From positions 32,001-96,000 of the IMG/VR virus record IMGVR_UViG_3300014205_000187: a stretch of 64,000 nt of DNA, one strand, 5' to 3'. Origin of the DNA: a virus (taxonomy: Duplodnaviria > Caudoviricetes). Every line of letters begins with the position of its first letter. Positions within the stretch are counted from its first letter, which is position 1. A program made the position numbers and the translations under genes. This document shows, in pieces, positions 1-64,000 of this stretch. The notes under the pieces were generated by a model. It was not told the DNA's origin, ran no database searches, and saw only the letters and a program-made list of their open reading frames with translations.

Positions 1-290
1 CTTATCTTCGGTCTCTCATTGAAGAGAACAAGGCCAAGCAAGCCACTCTGATAAAGAAAATGAATAAGGCTCAGGAAGAGGACGAATCGGATACCTTCGA
101 CGTGCTGGAAGAAAAAGTAGGAGAGATCACACAGCAGATAAGCGTCCTCGAAAGCTGCATCAATATCAAAGAGACTGTGTACAAAAGCCAGGTTCCCCCT
201 GACCTCAAAGACGAGCTGACTGAGGATAAGCTCGTTGAGACAGGCATGCAGTTCAACAAAGGTGGAGAGGAATATCTCGAAATCGAATAA
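1..290 (+). CDS. Hypothetical protein, 5'-truncated by the window edge
   Basis: The frame of ORF 60..290 is open back to position 3; acidic coiled-coil-like sequence; followed by hairpins. Confidence 0.6.
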   Translation, partial: YLRSLIEENKAKQATLIKKMNKAQEEDESDTFDVLEEKVGEITQQISVLESCINIKETVYKSQVPPDLKDELTEDKLVETGMQFNKGGEEYLEIE

Positions 291-295
291 GTCTT

Positions 296-368
296 CCTTG
301 TGCGTAGTACAGTAGTGCACAAGGTCAATAAACGTGCCGGGTAGTAACTGCATTACCGGCACGTTTAA
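296..368 (+). terminator. Two tandem stem-loops (terminator or processing site)
   Basis: ccttgtgc/gcacaagg (~296-324) and aaacgtgccgg/ccggcacgttt (~330-366), followed by aattttt. Confidence 0.55.
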
Positions 369-389
369 TTTTAGAAAGATAATTAACTT

Positions 390-864
390 TTGGATACAAA
401 CAAACTTCGTCTATTAAAGTCTGTAAAAATTGACCCTCAAACAAAATGTTGGATATGGACTGCGGGTAGAGCAACAAAAGCTGGTTATGGACGAATGTGG
501 AATAGTTTAACCCGAAAAGCTGATTATGCTCATAGAATATCTTTTATTGTGTTTAAGGGAAGCATTCCAGAGACTATGGAAGTGTGCCATACTTGCGATA
601 ATACAATGTGTGTAAACCCAGATCATTTGTTTACGGCACATCATATAGGCAATATGCATGACATGGTTAATAAAGGTCGTGCAAAAACATCCTCCTATGC
701 AAGGACAAAGAAATGGACGAGCAAAATTAAGAGATGAGGATATAATAGCTATCCGTAGTGCTCATTCAAAAGGTGAGAGTGGTTCAGAACTCGCTAGAAA
801 CTATAAAGTAAATCCTAATGCAATAAGCCGAATAGTACGAAAAGTAAGCTGGATACATGTTTAG
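390..864 (+). pseudogene. HNH homing endonuclease with C-terminal HTH, split by a frameshift
   Basis: 390..737 has CWIW, AHR and VCHTCDN..CVNPDHL..N..DM; the overlapping frame 658..864 has QGQRNGRAKL...ELARNYKV...ISRI. Removing one A from the A5 run at 683-687 fuses them. Confidence 0.8.
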
Positions 865-1510
865 AAAGGTGACTAACTTGGATGTTATCAAACCCTCATA
901 CAAAATATACAATCCCAAGACCCCAGAAGAAGGTTTGGGTATTCTTCAGATGATCGAACAGGCTGCTCGGACTTGTTATAAAAGTGAAAGTCAAATCACC
1001 GAGGACTCGGCTGAAAAGTTCGTCAAGATGCTCAGAGACCGGAAACATCATGCGATGCTGGAGTTCGGCAACATGACGGTAAAGATCGTGACCGACCGGG
1101 GAATCACACATGAACTTGTTCGTCACCGTATCTGTTCCTTCGCTCAGGAAAGCACTCGTTATTGTGACTACGGCGGCAAAGGCATCACAGTGGTTATGCC
1201 CGGCGATATAGAAGTGGCTGATGGCGTTAAAGGTCAAGAAGGACGGCGTGTATGGACTCAGGCTATGGAGCAGGCTCAGAGGAATTATAACAGTCTTCGA
1301 GACCTGGGATACACTCCGCAAACAGCTCGGTCGGTGCTGCCAACGTGTCTCAAGACTGAGATCGTGATTTCCTGTAATGTGCGTGAGTGGATGCACATAT
1401 TTAGTATGAGGACACCGATTACAGCTCATCCAGATATGAGGGCACTTATGATACAATTATGGGAGGAGGCTTCTTCCTTAATTCCTATCATATTCGATGA
1501 TCTTAACTAA
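857..1510 (+). CDS. thyX: FAD-dependent thymidylate synthase
   Basis: ThyX signature ELVRHRICSFAQESTRY, plus AARTCY, H-x-x-x-LEF and ARSVLP motifs. Confidence 0.95.
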   Translation: MFRKVTNLDVIKPSYKIYNPKTPEEGLGILQMIEQAARTCYKSESQITEDSAEKFVKMLRDRKHHAMLEFGNMTVKIVTDRGITHELVRHRICSFAQESTRYCDYGGKGITVVMPGDIEVADGVKGQEGRRVWTQAMEQAQRNYNSLRDLGYTPQTARSVLPTCLKTEIVISCNVREWMHIFSMRTPITAHPDMRALMIQLWEEASSLIPIIFDDLN

Positions 1511-1527
1511 CGCATCGGAGGTATCTC

Positions 1528-1953
1528 ATGATACAGTCCTATAAGTTTGACTTAAAGAACTATCCATTTGAAAACATTAAGCAGAAGTATCCTCAAATAC
1601 AGCGTAAAATATACGATACTCTGCTTACAATGACGCCGAGCCAGCTTTTATTTGAATTGAACCAGATCAACTCAAATAAAGAGTTTTCTCTTGGACAAGT
1701 AGATGAGGATACATTCGAGATAATCGGCATAATCATGTCGAAGCTGATGGACAATAATCGCTTAGTGATGACTAAGGATGATGTGATAGTCAGCTATCTA
1801 AGATTCAAAGAGCTTATATTTTTACATAGCTGTGTTTCTCAAGGACTGATGAAAGTCCAAGTAACTGATAAAGACATCCAGTATGTCTGGGATAAATCTG
1901 TTCAGCCGACAACTAAAAAGAAACCAGGTAAACGGTATCGCTGTAGATTATAA
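1528..1953 (+). CDS. Hypothetical protein
   Basis: GGAGGT Shine-Dalgarno (SD); in operon. Confidence 0.7.
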   Translation: MIQSYKFDLKNYPFENIKQKYPQIQRKIYDTLLTMTPSQLLFELNQINSNKEFSLGQVDEDTFEIIGIIMSKLMDNNRLVMTKDDVIVSYLRFKELIFLHSCVSQGLMKVQVTDKDIQYVWDKSVQPTTKKKPGKRYRCRL

Positions 1954-1963
1954 GGTAGGCAAC

Positions 1964-4051
1964 ATGGAACTGAGCGTTGAAAACTTTTTCAACCCCGATA
2001 AAGGGCTTATAGCAGGAATGAAAGCTGACTTCTCTCCAAGAGAAGGTCAAGCTGAGTTCAGTGAGATGGTGTTGAAAGCCATAAACGATCAAGCAGACAT
2101 CATAGCCGAGGCTCCTACAGGATTTGGGAAGAGCTTTTCTGTGCTGGTTCCGGCTATTATTTCGGCGGTGTGTAACAACAAACGAATCGTTATATCCACT
2201 GAAACATTAACGCTACAAGATCAGTACATCGATAAAGACCTGCCTTTACTACAAGCTGCCTGCAATAAGGTTGGTATAGATTTCACATTTGCTGTGGCTA
2301 AGGGTCGAAGAAATTATCTCTGCAAAGCCAAGCTCGATGAAGACACATTCGAGGGTGCCGACTTTATGATGAAGTGGGCTTTGGAGCAGAAGATAATGAA
2401 CGGAAATACCGGAGACATTGCTTCGGTGCCTTTCGAGTTTGACCCTGCTGAATGGCGACACGTTTGTGCAGACGATGATTGTGAACGAGCTGCGTGTCCG
2501 TTCTATGGTGAAGGCAAAAAAGGAGAGACCAACTGCTTTGTCTATCACAATATCCAGAAGTTTCTTTCTGCCGACATCGTTGTAGCCAACCACATGTTGA
2601 CTCTGATAGACTGTGGTATTGGAGCTGGAACCATCCTCGGAGCCTATGATGCTTTGATTGTGGACGAAGCTCATGTCTTTGCTGAAAAGGCTCAAGACGC
2701 TTGGGGAGTCTCATTCAAACCCAATACAGTATCATCTATCTTGCAGGTTTTAGATCGAATGTTGCTTAAAGTCGGGGTAGATTACTTTGAGCCTAAGTTT
2801 GCTAAAAGGTATAGAAATCTGTCAGAAAGAGTGCTTGCGCCTTTTACACCACTTTTAGGACAGAATATAGCCCTTAAACAAATAGACCCTCGTATAATTG
2901 CAGAGTCCAGAGAAGCTGCTGATGTTTTAACGGCAGAGTTGAAAAGGGTCAACCACGATCTGTCTGACTACATAAATGAGCTTGAAAGTCATCCAAAAAC
3001 TATCGTCATCAGAGCTTGCAAGGAACGATTATCTAAGCTCGTTTCTGATTTAGGTGCTGTGTATGGTGACAATATAAACGATGAGCATAAAGATAACTGG
3101 CTCGTATTTCTGGAAACAGGTTATAGTAGAAAAAGACAGCCTTATGGGATTCTCAATCTGAAGCCTATCGATGTGGCTCCCCTTATGAAAGGGTATGTTT
3201 ACAACGTCATCCCCACCACAGTGTTTATGTCGGCCACGATGAGAATTGGCACCTCGTTTGGTTTTATGCGCCATCAGCTCGGAGTACCGGAAGGTACATT
3301 AGAGTTCATAGGAGAGAGTCCGTTTGATTTTGAGAAAAATGTCACTGGATATTTTCCTCGTCATTTGCCGGATAATAGAGACCCTAATTACTTGTCGGCT
3401 CTGTCTGATGAGATACTGAAAGTGCTCAAACACAGTAATGGCAAAGGGCTTGTGCTGTTCACAAACAACAATCACATGCGTTACTGTTATGAGCATGTGG
3501 CAGCCAAAGCTCCTCATAAGTGCTTCTTGCAAGGACAAGCCTCCAAGCCGGTGCTCATTGAGATGTTCAAAGACGACATCCACTCCTCTTTATTCGCCAC
3601 CAGGACGTTCTTCAGCGGCGTAGACATCCCTGGAGAGGCTCTGAGCTGTCTGGTATTGACCAAGGCTCCATTCGAGGTTCCAACAGACCCTATGTTCAAA
3701 GCAAAGAGTGACAAGATCGATGAGGCTGGAGGAGATTCGTTTAATATGCTTTCCATGCCTACCATGCTATTTCAAGTGAGGCAGGGGTTTGGGCGTCTTA
3801 TACGAACAACCGATGATAAAGGCATATTCGCATTTTTGGATAGTCGAGCGATGAATAAGTCTTACGGTAGACGAATCGTGAATGCTCTGCCGGACATCCA
3901 GATCGTTGAAAGTTTGAACGGTAAGGTAGTTGATAAACCAACTAAGACCTATGCTGCTTGTCCAAAGCCGTCCAAAGTGTTCAGAGACGATGAGCGCGAT
4001 GAACCAAGTACGGCGGCTAAAAGTAAAACTGCCTGCATCGAAGATGATTAG
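1964..4051 (+). CDS. DinG/YoaA-family ATP-dependent DNA helicase (Fe-S type)
   Basis: Q motif REGQ, Walker A EAPTGFGKS, KGRRNYLC with further Cys, DEAH, SAT, QGFGRLIR; start placed at ATG 1964. Confidence 0.92.
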   Translation: MELSVENFFNPDKGLIAGMKADFSPREGQAEFSEMVLKAINDQADIIAEAPTGFGKSFSVLVPAIISAVCNNKRIVISTETLTLQDQYIDKDLPLLQAACNKVGIDFTFAVAKGRRNYLCKAKLDEDTFEGADFMMKWALEQKIMNGNTGDIASVPFEFDPAEWRHVCADDDCERAACPFYGEGKKGETNCFVYHNIQKFLSADIVVANHMLTLIDCGIGAGTILGAYDALIVDEAHVFAEKAQDAWGVSFKPNTVSSILQVLDRMLLKVGVDYFEPKFAKRYRNLSERVLAPFTPLLGQNIALKQIDPRIIAESREAADVLTAELKRVNHDLSDYINELESHPKTIVIRACKERLSKLVSDLGAVYGDNINDEHKDNWLVFLETGYSRKRQPYGILNLKPIDVAPLMKGYVYNVIPTTVFMSATMRIGTSFGFMRHQLGVPEGTLEFIGESPFDFEKNVTGYFPRHLPDNRDPNYLSALSDEILKVLKHSNGKGLVLFTNNNHMRYCYEHVAAKAPHKCFLQGQASKPVLIEMFKDDIHSSLFATRTFFSGVDIPGEALSCLVLTKAPFEVPTDPMFKAKSDKIDEAGGDSFNMLSMPTMLFQVRQGFGRLIRTTDDKGIFAFLDSRAMNKSYGRRIVNALPDIQIVESLNGKVVDKPTKTYAACPKPSKVFRDDERDEPSTAAKSKTACIEDD

Positions 4052-4055
4052 ATAC

Positions 4056-4084
4056 TTGTCAACTCAGCAGAAATATAGTAAGAT
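4056..4084 (+). promoter_or_regulatory. Sigma70-like promoter, probably leaderless
   Basis: TTGTCA-17-TAAGAT, with ATG 6 nt downstream and no SD. Confidence 0.55.
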
Positions 4085-4090
4085 ACCTTT

Positions 4091-4669
4091 ATGATTAACA
4101 ATATCATTGCTCGGGTGAATGGCAACCTCAACCCAAGTACCTGTGAAACTCTTTCGGGTCTTGTAGGTTCTATGCCTGTAGGGGGAACCATTCTTGATCT
4201 TAATTGTGGCGAGGGAAGGTCTACGGTAGTTATGGGCCTGGCTCTTGAACAGGCTGCCAAAGAGGGAACTATTGTGGCTATCGATAGTCATGTTACTGAC
4301 CCTTTTTCAGATACGCCATTTCAAGATGGCACGGTGATGAGGTTCCTTCTAAATCTTCGTAAGTTTGGAGTAATGCAAAGGGTAGTTTCTGTTGTGGCTC
4401 CAGTCTATAATTTGAGTTTCGTAAACAAACGCAGTGCCAACCTCGTAGTAATTCAGTCTCCTTTGACTTCTCGATCTGCCTGGAATGAGGACGCGCTGGA
4501 CCAGAGTATGAAAATAGCTAAGTTTGCCTTGCGTAAAGGTGGTAATATAGCTATCTGTTGTCCGGCAGAAGTCCATAAAACAGCCTTTCAAGCCTTCGCC
4601 AAGCGGCATTTCTCAAACCTGGAGCCATGTATTGCCAGTGAAACCCTACTCGTATATACAATAGGTTGA
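4091..4669 (+). CDS. Class I SAM-dependent methyltransferase (Methyltransf_24-like)
   Basis: ILDLNCGEGRST SAM motif, IVAIDSH, LRKGG. Confidence 0.7.
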   Translation: MINNIIARVNGNLNPSTCETLSGLVGSMPVGGTILDLNCGEGRSTVVMGLALEQAAKEGTIVAIDSHVTDPFSDTPFQDGTVMRFLLNLRKFGVMQRVVSVVAPVYNLSFVNKRSANLVVIQSPLTSRSAWNEDALDQSMKIAKFALRKGGNIAICCPAEVHKTAFQAFAKRHFSNLEPCIASETLLVYTIG

Positions 4670-4768
4670 TTTTAACAAATGAGAAAGTTGGAACCGATAC
4701 CGTTAGACTTTATAGTCTGATCGTGCAGCAGGAATCGAGTTCCAAACGCTCTGGAAAGGAGGTATCCA

Positions 4769-5098
4769 ATGGAAGAACTGATTAAGCTGTGGTTGAAACC
4801 CGATTACATAGCTATGCTGGCTGTTATCACGCTGACTGTAAAGCTGGCATTGGTTCCTCTCATCAAGAACCTGTTCTTTTACAACACCAACGAGAAGGGA
4901 TATACGTCTGTTCGTATTACCTATGTGATGTCAATCATCGTGGGCTTCCTTTACAAGTTCCTTTTCCCCTTTGGAGCGTGGACTGCTCGTGATGTCATCA
5001 TGGTAATCATCGTAGGCGTATTTTCTGCATTCTCAGCTCTTGGTGCCAATGTCACTACGCAGGCTATAAGAGGCAAGGATGTCAGTATAACAAGGTAA
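4769..5098 (+). CDS. Three-TM membrane protein, holin-like
   Basis: Three hydrophobic segments, basic C-terminus, strong AAGGAGGT SD. Confidence 0.55.
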   Translation: MEELIKLWLKPDYIAMLAVITLTVKLALVPLIKNLFFYNTNEKGYTSVRITYVMSIIVGFLYKFLFPFGAWTARDVIMVIIVGVFSAFSALGANVTTQAIRGKDVSITR

Positions 5099-5103
5099 TA
5101 GCC

Positions 5104-5472
5104 ATGCAACAAGAACCATTCCCGTTTTGGACAAGCGAAAAGGTGCATACCTACACAGAAGTTCAAGAGTTCTGTGCGCGACAATATAGTCAACGGGGAC
5201 CCGGTTTAATTGAGGTCACACAAAAGTACCTTGAGAAATATGGTAAAGCACGATCAAGGCCGGAACTTCTTGAGGTACTTTTATGTCTGGATGAGTTATC
5301 GTTAAGACTTAGCTGCTTCAATACCGTCTGGGTAGAGTTCAGCGAAGCAGTTTTTGAGGTGTTGGTTTTACCTGGCAAAGTCAGCATCACAAAGACACAT
5401 AAGTATCTAACTGAAACCTTTCAAGCTACACTTAGGAGAATCGATAGTGGAAAACAACCTGGAACCAACTGA
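5104..5472 (+). CDS. Hypothetical protein
   Basis: ORF in operon. Confidence 0.55.
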   Translation: MQQEPFPFWTSEKVHTYTEVQEFCARQYSQRGPGLIEVTQKYLEKYGKARSRPELLEVLLCLDELSLRLSCFNTVWVEFSEAVFEVLVLPGKVSITKTHKYLTETFQATLRRIDSGKQPGTN

Positions 5473-5812
5473 AGAGCACGAAGATGATGAGCAGACCGCA
5501 GAGTTTGAACTCGAACCAAAAATAATAGAGATAGAGGTCCCGAACACAGCCGCTATTTTTTACTATGAGGGCGGTCTTAAAGCTGGTCTTGAAGCTCTTA
5601 TCAATACCAAACATATACAAGAACTATCTAACATGTCTGATGATGCAGCGATTGTCAGAGATGCTATCCACGCTTTAAGTAAGTTCTTGGAGGTCATTCA
5701 ACAGGTCAAATTGGATGTCATACAAGAGCATCAGGATATTAGAGAAGCTAAGGCTGCCGGGATTCAAGCCTCTATCATGCCGAATAAACTAGAGGAAGAT
5801 GATGACGATTAG
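5447..5812 (+). CDS. Hypothetical acidic protein
   Basis: AGGAG SD with GTG start. Confidence 0.65.
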   Translation: MENNLEPTEEHEDDEQTAEFELEPKIIEIEVPNTAAIFYYEGGLKAGLEALINTKHIQELSNMSDDAAIVRDAIHALSKFLEVIQQVKLDVIQEHQDIREAKAAGIQASIMPNKLEEDDDD

Positions 5813-6435
5813 ACAGGAGCCGACTGTTTCATACGTTCCAAAAGTTTAGCTCTACCCTCGTCAGTCATCCCTTCGATAGCTGCTTCTACAGGATTGGTGA
5901 ACTCTTCTCCGTCTTTTGCACCTTTCTTCTCGTCTATTCCTTGGAGTTTCATAAGGGTTGTTTCAACCTGAAGCAGCAAAGCCATAAGCCGTCCATCAGG
6001 ATTGCCAGCCGTATTCTCTTGAAGCTGTGCCTTATAACGAAGCATCTCTCCGATGGCTCTACCTTTAGCGACTTCTCGCTCTTCATCAGTCATCGGTTGA
6101 CCCATTCTACGCCATTCAGATTCCAGGGTCTCGATGTCTTTTTTTACATCGTTCTGAAGCACATCCAAAAGATTGGCTATTTCCGGCACAGTGAGACGCC
6201 ACAAAATAAGCAGTTGTTCAACTTTTACTCTACGAGGAAGATTCGGTTTTACCCCATACTCAGTCCATAGTATTTCTGCCTGACTTTTAGGTTTGTCACT
6301 GAAAAAATCTGGTGTCTGTTTCTTACTTTCAAACTCTTCGTCGTCATCAAAGACAGGCAGCCCAAGATTTTTTCGTTCTTCGCTGGGGTATAAGTATTCA
6401 ACTTTATCTTTTACTTTACGTGTCCTGGAAGCCAT
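5809..6435 (-). CDS. HTH protein, possible terminase small subunit
   Basis: HTH LTVPEIANLLDVLQNDVKKDI followed by helical segments and KLQGID; GGAGGGG SD. Confidence 0.5.
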   Translation of the reverse strand: MASRTRKVKDKVEYLYPSEERKNLGLPVFDDDEEFESKKQTPDFFSDKPKSQAEILWTEYGVKPNLPRRVKVEQLLILWRLTVPEIANLLDVLQNDVKKDIETLESEWRRMGQPMTDEEREVAKGRAIGEMLRYKAQLQENTAGNPDGRLMALLLQVETTLMKLQGIDEKKGAKDGEEFTNPVEAAIEGMTDEGRAKLLERMKQSAPV

Positions 6436-9199
6436 TGATACCCCTCCACTGTTGAACACTGACTCCGTATAGTTCAGATACTTTTTGTAGGTTTACCTTG
6501 ACGCAGATTCCAAACTCAGGATGATCTTCCAGGAACTCCACAAAAACGGAATCTGCTTGAGTATGATTGTCTTTTAATAGAGCAATGAAGCCATGTTTAT
6601 CAGTGATGGCTGCCGAATCAGAAGATTTAACGTAAGGACGCATAAGCCTATACCATCTTACCATATCGAAGTAGATGAAATTATTGTCATCGATGTCCCA
6701 GATATAAAGAGCACCTTCATGACTCATTTTAGCTCGATGACCTTCTACAATTATCTGGTCAGTGATCTCGAATAAGTGTTTAAGTGTCTGCATATCGTAA
6801 GTTTGCTTGGGGTCTAAAGAACTGTCACTGGCATAAAGAGCGTCAAGCATTTCTATCTTTTTAAGAGGAAACTCCAAGCCATACGAATTGTAGAGTTCGT
6901 TCATCATCATCAGTCCGGCAGCTTTATTTGTACAACTAACTCTTTTTCTAGGCATACTGGAAGGACACGTTTTGTTTATTAGAGTCTCGGCCAAACCTTT
7001 ATCGTTATTGCCCGTTCCGATGATTTCATATACCGTATCAAGATTGTTGGAAGACCATCGTATAAGCAAGGAACCCAAATACCCAGCCCATCTTCTATCC
7101 ATGAGCCATTGTTGTTGTTCAGCCAACTGCATTCGTTCTTCTTCGGATTTTTCAGCCAGGTCTCCCAGAAACTTTCGATTTACAGTTATGATGAAGCTCC
7201 TACTGACTGTAGCTTCATCGTGGTATTGATGCTCTCCAATGAGGCATAGAGGAGTTTCTACTTTGTTCTTATCCAGGGATTCTCCCCCTGATTTTCCTCT
7301 GGTTATCAAACTGCCATCAAATAAGGCTCTCATGATCTCCAGAGTGCGTCGAACCTTGATCTCGTCCAGGTTTCTGAACTCATCTATCACCAAAGGGCAT
7401 ATATTGGAACCTATCAAATACTTTTCGATAGAGAATGCCGAGGAAGCGAATGAATGGACAGTTGAAGCTCCGTAGTGCATCGCTAAAACTTCTTTGGTCA
7501 GCCAGGTTTTTCCTGACTGCGAAAGACCATTAACGACCAAGGCCGGAAATCCGTGGAATCGTTGCCAAAAGAGTCCTTTGATAGCGCATGAAGCAAACCA
7601 TCCAAGAGCAGGCCAGATCAATCGTTCTTCATGACAGGTTGGATAATACTCAGCAAACTTGGATAGATATTCAATGGCTTCGTCTCGTCCTATCATCTGT
7701 TCAATGGCACCCGGTTTGCATACGGTGTCGTCTCCCCCTGTCCACTGATATTCAGGGTGCGGTGTACCTGGCATAAGCAGTGTCGGCACCTTTTTATGGA
7801 CATCCAGCCAGCCATAGTAACTGGACTCTCGAATAGATACATTAGGGCATGTGGCTGCCAGATAACTGATATATTGCGCCCATAGTTTTGGCTGCTCGAT
7901 AGACAGTCCCACAGGCATACCTTTGATGGTTAAGAACTTGTGCCATTGAGAGTGTTTTTCGGTTGAAATCTCTACCAGGGCTGGAGGCTCTCCTTGGGTA
8001 ATTACATCAGCAAGCCATACAGAGGTATTCGTATCAGCTTTGATGAGACGGCCTCGTAATCGAATCACAAAGTTTGCAAACTTGGTAGTTGCTGCATCTG
8101 CTGTGAAATGCGTTTCAAATCCATGACGTTCACAAAAGTCGTAATTCCCTTTATCTTCAGGTTGCGTAGGGTCTATATTCTCAGGAAAAAAGTCGAATCC
8201 TCTCTTTTTACAATAGGTGACTTTTAATCCTGTCCAAAACTTAATTGCCTGCTCAACATCCTCAGCTATAGCAACGTAATCCGTTCTAAGAGACGCCAAG
8301 GTTCCCAGGTCAGCATCGTAAGTAGTGTCGATGTCCGGCGTTCGATCTTCACCATCGCTGAAGAACTTTTGAGTCTCTTTGACCAGGCGTTTACAGGCTT
8401 CTTTGTTTATGCCGTTTTTTCGGACAGTACCAGCGAGTCTGAGGATGATCTCATGCCGTTCGCCTTCTTCCCATATCTCAGTCAGAGCTTTAGTGACAGC
8501 ATAAGCGACTACTCGGGGAACTATATCGGGGTCTGGTTGAAAGCGTTCTTTTAAGGCTTTGAGGGAGTATACAATATCGGTCAGTTTGGTGGCTTTCGCC
8601 ATAACTGGATTGGTGTATTCTCGTTTGATATTTATGGAGCCTGGTAGACGCATAAGACGCCCCAGGTTTACGACTTTGGTATCCCCACCATAATAAAGAG
8701 CTATATCGTATAGAACTCCAGCCAGATCATCTGCGAATTGCTCTTTGTCACCATTGCACTGGTAAGGCTCTTTAAGTTTCCAAAACCCTTGGATACCGTT
8801 TTCTGATGATCTTACCCAACCAGAAACATCTTCCACGGATTTTAGATCGGTGTAGAACTCTTCTCCTGAAAAACCGAGCTTTTTACAAGCATCGATGTCG
8901 CACCATAGAGCGGGGATTTCAACGCAGTTATTTCCGTGGTTGTTGCCTTTTTTCTCACGAATAGTGGCTGTCGAAAATGTTTGTGACCATAAATGGCTTT
9001 GTTCTTCCCACCAGATAGAATCAACCTTCTCAGGGCGTGAGAAGGCTGTTGGATTCAGGTCATATTTATCCTGCCGGGCTTCTGCTGGGTCAGAGCTGGG
9101 TCGTTGACGTAAGATGTATATATAACCATCAGGGTCATCGCCGAACAACCAACGCAAAAACTCGACTGCATGTTGTGCATCAGTCGTAGTTGTCGTCAT
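6416..9199 (-). CDS. DNA primase-polymerase/helicase (RepB-like AEP + PriCT + P-loop domain)
   Basis: WCDID, RLMRLPGSIN, GERHE, Walker A GLSQSGKT, Walker B VIDEF. Confidence 0.85.
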   Translation of the reverse strand: MTTTTTDAQHAVEFLRWLFGDDPDGYIYILRQRPSSDPAEARQDKYDLNPTAFSRPEKVDSIWWEEQSHLWSQTFSTATIREKKGNNHGNNCVEIPALWCDIDACKKLGFSGEEFYTDLKSVEDVSGWVRSSENGIQGFWKLKEPYQCNGDKEQFADDLAGVLYDIALYYGGDTKVVNLGRLMRLPGSINIKREYTNPVMAKATKLTDIVYSLKALKERFQPDPDIVPRVVAYAVTKALTEIWEEGERHEIILRLAGTVRKNGINKEACKRLVKETQKFFSDGEDRTPDIDTTYDADLGTLASLRTDYVAIAEDVEQAIKFWTGLKVTYCKKRGFDFFPENIDPTQPEDKGNYDFCERHGFETHFTADAATTKFANFVIRLRGRLIKADTNTSVWLADVITQGEPPALVEISTEKHSQWHKFLTIKGMPVGLSIEQPKLWAQYISYLAATCPNVSIRESSYYGWLDVHKKVPTLLMPGTPHPEYQWTGGDDTVCKPGAIEQMIGRDEAIEYLSKFAEYYPTCHEERLIWPALGWFASCAIKGLFWQRFHGFPALVVNGLSQSGKTWLTKEVLAMHYGASTVHSFASSAFSIEKYLIGSNICPLVIDEFRNLDEIKVRRTLEIMRALFDGSLITRGKSGGESLDKNKVETPLCLIGEHQYHDEATVSRSFIITVNRKFLGDLAEKSEEERMQLAEQQQWLMDRRWAGYLGSLLIRWSSNNLDTVYEIIGTGNNDKGLAETLINKTCPSSMPRKRVSCTNKAAGLMMMNELYNSYGLEFPLKKIEMLDALYASDSSLDPKQTYDMQTLKHLFEITDQIIVEGHRAKMSHEGALYIWDIDDNNFIYFDMVRWYRLMRPYVKSSDSAAITDKHGFIALLKDNHTQADSVFVEFLEDHPEFGICVKVNLQKVSELYGVSVQQWRGINGFQDT

Positions 9200-9328
9200 A
9201 TACTGAGGAATCCTCGTTCTGAATATCGCCAAGTCATTATACTATATGCCTGAGTTATTTGCATAGCAAGTCAAGCGTCTCAGACCCAAAACAGGTAATT
9301 ATACGGGGAAGATTTTTTGAGGAGAGTA

Positions 9329-9337
9329 TGCTATACT
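9329..9337 (+). promoter_or_regulatory. Extended -10 promoter (TGcTATACT), leaderless
   Basis: ATG 9344 lies 6 nt after the -10 hexamer. Confidence 0.6.
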
Positions 9338-9343
9338 TTCCCC

Positions 9344-11941
9344 ATGCTACCTATGTGGGAAAAACAACAAGAAGCTCTCGATTTTGCTATTGATCGGGCT
9401 TCTCAAAAACTTGGCGTATGTCTCTTTATGGAGATGGGTACAGGCAAAGCGATACCCTTAGACACCCCCATGCTTACCCCTATAGGTTGGACTACAATGG
9501 GGCAAGTAAAAGTTGGGGACTATCTTATAGGTAAAAATGGAAAACCTACACAAGTAGAAGGGGTATACCCACAAGGAGAGCAAGACCTTTATAGACTAAC
9601 ATTTTCAGACAGCACTTCAGCTTTGTCCACGTTAGACCATTTATGGGAGGTCAGCACTCCTTTACGAAAATGGAGAAATATGCCTTCTATGGTATTGTCT
9701 ACTAGAGAGATGCTTATCAGAGGCTTAAAACATAAAAATGGAAATCGAAAATATTTCATTCCAATAGTTGAACCTGTGCAGTTTGAAACACGAAAAGTAA
9801 CTCTGGACCCTTACTTATTAGGAGTTCTTTTAGGAGACGGCACTTTACGCAAACATTCAATCGTTTTAAGTAATAGTAACCCTGACATACTTAGTCTTTT
9901 TGCGGCTAAAACTAAAGTTGAAAATGTCTGTTTGAAGTTTGTGCGTAAAGACAGTTATGGTTTAACAGGTATTGAACATTGTAAAAATTCAATACTACAA
10001 AAAATGAGAACGTTAAGTTTATTAGGAGTTCGAGCAAAATCTAAGTTTATTCCAGATGAATATTTATTCAATTCTATCCACGTTCGCACTGAAATACTAA
10101 GAGGTTTATTAGACACTGATGGCTCTGTGGATAGACACTCTGGAAGTACAGTGATGGAGTATACAACAGTATCCCCTCAATTAGCTGAGCAAGTAAAATT
10201 TCTTGTACAGTCTCTTGGAGGTACGGTAGTTCTATCTAAACGATACCCTACGTATACTTACAAAGGTGAAAAAAAAACAGGACAATTATTGTATAGACTA
10301 CGTCTTAAACTTCCAAATACATTAGGCAACTCTAAAACCTTAAAAAAGCAAAATGCAAAACGTACTAAATATCATCCAAGTAGAGCCATTGAATCAATAG
10401 AACCGGCAGGCAAAGGTCTTTGTCAGTGTATTAAAGTTTCTGCTCCTGATGGATTGTTTGTGATAAATGACTGTATAGTAACCCATAATACCAGGGTAGC
10501 GATTCACTGGCTAGAATACCTCATAAAACGTAAACGCGCTCGTTTGGTTTATGTAGCAGCTCCTCTGACCGTTCTTCACGTATGGGTTGAAAACTGGCAT
10601 AAATGGGCTAAAAATCCTGTTGTATTTCTCGATCTGCATGAAACAGGTTCCGCAGGTCTCAAGATGGCGCAGAAATTAGCTGACGAAGGCAATGTAGTTA
10701 TTTGTCTAGTCAACTACGAAGCCTCCTGGCAGATAGGGTATAAATGGATTAAACACACCAGGGGAGATGAGACAGTCCGTATTCTCGAAAAAGTAGAAAC
10801 CTCAATGTCTGATCTTCGCTGGGATGTTGGTATTCTTGATGAGTCTACAGCTATCAAAACACCAGGCTCCAAGGTCTCCAAGTTTTTCAGACGCAAGATG
10901 GCTAAAAAGACTCGTTATAAGATGGTGATGACAGGCACAGCTTATACAAAACGGCCTTTAGATGTGTGGGCGCAAGTTACCTTTGCAACTGGAGATGAAG
11001 TTTTTCCTTCAGCATTTTTACCGTTCAAACTGGATTATTCTATCCCTCATCCTACTATTCGAGGAGCCACTATAGGTTATCGAAACCTAAAAGACATGGT
11101 AAAGAAACTGGCTCAGGTAGCTGTTTTATTGAAGAAAAAAGATGTCCTTGATCTGCCTCCTTTTGTCCATGAAACCAGAGAAATTGAACTCTCTGCCCGA
11201 TCTCGAAAGATATACGATGACTTAAAGGAAGACCAGGTGGCCGAGATCGAAGCTCTTATCGAAGAGTGGGACGCTTATAAAGAAGGCCAGAAATTACTCG
11301 ATTCTCTTGATGAAGATGCTTTAGCTGATGTTGTTATACCTGAGAAACCCAAAATAGTGACAGCGATGCACATTTTCACTTCGATACGAAAGCTCATACA
11401 GATAACCTCTGGTTTTGTGTACCCCGATGTCGATGATGATGAGCCAGAAGTAACTCCGGCTCCCGTGGTGCTCGGTAAAGAAAAACTGGATATAGTCCTG
11501 GACATTTTGGACAATAGAGATAGTCCAACAGTCATAGTTACACAGCTTGACCAGGAAGAAGTAATGCTGGCAGCAGCTATAAAAAAGAAGTTTGGATACA
11601 CTCCAAAAATCTTAAACGGTTCAGTGAAAAAAGCTGAAGCTCGATATAAAATGATTGCGTCTGCGGCTGAAGATCGTGCATTTATCGTTAAAGAATCGGT
11701 AGGTGCAAAGGGTGTTGACATGTGTTTTGCGGACATGATAGTATTCTTCAGCCACACTTACGATACTGAAGATTATGAGCAAATGATGTCTCGTAATCAT
11801 AGGGGTGTTCAAACAAAAAATGTAACCTACATGCACATCCTCTGCAAGAATACCATTGACGTAAAAATCATGCGTTCCCTCGAAAGAGACTTGAATCTGG
11901 CGGCATCCATCGAACGTGATTGGAGGCAGTTATTTGAGTAA
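9344..11941 (+). CDS. SNF2-family helicase containing an intein
   Basis: EMGTGK|T split Walker A, LVNYE, ILDES, MTGT, QMMSRNHR. Confidence 0.9.
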   Translation: MLPMWEKQQEALDFAIDRASQKLGVCLFMEMGTGKAIPLDTPMLTPIGWTTMGQVKVGDYLIGKNGKPTQVEGVYPQGEQDLYRLTFSDSTSALSTLDHLWEVSTPLRKWRNMPSMVLSTREMLIRGLKHKNGNRKYFIPIVEPVQFETRKVTLDPYLLGVLLGDGTLRKHSIVLSNSNPDILSLFAAKTKVENVCLKFVRKDSYGLTGIEHCKNSILQKMRTLSLLGVRAKSKFIPDEYLFNSIHVRTEILRGLLDTDGSVDRHSGSTVMEYTTVSPQLAEQVKFLVQSLGGTVVLSKRYPTYTYKGEKKTGQLLYRLRLKLPNTLGNSKTLKKQNAKRTKYHPSRAIESIEPAGKGLCQCIKVSAPDGLFVINDCIVTHNTRVAIHWLEYLIKRKRARLVYVAAPLTVLHVWVENWHKWAKNPVVFLDLHETGSAGLKMAQKLADEGNVVICLVNYEASWQIGYKWIKHTRGDETVRILEKVETSMSDLRWDVGILDESTAIKTPGSKVSKFFRRKMAKKTRYKMVMTGTAYTKRPLDVWAQVTFATGDEVFPSAFLPFKLDYSIPHPTIRGATIGYRNLKDMVKKLAQVAVLLKKKDVLDLPPFVHETREIELSARSRKIYDDLKEDQVAEIEALIEEWDAYKEGQKLLDSLDEDALADVVIPEKPKIVTAMHIFTSIRKLIQITSGFVYPDVDDDEPEVTPAPVVLGKEKLDIVLDILDNRDSPTVIVTQLDQEEVMLAAAIKKKFGYTPKILNGSVKKAEARYKMIASAAEDRAFIVKESVGAKGVDMCFADMIVFFSHTYDTEDYEQMMSRNHRGVQTKNVTYMHILCKNTIDVKIMRSLERDLNLAASIERDWRQLFE
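9449..10489 (+). mobile_element. Class 3 intein (347 aa) with LAGLIDADG endonuclease
   Basis: Starts AIPLDT (Ala1); block B TLDHLW; LLGVLLGDG and LRGLLDTDG; block F CQCIKV; ends VTHN|T. Confidence 0.9.
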
Positions 11942-12191
11942 TTGTCCTGCCAAAATCACTATCGTTGACAATGATGGCAACGAGTTCGAGTGTCCAGGTA
12001 GAGTTTACTTTAACGGTAAGATTCTATGTGTGCATAATGAACAGAGATTGCTTGTTGACCCTGAGTGGTATTACAAAAAAGACCCTAAACGATTGATGGT
12101 CTATAAAGTGGGAAAGTGGAGTATGTTTAGGATAAAATCGGTTTTTCTGGATAGTAAAGCTGTCCGTAAAACAGGCATAAATACCAGGTGA
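11934..12191 (+). CDS. Hypothetical protein
   Basis: GGAGG SD with TTG start overlapping the helicase stop. Confidence 0.55.
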   Translation: MSNCPAKITIVDNDGNEFECPGRVYFNGKILCVHNEQRLLVDPEWYYKKDPKRLMVYKVGKWSMFRIKSVFLDSKAVRKTGINTR

Positions 12192-12216
12192 CAAGCCTGA
12201 TCTTATGGCCTATAAT
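12188..12216 (+). promoter_or_regulatory. Sigma70-like promoter
   Basis: GTGACA-17-TATAAT upstream of an AAGGAGG SD. Confidence 0.6.
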
Positions 12217-12258
12217 TTGTAATGGTGGATAATCACCAATAAGGAGGACACGATTAAG

Positions 12259-13272
12259 ATGAGTGAGGACAAGGTGCTGTTGAAACTTCCGTCCGCTCAA
12301 AAGATGGAGCAAATACGCGAGATTCTGGAGGATGATGAAGACTGGCGTTTTGGCCGTCCCAAGATAGACGGAAAAAAACCCAGGTTCGAGCTTCCGGCTC
12401 CTACAAAACAAGACCCGGACGAAGTGGAAATCGCCAAGTCATTCTACGGCGTGGTTCTGCTTGCTCGTAAAAACTTCTACCAGTCCGAAGAGGACAAGGA
12501 GAAGGGTAACGAGCCGAAGGAGAAACGGGCACTTTATATCCTTCGTGCCGGAAAGTATATGCCGGAACTGCTGTACGTCAGCCCGACTGCACTTCGCAAT
12601 TGGAAGTTCTTCGCCAAAGAATGTCGTGATCGAGGCATCGATTACTTCAGCGTTATGTGCGAGTTCGCTGCCGAACAGGTCACAGGCAAAGCCAACGGTT
12701 ATACCTGGTCGAAGCCTACGTTCAAAATCTCTCGAACTTTGACCGAAGATGAACTGGCTCACGTCATGGACATCAGAGAATTGGTTCTCGGTAGAGTCAA
12801 GGAGTATGAGGACAACTCAGAACTCGACAAAGCCGAGGATGAGGCTCTCTCTGTGGACAGAGTTCGCAAGGATGATGAGGACGATCAGGAAACGCATTCC
12901 AAGAAGTCTCGGGGCCACGTTGAGGATGATGACGATACCCCGCCTGCGCCGGTCAAAAAGAAGAAGAAACCGGCTGACGACGAAGACGAGGAAGAAGAGA
13001 AGCCCAAGAAGAAGCGCAAGCCCGTCGAGGATGACGAGGACGAAGAGGAAGAAAAACCCAAAAAGAAGAAAAAGCCCGTAGAGGACGACGAGGACGAGGA
13101 AGAGGAAAAGCCCAAGAAAAAGAAAAAGCCTGTCGAGGATGACGAGGACGAAGAGGAAGAAAAACCCAAAAAGTCCAAAGGCAGGGCTGGCTATCCCGAC
13201 CTCGATGACGACGAGGATGAAGAGCTGACAAAGCCCAAGAAAAAGAGTAAGTCTGTCGAAGACGACGACTGA
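12259..13272 (+). CDS. Probable ssDNA-binding protein with long acidic/basic repeat tail
   Basis: Lies just upstream of the DNA polymerase; aromatic-rich N-terminal domain; D/E/K-rich tail ending VEDDD. Confidence 0.55.
   Translation: MSEDKVLLKLPSAQKMEQIREILEDDEDWRFGRPKIDGKKPRFELPAPTKQDPDEVEIAKSFYGVVLLARKNFYQSEEDKEKGNEPKEKRALYILRAGKYMPELLYVSPTALRNWKFFAKECRDRGIDYFSVMCEFAAEQVTGKANGYTWSKPTFKISRTLTEDELAHVMDIRELVLGRVKEYEDNSELDKAEDEALSVDRVRKDDEDDQETHSKKSRGHVEDDDDTPPAPVKKKKKPADDEDEEEEKPKKKRKPVEDDEDEEEEKPKKKKKPVEDDEDEEEEKPKKKKKPVEDDEDEEEEKPKKSKGRAGYPDLDDDEDEELTKPKKKSKSVEDDD
12955..13175 (+). repeat. 54-bp coding tandem repeat, about 4 copies (KPVEDDEDEEEEKPKKKK)
   Basis: Seen directly; copies differ mainly at synonymous positions. 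Confidence 0.9.
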
Positions 13273-13299
13273 TACCCTCGCTCGATTTGAGTTCCGATT

Positions 13300-13340
13300 G
13301 GCCTGGAGTGGTAGTAAAATTATGCTCCAGGCCGCTTTTC
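13300..13340 (+). terminator. Rho-independent terminator
   Basis: ggcctggagt/gctccaggcc stem followed by gcttttc. Confidence 0.65.
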
Positions 13341-13366
13341 ATTCTTATAGATAGGGTTGTTTATTT

Positions 13367-15976
13367 ATGCGTAATCCAGAATGTGATCGATGTTCGTTCG
13401 GCTTAAATAGTCCCAAAGTTCCCAGGCATATATGTTTAATGCCTGCGGTCAAAGATATTCCTGAAGTAGAAGTAGTCCTTGTAGCCGAACAGCCTCCTAT
13501 GCAGGATGACACGTATGGTCGCATATTCTCTGGAAAAGGTCTGACCGAAATACGCACTTTTTTCGATCAGAATAATATACCTACTTATTGCACTTTCGCT
13601 TTGAAATGTGCCCGTCCCAATAAGGACACCAAACCTGAAGGAAAACATGTAAAGGTTTGCGCTCATGGCTACAATTCAGCAACCAAAAAAATCGACCAAG
13701 AAGGGTATTTATCTCAAGAACTCCAGCACGTCAAGCCCAAGCACATTATCACTTTCGGCAGTAACGCCCATTATGGAGCTACAGGTAAAAAGTGCGCGGC
13801 TGAAAAGTTTGGTGGTCGTTACTTTGATGAGCGACTTAACGCATATATCTACCCTACTGTCCATTGGATTCAGACGCTTTATAATCAGCAAGTCAAAGAC
13901 CAGATGTGGGCGCATTTGCGTCAATTCGTGGATTGGATTAACGGAGAAACTGAAGATGTGGGCTTCAGTCCACGAGTCATCGTGGCAGACTCACTCAAGT
14001 CGCTTCGTGCTGTACGAAAAAGAATTAGGGCCGCTGGAGGAGTGGTGGCCGTGGACACGGAAACTGACGGCCTTAATCCATTCCTTGAAAACAAGCATGT
14101 CCGGTCTATTCAGTTTTGTTGGGACCCCGATTTTGGTGGTGTATTCGTTCCTCTTATGGTTGGGGAGAACTGCTATTACACTGACCAGGATAACCCGGCT
14201 GAGTTCTGGACTGAAGAATCCCTCGAAGAAGCTGTAGACATCATCAGAGACATCTTAGCGGAGAGCCAGTGCATCTGGCATAATGGAAAGTTTGATCGAT
14301 TATGGCTGCATGAGTGGGGTAAACGAGAGTTTGATAAACCCATAGAAGCTCCCAACATATACATGGATACGATGCACGTTGCTCATCTTATCAACGAGAA
14401 TCGTATCCTCAAACTCAAAGTGCTCATAACCTCGGAACTTGGTTATCCAACTTACGACATCGCAAACAAACTCACCAAAAATATGGATGAGTTGATACCT
14501 TATGCTGCGCGTGATACCGTGGCAACTCTTTTACTGGCTCAAAAATATGTAGGTATCTTAAAAGATTCTGATAAAAAGAAACTGAGACGACTCTATGCCA
14601 AGCTCATCCGAAAAATGGATGGGCTATTCACTAAGATGGAGCTTCGAGGCTGGCCGGTTCACAAAAAGACTGTAGTGAGACTTCTGGAGGCCATAGACAC
14701 TGAAGTAGAGCGTGTAGAGAAAGAACTCTATGATATTCTGGAAAAAGAGGGCATAGAAGTTCCTGACAAAGCATTCAGCAGTCCTCAAAAGATGGCTCGT
14801 ATTCTCTTCGATGATTTGAAGTATCCGCTCAATCCCGATAAACGAATAGCCTACACTCCTACCAAAACTCGATCTACAAAAAGCGATGCTCTCATCCATC
14901 TCAAAGGAAGACCCTTCGTTGACAAGTTTTTAGAGTGGCGTGGTCTTATGAAAACACGGTCAACGTATGTTGAACCTATGCTGATGTTTGCTGAGAGTCG
15001 AGGTCGAATAAGCACCAGTTATAGACTTACTGGAGCTGTGACAGGTCGCACAGCGTCCGGCAAAGAGAGTCAGGAATCCTCCACCAGCAGCAAAAAAGAT
15101 AAAAGTGGAATGAACCTACAAAATCTCAATTACTCAGTTTATGGGCCTGAAAAACTCTCTGTAAAGCACTGCATACGCGCACGAAAAGGATGGTCAATAG
15201 TCGAGGTAGACCTGTCTCAAATAGAACTTCGTATTACGGGTGAAGTGTCGAAAGACCCTCTTTTCTTACGATCATATCAGGAAGGTAAAGACATTCATGC
15301 GATTCGTGCTATGAGGATTCTCCACTTAGATGAAGATGGTTGGGCTGCGCTTCCTAAAGCAGATCAGAAAAAAGCCAGAGGAAATGCCAAGCCGGTCAAC
15401 TTTGGATTTATATATGGGATGCAGGCTGCCAAGTTCAAAGTATACGCTCTTACCGATTATGGCGTAGACTTTTCTATGGCTGAATGCAATCAAATTAGAA
15501 ACAAGTTTTTTGCTGACCACACCGGCCTGGAGCCGTGGTATGGAAAACAAGAACGTGAAGCTATACGGTTGGGGTATGTGGAGAGTTTATCTGGTCGGCG
15601 GCGACATCTACCGAATATCAAGCTAGACCCTGATACCGGCAGAGAAGCACGAGCCAAATACAATGAAGCAATTCGTATGGCTGTCAATACACCTGTTCAA
15701 GGTTTTGCCAGCGATCTTAAACTAATGAGTCTTATTGAGGTGGACAGCTTTTTAGATGAGGAATGGGGGTATCTGTTTGGCGAGGTTCACGACTCTATTC
15801 TTCTTGAAGTTCGAGATGATAAGGTAGATGAGACAGTAAGAAAAACCCTCAAAGTGATGGAACATCCAAGAATACTGGATGAACTGGGTATCACTCTTAC
15901 CGTGCCGATATGCGCCGAGGCTAAAGTTGGTGTAAGTCTCGCTGAAGCCAAGGAGTATGTTCCCAATGGCTCTTGA
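13367..15976 (+). CDS. polA: Family A DNA polymerase with N-terminal uracil-DNA glycosylase-like and 3'-5' exonuclease domains
   Basis: CxxC, VLVAEQP, KCARP, PTVH (UDG family 4-like); VDTET, HNGKFD, YAARD (exonuclease); DLSQIELR, AKPVNFGFIYG, VHDS (polymerase motifs A/B/C). Confidence 0.95.
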   Translation: MRNPECDRCSFGLNSPKVPRHICLMPAVKDIPEVEVVLVAEQPPMQDDTYGRIFSGKGLTEIRTFFDQNNIPTYCTFALKCARPNKDTKPEGKHVKVCAHGYNSATKKIDQEGYLSQELQHVKPKHIITFGSNAHYGATGKKCAAEKFGGRYFDERLNAYIYPTVHWIQTLYNQQVKDQMWAHLRQFVDWINGETEDVGFSPRVIVADSLKSLRAVRKRIRAAGGVVAVDTETDGLNPFLENKHVRSIQFCWDPDFGGVFVPLMVGENCYYTDQDNPAEFWTEESLEEAVDIIRDILAESQCIWHNGKFDRLWLHEWGKREFDKPIEAPNIYMDTMHVAHLINENRILKLKVLITSELGYPTYDIANKLTKNMDELIPYAARDTVATLLLAQKYVGILKDSDKKKLRRLYAKLIRKMDGLFTKMELRGWPVHKKTVVRLLEAIDTEVERVEKELYDILEKEGIEVPDKAFSSPQKMARILFDDLKYPLNPDKRIAYTPTKTRSTKSDALIHLKGRPFVDKFLEWRGLMKTRSTYVEPMLMFAESRGRISTSYRLTGAVTGRTASGKESQESSTSSKKDKSGMNLQNLNYSVYGPEKLSVKHCIRARKGWSIVEVDLSQIELRITGEVSKDPLFLRSYQEGKDIHAIRAMRILHLDEDGWAALPKADQKKARGNAKPVNFGFIYGMQAAKFKVYALTDYGVDFSMAECNQIRNKFFADHTGLEPWYGKQEREAIRLGYVESLSGRRRHLPNIKLDPDTGREARAKYNEAIRMAVNTPVQGFASDLKLMSLIEVDSFLDEEWGYLFGEVHDSILLEVRDDKVDETVRKTLKVMEHPRILDELGITLTVPICAEAKVGVSLAEAKEYVPNGS

Positions 15977-16277
15977 AAGCAGCGTTCGCGCCCTTATAAT
16001 AGCCTATCTAAAGCATCTCAAGTATTGCACTTTTGATACTATCTGCGGAAACGAGTTTCAAAAAAGTGTTCCAGACATCCTGGTTTGTTACAAAGGAAGA
16101 TACATAGGGCTGGAACTTAAAGCTCCTGATGGTAGTTTGAGGCCAGGACAAAGAATAAAACTTCGTAGAATACAAAAAGCACAAGGAATAGGTGAAGGAG
16201 TAAGAACTCTTGCCAAAGTCAAAAAAATCATCGCCTGCATCGACGAAGGTAGACCGTGGGAAAACACCATCTACTAA
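15966..16277 (+). CDS. VRR-NUC nuclease / Holliday junction resolvase-like protein
   Basis: E...VPDI...GLELK...Q. Confidence 0.85.
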   Translation: MALESSVRALIIAYLKHLKYCTFDTICGNEFQKSVPDILVCYKGRYIGLELKAPDGSLRPGQRIKLRRIQKAQGIGEGVRTLAKVKKIIACIDEGRPWENTIY

Positions 16278-17091
16278 AAAAGTTGAGATATTCCATTTAG
16301 GGTATTCCAGAGTAGCTCAGTTTGAAGACTGTCCTAGAGCATTCAAGTATACCTATATAGACGGTCTACGTACTCCTGGAAGTATGGCTATGCGTCGAGG
16401 AAATGCTTACCACGCTGCTCTTGAGTTCCTACTTCAATGGAAGATTGACCATAAGGGTCAGTTATTTCCTCTCGAAAGAGCGGACAAACTAGCCATTCGT
16501 TGTGCCAAAAAAGAAAAGCTCACCGACGCCGAAATCTACCGTGTCATAGATGCTGTTCGTTTTTACCACTCTGAGATGTATGCTCAACATAATCCGCTTT
16601 GTGTAGAAGAGTCTTTCAAGATTGTTCGGGGCGGCATCGAAATCACCGGCAGAATCGACCTTATTCAAGAGATGCATGGTAAACTGTGGGTTATTGACCA
16701 CAAGTTCAGCTACGATAAATGGGCCGAACCCAGAGCCAAATACGGCTGTCAGCCTATCATATATCAGTGGGCTGCTCTCGATTATTTGTGTGATCGATAC
16801 GGTATGGAGTTTGGGGGTTTTGCTTACAACATTATTCGATTATTCCCTTCACCACTTATTCAGGTAATCGAGATCGAAAAAATACCTCAATGGGAATCTG
16901 ATTGGTGGGAAGAACAAATCGAAGCAACAGCCAAAGTTATTCAGGCAGGCTATCTTCCAGCCAGACCAGGAGACAAACAATGTTCCTGGTGCGGTCACAA
17001 AGAACTCTGCCAACCGGCTATATATAAAATAAAGCTCTCAGATCAGGGTGTAGTTGAGAGCACAGACATTATGGATTTTGAGGATTGCTAA
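16210..17091 (+). CDS. PD-(D/E)XK exonuclease (RecB/Cas4-like)
   Basis: YSR...CP, GNAYH, GRIDL, IDHK, Q..IY, CSWC...C. Confidence 0.85.
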   Translation: MPKSKKSSPASTKVDRGKTPSTKKVEIFHLGYSRVAQFEDCPRAFKYTYIDGLRTPGSMAMRRGNAYHAALEFLLQWKIDHKGQLFPLERADKLAIRCAKKEKLTDAEIYRVIDAVRFYHSEMYAQHNPLCVEESFKIVRGGIEITGRIDLIQEMHGKLWVIDHKFSYDKWAEPRAKYGCQPIIYQWAALDYLCDRYGMEFGGFAYNIIRLFPSPLIQVIEIEKIPQWESDWWEEQIEATAKVIQAGYLPARPGDKQCSWCGHKELCQPAIYKIKLSDQGVVESTDIMDFEDC

Positions 17092-17092
17092 C

Positions 17093-19513
17093 ATGCCTTA
17101 TACAAAACAAGAAGCATTAGAAGCCAGCTTGACTTACTTTGAGGGTGATGAGCTGGCAGCAAAAGCATTCGTGGACAAGTATGCTCTGCATGAAAATGAC
17201 ATGTATTTTGAGCGTACACCAAACGAAATGCACTGGAGATTGGCTAATGAGTTCGCTCGAATTGAGCGCAACTACCCGAATCCTTTAAGCGGTGTGGATA
17301 TTTTCCAAGCTCTCAAAGGATTCAAAAAAATAGTACCGGGCGGTTCTCCGATGTCGGGCATAGGAAATCGTCACGCAGTTATTAGTCTATCTAACTGTGT
17401 AGCTGTTGAAAGTCCTAATGACACTCTTTCCTCGATCTACGCTAAAGGTAGAGACCTGGCTAACCTGTTCAAACGACGCTGTGGAGCAGGCATAGACATC
17501 ACCACACTGCGTCCAGACGGCTCTCCAGTATCCAACTCGGCTAAGACCTCGACGGGAGCCTGGTCATTTGCTGACCTGTATTCATATATAGCAAAACACA
17601 CGGCTCAACAAGGTCGTCGGGGTGCTTTGATGATAACCCTGGATGTCAGCCATCCTGACATATACAAGTTCGTTACCATGAAAGCTGATATGAAATGTGT
17701 TACCGGAGCCAACATATCGGTTATGATAACTGACGCATTTATGAAAGCGGTCAAGGCCGACGATTGGTGGTTCCTTCAGTTTAGACCCAGTGCAATAGAA
17801 GAAACGATGAGACCTGACGGCACGTTAAAGTTTCCTATCAGCAAGGTCAAAGCGCGAGAGCTGTGGAATCTGATCTGCAAAACAGCCACCGAAACAGCCG
17901 AACCAGGAATCATTTTCATCGATAATTACCGGCGTAATCTTCCTCTTGATTACTATCCAGAGTTCAAATCTGTCTGCGTCAATCCATGCTCCGAGATACT
18001 CTTATCAGCTTACGACTCCTGCCGTCTGCTTTCCCAGAACCTTAGAGGATTTGTCATCAATCCTTTCACTCCCGAAGCCAACATAGATATAATAGACTTC
18101 AAAAAGCATGTCCATATAGCTATGAGGCTCCTGGATGATCTGGTTGATCTGGAGATAGAGTGTCTTCAAAACATAGTAAAAAGAGCAGACACCGAAGATG
18201 AGCGTATTTTATTCGGTAAAATGGAAAATGCTGCTCAAAGAGGTCGTAGAACTGGTCTTGGAACTCATGGTCTGGCTGACACTCTTGCTGCTTTGAATCT
18301 ACGATACGATGATTCAGGCACAGCCAGAGATGTCATTCGAGAACTCTACGCTATGTCCAGAAACGAAGCATATAGAGCAAGTATTCAACTTGCTGTTGAA
18401 CGTGGAGCTTTCCCTGCTTTTGATTGGGAAGTGGAAAAAGATTGTCCGTTCATCACGCAGTTACCCGAAGATATATACGATATGATGAAGCATTGTGGCC
18501 GGAGAAATGGCGCACTTCTCACAAATGCTCCGACCGGCACAGTTTCGATAATGAGTCAAACATCATCAGGCATAGAGCCTGTATTCGATAACTATTATAT
18601 GCGAAGACGCAAAGTAGCTGAGTCTGATGGCTACGATTTTAGAGGAGAAGATGGAGAATACTACCAGAACTATCAGGTAGCCAACCATAACCTCCAGCAA
18701 TACTTCGATATTACGGGCAAGACCGAGATTCCTGATTTATTCGTAACAGCCAACGATATTGACTGGCATGAAAGAGTCAAGATTCAAGGTATAATACAGG
18801 AATACATCGACCACGGTATATCGTCCACTATCAATCTGCCCCGAGGTACGGAAGTAGGGATAGTCCAACAGCTTTATGAAGAGGCGCATGAGTGCGGTCT
18901 CAAAGGACTCACAGTTTACGTGGACGGCTCCAGAGATGGAATCCTGGTTCGTAATCCCGTTAAAGAAGAGGACTGGAGTATCAGACCTGAAGTGCTTCCT
19001 TGTGAGATATTCCATGCCAATGTTCAACGTGGAGGAGAAACTGAACAGTTTATCATTCTGGTCACTACCAGAGATTCCCTGCCGTATGAGGTCTTCGGAG
19101 GCAAAGCTGAGTTCCTCGATCTGCCAAAATCTTATCAATATGGAAAGATGACTAAGATCGCAAGCAAACCAAAAAATCGATATGAACTCGAAGCTATCAA
19201 TGGCGGGGAACCTGTCATAGTTCGAGATATTGGAATAGCGTTCAGAAACAATGAATACTCAGTTGTAAGTCGTCTCGCTACTATGGCTCTACGCAGTCGA
19301 ACATCTGTGATAAAAGTTGTAGATCAGCTTCTCAAGGAGCCTGATTCCAACCTTTTCACGTATACGAAGGTCATAGCCAGGGTGCTGAAAAAATATATCA
19401 CTGAGGGAGAGCGGTCTTCTTTACGCTGCCCTGAGTGTGACTCCAAAGATTCTCTCAGATTTCAGGAGGGTTGTTTCGTGTGTACAAATTGCGGGTTTAC
19501 GGGGTGCTCATAA
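17093..19513 (+). CDS. nrdJ: Class II (adenosylcobalamin-dependent) ribonucleotide reductase
   Basis: SLSNC, GRRGA, NPCSE, APTGTVS, SSGIEP, C-terminal CPEC...CFVCTNCGFTGC; no nrdB in the window. Confidence 0.9.
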   Translation: MPYTKQEALEASLTYFEGDELAAKAFVDKYALHENDMYFERTPNEMHWRLANEFARIERNYPNPLSGVDIFQALKGFKKIVPGGSPMSGIGNRHAVISLSNCVAVESPNDTLSSIYAKGRDLANLFKRRCGAGIDITTLRPDGSPVSNSAKTSTGAWSFADLYSYIAKHTAQQGRRGALMITLDVSHPDIYKFVTMKADMKCVTGANISVMITDAFMKAVKADDWWFLQFRPSAIEETMRPDGTLKFPISKVKARELWNLICKTATETAEPGIIFIDNYRRNLPLDYYPEFKSVCVNPCSEILLSAYDSCRLLSQNLRGFVINPFTPEANIDIIDFKKHVHIAMRLLDDLVDLEIECLQNIVKRADTEDERILFGKMENAAQRGRRTGLGTHGLADTLAALNLRYDDSGTARDVIRELYAMSRNEAYRASIQLAVERGAFPAFDWEVEKDCPFITQLPEDIYDMMKHCGRRNGALLTNAPTGTVSIMSQTSSGIEPVFDNYYMRRRKVAESDGYDFRGEDGEYYQNYQVANHNLQQYFDITGKTEIPDLFVTANDIDWHERVKIQGIIQEYIDHGISSTINLPRGTEVGIVQQLYEEAHECGLKGLTVYVDGSRDGILVRNPVKEEDWSIRPEVLPCEIFHANVQRGGETEQFIILVTTRDSLPYEVFGGKAEFLDLPKSYQYGKMTKIASKPKNRYELEAINGGEPVIVRDIGIAFRNNEYSVVSRLATMALRSRTSVIKVVDQLLKEPDSNLFTYTKVIARVLKKYITEGERSSLRCPECDSKDSLRFQEGCFVCTNCGFTGCS

Positions 19514-19514
19514 A

Positions 19515-20090
19515 ATGCCGTTAATTATTGGAATTGCAGGTAAAAAACGCTCAGGAAAAGACACTGTGGCGCAGATGATTATCGACAACGCGCAAATGGT
19601 CGGAGTCAAAGCTGTGCGTCGTGCAATGGCTGATCTGCTCAAAGAAGAGTGTGCCTCGCTGGTGTCCTCTACAACTGGCAGAGATTATAAAACAGTTCTC
19701 GAAGAGATGTATCGAGACGAAACCAAAGAACGGTATCGCTTATTACTCCAATTTTGGGGGACCGAACTTCGCCGGGAAATGTGCGACAAAGATTATTGGG
19801 TCAATGCCATGAACCTTTGGATAGCACGTAACTGTGGTCCTCAGCAGATTGTGGTCATTCCAGACATTCGATTCCCCAATGAGATTGAACTCGTTAATCT
19901 GCTGAATGGCTATAACTTCCTGGTTTTTCGTCCGGGGCTTGAAAACTTCGATACGCACATCTCGGAAACAGCTTTGGACGATTATACTGCGTGGGCGGGG
20001 ACGTTCATGAATGACCAGGGACTTCCTGAGCTGGAGAAACTGGTCAGAGTTACTCTGGTTGATTTGATTGATCGTGTCTGGGGTCATTAA
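19515..20090 (+). CDS. Deoxynucleoside monophosphate kinase
   Basis: GKKRSGKDT, RLLLQFWGTE, PDIRFPNE, HISE. Confidence 0.9.
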   Translation: MPLIIGIAGKKRSGKDTVAQMIIDNAQMVGVKAVRRAMADLLKEECASLVSSTTGRDYKTVLEEMYRDETKERYRLLLQFWGTELRREMCDKDYWVNAMNLWIARNCGPQQIVVIPDIRFPNEIELVNLLNGYNFLVFRPGLENFDTHISETALDDYTAWAGTFMNDQGLPELEKLVRVTLVDLIDRVWGH

Positions 20091-20513
20091 GTGCGAACAG
20101 CTATTCTGCCAGCAAAAGCTATGATACTGGCGCGTGGCAAGTTTCAGGCATTCGAGCTGGAGCCTGGAGACCTCATACAAGCGTATGACTATAATGCTCG
20201 GCGTCCAGTAATGGCAGCAATATCGACAAATACCCCAGTCGAACCCGTCAAAAAGATTCTGGCTCCGGTGCTTCAGTTCAAAATCATACCATTTTCGCTG
20301 GTAACAAAAGCTCTGACTCCACAAGGAGAAAAGAGTCTGGCTGACGGTGCTCGACAGTTCATCGGATACTGCAACAGTAATCCTACCAAACTGCTTATAC
20401 GCACGATAGACGCTCTTATAGAGTATGATGAAATGGTAGATGCTGTACAATTAATGTGGGAATGGCCGCAATATATCTGGGTCGAAGGAATCTTAGTTGG
20501 GATTGACGCATGA
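20091..20513 (+). CDS. Free-standing degenerate Hint-domain protein
   Basis: ELEPGDLIQAYD (intein N-terminal region), LTPQG, terminal VQLM...YIWVEGILV (blocks F/G); catalytic residues absent. Confidence 0.55.
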   Translation: MRTAILPAKAMILARGKFQAFELEPGDLIQAYDYNARRPVMAAISTNTPVEPVKKILAPVLQFKIIPFSLVTKALTPQGEKSLADGARQFIGYCNSNPTKLLIRTIDALIEYDEMVDAVQLMWEWPQYIWVEGILVGIDA

Positions 20514-22108
20514 CGCACGACATAATAAATCAACTAACTGCCATATATATTCGTGACCCTGACGAAGGCGAAGCCATAGCCAGAGAGTTCGGACTCTGGG
20601 AATCTTTATACGAGAGTGTGTTTAAGCCTCTTCTACGGCAAGTATGTTACGAAGACGTAAATCGCTTCATCGAGTATATTTTCGTAGACCCTGAAACTCG
20701 TGGAGCTGTTGAACAGCAAGACTTTCACGAAGAGTGGCAGCAACTCATTACTGACCACGATAGAGTTTTAATCGCTGCTCCCAGAGGTCATGGAAAGTCC
20801 TATCAAAACATTGGTAGAGCTATATGGGAGCTTGGCCGCAATCATAACCTGAGAATTAAAATCCTTGGTTCAGGTGACGATAAAGCCAAAGAAATCCTCG
20901 GTCTCATCCGAGAGAACATCGCAAAAAACCCCAAAGTTCAAGAGATATTTCCTACTTTACAAATTGATGTTGCCAGAGGAGATACTCAGACCAAGTTCTT
21001 CGTGGTGCGCGACATCATGCAAAGAGACGCCTCGGTCGAAGCCTCTGGTGTTCTATCGGCTGGTGCTGGTGGTCGTGCAGACTTACTTATCTGCGACGAC
21101 GTTGTAGACCTCAAAAACTCCGTTATCAATCCGGTTCTGCGCGAACAAGTCATCAACGCTGTCAAAGAGACCTGGTTCTCTCTGGTATCTGCTTCAGGTA
21201 AAATTGTCTGGATATGCACACCTTACCACGTTGCCGATGCCAGTCATAATCTCAGAGACACTGGAGTATTCAAAGTTTGGTGGACTCCAGCTATCACAAT
21301 CACTCGACATTTTGATGATGACGGCAATGAGATCATCGATGAAGAGACTCAACAGCCAAAAGTCACAAAGACTATCCTGTGGCCGGACAAATGGAGTGAA
21401 GAAAAACTCAAAAAACGTGAACAGGAAGTCGGTTCGAGAGTTTTTGCCCGACAGTATCTTCTCAATGCAATGTCGGACGATGAACGCACATTCCCTGAAG
21501 TCTCCCTGGAAAAGAGTTTTGATCGAACGAGACGTTACATTGGCGAAGATATTGACCCTGAATGGCCTACTTTTGGTGGCGTAGATTTGGCTTCAGCTCT
21601 GGGTAAAAAGAATGCCTGGACAGTTATCTGGACTCTGGCAAGAAGTCCTCATGACAATCGATTATATCTAAAAAATCTGTATCGAAAACGAATGAAGTTC
21701 CCGGAAATAATGAGGACTTTGAAAGAACAATATCTGGAACAGCACTGGCAGCTTTGTCTTGTGGAAAACAATCAATTCCAGCAAGCTGTTATCGACGCCG
21801 CCGAAGAAGTCGATAAATCAATACCTATCGAATCGTTCACCACGGGCATCAATAAAGCTAACGAGTTAGTTGGATTACCAGGTATGGCAGTAGCTTTTGA
21901 GAAATCTCAGTTTGCGATACCTGCGGCTTTATTTCCATTGGACCCTGACGATACATCACCTCTTGCTATTTTGATGAATGAACTTCGGACACATCCAGGA
22001 GGAGAGTTCAGTGATACTGTTATGGCTCTTTGGTTTGCTTGGATAGCAGCCCAAAGAAGCAGTGGTGACTTTGAGGACGCCTATATGGAAGCTGTAAAGT
22101 CTATATAG
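20510..22108 (+). CDS. terL: Terminase large subunit
   Basis: APRGHGKS, GGRADLLICDD, CTPYH, GVDLA nuclease motif, VENNQFQ, DTVMALW. Confidence 0.93.
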   Translation: MTHDIINQLTAIYIRDPDEGEAIAREFGLWESLYESVFKPLLRQVCYEDVNRFIEYIFVDPETRGAVEQQDFHEEWQQLITDHDRVLIAAPRGHGKSYQNIGRAIWELGRNHNLRIKILGSGDDKAKEILGLIRENIAKNPKVQEIFPTLQIDVARGDTQTKFFVVRDIMQRDASVEASGVLSAGAGGRADLLICDDVVDLKNSVINPVLREQVINAVKETWFSLVSASGKIVWICTPYHVADASHNLRDTGVFKVWWTPAITITRHFDDDGNEIIDEETQQPKVTKTILWPDKWSEEKLKKREQEVGSRVFARQYLLNAMSDDERTFPEVSLEKSFDRTRRYIGEDIDPEWPTFGGVDLASALGKKNAWTVIWTLARSPHDNRLYLKNLYRKRMKFPEIMRTLKEQYLEQHWQLCLVENNQFQQAVIDAAEEVDKSIPIESFTTGINKANELVGLPGMAVAFEKSQFAIPAALFPLDPDDTSPLAILMNELRTHPGGEFSDTVMALWFAWIAAQRSSGDFEDAYMEAVKSI

Positions 22109-22151
22109 TCACCCATTTTGACGTTGAATCTGGTATTATATACAAACATTG

Positions 22152-22160
22152 TGCTATACT
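22152..22160 (+). promoter_or_regulatory. Extended -10 promoter for the portal gene
   Basis: TGcTATACT 13 nt upstream of ATG 22174. Confidence 0.5.
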
Positions 22161-22173
22161 GGGGGCAATAATT

Positions 22174-23943
22174 ATGGCTACTCCAATTGGAACATACGCA
22201 AGTTCGACAGGCAAAGATGATCTCATAAGTGCGCCTTTCTGGGCTAAAAAGCTCGGTAGAACATTCAAGGCTCTCTTTAACCCAGATTCCCCTACAGCTA
22301 TGCACCCTGCCTCTGAACCTCGTGACTCTCTGGTCATGACAGGTTTGACCAATGCAGATTCTCTAGCTTCTATGGCTAATGCCTGGAGAGTCCATCAAAC
22401 TCGAAAATCTGTCTATCAGGACATCGAACGGATGGATTCTGAAGATGAGATGGTGGCAACAGCTCTCGATATTATAGCCGACTGTTCTGTATCTTATACC
22501 GATACCAGCGGATTCCACTTCAAGATTCGATCTGATGATGCTGAAACTCAAAAAGTACTCCACGCTCTCGAAAAAAGACTCGATCTGCACAATGAGATTT
22601 GGCAAATATGCAGAGATATGGTGAAGAATGGTAACGATTTCCGAGAAGTGGTCATAGATAGACAGACAATGAAGATCGTTGCGTTCAAACAGACCATCTC
22701 TTATCAGATATACCCTAAAACCAACAAACGTGGAGATAAGCTGCCTGGCTGGGTAGTCAAAGAAGACGGCGACATCTACATGTCCAACGGCAAAGAATTG
22801 GAGCTTGAGGAGTGGCAGATTTGTCCATTCATCTTCGGTTCCAAAAAAGGTTTCCTGGCATCCCCACCTCTTGCGGCTGCTCGTAGAAACTGGATTCGTC
22901 TGACAAAGATGGAAGATGGTATGGCTGTAGCTCGACTTATCAGAGCTTACGACAAAATGGTTCACAGGATTCCGGTCAAGCCCGAAATGCCTGTAACCGA
23001 CATCATGAATCGAATCAGGATGTATAAAGACAGCATCAGCAAGAGGAGAATCCTCGACAGCGATGGTATGATGACGCAGGTTGACAATAACCTGGACGTT
23101 CAAACAGACTTTTATCTGCCGGATGACGGCTCCGGTCGAGGTGGAGTCGATCTACTCTCAGCAAATAACACTCAGCTTGGAAACTTGAATGACATTATTT
23201 ATCATCGAGAAAAACTCCTCACCCGTCTTCAGGTTCCTATCGCATATTTGCAGATCACCACGGCTCAGAAAACTCACATAGCTTCTGGAGCATCGTCTCA
23301 GAAAGCCGATGTAGAGATTCAATTTGCTCGTATGCTTCGACGTGTACAGCGTCAACTTCTCAAAGGAATCCATCGACTTTGTGATCTGGAATTGATGCTC
23401 AATGGTATTACTCCTGAGCGTGGTAGCTACAAAATCGAAGTCACTGAGATCAATACTGTAGACCTCAAAAAAGATGCCGACATTGAACTCACTTATGCTC
23501 AGGCAGCCGTGTTCTTCGTGGAAGCGTTCGGAGCACTACCTCCTGAACTCATCGCTGAAAAGTTCATGCATCTTGATAACGATCAGCAAAAACTTCTGGA
23601 TACATTCCTGAAAACCAGCGGTGCCAGACTCACAGAGGCCAAGATTAAAGGGGCTGAAGCTGCTGGACAGCCTAAACCTGCTCCTGGGTCTGATGCTCTA
23701 CCGAAAAAAGGCACTGGAAACTCTACAAAAAATAGAGCAGCCAGGAGTGGAGAACAAAAAGGCACCAAACAAAGTATCCCTCTGGAAGCCTTTGTTGACG
23801 TTATGTATGATCTCGCTGAGGGCATAAATGAAGACTTCAGAAATCAAGGCATAGAAGTCCCTGAGTTGGACGAAAGCCATAGGAATGTGATTCGAGCAAA
23901 CCTGGCCTCCATAATTCAACGCGATAATTTGGTTCTTGAGTAA
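22174..23943 (+). CDS. Portal protein, T4 gp20-like
   Basis: ALDIIAD, RLTKMEDGMAVARLIRA, DFYLP, DIIYHREKL...LQVP, EIQFAR; directly follows TerL. Confidence 0.88.
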   Translation: MATPIGTYASSTGKDDLISAPFWAKKLGRTFKALFNPDSPTAMHPASEPRDSLVMTGLTNADSLASMANAWRVHQTRKSVYQDIERMDSEDEMVATALDIIADCSVSYTDTSGFHFKIRSDDAETQKVLHALEKRLDLHNEIWQICRDMVKNGNDFREVVIDRQTMKIVAFKQTISYQIYPKTNKRGDKLPGWVVKEDGDIYMSNGKELELEEWQICPFIFGSKKGFLASPPLAAARRNWIRLTKMEDGMAVARLIRAYDKMVHRIPVKPEMPVTDIMNRIRMYKDSISKRRILDSDGMMTQVDNNLDVQTDFYLPDDGSGRGGVDLLSANNTQLGNLNDIIYHREKLLTRLQVPIAYLQITTAQKTHIASGASSQKADVEIQFARMLRRVQRQLLKGIHRLCDLELMLNGITPERGSYKIEVTEINTVDLKKDADIELTYAQAAVFFVEAFGALPPELIAEKFMHLDNDQQKLLDTFLKTSGARLTEAKIKGAEAAGQPKPAPGSDALPKKGTGNSTKNRAARSGEQKGTKQSIPLEAFVDVMYDLAEGINEDFRNQGIEVPELDESHRNVIRANLASIIQRDNLVLE

Positions 23944-24705
23944 ATGATTGAGATTATCAACGGTGACTGCGTGGCCGAGATGGAAAAACTCGGCAAACAA
24001 TCTGTCAATTGCATAGTCACATCTCCCCCTTACAACTTCGACATCAACTATAATGAATACGATGATGGCATGCCCCGAGACAAATACTTAGACTGGCTCG
24101 TAGACGTGGCTCATTCGATGCACAAGGTCTTAACCAAGGATGGCAGCATCTTTCTAAACGTAGGATTCAAACCCACAGACCCCTGGTTGCCTTATGATGT
24201 CTTAAATGTGTTTAGACGCACGTTCTACGCTCAGAACCAGTTCATCTGGGCCAAAAGTGCCTATGTTCCTCAAGCCAAGAAAACCTATGGACATTTTCGT
24301 CCACTCAACTCTCCACGATTCGTTAATCGATGCTGGGAGTTTGTTTTCCATCTCACCAGAACCTCTGATGTCGTTCTTGATCGATTGGCTTTAGGAGTTC
24401 CTTACGAAGATAAAAGCAACAAGCGTCGTTGGAGTAATCCTGATGATCTTCGATGTCGAGGAGATGTATGGTTCATTCCTTATGAGACAAAACAGAAAAA
24501 GGGTAAACATCCGGCAACATTCCCGCCGAAGTTGGCGATGTATGCTTATGCTCTACATGGTCTTGACCGAATAGAGCTTGCGATGGACCCGTTTGTTGGA
24601 GAAGGAAATAGTGCTGTGGCCGCTAAAAAATTGGACTTGAACTTTGTTGGTATCGACATCGACTCTTTATACTGTGAAATAGCGAGAAAAGCTGTAAAAG
24701 GCTGA
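23944..24705 (+). CDS. DNA N4-cytosine/N6-adenine methyltransferase (beta class), orphan
   Basis: TSPPY precedes HPATFP and DPFVGEG; no cognate restriction endonuclease nearby. Confidence 0.92.
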   Translation: MIEIINGDCVAEMEKLGKQSVNCIVTSPPYNFDINYNEYDDGMPRDKYLDWLVDVAHSMHKVLTKDGSIFLNVGFKPTDPWLPYDVLNVFRRTFYAQNQFIWAKSAYVPQAKKTYGHFRPLNSPRFVNRCWEFVFHLTRTSDVVLDRLALGVPYEDKSNKRRWSNPDDLRCRGDVWFIPYETKQKKGKHPATFPPKLAMYAYALHGLDRIELAMDPFVGEGNSAVAAKKLDLNFVGIDIDSLYCEIARKAVKG

Positions 24706-24740
24706 TAAAGAATACGCCCCTTCCTCATCAGCCTTTTACA
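24693..24740. terminator. Probable bidirectional terminator between the convergent MTase and peptide genes
   Basis: Perfect 14-bp inverted repeat tgtaaaaggctgat/atcagccttttaca. Confidence 0.7.
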
Positions 24741-24754
24741 TCGTCACCAACCAA

Positions 24755-24844
24755 TTATGTTATTACGAGTTTGTACTTACTGATAAAATAGGTGATTAGG
24801 ACACCTACCACAAATCCTACTGCACCAGCTCCCAGATAATACAT
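24755..24844 (-). CDS. 29-aa single-TM peptide (absent from ORF track)
   Basis: MYYLGAGAVGFVVGVLITYFISKYKLVIT; GAGGTG SD; TGcTATAAT promoter at 24871-24863. Confidence 0.7.
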   Translation of the reverse strand: MYYLGAGAVGFVVGVLITYFISKYKLVIT

Positions 24845-24921
24845 GATGCTCACCTCAAGCACATTATAGCACATTCAATAAAAAACACATCAGTAGTAAT
24901 ACCTGTTTTGTCTGAAATGGG

Positions 24922-24950
24922 TTGACAGTTAATTATCTATCCATTATACT
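24922..24950 (+). promoter_or_regulatory. Near-consensus sigma70 promoter
   Basis: TTGACA-17-TATACT. Confidence 0.85.
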
Positions 24951-24989
24951 GAAAATGTAGAACAGACATCTAACTAGGAGGCAACAAAA

Positions 24990-26021
24990 ATGAAAAGCAG
25001 AGTCGAATCACAGTTCGTTCAGCACGGAGATATTGGAGCCGTTTATGGCGGCACCATCGTTGATAACTCTTTGAGCATCGATGAAGCTCTCAAAGAATCT
25101 GGTCTCGACTGGGAAGTCGGTGTCGATAGAGTCAGAATGGCAAAGAAAACAGGTGGCAAGGTTATTCCTGGATTCTTCGCCACGTATCGAATGGACACCG
25201 GAGACCCGCTCGGAATTGTTAAGACACGATACAATCCGGTGCAGAATCGTGATGCCTTTGCATGGTTGAGATACATTATCGGTGTAGACGGAGCCTGCGT
25301 CACATCTGCCGGTGCGCTGCACAAAGGCCGATACACTTGGGTCTGTATAGACCTTGGTGGATTTGATGTCTTGCCTGAAGACGCTGTTCGGAAACGCATG
25401 CTGATTCTCAACTCACATGATGGTTCCTCGAATATCCTGGTGCAGCTCCTTCCTCATAGGATAGCTTGCCAGAACATTTTGAACTTCTCGTATGGAGTCA
25501 AAAAAGGTGACGGAGACGAAAACTATGGAGGCGGCAGCGACCCATTCAAGATTCGTCACACTGGCACAGCGATGATTAAGCTGTCTGAAATCCAGCGAGT
25601 CATCGGGGTAGCCAATACAAACTTCGATAGAGTTCAGGCATCTTTCGAGGCATTCAAATCTACTACTGTCACTCCAGAACAAAACGATGCTATCATCTAT
25701 GCCGCTCTGGGAGTGACAGACGAAGATCGAAACCTGTACAATGCCGGGGAGTTTGAGAAGACTCCTCAGTGGGTCAATCACTTCGGTCTTATCAACGATG
25801 TCATCGAAAAAGGCCCCGGCTCTGACATCAAAGGTGTCCGAGGAACGGTCTGGGGAGCATTCAACGGCATCAACAGCTACTTCGATCATATCCGAACTGT
25901 CAGAGGTTCTGAGAAGAATCCTGACAACGCCATCGAAAGCAAGTTGATGGGTCACTCGGCGAAAATGAAGGTCAAAGCATTCGATGCCTGTCTCAACGCC
26001 GTCGAGATTCTCAAAAATTAA
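24990..26021 (+). CDS. DUF932/DUF945-family phage/plasmid protein
   Basis: GLDWEV, YNPVQNRDAF, LNSHDGS, RIACQN, IRHT, GTVWGAFNG. Confidence 0.88.
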   Translation: MKSRVESQFVQHGDIGAVYGGTIVDNSLSIDEALKESGLDWEVGVDRVRMAKKTGGKVIPGFFATYRMDTGDPLGIVKTRYNPVQNRDAFAWLRYIIGVDGACVTSAGALHKGRYTWVCIDLGGFDVLPEDAVRKRMLILNSHDGSSNILVQLLPHRIACQNILNFSYGVKKGDGDENYGGGSDPFKIRHTGTAMIKLSEIQRVIGVANTNFDRVQASFEAFKSTTVTPEQNDAIIYAALGVTDEDRNLYNAGEFEKTPQWVNHFGLINDVIEKGPGSDIKGVRGTVWGAFNGINSYFDHIRTVRGSEKNPDNAIESKLMGHSAKMKVKAFDACLNAVEILKN

Positions 26022-26039
26022 CCCCGCCGCATACGTGTA

Positions 26040-26075
26040 AAAAGGCCAGGTATTCAGTTGAATATCTGGCCTTTT
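26040..26075 (+). terminator. Rho-independent terminator
   Basis: aaaaggccag...ctggcctttt. Confidence 0.8.
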
Positions 26076-26176
26076 CTGCGTACCCCTCAGAAAATTATTT
26101 CATGTGGACAGTCTAACAAGTTGACTATCTGTTAAAGTAGAACCAGCGACTTTACAGAAGCGAGGTCAGACACATC

Positions 26177-29100
26177 ATGGCGAGACTCCTTGCAAAACCG
26201 AAGTCCCGGCTTTTGGTCACTCAAGTGGCTAAGAGAAAGGATGTAAGTCCTGATACGGGAGAAAAGAAATACGGTGATGTCAAGTTCGCTGACCCGACGA
26301 ACAGTAAGTATCCGATAGACACTAAAGAACATGCAAAAGCGGCCTGGAGTTACATCAACAAGTCTAAAAACGCTGCTAAATACAGCGCGTCAGACTTGAA
26401 GGGAATCAAAAGTCGCATTAAGACCGCTTGCAAAAAGTTTGGTGTTGAAATCTCTGCGGACGAACAGGCAGTCTTCGAGCATGACCCGATGATGGAAGTG
26501 ACTCAGAGCCACTACTACATCGATGGAAGCTATGAAGACCACTGCTCCAAAATCTCGGCAGCTTTCAAGCAGTGGCGTAGGATGGAAGAGTATTGGGATT
26601 ATAGGTGGGCCAATATCCTTGGTATTACCGATACCTCGATCTACTTCTACACTACCGACTGGGATTCCACAGAGCCGGAATACTTCGAGATTGGCTACTC
26701 TGTTGAAGGTTCAAAAGTAGTCATAAACGGTGAAGTCCAACGGGTCGATGTAAAACTCATGGTTGACACTCTGGCTGTGCCTGATGACGATGATGAGTCG
26801 AGCATACAAGGGGACGACACACAAACCGGAGAGGAGCAGAAACCGATGGAAACAAAACAGGATACAGTGCCCGATGAGTCGGCCATCACTGATGCTGCGG
26901 TTGCGGCCCCTGCTCAAATTGGCAGTCCTGCGCCGAGTGGAACTGGCAAGAAAACCGATGCTGAGACCAAAGGTTCTTCCGTGGAAGACCCTGCCGCCGA
27001 TGCTAACAGCAATAAACCGGCAGATCACAGTGACGGTGAGGGGGCCAGCGAAGAGGCTGCCGATGGCAGCAGCAAAACTGCCGTGAAAGAAGCACTCGAT
27101 ACAACGGCACCGGGTTACAAGGGTGAACCGGCTGGCACCGATGGAACTCCTGAACCTTACGCTGGTCAGTCTGACAAGCGAGAAGCTCAACAGGGTGTTC
27201 CTTACGATCAGGCCGGACAGTCGATGTGCTACATCCAGAAAGTCGAAAAGACTACTGGAGCTGATGGCAAAACCCTCATGAAAATGCAGGGTATCGCCAC
27301 CAGAGGCGACATCGTAAACAAGGTAGGCCAGGTCTACCCGTTGAGCGTTTGGGAGAAGAATCTCCCTGAGATGAACAAGCAGGCTGCGAACGGCAAGTTC
27401 ATCGGAAAGCTCGAACACCCAGAAATGGAACAAGGCTTGGTAGATACCGCTATCAAGTTTGACCGATTTTACCTCCAGGGAAGTGACGTGTGGTTCGAGG
27501 CTACCGTCGTTCCCACGGAACCTCACGGTAAAAACCTCCAAGCTCTGCTCGAAGCTGGAGTTCAGGTTGACATGTCCACTCGTGGATATGGCACGTTCGC
27601 AATGCAAGATTGGCGTGGCACCGAGCGGCCCGTCATGCAAGATGACTTCGTTTGCACAGCTATCGACGCTGTGTGGCACGGAGCATCTTCCGGCTCTGGC
27701 GTGAAGTCCACTTCTTACCAGAGCGACCCTAATCTCGAAAAAGGAGAGCAAAAACCAGTGGAAACCAAAGACACCACCACTCAATCCGATGTTCAGGTAA
27801 AGGCTGCTGCAATCAGAGCCAGTGCCGAACTCAAACAGACTAGGGCCGCTCTTCTGGGCGATGCCGGTCTGAACGAACTGGGAATGAAGGCTTACCAGAC
27901 TGCACTTGATAAGTGCGATAGTCTGGAAAACCTCATCGTTACCAGTGAGACGCTGCTTCCGCACCTTCAGGCTACATTCCCTGCGGCCACAGGTGACGCT
28001 CAGGAAGTGACCCAGAGCGCAACTTACAGTCCTACATTCTTCAAAAAGCAGAATCAGGAAGAGGCTGCTCCGCAGAACGTGGGCGAATTGCTTGACCGTA
28101 TGGTAGCCGATCTGCCGGACCATTACGAAGGTCAAGCCGTCAATCCCAATTTGCCGAGCCACTTCAGCTCCCCTCGGGCAGCGTGTAAGAGGCTCATGGT
28201 CAATATCGCACGGGAACAGCAAGGTTCATTCTCCGGTCGCAACGCCGCTCTCGGCCTCTTGGCTCTTGAGCAGGGCAAGATTGACCGGGCGCAGGATATT
28301 CTCTTGCAAAGCCTCGCAACCGGCGCAACCATCGCTGATGGAAACGCTGATGGTGGTGGTGCTCCTTTGAGCAACTACCTCATCTTCCCGTTGGTCAGAC
28401 GTGTATTCCCCATGTATATCATGGGTATGATCGCTAGCATCCAGCCGCTCGACAGGCCGGAAGGTAAGATTTTCTTCCTCGATCAGTACCGTGTAGACGG
28501 TTCTGCTAACGAGACAAGAATCGACCTGAACACTTCGAGCAATCCGTTCAATTCTTCGTTTGCTGACAACGCCACTGAAGGTTCGGCGGCTATGCAGATG
28601 AGACTCCGCTTGACGAGTGCCCTGGTTCAGGCGCATACCAAGAAATTGGGCGCGTCCTGGTCACTCGAAGAAATGCAGGATTTGAGAGCCTACCACGGTC
28701 TCGATGCTGCACAGGAGCTTCTCGGAGGCGTCGCTCGTGAGATGGCTTTGGAGTGGAACAAGGAAGTCCTGGACGACATGCTGGCTCAGGCTACAGCGTC
28801 CGCTTTGACCTTCGGAACTACCATTCCGGCTACTGGGTTTACTCAGCAGAAGGATTGGGACGAGTATCTGTGGGTCTACCTCAACAAGCTCGATTCGGCC
28901 ATTTTCTCAAAGAGAAATGGGGCTATGACTCACATCATAGCTGGCGTCGATGCTGCTCTCGCAATGAGCAAGTCCATGCGCGGCGTCTTTACGTTCAACG
29001 CCAACGATGATGGCGTTGATGGAGAGATTTATCCGGGAACCACGTTCTACGGAACAGTCTCTATCCCTGGTGCTGGTAAGTATAAAGTTCTGAGAACGAA

Positions 29101-29341
29101 CTTCTGGTCTACCGGCACGACAAACGGCTCGAAGATTCTTGGTCTCCGCAAGGGTGCCGAGTGGTCTGATACGCCGTACATCTGGGCACCATACACCGAC
29201 TATGTGACTCCGATGCTTACTGACCCGGCTGACTTCAGCCAGAAGCAGGGCATCATCAGCAGAGCCGCAAAGAAGGTCGTGGTCGCAGACGCGATGGGGA
29301 CCATCACCGTCAACAGCGGCGTGGGCGAGCTTGTCAGCTAA
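26177..29341 (+). CDS. Head polyprotein: DUF6582-like domain + prohead protease (gp21-like) + scaffold + major capsid protein (gp23-like)
   Basis: YGDVKFADP..KYPID; N..GQVYP, GKLEHP, MSTRGYG; FPLVRRVFP, QPLDRPEGKIF, KLGASWSLEEMQDLRAYHGLDA, WAPY. Confidence 0.9.
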   Translation: MARLLAKPKSRLLVTQVAKRKDVSPDTGEKKYGDVKFADPTNSKYPIDTKEHAKAAWSYINKSKNAAKYSASDLKGIKSRIKTACKKFGVEISADEQAVFEHDPMMEVTQSHYYIDGSYEDHCSKISAAFKQWRRMEEYWDYRWANILGITDTSIYFYTTDWDSTEPEYFEIGYSVEGSKVVINGEVQRVDVKLMVDTLAVPDDDDESSIQGDDTQTGEEQKPMETKQDTVPDESAITDAAVAAPAQIGSPAPSGTGKKTDAETKGSSVEDPAADANSNKPADHSDGEGASEEAADGSSKTAVKEALDTTAPGYKGEPAGTDGTPEPYAGQSDKREAQQGVPYDQAGQSMCYIQKVEKTTGADGKTLMKMQGIATRGDIVNKVGQVYPLSVWEKNLPEMNKQAANGKFIGKLEHPEMEQGLVDTAIKFDRFYLQGSDVWFEATVVPTEPHGKNLQALLEAGVQVDMSTRGYGTFAMQDWRGTERPVMQDDFVCTAIDAVWHGASSGSGVKSTSYQSDPNLEKGEQKPVETKDTTTQSDVQVKAAAIRASAELKQTRAALLGDAGLNELGMKAYQTALDKCDSLENLIVTSETLLPHLQATFPAATGDAQEVTQSATYSPTFFKKQNQEEAAPQNVGELLDRMVADLPDHYEGQAVNPNLPSHFSSPRAACKRLMVNIAREQQGSFSGRNAALGLLALEQGKIDRAQDILLQSLATGATIADGNADGGGAPLSNYLIFPLVRRVFPMYIMGMIASIQPLDRPEGKIFFLDQYRVDGSANETRIDLNTSSNPFNSSFADNATEGSAAMQMRLRLTSALVQAHTKKLGASWSLEEMQDLRAYHGLDAAQELLGGVAREMALEWNKEVLDDMLAQATASALTFGTTIPATGFTQQKDWDEYLWVYLNKLDSAIFSKRNGAMTHIIAGVDAALAMSKSMRGVFTFNANDDGVDGEIYPGTTFYGTVSIPGAGKYKVLRTNFWSTGTTNGSKILGLRKGAEWSDTPYIWAPYTDYVTPMLTDPADFSQKQGIISRAAKKVVVADAMGTITVNSGVGELVS

Positions 29342-29361
29342 TCCTCGCGGGTCATATCGCT

Positions 29362-29402
29362 AAAGAAAAAGGCTCCCTGGAAACAGGGGGTCTTTTCTTT
29401 TT
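29362..29402 (+). terminator. Rho-independent terminator after the capsid gene
   Basis: ggctccctg gaaa cagggggtc followed by a T tract. Confidence 0.85.
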
Positions 29403-29424
29403 CATTTATGCTATAATGAGAGCT

Positions 29425-29628
29425 ATGAACAGGTATGTATTCAATTCGGGCAACGCTCCTATCCAGTTTGCTGGTCGCTCAATTCCTGCCAGAAATTATT
29501 CAACCTTAACTGCTGAAGAAGAGCAAAGATTTCGAGCAGGTTTAGTTGAAGTAGCCATCGAAGGTGACGAGCAATTCCCGGACCTGTGGGTACGGAATAC
29601 CCCAGAAAGAATACCCAATCCATTATAA
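29425..29628 (+). CDS. Small hypothetical protein (probably leaderless)
   Basis: TGcTATAAT at 29409-29417, with ATG 7 nt downstream. Confidence 0.6.
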   Translation: MNRYVFNSGNAPIQFAGRSIPARNYSTLTAEEEQRFRAGLVEVAIEGDEQFPDLWVRNTPERIPNPL

Positions 29629-29641
29629 GGAGTTTACGAAC

Positions 29642-30007
29642 ATGGCAACTGTAGGTACTAATTTCCAAGACGCAATTAGAGACATAACCAAGTGGATAGC
29701 TGCGGCTACTTCCAAGGTTATCGAACTCACAAAAGCGGGTTCAACAGATGAGGCAGCTTTGCTGTTGGCAGACATCAACGAAGTCGAAACGACTTACTTG
29801 AACGTCATCAACAGTTTCCTGCCTACCAAACCCATTGAGCCTGTGCCTTCCCTTTGGAACCTTGGGAAGTTTGTCACTTGGCTGGCAAGGAACATTTCCT
29901 GGCTGAATGTCCTGGTGGTGTTGACATCAGATGTCAATCCATTCGATGAAGCCAAGGCTCTGGCTCGGGCTGTTGCAACAAAATGGGGCTTTGCTGTCCC
30001 GAAATAA
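29642..30007 (+). CDS. Hypothetical protein
   Basis: AAGGAG SD. Confidence 0.65.
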   Translation: MATVGTNFQDAIRDITKWIAAATSKVIELTKAGSTDEAALLLADINEVETTYLNVINSFLPTKPIEPVPSLWNLGKFVTWLARNISWLNVLVVLTSDVNPFDEAKALARAVATKWGFAVPK

Positions 30008-30050
30008 TCTTATCTGGGGTATTCCACTATCAAAATATAAGGAGGTCACT

Positions 30051-30959
30051 ATGCGTTATTGGATGCTCGTAATACTCTTGTGTTTTGCTATGCCTGCAAT
30101 AGGAACACTTGATAAATTGCCTAAGTCGCATGATGCTCATGTAGCTGTAATCACCAAAGAAAAAAGTCGTGTGCCTGAAGAGCCTGATTGGTCTACCAGA
30201 TCGGGCACAATCAAATACGCTCTTACTCAAAAAGACAATACCAGGCTGACCCTGGACGCTGTGACAGTTTCAAGTATCTACAAAGAGCCTCAAAGCTATT
30301 TTGTGATTCGAGACTGGTATATAAATAGTCCTCCTATAATTGTTAATCTGACTGCGCCTGTCAAACTTTTACCTGGACAAACCATCGACATTACAGGCAC
30401 CCTTAAAACACTGTCTGATGGACGAAAGATACTTGAGTACCCAACTATCTTAGGTTATACAGATCGAAAAGGTGTTCTATTAACTCATGGTGGGCCTTTA
30501 ACAAAAGGCACATGGGCTATGACTCCTTGGCCGTATAAACAGCAATTAGCTTCTGTAAGCGTTCCAAAAATACCAGTAAGTAGTGGAGTGGCCGCTTACA
30601 GAGCCCCAGAAACCCTAAAAACAGCCACCATGCCTATCGAAGATATAAAAACGTATGATACTGTGGCAGAATTACTTAAAGCTGCACCACCTGAAGGTCA
30701 ATGGATTCGATTAAGAAATAGAGGAGTATACACTTCAGCCTCCGATGATTTAGGTCATTATGTAGTCGCTACCGATGAAAAAGAAGATGACAAAATGATC
30801 TTGATCTACACCACTACAAAACCTAAATCCAAAATGTCAAAACTGGCCCGTGTCATAGGAAAGATTCATCTCATAAAGGATATACGAGTAATCGTTACAG
30901 ACACCGGACCGAGTTTTGATGCTCAATTAGGAACCGGCTCAGTATGGGTCATAGACTAA
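30051..30959 (+). CDS. Secreted protein with tandem OB-fold-like repeats
   Basis: Signal peptide MRYWMLVILLCFAMPA; PGQTIDITGTL; AAGGAGG SD. Confidence 0.6.
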   Translation: MRYWMLVILLCFAMPAIGTLDKLPKSHDAHVAVITKEKSRVPEEPDWSTRSGTIKYALTQKDNTRLTLDAVTVSSIYKEPQSYFVIRDWYINSPPIIVNLTAPVKLLPGQTIDITGTLKTLSDGRKILEYPTILGYTDRKGVLLTHGGPLTKGTWAMTPWPYKQQLASVSVPKIPVSSGVAAYRAPETLKTATMPIEDIKTYDTVAELLKAAPPEGQWIRLRNRGVYTSASDDLGHYVVATDEKEDDKMILIYTTTKPKSKMSKLARVIGKIHLIKDIRVIVTDTGPSFDAQLGTGSVWVID

Positions 30960-30969
30960 GGAGGCTTTC

Positions 30970-32091
30970 ATGCGAAGATTAACATATCTACTACTCCCTT
31001 TACTTATTCTGTGTAGTCTGGCTTCTTATGCACAGTTTGAGTCTCCTCCTGGTGGAGGTGGAGACCCGTTTCCAAATACTCCTCCTGAAACACATTCAAT
31101 AAATTGGGCGAAGACAATAGCCGATGGCACAGCTTTACCCGATACTGTTTCAGATAAAGTTGTCACGCGCACATATCCAGGTTGGAGTTATTTTTATATA
31201 TCTGAACCTGGCAGAAGTAGTGGTATTCGCGTTGAATCCCCCGCATGTCCTGACCCTGGAGACACGATAACTATTGTCTCGGGCACAATGGCTTCTGCTG
31301 GGGATGAACGCTATATTGCTTCAGCTTCTTATACCATCACTTCTCATAATACGTTTCTCAAACCTCTTGGGATGACCAATAAAACATTCGGAGGGGGAGA
31401 CTTTTTATACGACCCAGGCCCTCCTATAACTGGTCAAAAAGGTTTCTGGGATGGCTCTGGTCTAAATAACACAGGCAACCTTGTCAGAGTATACGGCAGA
31501 GTCACCGAGATAGATGCCCGTCCAATTCCTCTTTACTGCTTCATTGATGATGGCTCCGGCGTAGACATGGCTATAGACCTGGAAGTATCTCCAGGGCAAG
31601 CTATTCCTTTCACTTATCAAGTTGGAGATTATATCGCTGGAATAAATGGTATAAGCTCTATCATCACTGTAGATGATTGGATGGTTAGAACCTTAAAACC
31701 TTCAGCTCCTACTGTGGTTTTAGCCAAAAATGTAGGACAAGCAGACCCCGCACATAAAAAACCAATTAAGTTTACAGCCAATTTCAGTGAACCTGTTACA
31801 GGTTTCACTAATACCGATGTACATTTATCTGGAACAGCGCAACCAACATCATGCACTGTAACAGACAATGGAGATCACAAAACTTACATAATCGAAGTAT
31901 CTATTGCCAAACAAAATGGCACAGTAGTTATTCAGGTTCTTTATGGAGCTGCCACAGGAGTAGACAATAATCTAAGTTTGGCTGCTCCAATGAACAGTTC
32001 GCTTACCTATCAGGGTTACATTCCTTTTCGTGTTATCAATAAAAGATTAGGCGTAGGGACAGGTAGATACCAACGAAAACCGCTAAAATAG
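30970..32091 (+). CDS. Secreted OB-fold + Ig-like domain protein
   Basis: Signal peptide; FYISEPGRSSGIRV, KPLGMTNK, GLNNTGNLVRVYGRV, FIDDGSG; Ig-like FSEPVTGF. Confidence 0.65.
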   Translation: MRRLTYLLLPLLILCSLASYAQFESPPGGGGDPFPNTPPETHSINWAKTIADGTALPDTVSDKVVTRTYPGWSYFYISEPGRSSGIRVESPACPDPGDTITIVSGTMASAGDERYIASASYTITSHNTFLKPLGMTNKTFGGGDFLYDPGPPITGQKGFWDGSGLNNTGNLVRVYGRVTEIDARPIPLYCFIDDGSGVDMAIDLEVSPGQAIPFTYQVGDYIAGINGISSIITVDDWMVRTLKPSAPTVVLAKNVGQADPAHKKPIKFTANFSEPVTGFTNTDVHLSGTAQPTSCTVTDNGDHKTYIIEVSIAKQNGTVVIQVLYGAATGVDNNLSLAAPMNSSLTYQGYIPFRVINKRLGVGTGRYQRKPLK

Positions 32092-32109
32092 ACTGAGAGG
32101 TAATAACTG

Positions 32110-33198
32110 ATGACTTCTATACAAGGTCAAATATCCTGGCTACCTGGTCTTCTACAAAGCAGTGAAGATGGTTCTGGACTAACAGGGGTGCTTTATAATG
32201 CGTCAGGTCTTGTAATTACATACCAAAAATTAGACGGCCCGGTAGTAACCAAAACTTTAACGGCTGAGGATTGGGTTGAAGGTATTGACGGTTCGTATAG
32301 TATTAAGTTTTCAGCAGCAGAACTTGATACTTTAGGGCTTTTTAGCTATTGGATGGAATATCCCACCTCAACTACATACCCAGGAGCCGTTACAGTTATC
32401 GTTCCTATCCCTACGGATGTGGCAACAGAAACCGCTCTTGATGCCGTAAAAACAGTCGTAGACGCTCTTCCGACTGATGTAGCCTCATCTGGGTCTGTAG
32501 CTGCTGTAAAAGCTGTTGTAGATGCACTCCCAACTGATGTAGCCACAGGAACCGCTTTATCTTCAGTAGGCAATACTGTAAACGATATAAAAACGGCTGT
32601 GGACGCTCTGCCAACAGAAGTAACCGTAAACCCAACACCTGTAAATGTGAATGCCGGAGCCGGTTTTTCCATGAACGCTACTCAGCGACAAATCACATGG
32701 CTCCCTGTTCGATTGACAAAAAGCGCAGACAATACCGGATTAACAGGTATCACTTTCGATTCTATAACTGTGACCTATCAAAAATCTGGTGGGGCAATAA
32801 CTACAAAAATCATCGCTGTTACAGACTGGTCAGAAGGCACCGATGGTTCTTATAGTATTCGGTTTACATCTGATGAACTTGACACCCGAGGACTTTTCCA
32901 ATACTGGGTCGCTCAAGCAGCGGCTCCCACGTACGCGGGTGTGGCTCAAGTAACCGAAGCCAATTCTGGTCCAGGATTTACAGAGCGCACAGCTCGAATA
33001 CTCATCAACAATCAGCCTATCGAAGGTGCTGAAGTCTGGATTACCACAGATGCAGCCGGACTTGATATAATTGCTGGAGTCAAACGAACCAATGTCTTAG
33101 GCATCGTGGCATTCAATCTGGATGCCGGTACATACTGGATTTGGTGGCGCAAAGCTAGAGTCCTTCAAGACAACAAACAAGCATGGACGGTAGCATAA
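32110..33198 (+). CDS. Virion structural/decoration protein with a duplicated domain
   Basis: Two ~95-aa copies (GLTG..TYQK..DW.EG.DGSYSI.F...ELDT.GLF.YW) joined by VDALPTDVA repeats. Confidence 0.6.
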   Translation: MTSIQGQISWLPGLLQSSEDGSGLTGVLYNASGLVITYQKLDGPVVTKTLTAEDWVEGIDGSYSIKFSAAELDTLGLFSYWMEYPTSTTYPGAVTVIVPIPTDVATETALDAVKTVVDALPTDVASSGSVAAVKAVVDALPTDVATGTALSSVGNTVNDIKTAVDALPTEVTVNPTPVNVNAGAGFSMNATQRQITWLPVRLTKSADNTGLTGITFDSITVTYQKSGGAITTKIIAVTDWSEGTDGSYSIRFTSDELDTRGLFQYWVAQAAAPTYAGVAQVTEANSGPGFTERTARILINNQPIEGAEVWITTDAAGLDIIAGVKRTNVLGIVAFNLDAGTYWIWWRKARVLQDNKQAWTVA

Positions 33199-33199
33199 A

Positions 33200-33979
33200 A
33201 TGACAGACTTAGATATTAACGGTCAATCAGTAGCAACGACCGGCGTAACAATCGCAGATGTAAAAGAAGAGTTGGAACGCCGTAAGTTTCCTTCTATTCT
33301 GACAACTGATGATTATGTCGGAATCCTTAATGCTGCCCTACGAGAATTGAATAGGTATTCACCTATGTCAAAGTTCGTAGGATTTACGACTGTAACGAAC
33401 ATTCAGGACTATTACATATTTGACCCCGCCAATGCAACTACTTTAGGAGTGGCTGCCGGAGCTTTAGACGTTGTTGATGTATGGTGGTCTCCAGGAGGAG
33501 ACTGGTCGAGTTTGAACATCTATTCTCCAGGCTGGATAATGTTGGCTCAAATGGTGGTATTCACAGGTTCATTCTTCCATCAACCGAGTCAAATGATGAC
33601 GTTGAGACAAAAACTCGACAGTTGGAAAACACAGTTTGGCTCTCAAGGTTTCGATGTCATTGGCCCTGTAGGAGCTGCCACATCGATTCTTAGACTATAC
33701 CCTGTGCCAAAATCTGAAGCCAATGTCATTGTAGAATGCAGAATGCCATATACCCTGGTCGATATAATAGACAGCGTAAACGACATCTTTATGCAGTGGG
33801 TTGAGTACTACACGTCCGATGCTTTGGCTAATCTATACGCTACAACAGCAGGAGTAGACTTGCTCAACTTTGCTGACAGTAAAGAAGCCATGAAATACTG
33901 GGAAGGTAAAGCTCAACGATACTATACTCGTGCTTTGAACTCTCAAGCAGGTATGCAGGGTCAGGTAATGCGAGGATAA
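33200..33979 (+). CDS. Head-tail adaptor/neck protein
   Basis: Position; ALRELNRYSP, LRLYPVP. Confidence 0.6.
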   Translation: MTDLDINGQSVATTGVTIADVKEELERRKFPSILTTDDYVGILNAALRELNRYSPMSKFVGFTTVTNIQDYYIFDPANATTLGVAAGALDVVDVWWSPGGDWSSLNIYSPGWIMLAQMVVFTGSFFHQPSQMMTLRQKLDSWKTQFGSQGFDVIGPVGAATSILRLYPVPKSEANVIVECRMPYTLVDIIDSVNDIFMQWVEYYTSDALANLYATTAGVDLLNFADSKEAMKYWEGKAQRYYTRALNSQAGMQGQVMRG

Positions 33980-33980
33980 T

Positions 33981-34439
33981 ATGCAGCCAGGCAGCAAAGA
34001 AGCCATATTTAGAGCCAGAGTGCTTGAAATACTTGGGGCACTTGCTTTACAGTGGCCGTCTCTTTCGGTCACTGTTGATTTGTGGCGTCCAATGGTAATA
34101 AGCCATACGGCTGACGAGTATTCTGATGCCACGGTTGAACGCTGGATTCGTCTCGGAGAGTCTGTTCCAGCGTTCTTTGTTGAAAGTCAAGAACGCTGGT
34201 TTGAAAAAGATGTCGGTATTATCCGAGAAAATCAAAATTGGGTTATTATACCTGGTGGTTATGAGTTAGAGCCGGACGACCATATAATCTTAAAAGGACG
34301 CCCTTGGATGGTTATTAAAGCAGCCGAACAAGCAGGTATATCTAAAATACAGGTAGACTTGCAAAAAAGTAGATTTGTGGCTCCGGCCAGAACTGAAGCT
34401 GTAAATCGTTTACTCGGAATAAAGGTATTGATCGCATAA
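33981..34439 (+). CDS. Head closure (stopper) protein
   Basis: Position, size, ELEPDDHII..G..W. Confidence 0.5.
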   Translation: MQPGSKEAIFRARVLEILGALALQWPSLSVTVDLWRPMVISHTADEYSDATVERWIRLGESVPAFFVESQERWFEKDVGIIRENQNWVIIPGGYELEPDDHIILKGRPWMVIKAAEQAGISKIQVDLQKSRFVAPARTEAVNRLLGIKVLIA

Positions 34440-34933
34440 TGCCCGGCGCACAAGTCCGAATCAATGTCAAATGGAATAAACTTTCAATGGCTCATGTGCT
34501 TCAGCAAATCGAAGAAGGGGCTGTTGCTACTCTTGCTCAGGTTAGACCAGAAGTTGAAGAGATAATTAAAAAGTCATTTGGTACGGAGTATTATACGCTT
34601 AAACAATTGGCTCAAATGGGGTATCCTTATTCGGATAGACATGGAACTGGACGCCCTGGAGGTCTTCCTGCTGGCGTAGTTAATAGACACAAAGGCGAGT
34701 TTTATCAAGGATTCAAAATCAGATTAACCAAGACCGAAAAACGAGTAGGTCTTTATGTCACCTTGGAAGGTGGTAGAGCTGAAGAACTTGGAGAAAAGCT
34801 CTTACACGGAGACCCAGAGCATCACATGATGGGTAGACCGTGGGATACTCATTTACGAAAACAGCTTGGAACCTTGCGTCCTGTCATAGAACAACTGGCA
34901 GGAAAATATCTAAGAATACGAGTTAAAATCTGA
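34439..34933 (+). CDS. Tail completion (HK97 gp10-like) protein
   Basis: Position; G...MMGRPW motif. Confidence 0.5.
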   Translation: MPGAQVRINVKWNKLSMAHVLQQIEEGAVATLAQVRPEVEEIIKKSFGTEYYTLKQLAQMGYPYSDRHGTGRPGGLPAGVVNRHKGEFYQGFKIRLTKTEKRVGLYVTLEGGRAEELGEKLLHGDPEHHMMGRPWDTHLRKQLGTLRPVIEQLAGKYLRIRVKI

Positions 34934-36111
34934 TGGCTAATATAGTTGCGGCTAAAACAGGAAATTGGTCAGACCCTACCGTGTGGGTAGGAGGCGTACT
35001 GCCTGGAGCCAATGATATTGCTATAACCGATAATTATACAATCACAATAGATCAAAATGTCACATGCACAAAGTTAAGCAATGAGGCTGTTAGTGGTCAT
35101 GGTTCTGGACATTATGAGCTTGTAGGCACTATGGATTGTGTAATAAACGCCATTATTGAAAGTTATCCTGCGGCTGGAGTATGTTTACAGATTTACAGTG
35201 CCGGTCTTACGACTATCAATGGAAATTGTCTTAATCAAGCCGTTCGGGTAAATGCTGCTTTGGCTGTTGTAGTAGTTAATGGTAATGTTATTGGTGGTAT
35301 AAATCTCAGACATTATGGCATATCCGCTACACAAGGCCAACTTACTGTAAATGGGTATGCTAAAGGAGGTACAGGTCTTGAGGCTGTAGGAGTCTACAAT
35401 TTAACAAGTAAAGTTTATGTAGAACGTGCTATAGGAAATGATTATGGGCCTGGAGGTATCAATTCTTCTGCTGTTGGAGTATCTGGAAATGGAGGAATAA
35501 CAGCCAGTATAGAAACATTCGTTAAGTATCTTCAATGGGGAACCTATGGGATGTGTCCTGTTTCTGGAACTATAAAAATGGTAAGAGATGATACCAACGA
35601 AGCTCTTTTAAGAGACAGCACTGATGGCAGTGAGATAGCTCTTACAGTGGCTTCAACTACACCTGAACCAGAGCCTACACCAACTCCGACTCCTGATACA
35701 TCTGGGTCTAATCTGATAAGCTCGTTCTTTAATTATATCAGAGGTAAAATAGCTCTGGCTTCATGGTTCACAGATCAAGGATTCACGAACCAGACTGTTT
35801 ATCGACAGTTTTTACCCCAAGTCAAAGACCCCAATTTTCCTTGTATCACTTTCGGTTTAGACCCTGAAAAACGAGAAGTTTTTGCTACTATCGATGATAC
35901 TACCCTTTACATCGGAGTGCATACAAAAACATTCACTGCAACCGAGTTTGTGGCTAACAGTATTAAAGACCTGCTCCATAAACACCAGTACTCAGATGAT
36001 AACCTAATTATCTATAAATGTCTGTTTACTGGGGGTTCCCCTATGCCTATGTTTGATAAGGCTCTCAACATCTGGGAAGTTGTCCTGGAGTTTGAGTGCT
36101 CTGTCGGGTGA
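34933..36111 (+). CDS. Tail terminator fused to an N-terminal beta-rich domain
   Basis: GNWSDPTVW N-terminal domain, PEPTPTP linker, ~135-aa C-terminal domain with FPCITF just before the tail tube gene. Confidence 0.55.
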   Translation: MANIVAAKTGNWSDPTVWVGGVLPGANDIAITDNYTITIDQNVTCTKLSNEAVSGHGSGHYELVGTMDCVINAIIESYPAAGVCLQIYSAGLTTINGNCLNQAVRVNAALAVVVVNGNVIGGINLRHYGISATQGQLTVNGYAKGGTGLEAVGVYNLTSKVYVERAIGNDYGPGGINSSAVGVSGNGGITASIETFVKYLQWGTYGMCPVSGTIKMVRDDTNEALLRDSTDGSEIALTVASTTPEPEPTPTPTPDTSGSNLISSFFNYIRGKIALASWFTDQGFTNQTVYRQFLPQVKDPNFPCITFGLDPEKREVFATIDDTTLYIGVHTKTFTATEFVANSIKDLLHKHQYSDDNLIIYKCLFTGGSPMPMFDKALNIWEVVLEFECSVG

Positions 36112-36300
36112 TTATTCTCCCGGATAAATCCGAGAGCTTCTAGGCTTTCACCAAAGACTGTAATCCCAGTCTTAGAATGTTAATTGCGGCGTTGGTGTCT
36201 CTGTCTAAAGACAACCCACAATTAGGACAAAAATGCCACCTCTCTTTAAGAGGTTTTTTAGCTCTAAAACCACAAGCTGAACAATCTTGTGATGTGTAGG
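36088..36300 (-). ncRNA. Predicted TnpB omegaRNA (scaffold + guide CCGACAGAGCACTCAAAC...)
   Basis: TnpB omegaRNAs are known to overlap the tnpB 3' end and right end; the 5' boundary here is a guess. Confidence 0.55.
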
Positions 36301-37289
36301 CTGGGTTCACACTTAGTAATATCCTACCGGCACTTTCAGCCTTGTTAGTTAATACTGAGCGGAATTGAGTCCAACTTGCATCAGAAATCGATTTAGCTAA
36401 ACAACGATTCAAAAGCATATTTTTAGTGTTGAGTTTTTCGACTATCAAAACATCATTTTCATTAACTAACTTTCGAGAAAGTTGATGAACAAAATTATGT
36501 CTACGATTTCTAATTCGTTCATGCACACGAGATATTACTTTTTTTGCTCTGCATCTCTCTTTAGAACCTTTAGGCTGCTTGAAAAGTTTTCTTTGACTTT
36601 TGGCGAGAGCCTTTTCTTCCTTGCGAAAAAATCTTGGATTATCAATAAACACGCCATCAGAGAGTGCAGCAAACTTTTCAAGTCCTACATCTATTCCAAT
36701 AGATTTGCTTGTTAGTGGCAGAATCGCAGGTTCAACCTCACAAACAAAACAGACAAACCATTTGTTATTCTGTCTTCTGATGGTGCAGGTCTTGACAATC
36801 CCGGTAATAGGTCGATGCAGTTTAATCTTAACACTACCAATCTTGGAGAGCTTGATCTTATTCTCAGAAACAGACCAACCAGATTGAGGATAAGTAAAAG
36901 AATCATACCAGTCTCGTCCTTTGAGTCTGGGATACCCAGGATTCTCTCCTGCTTTAACTCGGCGAAAAAATGCTTTGAAAGCAAGATCAACTCGCACGGC
37001 GACATTTTGAAGAACCTGAGAATGAACACTCTGAAGTTTTGTCCATGTTCCTCTAAATATCTGGAGCTTTCGTGCTTGAGCATAATAAGTAAGTCCTTTG
37101 CCCGAAAACTCATAAGTATCTTGTCTATCTGCAAGCATCCAGTTATACACATGACGGCATACATCCAGAGTTTGCTCGAAAGAACTAATCTGAGTCTTAG
37201 TCGGATATAGCCTATATTTTAAGCAAACTGTTTGCATACAAATAGTGTAACAAGTAATTGCTAAAAATGCAAGAAAAGAATAAATCTTT
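36108..37289 (-). mobile_element. Non-autonomous IS200/IS605-family (IS1341-like) element, tnpB only
   Basis: Right-end hairpin ctctcgga-ttta-tccgggag followed by TCAC; no tnpA; left boundary inferred. Confidence 0.8.
36140..37237 (-). CDS. tnpB: RNA-guided endonuclease TnpB
   Basis: KYRLYPT, GIDVGL, IVEKL, CSAC/CPNC, DRDTNAA; start placed at MQTV after TTGCAT-17-TACACT. Confidence 0.95.
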   Translation of the reverse strand: MQTVCLKYRLYPTKTQISSFEQTLDVCRHVYNWMLADRQDTYEFSGKGLTYYAQARKLQIFRGTWTKLQSVHSQVLQNVAVRVDLAFKAFFRRVKAGENPGYPRLKGRDWYDSFTYPQSGWSVSENKIKLSKIGSVKIKLHRPITGIVKTCTIRRQNNKWFVCFVCEVEPAILPLTSKSIGIDVGLEKFAALSDGVFIDNPRFFRKEEKALAKSQRKLFKQPKGSKERCRAKKVISRVHERIRNRRHNFVHQLSRKLVNENDVLIVEKLNTKNMLLNRCLAKSISDASWTQFRSVLTNKAESAGRILLSVNPAYTSQDCSACGFRAKKPLKERWHFCPNCGLSLDRDTNAAINILRLGLQSLVKA

Positions 37290-37375
37290 CTAAGTGGACA
37301 GGTATTCAGGTCTCCAATAATGTAAGCTAGTATCAGGCATACATTCGAGACTTTAACGAAAGGGGACACACGACG

Positions 37376-37975
37376 ATGCCGATTCAAAATAAAAACAACA
37401 TCCACTTGGGTCTCGGCAATCTTGAGTTGGGAGTATACACGAACGATGTATTCTCCACTTATGAAGATGTCGGTGCTATCAAATCCGAACTCAATATCAC
37501 TCACACCAGAGAGGTATTGGACTTCGAGAGTGGTCGTCCTCTGGTAACTATCCTCCAGGAAGTCATTCGAGAAAGAGTCGTCGTCACCGGCACTCTTGCA
37601 GAACTGACAGTGGCATCGCTGAAGATGGCTCTAGGCCAGGGTAACATCACAAGCGGCACCATTCCAACATTCCTTGATGGTTCCAGCACGGCCCTGAGTG
37701 GCACTCTGGCGGCAGGATTGACCGCCGTGGTGAGTGGCAACCTGCTCAAGTTTGGTGGAACTCCCACACACGCTTACGTGGGTCTGCGATTTACTCACGT
37801 CAAAGCAAACGGCAAGAGACACATCTTTGAAGGCTACAAAGCCAGTCCCAACGGAGACCTGGCTCTGCCGTTTAGAGAAGCTGACTGGAACCTATATCAG
37901 GTCAGTTTCCGCTTGCTGGCTGACACAACCAAAGCGGCTGGAGAACAGTATTACCAGTTCCTCATCGAACAGTAA
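37376..37975 (+). CDS. Major tail tube protein
   Basis: IHLGLGNL, DVGAIK, GTLAELT..LKMALG; followed by chaperone and tape measure genes. Confidence 0.8.
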   Translation: MPIQNKNNIHLGLGNLELGVYTNDVFSTYEDVGAIKSELNITHTREVLDFESGRPLVTILQEVIRERVVVTGTLAELTVASLKMALGQGNITSGTIPTFLDGSSTALSGTLAAGLTAVVSGNLLKFGGTPTHAYVGLRFTHVKANGKRHIFEGYKASPNGDLALPFREADWNLYQVSFRLLADTTKAAGEQYYQFLIEQ

Positions 37976-38005
37976 AGTTGCAGCACAGCAAATCTTCATG
38001 GTAGT

Positions 38006-38048
38006 ATGTAGCTGGTAGACAGGTAATTCTACCAGCTACATCTATTTT
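38006..38048 (+). terminator. 14-bp stem-loop after the tail tube gene
   Basis: atgtagctggtaga/tctaccagctacat followed by ctatttt. Confidence 0.7.
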
Positions 38049-38068
38049 AAGGAGGCAACAAAAACATT

Positions 38069-38575
38069 ATGGGAGCTAGTGAGTTTAAGTGGGATGATAA
38101 TGCTTTAATCCCGGACAGTGTGGAAGTGACTTTCCAAAGCAAGGATGATGACAAGTTCAAGAAAGAGAAAGTCACATTTTACGAGTTCCCCCGGCTGACT
38201 CTCGTTGAGTTTGTCACAGAGTCGATGGATAAGAAGTTCATCGAGATCGATGCAGAAACAGGTCAGCCCAAAAGAGATGAAAATGACATCATCATTCGGC
38301 GTCCATTCGGAGACGTAGCTGACGAACAAGCCGAGCTGCTTTTCAAGTATCTCGCAAAAGCCAGTAGAGATGTCAAAGACATCGGGTTCTTTAGAGACCT
38401 GGACCTCACATCGAAAGGCATGTATGCTCTCGTAGACATGCTTTTGTCGATAAACCATCTCAATGAAATCCTGGCAACAGGGGGAAACTGGTTGATGCTT
38501 CCGACTGTGAGAGAGATGTTGTCGGGAGCGGAAAAAGTCGTATCAGAATCCCAAAAACCGACTTTGCAAGCATAG
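38069..38575 (+). CDS. Tail assembly chaperone (gpG-like)
   Basis: Between tube and tape measure; contains the slippery heptamer G GGA AAC. Confidence 0.8.
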   Translation: MGASEFKWDDNALIPDSVEVTFQSKDDDKFKKEKVTFYEFPRLTLVEFVTESMDKKFIEIDAETGQPKRDENDIIIRRPFGDVADEQAELLFKYLAKASRDVKDIGFFRDLDLTSKGMYALVDMLLSINHLNEILATGGNWLMLPTVREMLSGAEKVVSESQKPTLQA

Positions 38576-38814
38576 TTGAAACCCTTACAGATCGAGGTTG
38601 GAGTGTTGAATATACTCTTACCTTAACGTGGAGACAGACATCTCTCCTTTGGGAGCGTTATTGGGAACGCAAGGTCTGGGACATCGAAGTTGCTATAATA
38701 ACCAATCCTCTGGCTGGTGGAGGAAGTGAAGAAAACGAACCAGCAATAGATGCAACGACAGATGATGGATTAGCGATGATGGAAAGCTCAGGGCTGCCCG
38801 TCAAGAGGATATAA
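38482..38814 (+). CDS. gpGT extension by programmed -1 frameshift
   Basis: GGGAAAC at 38482-38488; the -1 frame is open to TAA 38814 (..RGWSVEYTLTLTWRQ..); hairpin at 38497-38529. Confidence 0.85.
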   Translation, partial: GKLVDASDCERDVVGSGKSRIRIPKTDFASIVETLTDRGWSVEYTLTLTWRQTSLLWERYWERKVWDIEVAIITNPLAGGGSEENEPAIDATTDDGLAMMESSGLPVKRI

Positions 38815-38817
38815 ACT

Positions 38818-41800
38818 GTGTCAATCGCTATAGGAACCTCCATAGACCTTACTGGAGCTGCTACAGGACTGGGGCAGCTTACCTCAATGGTCGATACTGC
38901 GGTTGCTAACATGAACCGCAAAATGATGTCGGCTTCTGCTGGTATAGCTGCCCCTCTTGGTATTGGTGGTCCCAAAGTTGGACAAATAGCTAACGAGATG
39001 GAGAAGATGGTCGGTCTAACCGGGCGTCTAAACCAGGGTCTCGACCGAATGACCACTCTCTTCGCAGGAGGGCTTGGATTTGGTATAGCTCTTGGAGGTA
39101 TAGGTCTATTTACGGCTGCTCTCACCAGGTCTATCGAAAAAGCCAGAGAGTTCCAAACCGCTCAGATTGCTATCGCTGCTACCATTCAGTCAGCTTATAA
39201 AATAGGCCCACCTGGGGGCAAAGTAGACTGGACTACAAGCACCAATCCTGTTGATCGTGCTAGAGCATTTCAGGTAGCTCAGTTAGAAGCCTCTAAACTC
39301 AACTCAGAGATCATTCGACGCCAAGCTAAAAACATCCTCACATACGAGGAAGAACTTCAGGCTTTCCAATCGTCTCTCGCTCCTGGTGCTCGTAAAGGTC
39401 TCAGCACAAAACAAGTCTTAAACATATCCGAACAAGCTGCTATCGTTGCTAAATCCATCGGTCTACGAGGTGAAGAAATTGCCAACGCCTCCAGACTACT
39501 CATGGGAGGTGGCGTTAATGTAGCCAGGTCTACGATTGGTCGTGTTCTCGGTGTATCTAACGCCGATATTACAGGTAAAACCGGGCCTGAGTTCGAGAAG
39601 TTTATCAACGAACGCCTCAAAGGTTTCAAAGCCGCTCAACAGCCATTTGCCGTGTCCATCGAAGGTATCATGTCCACTCTACAAGCTCAATTGGACGTAT
39701 TCCTGGCATCTGTCGGCGACAAACTGATGAAACGAATCTCCGGTTCTATCCAGAGCTTAGGTAAAACTTTAGAAGGTCCTGGAGCTGAAAAGTTTGGAGA
39801 TATGCTTGCTGATCTATTCGAGTCCGTGGCAAAAGGTATCGAATCCATAGCAAAATCTCCAGCTATTCCGATGATAATGAAGTTCATCAGTTTCTTGGCT
39901 TCTAACGGAGACAAGATTGTTATAGGGATAGCTCTCATGGCTCTCATGGGCGTTATCACAAAAGTTGGTGGGACCCTAAAAACTCTTGTAGGATGGTTCG
40001 GTGAGGTTGCTGTTGCGGCTTCTTCTGCTGCCGGAGCCGTTGATGGTCTTGCTATGGCTACGAACTCCATAGGGGGCACTGGAGTGGCAATGGCTGGACG
40101 AGGTGGTAGAGGTGCTGCTGGACGTATGACGACAGCCAGTGAAATAGCCACAGCAGCCGAAGCCGAAGTTATAGCCGCCAACAGAGCTGCTGAATCCGCT
40201 TTTGTGAGTGGCAAATGGGGCGGTGGCAAAGGTAATGTGGCAGCCGGAGCCAGAGGCGCATTCCGTGACCCTACAACAGGCAAGTTTATCAGTAAGAGCG
40301 AAGCTGCTTTAAGAACCAGTAGAGGTAGAGCTTTGGCTGGTGAAGTTCAGATGGACGCATTCTCCAATGTTCTTGGAGCTGACTATCTTACTGGAAAGAT
40401 TCCCGGTGTCATGGGGCCTATGCAACAGGCCACACTAAGAGAAAGAATTGTAAAAACATTCGGCACCGAAGGAGCTATGGCTAAGAAAATGCTGGGTCTT
40501 GCCGAAACGAACCCAGCAATGGCTACAAAAATAATGGGGGCCATGTCTGTCGGCGGCAAGATGGGTCAATCTGCTCTAAAGGCTTTCATTGGCACTCAAA
40601 TTGCTGGTATGGTTCTGCCCGAAAAAATAACGGGTAGTGCTGCCTGGGACATCGGAACAAACGCCTTTATTGGCGGTTCAGCGATTAAACAGCTTCTCCC
40701 TTCTATAGGCATGGGAACTCTAACAGGTGCCGGTGCGACACTGGGAACAGGGGCCGGTGCTCTTCTTGCTGGGGGAGGTGCTGGAGCTGCCGCCGCTATC
40801 AGTTTACCTTTAATTGCTGCAATCGGAGGAGGTCTTATCGGCACCAAGATTCGTCAAAGTGTGTGGAGTGGTATCGATGAGCCAGGTACAGCAGCTAAGA
40901 TAGCAGCCGGACGAAAATGGCAAGAAAAACAGATTCCTTTAGCGGTCAAGCATGAAGACCTTCTGACCCGTAAAAGAGAAATTGAAAAAGCAATTAAGTC
41001 TGGAGGTGGGTTTGAACGCGAAACACCAAACGAAATGCGGGCTTATAACCCACAACATTGGCTTGGTGACACCACTTTCGGTTACATGGAAGAAGGCTTC
41101 GGCACTACAAAAGAAAAAGGCACTGGATTTTCTCCTACACAACTAAAAAAATCCCTTGCCTATATAAACGCCCAACTCAAAGACACCGAAGAAGTTCAGA
41201 GAGCTGTTATCACATCTAATGCTAGAGGCGATATTGTTAAGGGTATTATAGCAAAATCGCAAACACTCCAAACCTCTGCTTCTCTTGGTTGGGGTGTTCT
41301 TCGACAAAAACAAGATATTGAATCCAGGCGTATGGCCGAACAGGCCAAACTTCTTGAACTATACAATGCGCCTGATACAGGGATACCTCTCGATAAAGAC
41401 CTGAAAACCAAATTAACTTTAGACTACTTCACTAAAGGAACCGCACTTAACAAACAGTATGGCGGTAAAAAATTATCTGCGGCTGATATGGACAAAGCTC
41501 TTACTGGAGCCGGTCAAGACCTCATGTATCAGCGTAAAACCAGAGAAATAAACGAAAAGTTTGCAAGTGAATCCCTTATCGCTGATATGCAGCGTAAACA
41601 GCTTATAGGTGGAGCTGGTCTAAAAACAATCGGACAAGAATATACATTAGGTAGACAAGCCATTGAGATTCAAATGGCTCAGTCTAAAGGCACTCTTGGA
41701 GCCGACTATAAAGCTACTCTGAATAAAGCTCTACATGCATTTGATGTCCAGTTCAATAAACCTCTAAAAGAGATTGAACAACAAATGGGTAATCTTCAGC

Positions 41801-42840
41801 TTGGAGTATCGAGTCAGCACGTTGTTGAAGCAGCTCAACTCGCTTTTAAGGCTGTCAGAGCCAAAATTAAACAGGCTGTCCAGTTATTCAAAGAAACTGG
41901 AGAAGGTATGACTCCAGAACAAGGACAGCAGGCTCTCAGAGAGCAGGAAGCTCAAATGAAGGCCGATGTCTACAAAGCTATGGCATCAAAACAGTTTGCT
42001 CTTGGAACCACTCCAGAAGCACGTATAATGAATGCTGCCATCTCTGAAGTAGCTCAACAGGGTTTCGCTAACAAAGGTGAAATGTTCAAAGCCAAAGGTT
42101 TCGATATGTCATCCGGCATGACCAGCAGCTTTGCTCAAATAGAAGCGTTCCGAAGAAGTCCTGGAGTCACGGCTCCGATGGTCAATCAGTTCGCTCAAGA
42201 CAGTATCAACAACAATATGATACAAATGCAGCGAAGAATAGAAGATGCTCGGGCACAGCAGGAACAGAACGCTCTTCAACAGAAATATGCCCCACTTCAA
42301 ACAGCTCAAGCAGAAATGGGTGTAAAACAGGCTCAATTCGGAAAAGATCAGCGAATGATGACCTTGACCGATTATGACCAGGCTCGTTGGGCTACCGCTG
42401 AAAGAGAAGTTCGTTATGAAGAGGCTCAAAAACGAGGTCCGCAAACCTACGAAGATATAAAGAAAAAAGTTCAAGAAGGCTTCGATATACAAAAACAGCA
42501 AGATGACATGGCTATCCAGGGTGCTCAGGCAAACAAGGAAGGTGTGGCACTTCAGCAGAAGATAAATGAACGTCTAACTAAACGGCTTGATTATGACCTG
42601 GGAAAACTGGAAAAAGACTATGCCAGAGCTGTTGAAATGGCTACCGCCTATCTCAGTAGCATGGGTAAAAAAGGTGGTGGAAACCCCACTAAATCCGGCA
42701 AATCTGAAGAAAGCGAAGGTCCGGCATTCGACATCACTATCAATGGTGGTGGTTTCACCGAAGCCGATGTAGATAAATGGATACCTCGTATCAGAGAGAA
42801 ATTATGCCAAGAAGCAACTCGGAGCGGGAGTAGGAAATAA
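38818..42840 (+). CDS. Tape measure protein
   Basis: 1340 aa, Ala/Gly/Gln-rich helical sequence with hydrophobic stretches; canonical position. Confidence 0.9.
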   Translation: MSIAIGTSIDLTGAATGLGQLTSMVDTAVANMNRKMMSASAGIAAPLGIGGPKVGQIANEMEKMVGLTGRLNQGLDRMTTLFAGGLGFGIALGGIGLFTAALTRSIEKAREFQTAQIAIAATIQSAYKIGPPGGKVDWTTSTNPVDRARAFQVAQLEASKLNSEIIRRQAKNILTYEEELQAFQSSLAPGARKGLSTKQVLNISEQAAIVAKSIGLRGEEIANASRLLMGGGVNVARSTIGRVLGVSNADITGKTGPEFEKFINERLKGFKAAQQPFAVSIEGIMSTLQAQLDVFLASVGDKLMKRISGSIQSLGKTLEGPGAEKFGDMLADLFESVAKGIESIAKSPAIPMIMKFISFLASNGDKIVIGIALMALMGVITKVGGTLKTLVGWFGEVAVAASSAAGAVDGLAMATNSIGGTGVAMAGRGGRGAAGRMTTASEIATAAEAEVIAANRAAESAFVSGKWGGGKGNVAAGARGAFRDPTTGKFISKSEAALRTSRGRALAGEVQMDAFSNVLGADYLTGKIPGVMGPMQQATLRERIVKTFGTEGAMAKKMLGLAETNPAMATKIMGAMSVGGKMGQSALKAFIGTQIAGMVLPEKITGSAAWDIGTNAFIGGSAIKQLLPSIGMGTLTGAGATLGTGAGALLAGGGAGAAAAISLPLIAAIGGGLIGTKIRQSVWSGIDEPGTAAKIAAGRKWQEKQIPLAVKHEDLLTRKREIEKAIKSGGGFERETPNEMRAYNPQHWLGDTTFGYMEEGFGTTKEKGTGFSPTQLKKSLAYINAQLKDTEEVQRAVITSNARGDIVKGIIAKSQTLQTSASLGWGVLRQKQDIESRRMAEQAKLLELYNAPDTGIPLDKDLKTKLTLDYFTKGTALNKQYGGKKLSAADMDKALTGAGQDLMYQRKTREINEKFASESLIADMQRKQLIGGAGLKTIGQEYTLGRQAIEIQMAQSKGTLGADYKATLNKALHAFDVQFNKPLKEIEQQMGNLQLGVSSQHVVEAAQLAFKAVRAKIKQAVQLFKETGEGMTPEQGQQALREQEAQMKADVYKAMASKQFALGTTPEARIMNAAISEVAQQGFANKGEMFKAKGFDMSSGMTSSFAQIEAFRRSPGVTAPMVNQFAQDSINNNMIQMQRRIEDARAQQEQNALQQKYAPLQTAQAEMGVKQAQFGKDQRMMTLTDYDQARWATAEREVRYEEAQKRGPQTYEDIKKKVQEGFDIQKQQDDMAIQGAQANKEGVALQQKINERLTKRLDYDLGKLEKDYARAVEMATAYLSSMGKKGGGNPTKSGKSEESEGPAFDITINGGGFTEADVDKWIPRIREKLCQEATRSGSRK

Positions 42841-42842
42841 CA

Positions 42843-43256
42843 ATGGCTGTCTCAACCGTATACCTGGACAATATACAGCTCGATATAGACCCAGAGCAAT
42901 ACATACCTCTCGGCGGTCGGCGTCGTGGTTCGATTCATCGACTCATCGACGGCGGCACAGTTTATCAAGATCGAGGCATAAACGAAACAGATTTGAGTAT
43001 TATGCTGAGTGGTAAGTTCACAGACCTTACAACCCTTAAAGCCATTTATGCCATCTACCGTAAAAAAGGGTATGAGTTCGTGCTCAAAGACTTCAAAGAC
43101 TGTGAGTTTCTGGTAGTCTTCACTCCTGGAGTAGAATCGTTCAGAGCTGCGCCTTTATACGGTTCAAACAGAGGATGGTCTTATCAGATCATGTTATCCG
43201 TCGTATCCGTACAAAAGTGGTTTTCTACATCTAGTGGATTTCCCTCTGACACATAA
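42843..43256 (+). CDS. Distal tail/minor tail protein
   Basis: Follows the tape measure; HRLIDGG.VYQD. Confidence 0.6.
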   Translation: MAVSTVYLDNIQLDIDPEQYIPLGGRRRGSIHRLIDGGTVYQDRGINETDLSIMLSGKFTDLTTLKAIYAIYRKKGYEFVLKDFKDCEFLVVFTPGVESFRAAPLYGSNRGWSYQIMLSVVSVQKWFSTSSGFPSDT

Positions 43257-43273
43257 TATGCTATAATGCGTCC

Positions 43274-43430
43274 GAGGCAAGTAGTATGGTGGACACTCAA
43301 TCGAGACTTTTCATCTGTGAAAAGATACGCAACACGCTTTCGATAGCGTATAATACAATCAAGCCGTTCAATAGAGTCTCAATATGTGCCTGACGCCGGA
43401 TTAAAACCCCGGCGTCTTCGTCTACTTGAG
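43274..43430 (+). ncRNA. Candidate structured ncRNA or leader of unknown family
   Basis: TGcTATAAT at 43259-43267; nested helices; no + strand ORF. Confidence 0.5.
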
Positions 43431-43435
43431 AGAAG

Positions 43436-44167
43436 ATGCCTAATAGACCTACAGCCATTTTAACCGAAGCACAGGTTGTTGAGATTCTGGATTTACTGAA
43501 AGTCAAAGTATCTCACCAAAATATAGCTGATCGATATGGCGTCTCAAAAAAGTCTATCTCTCGCATAGCCACTGGAGAAACATGGAGAGATATATCTCTC
43601 CGATATGGTCTACAAACACCTCCATCTCAAACCATAATTCCAGTCATTAACCTTGTTCCCATCCCTACCGAGTTTTGTGATCTCCTGGATGAAATAACTG
43701 CTGTTAAAAATCACTTTGCCTTATCTTTCACTCATCCTCTTTATTGGGGTCAATTTTCCAGTTGGGATGGAGTCCATTCAATTGTAAGCGATGGTTACAT
43801 CATCTGGGAATCTCTTGATCTCTACAACTATGCCAAGCGTTTATCTGATACCAAGATAATTGGGTATCCAGTATGGTCCGAAAAAACTGAAGAATTACCC
43901 ACTTTTGAACTGGAAGATTTTATGACTCAACCCGTTGGTGATAAGTTTACAGTCAACAGTGGGGGAGGCGATATAGTAAAACTCGTATCCTCTAACAAAG
44001 AGTTGTTCATCAGAGCAAAGTATGTTACAATGGCTATACGAATGAAGCTCGATATTAGAGAAGCGCAAACTAATGATAGTTTTGTTTATCTAACTAAAAA
44101 CAAACCCAAAGCCACAAGTGACCCAATGCCTATTGTAATCGCTTGTGCAACGGTATTGAATGATTAG
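43436..44167 (+). CDS. HTH DNA-binding protein with unknown C-terminal domain
   Basis: AILTEAQVVEI...IADRYGVSKKSISRIATGETW. Confidence 0.65.
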   Translation: MPNRPTAILTEAQVVEILDLLKVKVSHQNIADRYGVSKKSISRIATGETWRDISLRYGLQTPPSQTIIPVINLVPIPTEFCDLLDEITAVKNHFALSFTHPLYWGQFSSWDGVHSIVSDGYIIWESLDLYNYAKRLSDTKIIGYPVWSEKTEELPTFELEDFMTQPVGDKFTVNSGGGDIVKLVSSNKELFIRAKYVTMAIRMKLDIREAQTNDSFVYLTKNKPKATSDPMPIVIACATVLND

Positions 44168-44179
44168 GAGGCAACAATC

Positions 44180-44398
44180 ATGGATAACATTACCGTAACT
44201 AAAGAAGAGGAAGTAATTTCCACACGAAAACGCTCAGAGGCGAATGAAAAGAAAATAGTCGTTCTCAAGGCGTTCTTAGACATCATCGGTGAAGAGGATG
44301 TCGATACGTTCTTTCTTTCCACTCTTCAGACCGCAAAAGAACGTGGTTATAATCTCCAAGAAGAGCCTGAAGCTCTACTTCAACGGTTCCAGGTTTAA
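44180..44398 (+). CDS. Small hypothetical protein
   Basis: AGGAGG SD. Confidence 0.65.
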   Translation: MDNITVTKEEEVISTRKRSEANEKKIVVLKAFLDIIGEEDVDTFFLSTLQTAKERGYNLQEEPEALLQRFQV

Positions 44399-44404
44399 CG
44401 CCTC

Positions 44405-45022
44405 ATGGGTAGTAATTATAAAATTATTCTTACCCCAAGCCAATTAGCTCATATCAAAAATCGATACGAACATGACAGAGCTACGGCGGCTGTAATATCC
44501 CGAGAGTTGGAAAACATATCTCCTCAAATAGTTTTACGTGCCCTCAAAGACTTAGGCATTAAACGCTATAAAGGAGGTCGAAGGCGCGGACAATACCCTG
44601 TAAACGCTAAAGGTTATAAGAAATGTGTTGATTGCGGTGAGACTAATCTAGCTGAAACACATTTCTTTCCTGCAAAAGTCAGCTCTGATGGTTATACTGT
44701 ACGGTGCAAATCATGTCATCAAAAGATGAATAGGCACTTAAAACTAAAACGTGAGTTTGGCCTTACTTTGGCAGAATACGATATTTTACTTGAAAATCAA
44801 AAAGGAGTCTGTGCTATCTGTGGCATGGCAGAAACTAGACAAGTTAGACACCAAAAAATCTATCATTTAGCGGTTGACCACGACCACGCCACAGGAAAAC
44901 TCAGAGGACTACTATGTTCTCGGTGTAATAAATTACTTGGAGCACTCAATGACGATATAGGTATTTGTAAAGCTATCATAGCTTATCTAACTCATTGGAG
45001 AAAACAACATAATGCTCCATAA
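44405..45022 (+). CDS. Endonuclease VII-family homing endonuclease
   Basis: CxxC..CKSC, QKGVCAIC, LAVDHDH, RGLLCSRCN. Confidence 0.9.
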   Translation: MGSNYKIILTPSQLAHIKNRYEHDRATAAVISRELENISPQIVLRALKDLGIKRYKGGRRRGQYPVNAKGYKKCVDCGETNLAETHFFPAKVSSDGYTVRCKSCHQKMNRHLKLKREFGLTLAEYDILLENQKGVCAICGMAETRQVRHQKIYHLAVDHDHATGKLRGLLCSRCNKLLGALNDDIGICKAIIAYLTHWRKQHNAP

Positions 45023-45995
45023 ACCCTATATACTTGTTGTTCGTCAACTTGGAGGCATCGGCGACGTGCTCATGATGTCATGTTTGTATCGGGGACTCCG
45101 AGAAACTTACCCAAAACATACAATCAAACTCGTAGCTCCTAGTATATACCTGGGAGGCGCACTCATCGATGTCGCCGAACATAATCCATTTATAGATGAG
45201 ATTCACATTATAGAGCCTTACGATTGCACTACTCAACACACAAAAGAAGTATGGGCCAAATACTTTGAAAATGCACCCAATATCGAAAATGAACTTATAT
45301 GGAAAATGGCTGATAAAGCCTTTGATATGAATACTCCCTGTGTAGATTTCGAGTGGAACACTAATAGTATAGATAAACCTCGATACCAGGTATGGTGTGA
45401 CGCCGCTAATATAGTGCCCTCGTCTTATGCGCCTGTATATAAAATACGCCCTGATGAACTGGCTGAGGCTAAAGGATATGCTGCCGAACACTGGGAAGGA
45501 AAAAAAGTTGTTGGAGTTGGACTGGCAGCCGCCGACAAGAAAAGAGCACTCGGATTAGGAAAACTTGAAGATATTTGCCACATGCTTCAACAAGCTGGAG
45601 TGCATCCAGTTACCATAGACCCCACTTGTAAAATAGATGGAGTTGACTACCTAATTAACAAAAGAATCCGTGAACTGATGCCTCTAATGCACTGCATGGA
45701 TACCGTAATCTCTGTAGATTCAGGACTCCTACACATGGCAGGCACAGTCGGCACCCCTGTTATAGGCGTTTTCGGACCCACAGATTATCGAATGCGAATG
45801 GGTAATTATTTGGGAAGTGCCATAGATAGCCGACAATTGATGCCCTGTACTCCATGCTGGTATGGTTATCCCTGCACCAAAGATGATGGTCGGCACGGTA
45901 TTAAACCTTACGAATGCCTAAATAAGATACAGCCTGAAGTCGTCGTAGAAGAGACGCTTAGATGGGTTTTAGACAGTAGAAAAGTTGACCATTAA
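45012..45995 (+). CDS. Glycosyltransferase family 9 (heptosyltransferase-like)
   Basis: GGIGDVLM, NPFIDE, ISVDSGLLHMA, GVFGPT, C.PC...C...C. Confidence 0.9.
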   Translation: MLHKPYILVVRQLGGIGDVLMMSCLYRGLRETYPKHTIKLVAPSIYLGGALIDVAEHNPFIDEIHIIEPYDCTTQHTKEVWAKYFENAPNIENELIWKMADKAFDMNTPCVDFEWNTNSIDKPRYQVWCDAANIVPSSYAPVYKIRPDELAEAKGYAAEHWEGKKVVGVGLAAADKKRALGLGKLEDICHMLQQAGVHPVTIDPTCKIDGVDYLINKRIRELMPLMHCMDTVISVDSGLLHMAGTVGTPVIGVFGPTDYRMRMGNYLGSAIDSRQLMPCTPCWYGYPCTKDDGRHGIKPYECLNKIQPEVVVEETLRWVLDSRKVDH

Positions 45996-46025
45996 CATAC
46001 TAGACTGTGCTATAATGGAGACACT

Positions 46026-46391
46026 ATGGCTGCAAACCTCGAAATACAAAATGATGTAGGGGATGCTATTACCTCTTATAACTTCGGAGCCGTAAATGGT
46101 GGAAGCTATGAGGAAGTTCGACTATCAATCGAAAATATAGGTGACACTTCTGCTTCTTCAGTTCAAGTAGCTGTTCAACGCCTCGCTCAAAACGATGGCA
46201 TAGATTTTGCCTCTCTTGCTTTAGATGTCGCAGGTAATCCAGGAGTTTATAGCGCAAGTGCTCTGAATCTTGGGACCATTGCGGCTAATATAACGACATA
46301 TTTTTGGGCCAAAGTAACTGTCCCTACCGGCACAACCCCGGCAGGGAACCCAAGACAATTCGACATTATCGCAACGTACACAGGAACATAG
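46026..46391 (+). CDS. Virion structural protein (beta-sandwich)
   Basis: TGcTATAAT at 46008-46016; Ig-like composition. Confidence 0.6.
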   Translation: MAANLEIQNDVGDAITSYNFGAVNGGSYEEVRLSIENIGDTSASSVQVAVQRLAQNDGIDFASLALDVAGNPGVYSASALNLGTIAANITTYFWAKVTVPTGTTPAGNPRQFDIIATYTGT

Positions 46392-46991
46392 ATGCCTAAT
46401 CAACATTGTTTAACGGAAATATCAGAAGAAGATCGTGAATCAATACTTGAATACTATAAAACAGGTATTGGTGTAGATACTCTAGTTAAACGGGGTCTTA
46501 GTCCTTACGGGCATGTGGTCACACAACGAGTAATACGTGAATCCAAAATACCAAAAATGCCTCGCGGCAATCAGGTTCATTACAAACCTAAGTGTCCTGA
46601 TAATAAGGTATGCCCTCGTTGTAAACTTGAAAAACCAAAGGAGGCGTTTGGAACACACTGCACCAATAAAGATGGGTTAAGATCGCATTGTAGAAAATGC
46701 CGTACTGAGATGGAAAGACCTGGAGGTATACGCCGACATCATGGAATTAGCCTTGAAGATTATGATATGATGTTTGCTAAACAAAAAGGTCTCTGTGCTT
46801 GTTGTGGAAAACCAGAAACTTCAAAGAAACGAAAAGATAGGTGCAGTTTATCTATAGATCATGACCATAAAACAGGCAAAGTAAGACAACTTCTTTGCCA
46901 TCGTTGTAATGTTGTCCTTGGGTTGGTCTATGAAAATCCGACCCTGTGTGAACTGTTGAGAAGCTATATTCTCAAACATAAAGAAAGGTAG
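46392..46991 (+). CDS. Endonuclease VII-family homing endonuclease
   Basis: CPRC..CRKC, QKGLCACC, SIDHDH, RQLLCHRCN. Confidence 0.9.
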   Translation: MPNQHCLTEISEEDRESILEYYKTGIGVDTLVKRGLSPYGHVVTQRVIRESKIPKMPRGNQVHYKPKCPDNKVCPRCKLEKPKEAFGTHCTNKDGLRSHCRKCRTEMERPGGIRRHHGISLEDYDMMFAKQKGLCACCGKPETSKKRKDRCSLSIDHDHKTGKVRQLLCHRCNVVLGLVYENPTLCELLRSYILKHKER

Positions 46992-47000
46992 GGTAAAGCC

Positions 47001-47504
47001 ATCCCAGCTAGTTTTTCGTGGTCCCAAACAATAGGTGCCCCTGCTGGAACACGTCAAGATTTAGGTTCGTCCGGGAATCTCATGAATTTCAAAAACGTCG
47101 ATTCAATAGGCACCAGTGACTATTCTCAGTACCCAGTGCCAGCAGGTAGTAACTCTTACGAGGTTTGGCTACAAGCTCATTTTACGGGAACTTTCAACTC
47201 GATCTATGATTTGAGGTTCTGGATGAGCACAGACTTCAGCCCCAACACAGGGCTGACCGTCAAAGTGAAGGCCAATCAGCAGTCCTACAATCAGCCCTCC
47301 AACGCAACGTCCTCGATTGCAACATCTACCATTAGCACGAGTGACCCTGGAACAGCAAACGTGAGTGTGGCTGGAAATCTTACCAGCTCTATCACTACGT
47401 CCGGCTATACAGACTATATCGTGCTTCAGTTGCAAACAACGACAGCGGCTCCGGCTGGTGATACGAGTTTGGCTACATTCAGTCTCTCATATATCGAGAC
47501 CTGA
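47001..47504 (+). CDS. Virion structural protein, probable ATC start (ORF track start 47082)
   Basis: In-frame N-terminal extension IPASFSWSQTIGAPAG...; Ser/Thr-rich beta protein. Confidence 0.6.
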   Translation: MPASFSWSQTIGAPAGTRQDLGSSGNLMNFKNVDSIGTSDYSQYPVPAGSNSYEVWLQAHFTGTFNSIYDLRFWMSTDFSPNTGLTVKVKANQQSYNQPSNATSSIATSTISTSDPGTANVSVAGNLTSSITTSGYTDYIVLQLQTTTAAPAGDTSLATFSLSYIET

Positions 47505-47535
47505 TACCGTTTTATTCTAATTATTAGAGGCAACA

Positions 47536-48327
47536 ATGATTCAAAACGCAACACAAGTAGTAGACAGTGCCGACAAACTTGTGGAGTTCAGAGACGACCT
47601 GCGACAACCAAAAATTGTTTTTGGTCGTTGTGCTTTAACAGGTGAATGGGGCAAGTGCGTGGCTCTCGATCTTGGAGACATCTGTATTCAGGCTCCAGAT
47701 ACAGAGAACGGTGTCACAAAAGATGAAGAAACTGGAGAGTTTACTTTTGAATACTGGAAGCCAGTTACATTTGAGAATCAAATAACCCTCAGTGAATCTG
47801 GTTTGAAAATGATCTTGGCGTATGCGGAATCCCAAGATAATCCCATCCCATCTATATCTCCAGAATTGCTGTATAAATGGCAGGTGAGTTACGATGACGG
47901 CTCTGCTCTTACTCAATATAGATTCAACCCAGAAACAAGCCAAGAAGAAGAGGTCAACTCTAAAGAAATCGATTTTGCGAGAATTGCTCAACTTACGGTA
48001 CTTCCTCGGTACCCTGGGGACACTACCCTGCCAACTTTTACACTCGTAAAAGAGACAGGTAAGTTTTTCAAAGACGGCTCTGAAATCGATCTCATGTATG
48101 ATGGAGCTTATTTACCCGAGGCAGATATTGTCTATGCACGAAAAATGACACATACCTGGGGGTCTCAGATTAACGGGCTTGACCGAGGAATTACGACTAC
48201 GCATACAACAGTTTTGCAACTATTAGGTTGGAAAGTAGGAGGTCTTAAAGGTCCCGGACCCGGCTGTATCATTGCAATAGACGATAGAGGGAATTGGAGA
48301 CCTTGGGAATACGAGTATGGCGACTGA
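47536..48327 (+). CDS. Hypothetical phage protein
   Basis: W...YDDG..L.Q motif; in operon. Confidence 0.65.
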   Translation: MIQNATQVVDSADKLVEFRDDLRQPKIVFGRCALTGEWGKCVALDLGDICIQAPDTENGVTKDEETGEFTFEYWKPVTFENQITLSESGLKMILAYAESQDNPIPSISPELLYKWQVSYDDGSALTQYRFNPETSQEEEVNSKEIDFARIAQLTVLPRYPGDTTLPTFTLVKETGKFFKDGSEIDLMYDGAYLPEADIVYARKMTHTWGSQINGLDRGITTTHTTVLQLLGWKVGGLKGPGPGCIIAIDDRGNWRPWEYEYGD

Positions 48328-48901
48328 TTTTCCAACCAGTTTAGATACCTTATTAAATCCAACAGCATCAGACCCGTTGGACAACGATACTCCAGGGTTA
48401 AAACACGCCACACAACATGACAACGCTAACGATGCTATTGAAGCTATTGAAGCTAAAGTAGGTATCGATGGTTCTGCTGTAGCAACCAGTCTCGACTACA
48501 AAAGTCGCAATGGCAGCTTTATACGAAAAACAGAGAATGTGGCAACTGATAGTCTGGCATCTGCGGCCACAGATAATACTAAAGTATTATCAATAGGTAA
48601 AGGTTGTCTTTTAGTCAAACTGGAGACCGATTATCCTGCCTGGGTTCGTATATATTCATCTCAAGCTGCTCAGACAGCCGATGCCAGCAGAGCCAGGACA
48701 ACTGACCCTACAGCAGGGGCAGGAGTGCTGCTAGAGGTCATCACAGTGGCCGGAGCGTTGGCTGTAGGATTGTCTCCAGCGATAGCCGCTTACAGTCTTG
48801 AAGCGTCTCCAGGAACCACTTTATACATTACAGTGACAAACGATGATACCGTCAGCCGAGTAATTACAGTCACCGTGACTGTGATTCCTATTGAGGGATA
48901 A
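48317..48901 (+). CDS. Tail fibre-associated protein
   Basis: FPTSLD, HATQHDNANDAIEAIEAKVG, PAWVRIY. Confidence 0.65.
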   Translation: MATDFPTSLDTLLNPTASDPLDNDTPGLKHATQHDNANDAIEAIEAKVGIDGSAVATSLDYKSRNGSFIRKTENVATDSLASAATDNTKVLSIGKGCLLVKLETDYPAWVRIYSSQAAQTADASRARTTDPTAGAGVLLEVITVAGALAVGLSPAIAAYSLEASPGTTLYITVTNDDTVSRVITVTVTVIPIEG

Positions 48902-48903
48902 AT

Positions 48904-49770
48904 ATGGCTAACACTAATACTTTTCAACAGGCTCCTACCAATACTACAGACGCCACTTTTAGACTCTGGGGAAAGGCTCTCTCTGACGCTTTTGCAGCTG
49001 TAGGCTTGGTTAAAGATACCGATGCTTCTCAAATCGATTGGGCTACCGTACTAAAACCTGGAGCCGGTGCTACTTTTATGGGTTATGAAATATGGAGGTT
49101 CGATGATGCTCTTCAAGCAACATGTCCTGTGTATTTCAAAATCCAATACGGTAGTGGTGGGGTTGCTACTTACCCAGCTATTATTCTTCAAGTAGGTCAG
49201 GGGTCAGATAATGCCGGTAATCTTTTAGGAACCAAATCTACTGCAAATACTGTAGCTTCAGGAGCCGCAAACGCTACTTCTTATAGTTGTTTTATAAGTA
49301 GTGATAAAAGCCGTGTAAGTATAGCCATGTTTACAGGGTCAGCAGGTAATATACCCTGGGGATTTTATATTGAACGCCTTAAAAATGACAGTGGAATCAA
49401 CATAGCCACAGGAGTAAATATAGTCACATGCAGCACTGTAAGCACAGCACAATATCTTCCGTTGTCTGGTGCTGCCTATCCTGCTACTCCTATGGCGACC
49501 CCGCAAAGTGCTTTACCTTCTACAGGTCAAGCCAGTTATGGAAATAATATAGGTGTGTTTCCTATCTATCCTAATATCGGGTATGCTGGAAATCCCGATC
49601 TAGGCGCAATGATCTATTTCACAGGAGACATATCTGCACCAGGGTCTATGCTTACTGTAAATATCTATGGAGCAGATCATATTTATGTGACGTTAGGAGC
49701 CAACACCGGCTCAACATCTTCTTATAATGGCAATTCAACATCTCATAGTTTAGCTTTCAGGTATGAATAA
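48904..49770 (+). CDS. Minor tail/fibre protein
   Basis: QIDW, GYEIWRFDDALQAT.PV..KIQYG. Confidence 0.65.
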   Translation: MANTNTFQQAPTNTTDATFRLWGKALSDAFAAVGLVKDTDASQIDWATVLKPGAGATFMGYEIWRFDDALQATCPVYFKIQYGSGGVATYPAIILQVGQGSDNAGNLLGTKSTANTVASGAANATSYSCFISSDKSRVSIAMFTGSAGNIPWGFYIERLKNDSGINIATGVNIVTCSTVSTAQYLPLSGAAYPATPMATPQSALPSTGQASYGNNIGVFPIYPNIGYAGNPDLGAMIYFTGDISAPGSMLTVNIYGADHIYVTLGANTGSTSSYNGNSTSHSLAFRYE

Positions 49771-49946
49771 TGGCAACTCAAACCACCACAGGAAAATCTA
49801 AAATAGCCGGACGATATATAGGCGGTCTAAGCAACGTCAGTAAAATGGCACGAGTAACTCGAATCATAAATGTAGGTATTCGAGTATCTGGTGGAGGCAG
49901 CGCACGTCCTACTTCTGGACAAGTATGGCCTAGAGGAGTGAGTTAG
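49770..49946 (+). CDS. 58-aa minor tail protein (absent from ORF track)
   Basis: MATQTTTGK...RPTSGQVWPRGVS; TAATG-coupled to the upstream gene and fills the gap. Confidence 0.7.
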   Translation: MATQTTTGKSKIAGRYIGGLSNVSKMARVTRIINVGIRVSGGGSARPTSGQVWPRGVS

Positions 49947-49950
49947 TAAG

Positions 49951-50823
49951 GTGATCTACAATGAAGCTGATCTACTTTACAACGCCAATATAAGCTATAA
50001 CGGTAATCTTAATGTAACCGTTCAATCTTTCGGTGCCAAAGTCAGAATCATAGCCCAACAAACCAAGACCCTTTCTGCTCAATCCAACATTCAGTATAAT
50101 AGAACTACTCCGATTTTCACTGCTCAAAGTAGAATCTTAGCTCAACAAACCAGAACTCTTTCAACACGATCACGCCTTAAAAAAACCATAAACCAGTCAA
50201 TCGGTGCTCACAGCTTTATACGAGGCTATCAACTCAAAACCTTAGTTGCAAAAGCAAATATCCAAGTAACTTACCACTTCACCGCCAAAGGACGAGTCAA
50301 TCCCACTATTTCTGGTCGAGTCCGTATTCTGCGATACCAGGGCTGGCCTATAGTGGAAACCGAAGACCCTGGATATTTCTTATTCACAGACACCAGACTT
50401 TATAGTAGAGCCAACATATACCGATATTTAGCTCAACCCACATATCTTCTTCGAGCACTTGGAAGAGTGACATACGCAAAGACCTTGGAAATGACGGCTA
50501 AAGCACGAATTAACACCGGACAGAAACTCTCTATTCGTGCCAATATCCTACCGAGATTCTTTTCAACCCATGTTACTGCTCAATTTAGCATTCAACGAGT
50601 GGTAAGTAGCTCCGTTCGTATGGTATTCTATATGCAGGGACTCTACACCGGGCAAACTCTTACAGCAAAAGCTCGAATAGTGAAAACCAGCCAAACCAGA
50701 GTAACTGGACATTTCATGGTCCCGACACAGCCTGTTTTGATAAACAACATTTTAAGTATAGATGACCCTGTAACAATGGCTCGGTCGAAACAAACACTTT
50801 CGCTTCGAGCAAGGATAGTCTAA
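49951..50823 (+). CDS. Repeat-rich tail fibre/shaft protein
   Basis: Repeated L-x-A-(K/R)-A-(R/N)-I units; GAGGAG SD. Confidence 0.6.
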   Translation: MIYNEADLLYNANISYNGNLNVTVQSFGAKVRIIAQQTKTLSAQSNIQYNRTTPIFTAQSRILAQQTRTLSTRSRLKKTINQSIGAHSFIRGYQLKTLVAKANIQVTYHFTAKGRVNPTISGRVRILRYQGWPIVETEDPGYFLFTDTRLYSRANIYRYLAQPTYLLRALGRVTYAKTLEMTAKARINTGQKLSIRANILPRFFSTHVTAQFSIQRVVSSSVRMVFYMQGLYTGQTLTAKARIVKTSQTRVTGHFMVPTQPVLINNILSIDDPVTMARSKQTLSLRARIV

Positions 50824-53456
50824 TGGCAGTTATCGATCTTCAACGAAATCATGTAGGTATACAAACTTTTGAAACCAAGTTCGGTGAAAATCTTATGGCC
50901 GGGCGTGGTAGTTTTTTACAACACACAGACGGATATATGTACTGTGTTTTTGCGCGTAATATAACTGACTATCCTTTTGAAAGATTACTTTTTTATACTC
51001 GATCAAATGATGATGGAGTTACATGGTCTGATGCTGTCCAACTTACACTTTCAGGAGTTGGAAATTGGGATGACGAACCTTCTATAGCTCAACTTGACCC
51101 TACAGATATAGACTCCGAAATAGCAGTAGTCTATCGAAACGGGTATTATGATGATGGGCCTCAAAATACTTATGACTACATACGACGATTTACATTTAAT
51201 AAAGAAACTGGAGAAGCTACATCTCCGTTTGACGCTATATCAACAGGAAGTGGCGCAGACGGCTTATTTTTAAGTTTAGTAAAGTTTTACTGGGGTTGGA
51301 AAGTTTTTGCTTTGAATGCCACTTTCAACAATGCTAGGTCTATCATAGTCTATACTACTACTCAATTTTTTACAGATAATGCATGGACACAAAGCTCGTT
51401 AAGTAATGAGTTTCCTATAAGCAGTGAAGCTCTAGGAATGAGTATTAAAACTCTTTCAAATGGGCACTTAATGATGGTTATTACTTATAGAACAGCTTTG
51501 AACGGTCTAGCCGCTATAGGGGGTATATCAAATCTTCCAAGTGGTATACTTCGTTGTGATGTGGGTGTTAAGTTTTCTGACGATGAAGGTGAGACTTGGA
51601 CAGCTATTCAAAAACTTACTAATTATACAGGAACAACTAATTTAGATTTAGTAGGAACCGACAGTGTAGCTTCTGCTGATTTTACTCAATTATCTGACGA
51701 TAAAATAGCTGTCGGATACCAAGAACACACTGCACCTCAAGTTATAAATGTAAATACTGCTCTTGCAATGACTGCATCTGGATATTCTAAAGTAGCTTAT
51801 TACCACACTGCAAAAAACGCTTTATTTTTAGCCGGGGGGGGAGCCTTAGACGGCAATGAAACTAATGCCGGTGTATTTTATGTAGATTTAACTAACCAAA
51901 CAGTTCTTAGATTATGTACAACCAGCAGTCCTGCTTTATGGAAAAATGGTGTAAACTTTCTGGATGTAAGTCCTGACGGTAATTATTTAGCTATAGGACT
52001 TAGAACAGGAGGTATACACATTATAGACATCAGTGCCTCTGACCCAGATGACTGGGTTAGTGTTAAAGAATTGAGAACTACATCGTCTCCTGCTGTTTTG
52101 TCAGACAGCATACACATGATTCGTTGGGTCAACAACGATCAGGTAGCTTTTACCTACGTTACCCAACAAACATACTGTGGTGGTATTTATAAAATCAGTA
52201 CAGATACTATTACAGCTATAAATATATCGGGGGGTAATACTAATCAATCGTTTGTTACTCAAAATAATCATATAATAATAATAACTAACTCTTATATTAG
52301 AAAAATAGACCCCGATACAGGTAGTATACTTTATTATCTAAACACTACTTTTATACAACTAACAGATATTTACTACGATTCAATCCTAAATTATTATATA
52401 GTAAGTAGGTATGACACTACTATTTGGATTGAAGATACTGGCAGCGCATTCAATCAACTTCTATACTATGATTCTACTACAACTCCTAAAATTATAAGAA
52501 ACTATGGTATAGGTTACATAAATGGCCGTGGTATTGTTTTTGCAGCCGGAATGACTGCACTACACGCAGGGTATCGTTTAGCATGGTTAAGTAACTTTAA
52601 TTCTTCTTTCCAAGGATGTAGAACATGGGTCAATGACCTTCATTTAGGAGAAAACTTCGATACTGGAATGAATCTTCAATTCGCCAGAGACATCAAACCG
52701 GGTTGGCTATGTTTAGGGTCTTCTTCTCAGTACATTTTCTTAAACCTATACAAAACAGGTAGACTTAGATATGGGGTATTTACCTATGACGCAGTGAACA
52801 AAACCCTTATTACTAGCGGTGTAGATTTCTATGATGTATGTAATGAAATCAAATTAAGCACCGATGTGATTAACCGGCTTCAATTTCCTGCAATGGGGCG
52901 AGATGCTGATGATCGCATATATTTTTATATATCTAAGTTTAACGTATACAGCGATGGTAACGAGTTTGCTGCTCTTATAGGAACTGTAGACCCTGATGTA
53001 AAAAAAACTACCATGATGGCTCGTATTTTAAGTAATTACACGGCTCCTATGCAAAGTAGGACTCGAGTACGCAATACTTACACCGTCAACTTAGACGCTC
53101 GAATGCGAATAGTTTTCGCTCAGTGCATCAAAGCCAAAGCTCGAATAGTTCCAGTAAACGTGGTAACAATGACAAGCAAAGCAGCCATTCAAAACTGGAA
53201 ATCGAACATAGTTGTAGGCAGTTTTAATGTCCAGCAAACAGGCAGAACAGCTACTATAAGATTGCAATTCTGGTCAAACACTGGCTATAATAGTTTTCAG
53301 AGTCTCCAGGCCAAAGCTCGTATTGTGAAAACTTCTACATGTCGAGTCACCGGCCATTTCATCATTCCGGCTGTAGGACTTGGTAATCTAATCAACTTCT
53401 CCGGGGTATCTAAGTCTAAACAGATACTATCACTGAGAGCATGTATAAGTAAATGA
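50823..53456 (+). CDS. Putative receptor-binding protein (BNR/Asp-box beta-propeller with repeat C-terminus)
   Basis: SNDDGVTW and SDDEGETW Asp-boxes; VSPDGNYLA; AKARI repeats. Confidence 0.65.
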   Translation: MAVIDLQRNHVGIQTFETKFGENLMAGRGSFLQHTDGYMYCVFARNITDYPFERLLFYTRSNDDGVTWSDAVQLTLSGVGNWDDEPSIAQLDPTDIDSEIAVVYRNGYYDDGPQNTYDYIRRFTFNKETGEATSPFDAISTGSGADGLFLSLVKFYWGWKVFALNATFNNARSIIVYTTTQFFTDNAWTQSSLSNEFPISSEALGMSIKTLSNGHLMMVITYRTALNGLAAIGGISNLPSGILRCDVGVKFSDDEGETWTAIQKLTNYTGTTNLDLVGTDSVASADFTQLSDDKIAVGYQEHTAPQVINVNTALAMTASGYSKVAYYHTAKNALFLAGGGALDGNETNAGVFYVDLTNQTVLRLCTTSSPALWKNGVNFLDVSPDGNYLAIGLRTGGIHIIDISASDPDDWVSVKELRTTSSPAVLSDSIHMIRWVNNDQVAFTYVTQQTYCGGIYKISTDTITAINISGGNTNQSFVTQNNHIIIITNSYIRKIDPDTGSILYYLNTTFIQLTDIYYDSILNYYIVSRYDTTIWIEDTGSAFNQLLYYDSTTTPKIIRNYGIGYINGRGIVFAAGMTALHAGYRLAWLSNFNSSFQGCRTWVNDLHLGENFDTGMNLQFARDIKPGWLCLGSSSQYIFLNLYKTGRLRYGVFTYDAVNKTLITSGVDFYDVCNEIKLSTDVINRLQFPAMGRDADDRIYFYISKFNVYSDGNEFAALIGTVDPDVKKTTMMARILSNYTAPMQSRTRVRNTYTVNLDARMRIVFAQCIKAKARIVPVNVVTMTSKAAIQNWKSNIVVGSFNVQQTGRTATIRLQFWSNTGYNSFQSLQAKARIVKTSTCRVTGHFIIPAVGLGNLINFSGVSKSKQILSLRACISK

Positions 53457-55552
53457 GCACTCTGAATATAGAGCAGGTTAAAATCACTGACAATATCTCC
53501 GAAAGAGCCAAAACATGCACAGTACTTCTGGCTCCTGAAGAACGAGTACCTGCTCCCACGGCTGAGTTTTCATACCCTGGTGATGTTCTACAACTCACCG
53601 GGACATCCATTCGACCCACAGGAACAGTTATCAATATCGATACCAGTTTCGGCTCTGTGCCCTCTCACACTATTTTTAGCGGAGCCATTGAAACGATGGA
53701 TGATTTGACAGACCCAGACAAGTATAACTACACCATCGTATTATCGAACACACCGGCCAACCAAAAACATCGAAACAAAATAACGAAGATATACAACCAA
53801 CAAAGCTATCCAAACTGTCCTGCTGACATGACCACAGTTCATGCCATCATAAAAGACTGCTGCCGGATAGCCGGTATACCCTTCGGTCGATGTGATCTGC
53901 CTAATTTGAATGTCTGGGGCACGTTCGAGGTCATCCGAAAAAACCCCGCAGAGGTCGCCGAAGAACTTTGTCAACCGTTCAATCTATTCGAGTATCGGCA
54001 TTACTTCGTTCGTATAGACGAGACCAACGGGCTTTCCGTCATCGGTATAGACTACACCGAAGGTGGCAAAGTTACAAACACGTATGCTCTCCAAAATATC
54101 GAAAACTGCAATAGAAGTTATGAACGCTATATGCCTGAAAACAGACTCGGAGATGGAAATATAATCTTAACCGGCTGCGATGTTTATGGTGAAGACCCTT
54201 ACATTACAACAGTCATAAATAATGATACTCTCGGAGACGAAAATACTAGACCTGCGGACAAAATTGGTATTTCAGTCTGCACCAAAGAATATACCCAAGA
54301 TTCCAGAAATGTGGGAAATCCTGAAAATGGTGGCTCTGGATTAGACCAGTATAGCATCACCACAACTATTATAGAGTTCGTTATCCAAGTAACTGTAGAA
54401 GCTACCTGGGATGCCATAATGGGTTGGTGGACATACCCCAGTATCCCTCCAGACGGCACTATCGATAGTTTGATCGTGGCTCTTTCAACAGGTGAGGTGA
54501 AGTCTGTCAGTATCATGGAATCCAATGTAATCTCTTCTCATGAAGAACAGTGGTCATCAGCCGGAGCCGCAGACCCCAGCAGTGGTGGGGGATTACTTCA
54601 AACCGTAGATACTTCTATTTTTTATGAACAAAAACGCTTTCCTCGGCATATTTATAAAGCCACGGACTACATCGCTCATGTGCCTATAAGAGAGGAAGTT
54701 TTAACCTGCGTCTATCCGAAAAATGAGGCTTACACAAGAAACCTGTCAAAAAGGTATTACAACTATTCTGATACCGGAGTCCATATCGGGACCACAACTC
54801 AGTTGTATAACAATCTCAAAGGTAGTTGGATACTGGTTTCTACGCAAACAAATACAGAAAACTCACCTTCTTTGACCAGTGCAGCTCTCCAATACGCAGC
54901 AGATCAACAAGCACAAATCGCAGAAGAATTAGACGCTGCTCAAGCTGCGACTGCCAACAATAAAAAAACATTCACTATTCTGCCTACAAGTGTGGGAGAT
55001 AATAACGCATTCAATGGTCAGCGTAGAGCAACATTCTCTGTTATCGGCAAACACAAGCTCATTAACGGCATTCCTCAGCCCATCACAAACATACCAGCGC
55101 GTGTAGGGCAGACCAATCTTACCGGAAAATATGGTGCGCCGCTTTCATCTTATCCAATGAAAGCCAGTAGTTTACCTACATGGGTAACAAGTCTCGGTCT
55201 TACTTGGTTATCCAATCAGTATAGACAACTTCCAGGAAACACGATTATAGACCCTACATCAGCTCAATTTGAACAAGAACAAGCTGAACGAAACGCTTTT
55301 CATATCAGTGTGCCTTGGATGGATTTGGCCGGACTCCAATATCTTTGGGGAATGTGTCTGCGTCAACGCGCTCTCGAACATCTAAGCCCATATTGGGATA
55401 AAGTCAAAGCCACATGCTCTATCGATACCAGCCCAACTGCCGGAGAATCTCTAGTGGTTCAAGGTAGTGGAGGCATCTGCGAAATCGCAGAACATATCTT
55501 AACCGAAAATGACGCTATAACGACTGTGGCTGTAAAAAGACTCATCGTTTAG
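53453..55552 (+). CDS. Tail tip/hub protein
   Basis: IFSGAIE; position in the tail module. Confidence 0.55.
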   Translation: MSTLNIEQVKITDNISERAKTCTVLLAPEERVPAPTAEFSYPGDVLQLTGTSIRPTGTVINIDTSFGSVPSHTIFSGAIETMDDLTDPDKYNYTIVLSNTPANQKHRNKITKIYNQQSYPNCPADMTTVHAIIKDCCRIAGIPFGRCDLPNLNVWGTFEVIRKNPAEVAEELCQPFNLFEYRHYFVRIDETNGLSVIGIDYTEGGKVTNTYALQNIENCNRSYERYMPENRLGDGNIILTGCDVYGEDPYITTVINNDTLGDENTRPADKIGISVCTKEYTQDSRNVGNPENGGSGLDQYSITTTIIEFVIQVTVEATWDAIMGWWTYPSIPPDGTIDSLIVALSTGEVKSVSIMESNVISSHEEQWSSAGAADPSSGGGLLQTVDTSIFYEQKRFPRHIYKATDYIAHVPIREEVLTCVYPKNEAYTRNLSKRYYNYSDTGVHIGTTTQLYNNLKGSWILVSTQTNTENSPSLTSAALQYAADQQAQIAEELDAAQAATANNKKTFTILPTSVGDNNAFNGQRRATFSVIGKHKLINGIPQPITNIPARVGQTNLTGKYGAPLSSYPMKASSLPTWVTSLGLTWLSNQYRQLPGNTIIDPTSAQFEQEQAERNAFHISVPWMDLAGLQYLWGMCLRQRALEHLSPYWDKVKATCSIDTSPTAGESLVVQGSGGICEIAEHILTENDAITTVAVKRLIV

Positions 55553-55561
55553 GAGATACCG

Positions 55562-55762
55562 ATGGCACAAGAAAATCAGTTAATAGACTATGGAACTGTT
55601 ATCGGATTCGATGAGCACAATCCGAACTTTGCCATCATAAGTGACGGCTTTTTTCAGGTTAAAGCATTCGTGCCAAATCAACATGATGTACAGGCATTCA
55701 AAAGCTACCTGGTATACAAAAGAGGTAATACTTATTATCTAGGAGCCGAGGTTTCAACATAA
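55562..55762 (+). CDS. Small beta (OB-like) tail protein
   Basis: AGGAG SD; translationally coupled. Confidence 0.55.
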   Translation: MAQENQLIDYGTVIGFDEHNPNFAIISDGFFQVKAFVPNQHDVQAFKSYLVYKRGNTYYLGAEVST

Positions 55763-58700
55763 TGTCTGCCTGCGCTGAGTTTGAGTGCTTTATCTGTAAT
55801 ATCTGCAAAGAAGGTCGTCCCACTCCTGCGCCTGACTCCGACCATAAACTTCAAAAAACCGGCAAAAATGAAAATGAAAGTGTCCCGTGGCAGTGGGCCG
55901 ATGCTCTTCTGGTGTATGTCCTCGGTAAAATTGCCGATGTCCAAGATAAACAACTCGACATCTACAGCGGGGTCAACGGGTATCATATACGCACAATTCC
56001 TGGAAAACGATGGCGTCAGCCTATTATGGTGGGAGCCGGAGCCAGTCTTGTGGTCGTCGTAGATCGTTTTGAAGACTATGACCAACTTCGTTTCACTGAT
56101 GAGTATGGAGGAGCCACAACAATCGGGTTTGATTCAGACGGGTATCCTTTGGACTCTGTGCAGTGGGATACCTTAACAGATTTGTACACCTATAACATCC
56201 CTATCGGTTATCGAGTCTCAGGCATCTCTATCACGTCCTGGGGTATGTGCATCGCCAATATACAAGGTGTTGACGGCAAAGCCACGTTCATAATGATCGA
56301 TGCCACGGGACATTGTGGATTAGAGTCTGTTTTCAAAACGCACGATCAAGGTCTTATAAACTTCAAAGACCCTTATTGCAACCTGGGACAAATACTTGGT
56401 CCTAGCTGCCAACTAAGCCATAACCCCTCTGAAGATATGTTCTGGAACCTCTGGTTGGTCTCAGGTGTCGAAGATAACGCTGTGATGGCCGTAGACAGCA
56501 TCACAGGCGAGGTTAAGGGGCTTCAGGGACTTCCCACGTCTCCAACACCGATGAGTGCCGTCTTCAGTAACAACATTATCAGCGTCTTATGCGGAGAAAA
56601 CGGCGTAGGAAGCGTTTTGTACAGATTTAACGTAGACCCTAAGCACGGAGCCAATCAGTTCATCTTACGTGGCGCAGAGAGCACTCCAGGCCCCACAAAC
56701 CAAACAATAACTTATGCCCCGTCCTTTCGAGACGACCCTAAACAAGAGAGTCTGCCCGAAAGCAAGCTACCTAAGTACTTAGAAAAAGCTGCTAAAATAA
56801 ATGAATCCAGCAAAGTTGAGGCTGTTCCCTCTACATTCGAGGATATTCCTCGTTATCCTGACGGTAAATCGTCTCAAACACTCAACGAAGATCGGGTATC
56901 TGCGACCACTACTATCGCTGCACCCATGTATGACAATCACAGCGTAGATGCCACCAAGATCGATCTTCCCGCAGACCTGGGAGTTCTTCAAATCGTAGGA
57001 GCTTATGGCACCATTGCAGAACTTTTTGATCGTGGTGGCGACCCCACAAAACCCATTTTTCGTCTTGTTCATGGCACAAGTTATGATTTTATCGTTGATG
57101 GTGGGTTTTCTTATGGCTGTTCGACCTCCAGTGGAGAGTTTCAAGGTGTCACAAATGGTCTTATAGGAGAATCGATAGCTGTAGACAAAAAATACACTTT
57201 AGGCACTCTAAGAGGTCTCGATGTTAAAGCTGCGCTCATCGACAGTAACACTGGAAATATCATATTCAGAGAGCCAAAACCTCAATCAACATATCGAGTT
57301 TATGGAGGAGATTATCCTGCTCTCGACCCTTATATCAGCACCATACAACCTGAGATAGATGCTATTCAAGACGACATCAACAGACTCACCGGCGAAATGC
57401 TGGAAGCTGAATATGATGGCATGGTCACGTATGCTGCCGATTTACAGTCTGAAATAATAATCAATCAGGCGTGGAAATCCAAACTACAGGCTCGATTAAC
57501 AGGTACCAGCGATGTGCTGCGCTCTGGATGTACAAACGACACAGAGGCCATCCTGGAAGTCGTAGACGGCATAGAACGTCTGGAGACGAGTCCCTGGCTC
57601 TCTCCGTGGCTGGACCCTAAACGCAGCACCCCTGGAGGCTCTCCAATAGCAGCTTTCGGAGCCACACCAACAACTTTAGATGATTTCTGGACTTGTTTCG
57701 TCAGAAAACCCAGTAGTCCAAAACAAGTCACCTTGGCTCTTATGCGTAGAAACTGGAGTAGAGTATATACTGAACCTGGAGATATTACAGACACTTTACT
57801 TCCTGAATGGGTATCTAACAACGTAGACCCTATCCAAGAAATAGGCAATTATCAAATGTTTGTCTCTCCAAGAACACCTACAATGTTGACAGAGTATCCA
57901 ATTCAATTTAATTATACATCTCAAGGAGGCTTTTATCCTCTCGGATTTCCCACAAGTAAATACTCTAATTTTGATCGATATAGAGAAGAGATTTCCAGTC
58001 TGAATACCTTTGACGAGGAGTATCAACGACTCATAACAGCAGAACAAGCCAAACCTGAAGCTGAACAAGATACAGCTTTAATAACTCGATACACCGCTTA
58101 TATAGCTGAAAATGCCACACGCAGAGCACAATTAAATATCTGGTTAAGTGGAACCAAAGTAGAAAAGGATTTCTATCATATTTCACGAAGAACTCTAACT
58201 GCCACTTTTCCAAAAATAGATATATCTACAGGGCAAACTCCTGATACAGAAACAGGAATATGGAGTATCACAGACCCTATAACACCTGTTTCTGCATCTG
58301 AAGCAGCCGCAAATAAATGGAAAACTATAGCTGTCGGCACTGATCTCACAAAAAAACGAGGCTGTGTTATTGAACCGGGTCCGTATGCCTGGATTGCCGT
58401 GGCTATCAATCTCAGAGCTGACAGTATGCTTGGACAAGAATTATGGTTATACCCAGAGGCTCGAAGAAACGGTCTGGGTATTAAAGTTGGCGCACTAGAT
58501 TATGAAAGTATGCACCCTGGGTATGTCAGTGCTTTTGGCATTAAAGGAGGCGGTATATATTGTGCTGGATGGCGAGCATCACAGTATGGAGAAGGTGCAT
58601 GGGCATTCTGGGAGTGGGGTGTCGATTTTGGAGGAGCTGCTGTTGACGAAACCTCCCCGGCACATATTCAATTGGCGGCTCCTTCAGATGCAAAAGAAAC

Positions 58701-59208
58701 TCTTCTAGCTGACATTGCATCAAACACAGGCACAATGTACGATGAATACTTTGCAGCCCGACGCTATTACATAGCCAGAGCACCTTTAAGCTCTGTTCGT
58801 GTATGGTTTAGAATGACTCATCTCGCCAAAGACGTTTTTCGTGTAGGCTATAGAACTATTTTCTTTGATAGAATCTCATCTAACGAACTCTTATGCCCCG
58901 CAATGGACCCTGGATACTATGCAGGGCATAATTGTGTAGAAGCTCTTTGTGGTAATGTAACTTGTCCAAGTCAAATGTTTGGTTTGTCTGGACACCTTTA
59001 TAGAACAGACCCCACATACTCTGAGGTTTATACGCCTATCATGGAAGGTCAAGCTATCTTTACTTTACCTGAAAATCCTTATGCAGATTTGGGTTTAGCT
59101 TATGGCGCAGTGTGGAAACTTAATGTTACATTCAACCTGAACAACAATGTCAGAGGTTTTGATATTCCACTGCTTCCAAACTCTTCTCGAATAGCAGGTC
59201 AACGCTAA
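55762..59208 (+). CDS. Large tail tip protein
   Basis: 1148 aa; Cys clusters at both ends; coiled-coil inserts. Confidence 0.55.
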   Translation: MSACAEFECFICNICKEGRPTPAPDSDHKLQKTGKNENESVPWQWADALLVYVLGKIADVQDKQLDIYSGVNGYHIRTIPGKRWRQPIMVGAGASLVVVVDRFEDYDQLRFTDEYGGATTIGFDSDGYPLDSVQWDTLTDLYTYNIPIGYRVSGISITSWGMCIANIQGVDGKATFIMIDATGHCGLESVFKTHDQGLINFKDPYCNLGQILGPSCQLSHNPSEDMFWNLWLVSGVEDNAVMAVDSITGEVKGLQGLPTSPTPMSAVFSNNIISVLCGENGVGSVLYRFNVDPKHGANQFILRGAESTPGPTNQTITYAPSFRDDPKQESLPESKLPKYLEKAAKINESSKVEAVPSTFEDIPRYPDGKSSQTLNEDRVSATTTIAAPMYDNHSVDATKIDLPADLGVLQIVGAYGTIAELFDRGGDPTKPIFRLVHGTSYDFIVDGGFSYGCSTSSGEFQGVTNGLIGESIAVDKKYTLGTLRGLDVKAALIDSNTGNIIFREPKPQSTYRVYGGDYPALDPYISTIQPEIDAIQDDINRLTGEMLEAEYDGMVTYAADLQSEIIINQAWKSKLQARLTGTSDVLRSGCTNDTEAILEVVDGIERLETSPWLSPWLDPKRSTPGGSPIAAFGATPTTLDDFWTCFVRKPSSPKQVTLALMRRNWSRVYTEPGDITDTLLPEWVSNNVDPIQEIGNYQMFVSPRTPTMLTEYPIQFNYTSQGGFYPLGFPTSKYSNFDRYREEISSLNTFDEEYQRLITAEQAKPEAEQDTALITRYTAYIAENATRRAQLNIWLSGTKVEKDFYHISRRTLTATFPKIDISTGQTPDTETGIWSITDPITPVSASEAAANKWKTIAVGTDLTKKRGCVIEPGPYAWIAVAINLRADSMLGQELWLYPEARRNGLGIKVGALDYESMHPGYVSAFGIKGGGIYCAGWRASQYGEGAWAFWEWGVDFGGAAVDETSPAHIQLAAPSDAKETLLADIASNTGTMYDEYFAARRYYIARAPLSSVRVWFRMTHLAKDVFRVGYRTIFFDRISSNELLCPAMDPGYYAGHNCVEALCGNVTCPSQMFGLSGHLYRTDPTYSEVYTPIMEGQAIFTLPENPYADLGLAYGAVWKLNVTFNLNNNVRGFDIPLLPNSSRIAGQR

Positions 59209-60491
59209 TGATAACCATAACGTATAATCAACTTGGAGAAAATGTTGATACTGAACACGTCGGCCTGGTATCTCGACTTGAAGGTCTTACAGGGCCTAGA
59301 GAACTTTATGGACTTGACCAGCCTATTAACATATTAGATATAATCGATCATGTAAGTCTTGATGATGGTCTTATATGCTTTGAGTATCTGTCTAACTCTT
59401 TCTCCACAAAAGTGTCTATAGCTATAAATTGCTTAAAAGCTCATACTTTACCGTGGTCTAAAGTTTTTCCCGGTGATACACGTATGTTAGACCTTATCAA
59501 CAGTATTGACTTATACTACCAGTCAAAAGATATTGTTCCTGTGCCTAAAACAGATTATTGTGGGGATGCAATACCTGGTTTTTATGGAGTCATACCTATC
59601 AATCAAATAACAGATTCTTTAGCTTCTATAGTAGCCTCTGTAAATGCTCAAAATACTGTAGGTGTTGTATACTGGCACTATTTTTATGCTTTGAAAACTT
59701 CTCCTTGGACTCAAGAAGAAATTGATGCTGCCAACGCTCCAGCTTTAGTAAGTGGAGAATACGAGTATATGACCACAGGCGGTCTTAATGTTACAGACCC
59801 TACTATACTGACAGCCACAAACCTTCACAGTTATACACCGCAACAGATTGATGAAGCTCTTTTAAGAGACCCAGATTTTTATCTAAAAGATTCCTATCTA
59901 TGGGATAGTCAAATCGACCCCGGTTATGCTTATCCTTGTCTTGTGCGACGCCGTATTTTAATGGGTATAGACGACCAAAACGATCTTATAAACTACTTCA
60001 CTCTAGCTGTACAGGACATAGCAAACATACTTCAAATAGTCATTGACATGGTTTTATACGATGCAGGAGACCTTACTCCTATAATTATTGGAATACGAAA
60101 ATATATGTGGGAGTATGAGACAGGTAGACGCCTTGAAATGGCATCTCTTTTAGCACGAATGAATGACATAAAACGAGGGTTTTTGTGCGGTCCAACCGGA
60201 GACCCTATATCTGCAACTTACGAACAGCAGCTAATAGATGCCGGTCTTAATGCCAGAGCAGGTTTTATGCGAAACTCTGTTATCATAAACTCTTACGATA
60301 CAAACATGGATGGAATACTAAGTGACGCAGAACGCACAGCTTTAGAGAATGGTGCTCGGGCACTTATGGTAGCTACTCGGGCAGCTCTTGGAACACAAAT
60401 ATACAATCAACTTTACGCTGAAATGGTGGCCTTACCAACATTAAGTAGTGGACAATCTCTTGTGGACGTGCTAACACCCTATCTTTTGTGA
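59208..60491 (+). CDS. Hypothetical protein with an EF-hand-like motif
   Basis: DTNMDGILSDAE. Confidence 0.6.
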   Translation: MITITYNQLGENVDTEHVGLVSRLEGLTGPRELYGLDQPINILDIIDHVSLDDGLICFEYLSNSFSTKVSIAINCLKAHTLPWSKVFPGDTRMLDLINSIDLYYQSKDIVPVPKTDYCGDAIPGFYGVIPINQITDSLASIVASVNAQNTVGVVYWHYFYALKTSPWTQEEIDAANAPALVSGEYEYMTTGGLNVTDPTILTATNLHSYTPQQIDEALLRDPDFYLKDSYLWDSQIDPGYAYPCLVRRRILMGIDDQNDLINYFTLAVQDIANILQIVIDMVLYDAGDLTPIIIGIRKYMWEYETGRRLEMASLLARMNDIKRGFLCGPTGDPISATYEQQLIDAGLNARAGFMRNSVIINSYDTNMDGILSDAERTALENGARALMVATRAALGTQIYNQLYAEMVALPTLSSGQSLVDVLTPYLL

Positions 60492-60518
60492 TAGAATACA
60501 AATCTGAGGTTTCTTGTA

Positions 60519-60926
60519 ATGAAATTGGTTAAACACATAGGCAACATAATCTTTCGTACAGACACCGAATACACTGAGTTTCTTCTTGGAATGGTATCCA
60601 TCATTACAGGGATTTGGCTGTTCATACCTTTTGCTGAAACCTATTTCCAAAGAGGTCTCGGTTCAGCCGCCAAACCTGAGTTGTGGGGCACTCTTCTGTT
60701 ATTCTCAGGACTTACCAAGTTTATAGGAGTTCTACGAGGTAGACTCAGTTTCAGACAAACCTCATGCCTTATTGCTACTTTTGTCTGGGTATTTATTTCT
60801 GTGGTTTTTTTAACTGAAGACCCTTCCGTATGTACCGTGGGCCAACCGTTAGCTCCGATAATGATAGTGCTAGGCTTTTTTAATGCTCTAATCTATATCA
60901 AACTACGGTTGGTGCCACGCCCATGA
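60519..60926 (+). CDS. Four-TM membrane protein (holin candidate)
   Basis: Four hydrophobic segments; end of the late region. Confidence 0.55.
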   Translation: MKLVKHIGNIIFRTDTEYTEFLLGMVSIITGIWLFIPFAETYFQRGLGSAAKPELWGTLLLFSGLTKFIGVLRGRLSFRQTSCLIATFVWVFISVVFLTEDPSVCTVGQPLAPIMIVLGFFNALIYIKLRLVPRP

Positions 60927-61243
60927 ATCAATGGCTTACTCCAATTGCAATTGCCGGTATTACGACGATTCTGGTTAATCTCGTCTCTACTATACTCTCG
61001 GCAAAACTCCAAAATAAACAGATAACTGTCTCTGATTCAGCTTCCTTTAGACAAAGCCTTGTTGATCGAGAAACCACGCTGGTGGGAGAGATTCAATGTC
61101 TGTCTGATAAGTGCAGAGAGCTTGAAAAAGACCTCCACGATGCCAACTGTAAAATCGTAATGCTGGAAAAGGCTAAAAGTGAGCTTGAAATTGATCTGCT
61201 ACATCTAAAGGCAACAATAAATGAGAAAACCGATATTCAATGA
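60923..61243 (+). CDS. N-terminal TM + coiled-coil protein (lysis accessory)
   Basis: Hydrophobic N-terminus and heptad repeats. Confidence 0.55.
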   Translation: MNQWLTPIAIAGITTILVNLVSTILSAKLQNKQITVSDSASFRQSLVDRETTLVGEIQCLSDKCRELEKDLHDANCKIVMLEKAKSELEIDLLHLKATINEKTDIQ

Positions 61244-61451
61244 ACAAGGCAACGAAGTTGAAGACTTCTCTAAATACTGCCCCGTGTGTGGAACCACTGA
61301 CATCGAAAAAGGTGAAATGACCGGACCCGATTTCGATGAAAAAGGCTGGTTCTACGCTCACCACTTCACATGCAAAAACAAAAAGTGTAAGCATACCTGG
61401 ATAAACAAAGTAATCGTAGCTGGCGGCGGCATGGTCGCCAAGTATCGATAA
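61221..61451 (+). CDS. Zinc-ribbon protein
   Basis: CPVCG...CKNKKCKHTW. Confidence 0.65.
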   Translation: MRKPIFNEQGNEVEDFSKYCPVCGTTDIEKGEMTGPDFDEKGWFYAHHFTCKNKKCKHTWINKVIVAGGGMVAKYR

Positions 61452-61505
61452 TCCAGTATTTGTACTAGGCTGACAAGCCTTTAAGGATTATGCTATACTA
61501 CCCGT

Positions 61506-61889
61506 ATGAATGCTCTCCTACTTGTTTGGACATTCATGTTCTCTGGACAGCCTACTGTGGTTGTGTCGAAGAACGATGTCTGGCACACAGGACAAGTCAC
61601 GACGTATGCCGCAAAGTTTGAAGGACGACGCTGCGCTGATGGTAGTCGTTTCAGTCATAAACGTCTGATTGTAGCCTGTAGAGGTGGCTCGTTCGGTCGC
61701 CGGATTGAACTCAGATACGGTAAAAACGGACGTGCCATCGTCAAAATCGCTGATCGTGGAAGACTGCCTATGCACAGATCGAACAAATGGCAGTTCGACA
61801 CGACCAAAGCCGTTGCCAAAAAACTTGGTTTATACAGAATACACAGAGGAAAGACCGACCGCACAGTAAAATGGAGATACATCGAATGA
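61506..61889 (+). CDS. RlpA-like double-psi beta-barrel protein (lytic transglycosylase-like)
   Basis: TTYAAKFEGRRCADGSRF, IADRG, FDTTKAVAKKLG; hydrophobic N-terminus. Confidence 0.8.
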   Translation: MNALLLVWTFMFSGQPTVVVSKNDVWHTGQVTTYAAKFEGRRCADGSRFSHKRLIVACRGGSFGRRIELRYGKNGRAIVKIADRGRLPMHRSNKWQFDTTKAVAKKLGLYRIHRGKTDRTVKWRYIE

Positions 61890-62182
61890 TTTATACGTGG
61901 CATTTCTGGCTGAACGCTATTATTTTGGGGCCTCTTTTCTGGCTCATACTCTTATGTATCGGCGGTTTTGGCCTCAGACAACTCAAAGCTATCTCGACCT
62001 GGTATTTTGGCCTGCCGATAAATCAGTGGCCTGCTATGTGTCTTCTGGTCATAGCTTGCAAGGTATTGAAAAGCAAACGCTATTGTCATTTCATGACGTA
62101 TGACGGACGATTCTGGCTCTCCCCCAATGTTGATGGGTTCAAGACCCCAGATTTGTCTCCTGTAGAAATCACACCGAAGTAG
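61886..62182 (+). CDS. Membrane protein
   Basis: ATGA-coupled; hydrophobic. Confidence 0.5.
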   Translation: MIYTWHFWLNAIILGPLFWLILLCIGGFGLRQLKAISTWYFGLPINQWPAMCLLVIACKVLKSKRYCHFMTYDGRFWLSPNVDGFKTPDLSPVEITPK

Positions 62183-62201
62183 ACGAAAGGAACAATATCC
62201 A

Positions 62202-62465
62202 ATGGAACCAAAAACTTTTGCTGAAGTATTGAAAGGTGCCACACCCTCGGACGCCAAGATCGAGACATTCAAGAATCGTATTCTCGCTCACGGTGAAGTC
62301 CAGGTCAGAATGACCTCCGGCCAAACGCACAGCATTCACATGGGCGATCACGGTGATGTGGCTCCCGGTCTCATCACCTACAAAGACAACACGGGCACGA
62401 TTCACAACCTGTTCGTGGACCAGATCGAGTCTATGTGGACACACAAAGGCTATCCAGAAGGATAA
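62202..62465 (+). CDS. Hypothetical protein (Sm/LSm-like beta fold possible)
   Basis: AAGGA SD; EVQVRMTSG...VDQIES. Confidence 0.6.
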   Translation: MEPKTFAEVLKGATPSDAKIETFKNRILAHGEVQVRMTSGQTHSIHMGDHGDVAPGLITYKDNTGTIHNLFVDQIESMWTHKGYPEG

Positions 62466-62467
62466 GC

Positions 62468-62659
62468 ATGGCCGTCAGCAAAGAACTTCTCTATGACCTG
62501 ATTAAGACGTGCTTTATGGTGCAAAAAGGCTCCTGTCCGGGCTGTATGCACTATGTCGAGTGCATCAAACTGGCAAAACGTATGGGGCTTCCTTACGATG
62601 ATCGATGGGAGCCGGATGAGAGGCAACATGTTACCGGAAATCATCATCGAAACTCCTGA
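62468..62659 (+). CDS. Small Cys-containing hypothetical protein
   Basis: C...CPGC....C; coupled to neighbours. Confidence 0.5.
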   Translation: MAVSKELLYDLIKTCFMVQKGSCPGCMHYVECIKLAKRMGLPYDDRWEPDERQHVTGNHHRNS

Positions 62660-63815
62660 ACTTCAGTCCAAGAATGTTCGGGGGCAGATCAAATACTGGC
62701 AGGCTTATGGCATCAAAAAAGACGACGGTAAGTGCTATTATTACACACTCTGCTGGCATCAGCTTGAGAACAGCGAGACCAGTGCCAGAACCACCAGTGA
62801 ACTCAATCAGGTCGTAGGCAAGAACAGAGGCCGGTCTAACGAGACCTCAGACGAAGAGCAGCTCATCTTTGAAGTGGGCGTCCTCGAACGTAAGAAACGT
62901 GAAGAGGGCTACCACGTCGAAGGTGAAGAACCTACCCTGGTGCTGTCTCTGCCCATGTTGGCGTACAAATACCCCAAAGAAGGTTCAAAACTCAGATTTC
63001 CATGTTATGCACAGCCAAAACTCGATGGTTTTAGATGTGTAACTAACTCTGAACTGTTCTGGACTCGAAAAGGTAAACTCTATCCCTCTGACGTGGTTTC
63101 ACAATTCAGCTTCGACACCAACGGCTTGATACCTGATGGTGAATTGATGCTGCCCCCCGATTATCCCTTCGAGCAGGTCAAATCAGCCACGGCCAAGTTC
63201 AACAAAGAACTGACCCCACTGCTCCAATATCACATCTTCGATTGTGTGCCTGATGGTGAGCAAATGTCTTTTGATATGACCTTCGAGCATCGTTACAAAT
63301 ACTACATGGAGATGCTCAAACAGGCCAAAAACACCGGGATTTTGCCGGATAACGTATTCCCGGTAAAATGCACTATCGTCAACAATGTCGAAGAGGCCGA
63401 AACTTTGCTCATGAAGTCCCTCAGACTCGGTTATGAGGGCATTATGCTCCGCAACATCGACGGCATATATTCGATCAATCATCGGAGCCGAGATTTGTTG
63501 AAGTTCAAGTTCTTGGACACCGTGGGAGGCATGATCGGCTTCGAGGACGCTGAGTTCGAGGTTGTAGGCTGCAAAGACGGTCGTGGCCGAGAATCTGGAG
63601 CCATAATCTACACCTGCGTGACCTCCGATGGCACAAAGTTCGATGTCAGACCCGAAGGCACCATAGAAGAACGTCGAATGCTGTACACGGGTTTTATACA
63701 CGAAAGGTTGTTTCCTGTCGGTCATAAACTCACAGTGAGGTATCAAAATCTCTCAAAATACGGGGTACCGAGGTTCCCTGTCGGCATTGCTTTCAGGAGT
63801 GAAGATCATACATGA
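62628..63815 (+). CDS. ATP-dependent DNA ligase
   Basis: QPKLDGFRC, DGEL, IFD, EGIMLR, LLKFK, PRFPV. Confidence 0.93.
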   Translation: MLPEIIIETPELQSKNVRGQIKYWQAYGIKKDDGKCYYYTLCWHQLENSETSARTTSELNQVVGKNRGRSNETSDEEQLIFEVGVLERKKREEGYHVEGEEPTLVLSLPMLAYKYPKEGSKLRFPCYAQPKLDGFRCVTNSELFWTRKGKLYPSDVVSQFSFDTNGLIPDGELMLPPDYPFEQVKSATAKFNKELTPLLQYHIFDCVPDGEQMSFDMTFEHRYKYYMEMLKQAKNTGILPDNVFPVKCTIVNNVEEAETLLMKSLRLGYEGIMLRNIDGIYSINHRSRDLLKFKFLDTVGGMIGFEDAEFEVVGCKDGRGRESGAIIYTCVTSDGTKFDVRPEGTIEERRMLYTGFIHERLFPVGHKLTVRYQNLSKYGVPRFPVGIAFRSEDHT

Positions 63816-64000
63816 AAACACGCTATGTAGTTGGTTATTTGTTTAATAATGACGGCACCGCCGTCATTCTTCTTCGTAAAACTCACCCTGAGTGGCAGGC
63901 TGGAAAGTTGAACGGCGTCGGCGGCAGAGTCGAGGAAAATGAGACTCCGGCTGCCTGCATAGAAAGAGAGTTCCTGGAAGAGACCGGAGTTCCATGTAAC
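63812..64000 (+). CDS. NUDIX hydrolase, 3'-truncated
   Basis: MKTRYVVGYLF...GGRVEENETPAACIEREFLEETG Nudix box. Confidence 0.9.
   Translation, partial: MKTRYVVGYLFNNDGTAVILLRKTHPEWQAGKLNGVGGRVEENETPAACIEREFLEETGVPCN

Follow-up and report, generated by a model that had tools for sequence, protein, structure and literature searches.

Viral head genes are known in which protease and scaffold are nested, and others in which protease, scaffold and capsid protein are fused. Effantin and colleagues are said to have described, in 2010, a tripartite protease-scaffold-capsid gene in the Salmonella phage Gifsy-2. Small actinobacteriophages carry a "major capsid and protease fusion protein", which is treated as a single protein, with internal starts unmentioned (PMC7302621, PMC5513430). 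Among the nested genes, the head gene pair I/Z of the Mu-like phages of Pseudomonas shares one frame, and the internal start of PaMx73 is a Val codon preceded by a Shine-Dalgarno (SD) sequence (PMC4378225). The nested start of gp17/gp17.5 in the Haloferax virus HFTV1 was established by ribosome profiling, in a work that cites lambda and HSV-1 as well (bioRxiv 10.64898/2026.09.13.751334). Neither a T4-type fusion nor a three-tier nesting reaching the capsid protein was found in the literature searched, and two queries retrieved no fused T4-type head gene among 50,697 phage records of isolates.

Here we describe a 106-kb uncultured phage in which one gene covers a T4-type protease, the scaffold and the capsid protein of the head. 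The window, i.e., the whole stretch of DNA that was analysed, comprises 64,000 nucleotides of this genome. The sequence comparisons presented below make it probable that three nested proteins sharing their C-terminus come from this single gene, with polyprotein processing in addition.

Organisation of the head gene

A first, sequence-only reading had recognised in one 1054-aa ORF a DUF6582-like domain, a gp21-like protease, a scaffold-like region and a gp23-like capsid domain, and Pfam, PHROGs and AF2 models all bear this out. The features are as follows (window coordinates).

26162 to 26166, plus strand: SD (GAGGT) of the gene's own ATG (26177), anti-SD duplex -8.6 kcal/mol
26177 to 29341, plus strand: head gene, full-length product P1, 1054 codons with 0 internal stops
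26222 to 26458, plus strand: DUF6582 domain, residues 16-94 (Pfam 5.8e-33, 113.5 bits)
26507 to 26773, plus strand: domain X, residues ~111-199, small alpha+beta (AF2 pLDDT ~90)
26828 to 26848, plus strand: J1 cassette, GGAGAGGAG (26828-26836), 9 nt, ATG (M224), from sequence and conservation; initiation here would give P2, 831 aa
26849 to 27193, plus strand: low-complexity linker, acidic and rich in Pro/Thr, up to the conserved L-x-Q339↓S/G (translation, column counts)
27194 to 27721, plus strand: Peptidase_S77 (gp21-type) protease, residues ~340-515 (Pfam 2.8e-12)
27741 to 27760, plus strand: J2 cassette, AAGGAG (27741-27746), 11 nt, GTG (V528), from sequence and conservation; initiation here would give P3, 527 aa
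27761 to 28309, plus strand: helical scaffold/delta-like segment, residues 529-711 (AF2, position)
28310 to 29338, plus strand: gp23-type HK97-fold capsid domain (Pfam Gp23 3.4e-30, PDB, Foldseek)
29367 to 29406, plus strand: intrinsic terminator-like hairpin, 13-bp stem and T tract, just past the stop codon

All Pfam domain matches exceed their gathering cut-offs, including DUF6582 (cut-off 27.3 bits), Peptidase_S77 (residues 355-505, 47 bits against 27) and Gp23 (PF07068; residues 796-1036, 106 bits against 24.4), and PHROGs identified the protease as head maturation protease (phrog_207, 7e-25) and the capsid part as major head protein. Across 63 relatives the protease keeps H414 (LEHP) almost without exception and S467 (MSTRGYG) without any; by analogy with gp21 these two are presumed to be the catalytic residues. 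The best Foldseek matches of the capsid domain are T4 gp23 and gp24 (2.6e-12), and a PDB sequence search also matched it to T4 gp23, residue 13 of gp23* aligning with residue 718; the mature capsid protein would correspond to approximately residues 712-1054. The segment between protease and capsid (residues 529-711) is putatively scaffold-like, judging from its position and predicted helicity; in the AF2 model residues 8-182 of P3 form helices split by low-confidence linkers.

The N-terminal part is less familiar. A conserved peptide (M..LLAKPK) precedes DUF6582 in the alignment, and relatives of ~960 aa without DUF6582 retain both this peptide and domain X, which is present in the closer relatives aligned. 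The PDB matches of domain X are to cystatin/NTF2-like folds, at Z scores (up to 7.9) that fall within the tool's range for unrelated models. The first 223 residues gave no BFVD match at E <=0.001, and the literature searched contains no mention of the DUF6582 family.

The product thus runs from the N-terminal domains through protease and scaffold-like segment to the capsid, with the protease N-terminal and the assembly protein C-terminal in the Pfam and AF2 domain order. Approximately 67 full-length fused homologues were found on viral contigs of 100-115 kb, and the single stop-free frame of protease, scaffold-like segment and HK97-fold capsid is kept in relatives and is not an assembly error. 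No truly split head gene, from which the ancestral gene starts could be read, turned up among the relatives; of three seemingly split ones, two (P0082, P0098) lie at contig ends and the third (P0090, L062) is interrupted by an N run. In 14 relatives the gene's own ATG is likewise preceded by GTGAGGTC or AAGGAG (mean -7.35). A T4-type portal gene lies upstream. No sigma-70-like promoter was detected within the head ORF, which is weak evidence against internal promoters. Downstream, where a separate scaffold gene might lie, PHROGs gave no match for the eight ORFs tested at 29564-36111 or for the ORF at 38818-42840, and Pfam gave just weak Big_12 and SU10-adaptor matches at 29416-33979.

The domains are bordered by conserved motifs of the form x-x-Q↓S/G (L-x-Q339, the invariant Y-Q515-S, Q613↓S, Q625↓S and L-x-Q711↓S) and a 16-mer coding for EVTQS is duplicated (D10), both of which make self-cleavage of the head polyprotein very likely. 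The sequence A-L-E698 also occurs in the protein.

The two putative internal starts

The in-frame pairs of SD and start codon at 26846 (ATG) and 27758 (GTG) had already been pointed out in the sequence-only reading, with their conservation in homologues proposed as the test. Both pairs are conserved, and far beyond chance: of all the in-frame codons of these genes, just 2.9% have upstream an SD whose duplex reaches -8 kcal/mol. In strength the internal SDs equal or exceed the gene's own. SD plus start sites form two sharp peaks exactly at the junctions, at q220-229 (J1, 25 of 36 distinct relatives) and q520-529 (J2, 31 of 36), although these counts are not independent events, the relatives sharing a phylogeny. 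That the cassettes are near-duplicates, noted at the same time, is real here (26834-26857 and 27746-27769 match in 20 of 24 nt, family D3) but is not shared by relatives; judging from them, it is a quirk of this lineage, the conserved feature being the SD/start pairs.

J2 is retained throughout the superfamily of S77-gp23 fusions, even where identity falls to 25-32%. In its 25 distinct sequence contexts the start codon is GTG (16) or ATG (9) and no other, and a GGAG/GAGG core is found in 24, with a spacing of 5-12 nt. Two codon phases occur for this core, which is read as GE, GD, GA, EE, KE or ED. Wherever J2 has Val (22 of 22) the codon is GTG, which makes up 27% of Val codons gene-wide, and the Gly codons upstream are GGA in 13 of 14, against 20% overall. 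The SD duplex reaches -7.7 or better at 30 of 35 sites, and local RNA folding is below the gene average in 33 of 33 homologues. A strong SD (-8.7 to -11.7 kcal/mol) with an ATG/GTG stands at J2 in four distant fusions as well (25-32% identity); in three of them the SD of the own start is weaker (-2.9 to -7.3) than that of J2 and the own start lies within the end of the preceding gene, a portal gene in two. There are exceptions, since three relatives (L020, L025, L042) have the J2 start codon without the SD and one lineage (L039/L040) has a weak SD. The use of GTG in two thirds of the contexts is also unexpected for what is supposedly the most abundant phage protein, and is a caveat on P3 being the most abundant product.

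J1 is kept in 21 of 24 members of the closer clade, where it is strong, and is not evident in the distant ChaB-type clade, whereas J2 is found in all clades including the four far relatives. This distribution could mean that J2 alone works, giving a scaffold-capsid protein besides the full-length one, and that J1 is a clade-specific by-product of a Glu-Glu linker beside a Met. The J1 core is indeed mostly Glu-Glu (13 of 16 contexts), a spelling that arises easily in acidic linkers. Both junctions lie within acidic, A-rich linkers, whose composition by itself partly accounts for a weak RNA structure and for some of the Glu-Glu dicodons. We nevertheless consider this explanation unlikely. All 16 distinct J1 contexts have ATG or GTG, the SD energies lie between -8.1 and -11.6, the Glu codons upstream are GAG in 24 of 28 (56% overall), GAGGAG accounting for only 22% of the Glu-Glu dicodons gene-wide, and the Gly codons GGA in 7 of 7 (20% overall), one lineage writes the core as Gly-Gly (ACCGGAGGA), and local RNA folding is below the gene average in 19 of 19 homologues.

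Two further explanations dispense with internal initiation altogether, and to both we attach very little probability. The gene could encode a plain polyprotein cut by its own protease, the junction motifs being peptide signals for cleavage or docking, as might be thought from the Gln motifs around the domains, the duplicated 16-mer and the treatment of published protease-scaffold-capsid fusions as single proteins (PMC7302621, PMC5513430). The residue that follows Met/Val, however, is not conserved (E, D, K, A, Q, N or S), for which reason a T4-type x-x-E cleavage site at the junctions was also rejected, and the synonymous codons are biased towards SD and GTG, neither of which a peptide motif predicts. 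SD-like sequences within genes have also been proposed to slow ribosomes, a disputed idea, and J1 and J2 are located exactly at domain junctions, where pauses could aid the co-translational folding of one polyprotein. Pausing has no need of a start codon, yet ATG/GTG stands 5-12 nt downstream in every context, Val is always GTG, and the open RNA structure suits ribosome loading. The GGAG core is written with various amino acids and in various codon phases, always with the same nucleotides; this constancy, together with the codon bias, is expected of a ribosome binding site (RBS) but not of a peptide motif. These patterns indicate that selection is acting on the nucleotides at both junctions, which leaves nested initiation as the best reading, with self-cleavage as an additional process.

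A three-tier model and its meaning

The three nested products suggested initially (full length, protease-capsid and scaffold-capsid) are therefore supported by the nucleotide-level conservation of both cassettes, and the protease:capsid stoichiometry may be set by them, as was also suggested. According to this nested model, ribosomes would start at ATG 26177, at the J1 ATG 26846 and at the J2 GTG 27758, giving three proteins with a common C-terminus: P1 (1054 aa), with DUF6582, domain X, linker, protease, scaffold and capsid; P2 (831 aa), with linker, protease, scaffold and capsid; and P3 (527 aa), with scaffold and capsid, resembling an HK97-style delta-domain capsid precursor. The three would co-assemble via the common capsid domain with their N-terminal parts facing the procapsid interior, the protease and N-terminal domains entering as a minority of the subunits. 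The S77 protease would then remove the linkers and scaffold, leaving the ~343-aa capsid protein, with cuts probably after the conserved Gln of x-x-Q↓S/G at 339, 515, 613/625 and 711. The sequences show the domain identities and the conservation of both cassettes in the nucleotides; that ribosomes do start there, in what proportions the products are made, that they assemble together and where they are cut is inferred.

A fused gene of this kind has a dosage problem, for a head needs hundreds of capsid subunits and few proteases while a single product provides them 1:1. Conserved internal RBSs would solve it at the level of translation. Annotation as one protein would then miss the main capsid precursor in this group of ~100-115 kb uncultured phages, and probably in other fusion lineages too. 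The gene also offers a compact, testable model, in that it should by itself give self-maturing T4-type shells, and N-terminal fusion would be a natural route for loading proteins into capsids.

A broader proposal, which we regard as possible but tentative when all its parts are taken jointly, is that protease-capsid "fusion" genes are generally nested and not simple polyproteins, in independent lineages (S77 with gp23-type, S78 with DUF6582 and HK97-type). Each lineage would keep an RBS/start before the scaffold/delta-capsid part, leaving the capsid mostly protease-free; the RBS spacer would have a Gln-specific cleavage site on either side (Y-Q515↓S and T-Q537↓S), so that the longer isoforms would lose it; and the third tier would bring the DUF6582/cystatin-like N-terminal module into the capsid, where it might be cargo or act as pro-inhibitor of the protease. 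In the cultured Rhodococcus phages Madraxi and Shagrat (S78-capsid fusions) the SDs before the delta-domain Met are weak (-5.4 and -5.8), and the generalisation is thus unproven for those phages.

Comparison with known head genes

The gp21/gp22/gp23 genes of T4 follow the same order as the parts of this ORF, their protease and capsid domains are homologous to those found here, and T4-like cyanophages match the head gene colinearly over three genes. In T4, however, these are three separate genes, and cleavage takes place after Glu, in L/I-x-E motifs, whereas here Gln is conserved at the likely sites. The helical segment has 184 aa compared with the 269 aa of T4 gp22 and the capsid domain ~343 aa compared with 456, while P3 would be the size of T4 gp23. 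The fusions of Gifsy-2 and the actinobacteriophages also have protease, scaffold-like segment and HK97-fold capsid in one frame and in this order, but with a ClpP- or S78-type protease and an HK97-type capsid, mostly in small genomes; here an S77 protease and a gp23-like capsid are joined in a 106-kb genome, with extra N-terminal domains.

As in lambda C/Nu3, Mu I/Z, HSV-1 UL26/UL26.5 and HFTV1, the long ORF begins with the protease part and there would be a shorter co-C-terminal form. In those systems the internal start has its own SD and the protease form is the minority; a conserved in-frame internal start with its own RBS, the mark of lambda C/Nu3-type genes, is found in the head gene as well, and at J2 it is a Val codon, as in PaMx73. 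Unlike them, this gene would have two internal starts (three tiers), and its protease is of family S77, and whereas their nested product is only a scaffold, with the capsid gene separate, here the capsid is the common C-terminus. P3 is in this respect comparable to HK97 gp5, a helical N-terminal assembly domain plus an HK97-fold capsid with a protease to remove the former, although in HK97 the protease is encoded separately and gp5 has its own gene, while P3 would be an internal product. The head gene would thus join lambda/herpes-style nesting to HK97-style delta-domain assembly.

The fused head gene and its neighbourhood

The IMG/VR virus record that contains the window is complete (106,380 bp, with direct terminal repeats). 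The head gene is one ORF of 1054 codons, located as follows (window coordinates; SD, Shine-Dalgarno):

20510-22108, large terminase, upstream of the head gene
22174-23943, T4-type portal, upstream of the head gene
23944-26021 (+), N6/N4 DNA methylase and DUF932 gene, separating the portal and head genes
26177-29341 (+), head gene
Residues 16-94, DUF6582 (Pfam, above curated cut-off)
26507-26773, residues about 114-195, domain X, a small alpha+beta domain, confidently modelled
26846, M224, internal cassette J1: GGAGAGGAG, 9 nt, ATG
Residues 355-505, Peptidase_S77, the T4 gp21 family (Pfam, above curated cut-off)
27758, V528, internal cassette J2: AAGGAG, 11 nt, GTG
Residues 796-1036, Gp23 (Pfam, above curated cut-off)
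29367-29406, strong terminator-like hairpin (13-bp stem and T tract), directly after the head gene stop codon

The hairpin marks the end of a transcription unit. In distant relatives the head gene overlaps the portal gene directly, whereas in the window the methylase and DUF932 genes are interposed.

The domain assignments by PHROGs agree with those by Pfam, and among 63 relatives the protease motif LEHP (H414) is nearly invariant and STRGYG (S467) invariant. AlphaFold models the C-terminal 527 residues as a stretch of ~182 residues with helices broken by low-confidence linkers and then an HK97 fold, the best PDB matches being T4 gp23 and gp24. Residue 718 aligns with residue 13 of T4 gp23*, which places the T4-equivalent maturation site near residues 706-712 and gives a mature capsid domain of ~343 aa. 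Over residues 1-223, DUF6582 is a helical domain and domain X is modelled as a helix packed against a curved sheet. The best matches of the latter are cystatin-like and NTF2-like (Z <= 7.9) and are not decisive; one idea is that it could be a protease-inhibitor-like prodomain.

Elsewhere in the window, the virion gene block holds a TnpB-type gene on its opposite strand (36140-37504, -), with OrfB_IS605, Cas12f1-like TNB and HTH_OrfB_IS605 domains. In an SNF2-family helicase (9317-11941, +), LAGLIDADG/Hom_end homing-endonuclease domains (245-331) break up the SNF2 match (residues 17-648) and look like an intein or inserted endonuclease. An 869-aa protein (13367-15976, +) has a domain of the uracil-DNA-glycosylase superfamily at its N-terminus, joined to a 3'-5' exonuclease and a family A DNA polymerase.

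Internal start cassettes at the domain junctions

The sequence-only reading had proposed nested translation starts at J1 and J2, and its description of their sequences, spacings and start codons is correct. The near-duplication that it reported is also real, with 24-nt stretches around both sites identical at 20 of 24 positions, and is peculiar to the window phage, because the peptide is not common to the relatives. The test it had suggested was conservation of the SD/start pairs in homologues. Fused full-length homologues from a protein search numbered ~67, at 43-80% identity and many of them from 100-115 kb contigs; DNA was fetched for 59 loci and 36 distinct ORFs were retained. Each in-frame ATG, GTG or TTG with an SD core 3-13 nt upstream was scored and mapped onto the query. 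Both junctions appeared as sharp peaks, at residues 220-229 (25/36 sequences) and 520-529 (31/36), over a background that is mostly 0-6 per bin. Conserved capsid residues account for secondary peaks at 840-869, which are uninformative. Since the relatives share ancestry, there are fewer independent events than these counts suggest.

The conservation signal resides in the nucleotides. The J2 Val codon is GTG in 22/22 cases (27% gene-wide), and the 25 distinct J2 contexts start with GTG (16) or ATG (9) and nothing else. A GGAG/GAGG core lies 5-12 nt before the start in 24 of these contexts, encoded in two codon phases as Gly-Glu, Gly-Asp, Gly-Ala, Glu-Glu, Lys-Glu or Glu-Asp. The J1 core is encoded by Glu-Glu in 13/16 contexts, usually spelled GAGGAG, yet this is the spelling of only 22% of Glu-Glu dicodons gene-wide. 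Upstream of the starts Gly is GGA in 13/14 (J2) and 7/7 (J1) cases against 20% gene-wide, and Glu upstream of J1 is GAG in 24/28 against 56%. The J2 SD duplex reaches -7.7 kcal/mol or better at 30/35 sites, while values of about -8 or better precede 2.9% of in-frame codons gene-wide. The SD is missing at J2 in three homologue loci (L020, L025, L042) and weak in two (L039/L040). A GAGG-type SD is conserved ahead of the gene's own start in the window and 13 relatives (mean -7.35) and is not stronger than the internal ones. RNA folding near the starts is weaker than the average of the same gene in all homologues (J1 19/19, J2 33/33), to which linker composition contributes. We also considered a T4-type x-x-E cleavage site as the junction motif and rejected it, since the residue following the start is not constant.

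Using the J2 product as query against 1.8 billion representative proteins, 49 clusters were found at E < 1e-30, mostly fusions of 860-1230 aa. The few short matches that resembled split genes were contig-end truncations or an N-gap artefact; in one metagenome contig, the apparent two-gene split (L062:1290-1305) is an N run at the junction and not biological. In all four far relatives whose DNA could be obtained (25-32% identity), the protease/scaffold junction coincides exactly with a strong SD and ATG or GTG (duplexes in L064, L065, L066 and L067 of -8.7, -11.7, -10.3 and -8.8 kcal/mol), which makes J2 a superfamily-wide feature. The gene's own start has a weaker SD (-2.9 to -7.3) in three of the four and there overlaps the end of the preceding gene, which in L064 and L065 is the portal gene. 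J1 is a strong site within the closer clade (21/24) and was not evident in a distant clade that has ChaB in place of DUF6582.

Predicted products and their processing

The proposed mechanism is that three co-C-terminal products are made, P1 (1054 aa), P2 (831 aa) and P3 (527 aa). P3 would be a capsid precursor of the delta-domain type and matches T4 gp23 in size. The three would co-assemble via the capsid domain. The protease would enter the shell as part of P1 and P2, and the N-terminal domains as part of P1; all parts preceding the capsid domain would then be stripped off by the protease. That GTG is so frequent at J2 would be unexpected if P3 is the most abundant product.

Conserved x-x-Q|S/G motifs occur at or near domain boundaries (110, 339, 515, 613, 625, 711), those at 515 (YQS) and 711 (L-x-Q-S) being invariant; cleavage after Gln by the head-gene protease is plausible. 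A 16-nt repeat coding for EVTQS (15/16 identical; 26494-26509 and 28003-28018, residues 107-111 and 610-614) is found at two domain boundaries and fits repeated protease recognition sites ending in Gln. Since the J2 cassette is flanked by YQ515|S and, ~ten residues past the start, by a frequent TQ|S, the peptide encoded by the ribosome-binding site may be excised from the longer isoforms.

Other fusions and known systems

Among head polyproteins, DUF6582 is a mobile module. The window head gene has it at the N-terminus, some relatives have an additional DUF6582-like insert in the linker at J1, and in a distant clade ChaB takes its N-terminal place (proteins and loci listed for its mobility: P0078 / L073; P0049-P0055; L022-L027). 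In a second fusion family it follows an S78 protease and precedes an HK97-type capsid domain. Of 19 ORFs from this family, most have an AGGAG-type core and ATG or GTG just before a delta-like helix, the core being encoded by differing residues (Arg-Ser, Lys-Glu, Gly-Asp). In two cultured Rhodococcus phages ('major capsid and protease fusion protein') the SDs before the delta-like part are weak. That nested starts are general to protease-capsid fusions, including the independent S78 lineage, is suggestive but not established.

The literature searched yielded no account of a T4-type (S77+gp23) fusion, of nesting with the capsid protein as the internal product or of a three-tier nested arrangement, and the fused T4-type form was absent from cultured phages (50,697 phage records). 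Nesting and protease-scaffold-capsid fusion are, on the other hand, already known. Gifsy-2 reportedly has such a fusion gene, described by Effantin et al. in 2010. Others have been described in small actinobacteriophages, with internal starts unmentioned (PMC7302621, PMC5513430). Nested in-frame protease/scaffold genes include I/Z of Mu-like phages, with a Val start and SD (PMC4378225), and gp17/gp17.5 of HFTV1, identified by ribosome profiling, with lambda and HSV-1 cited as further cases (10.64898/2026.09.13.751334).
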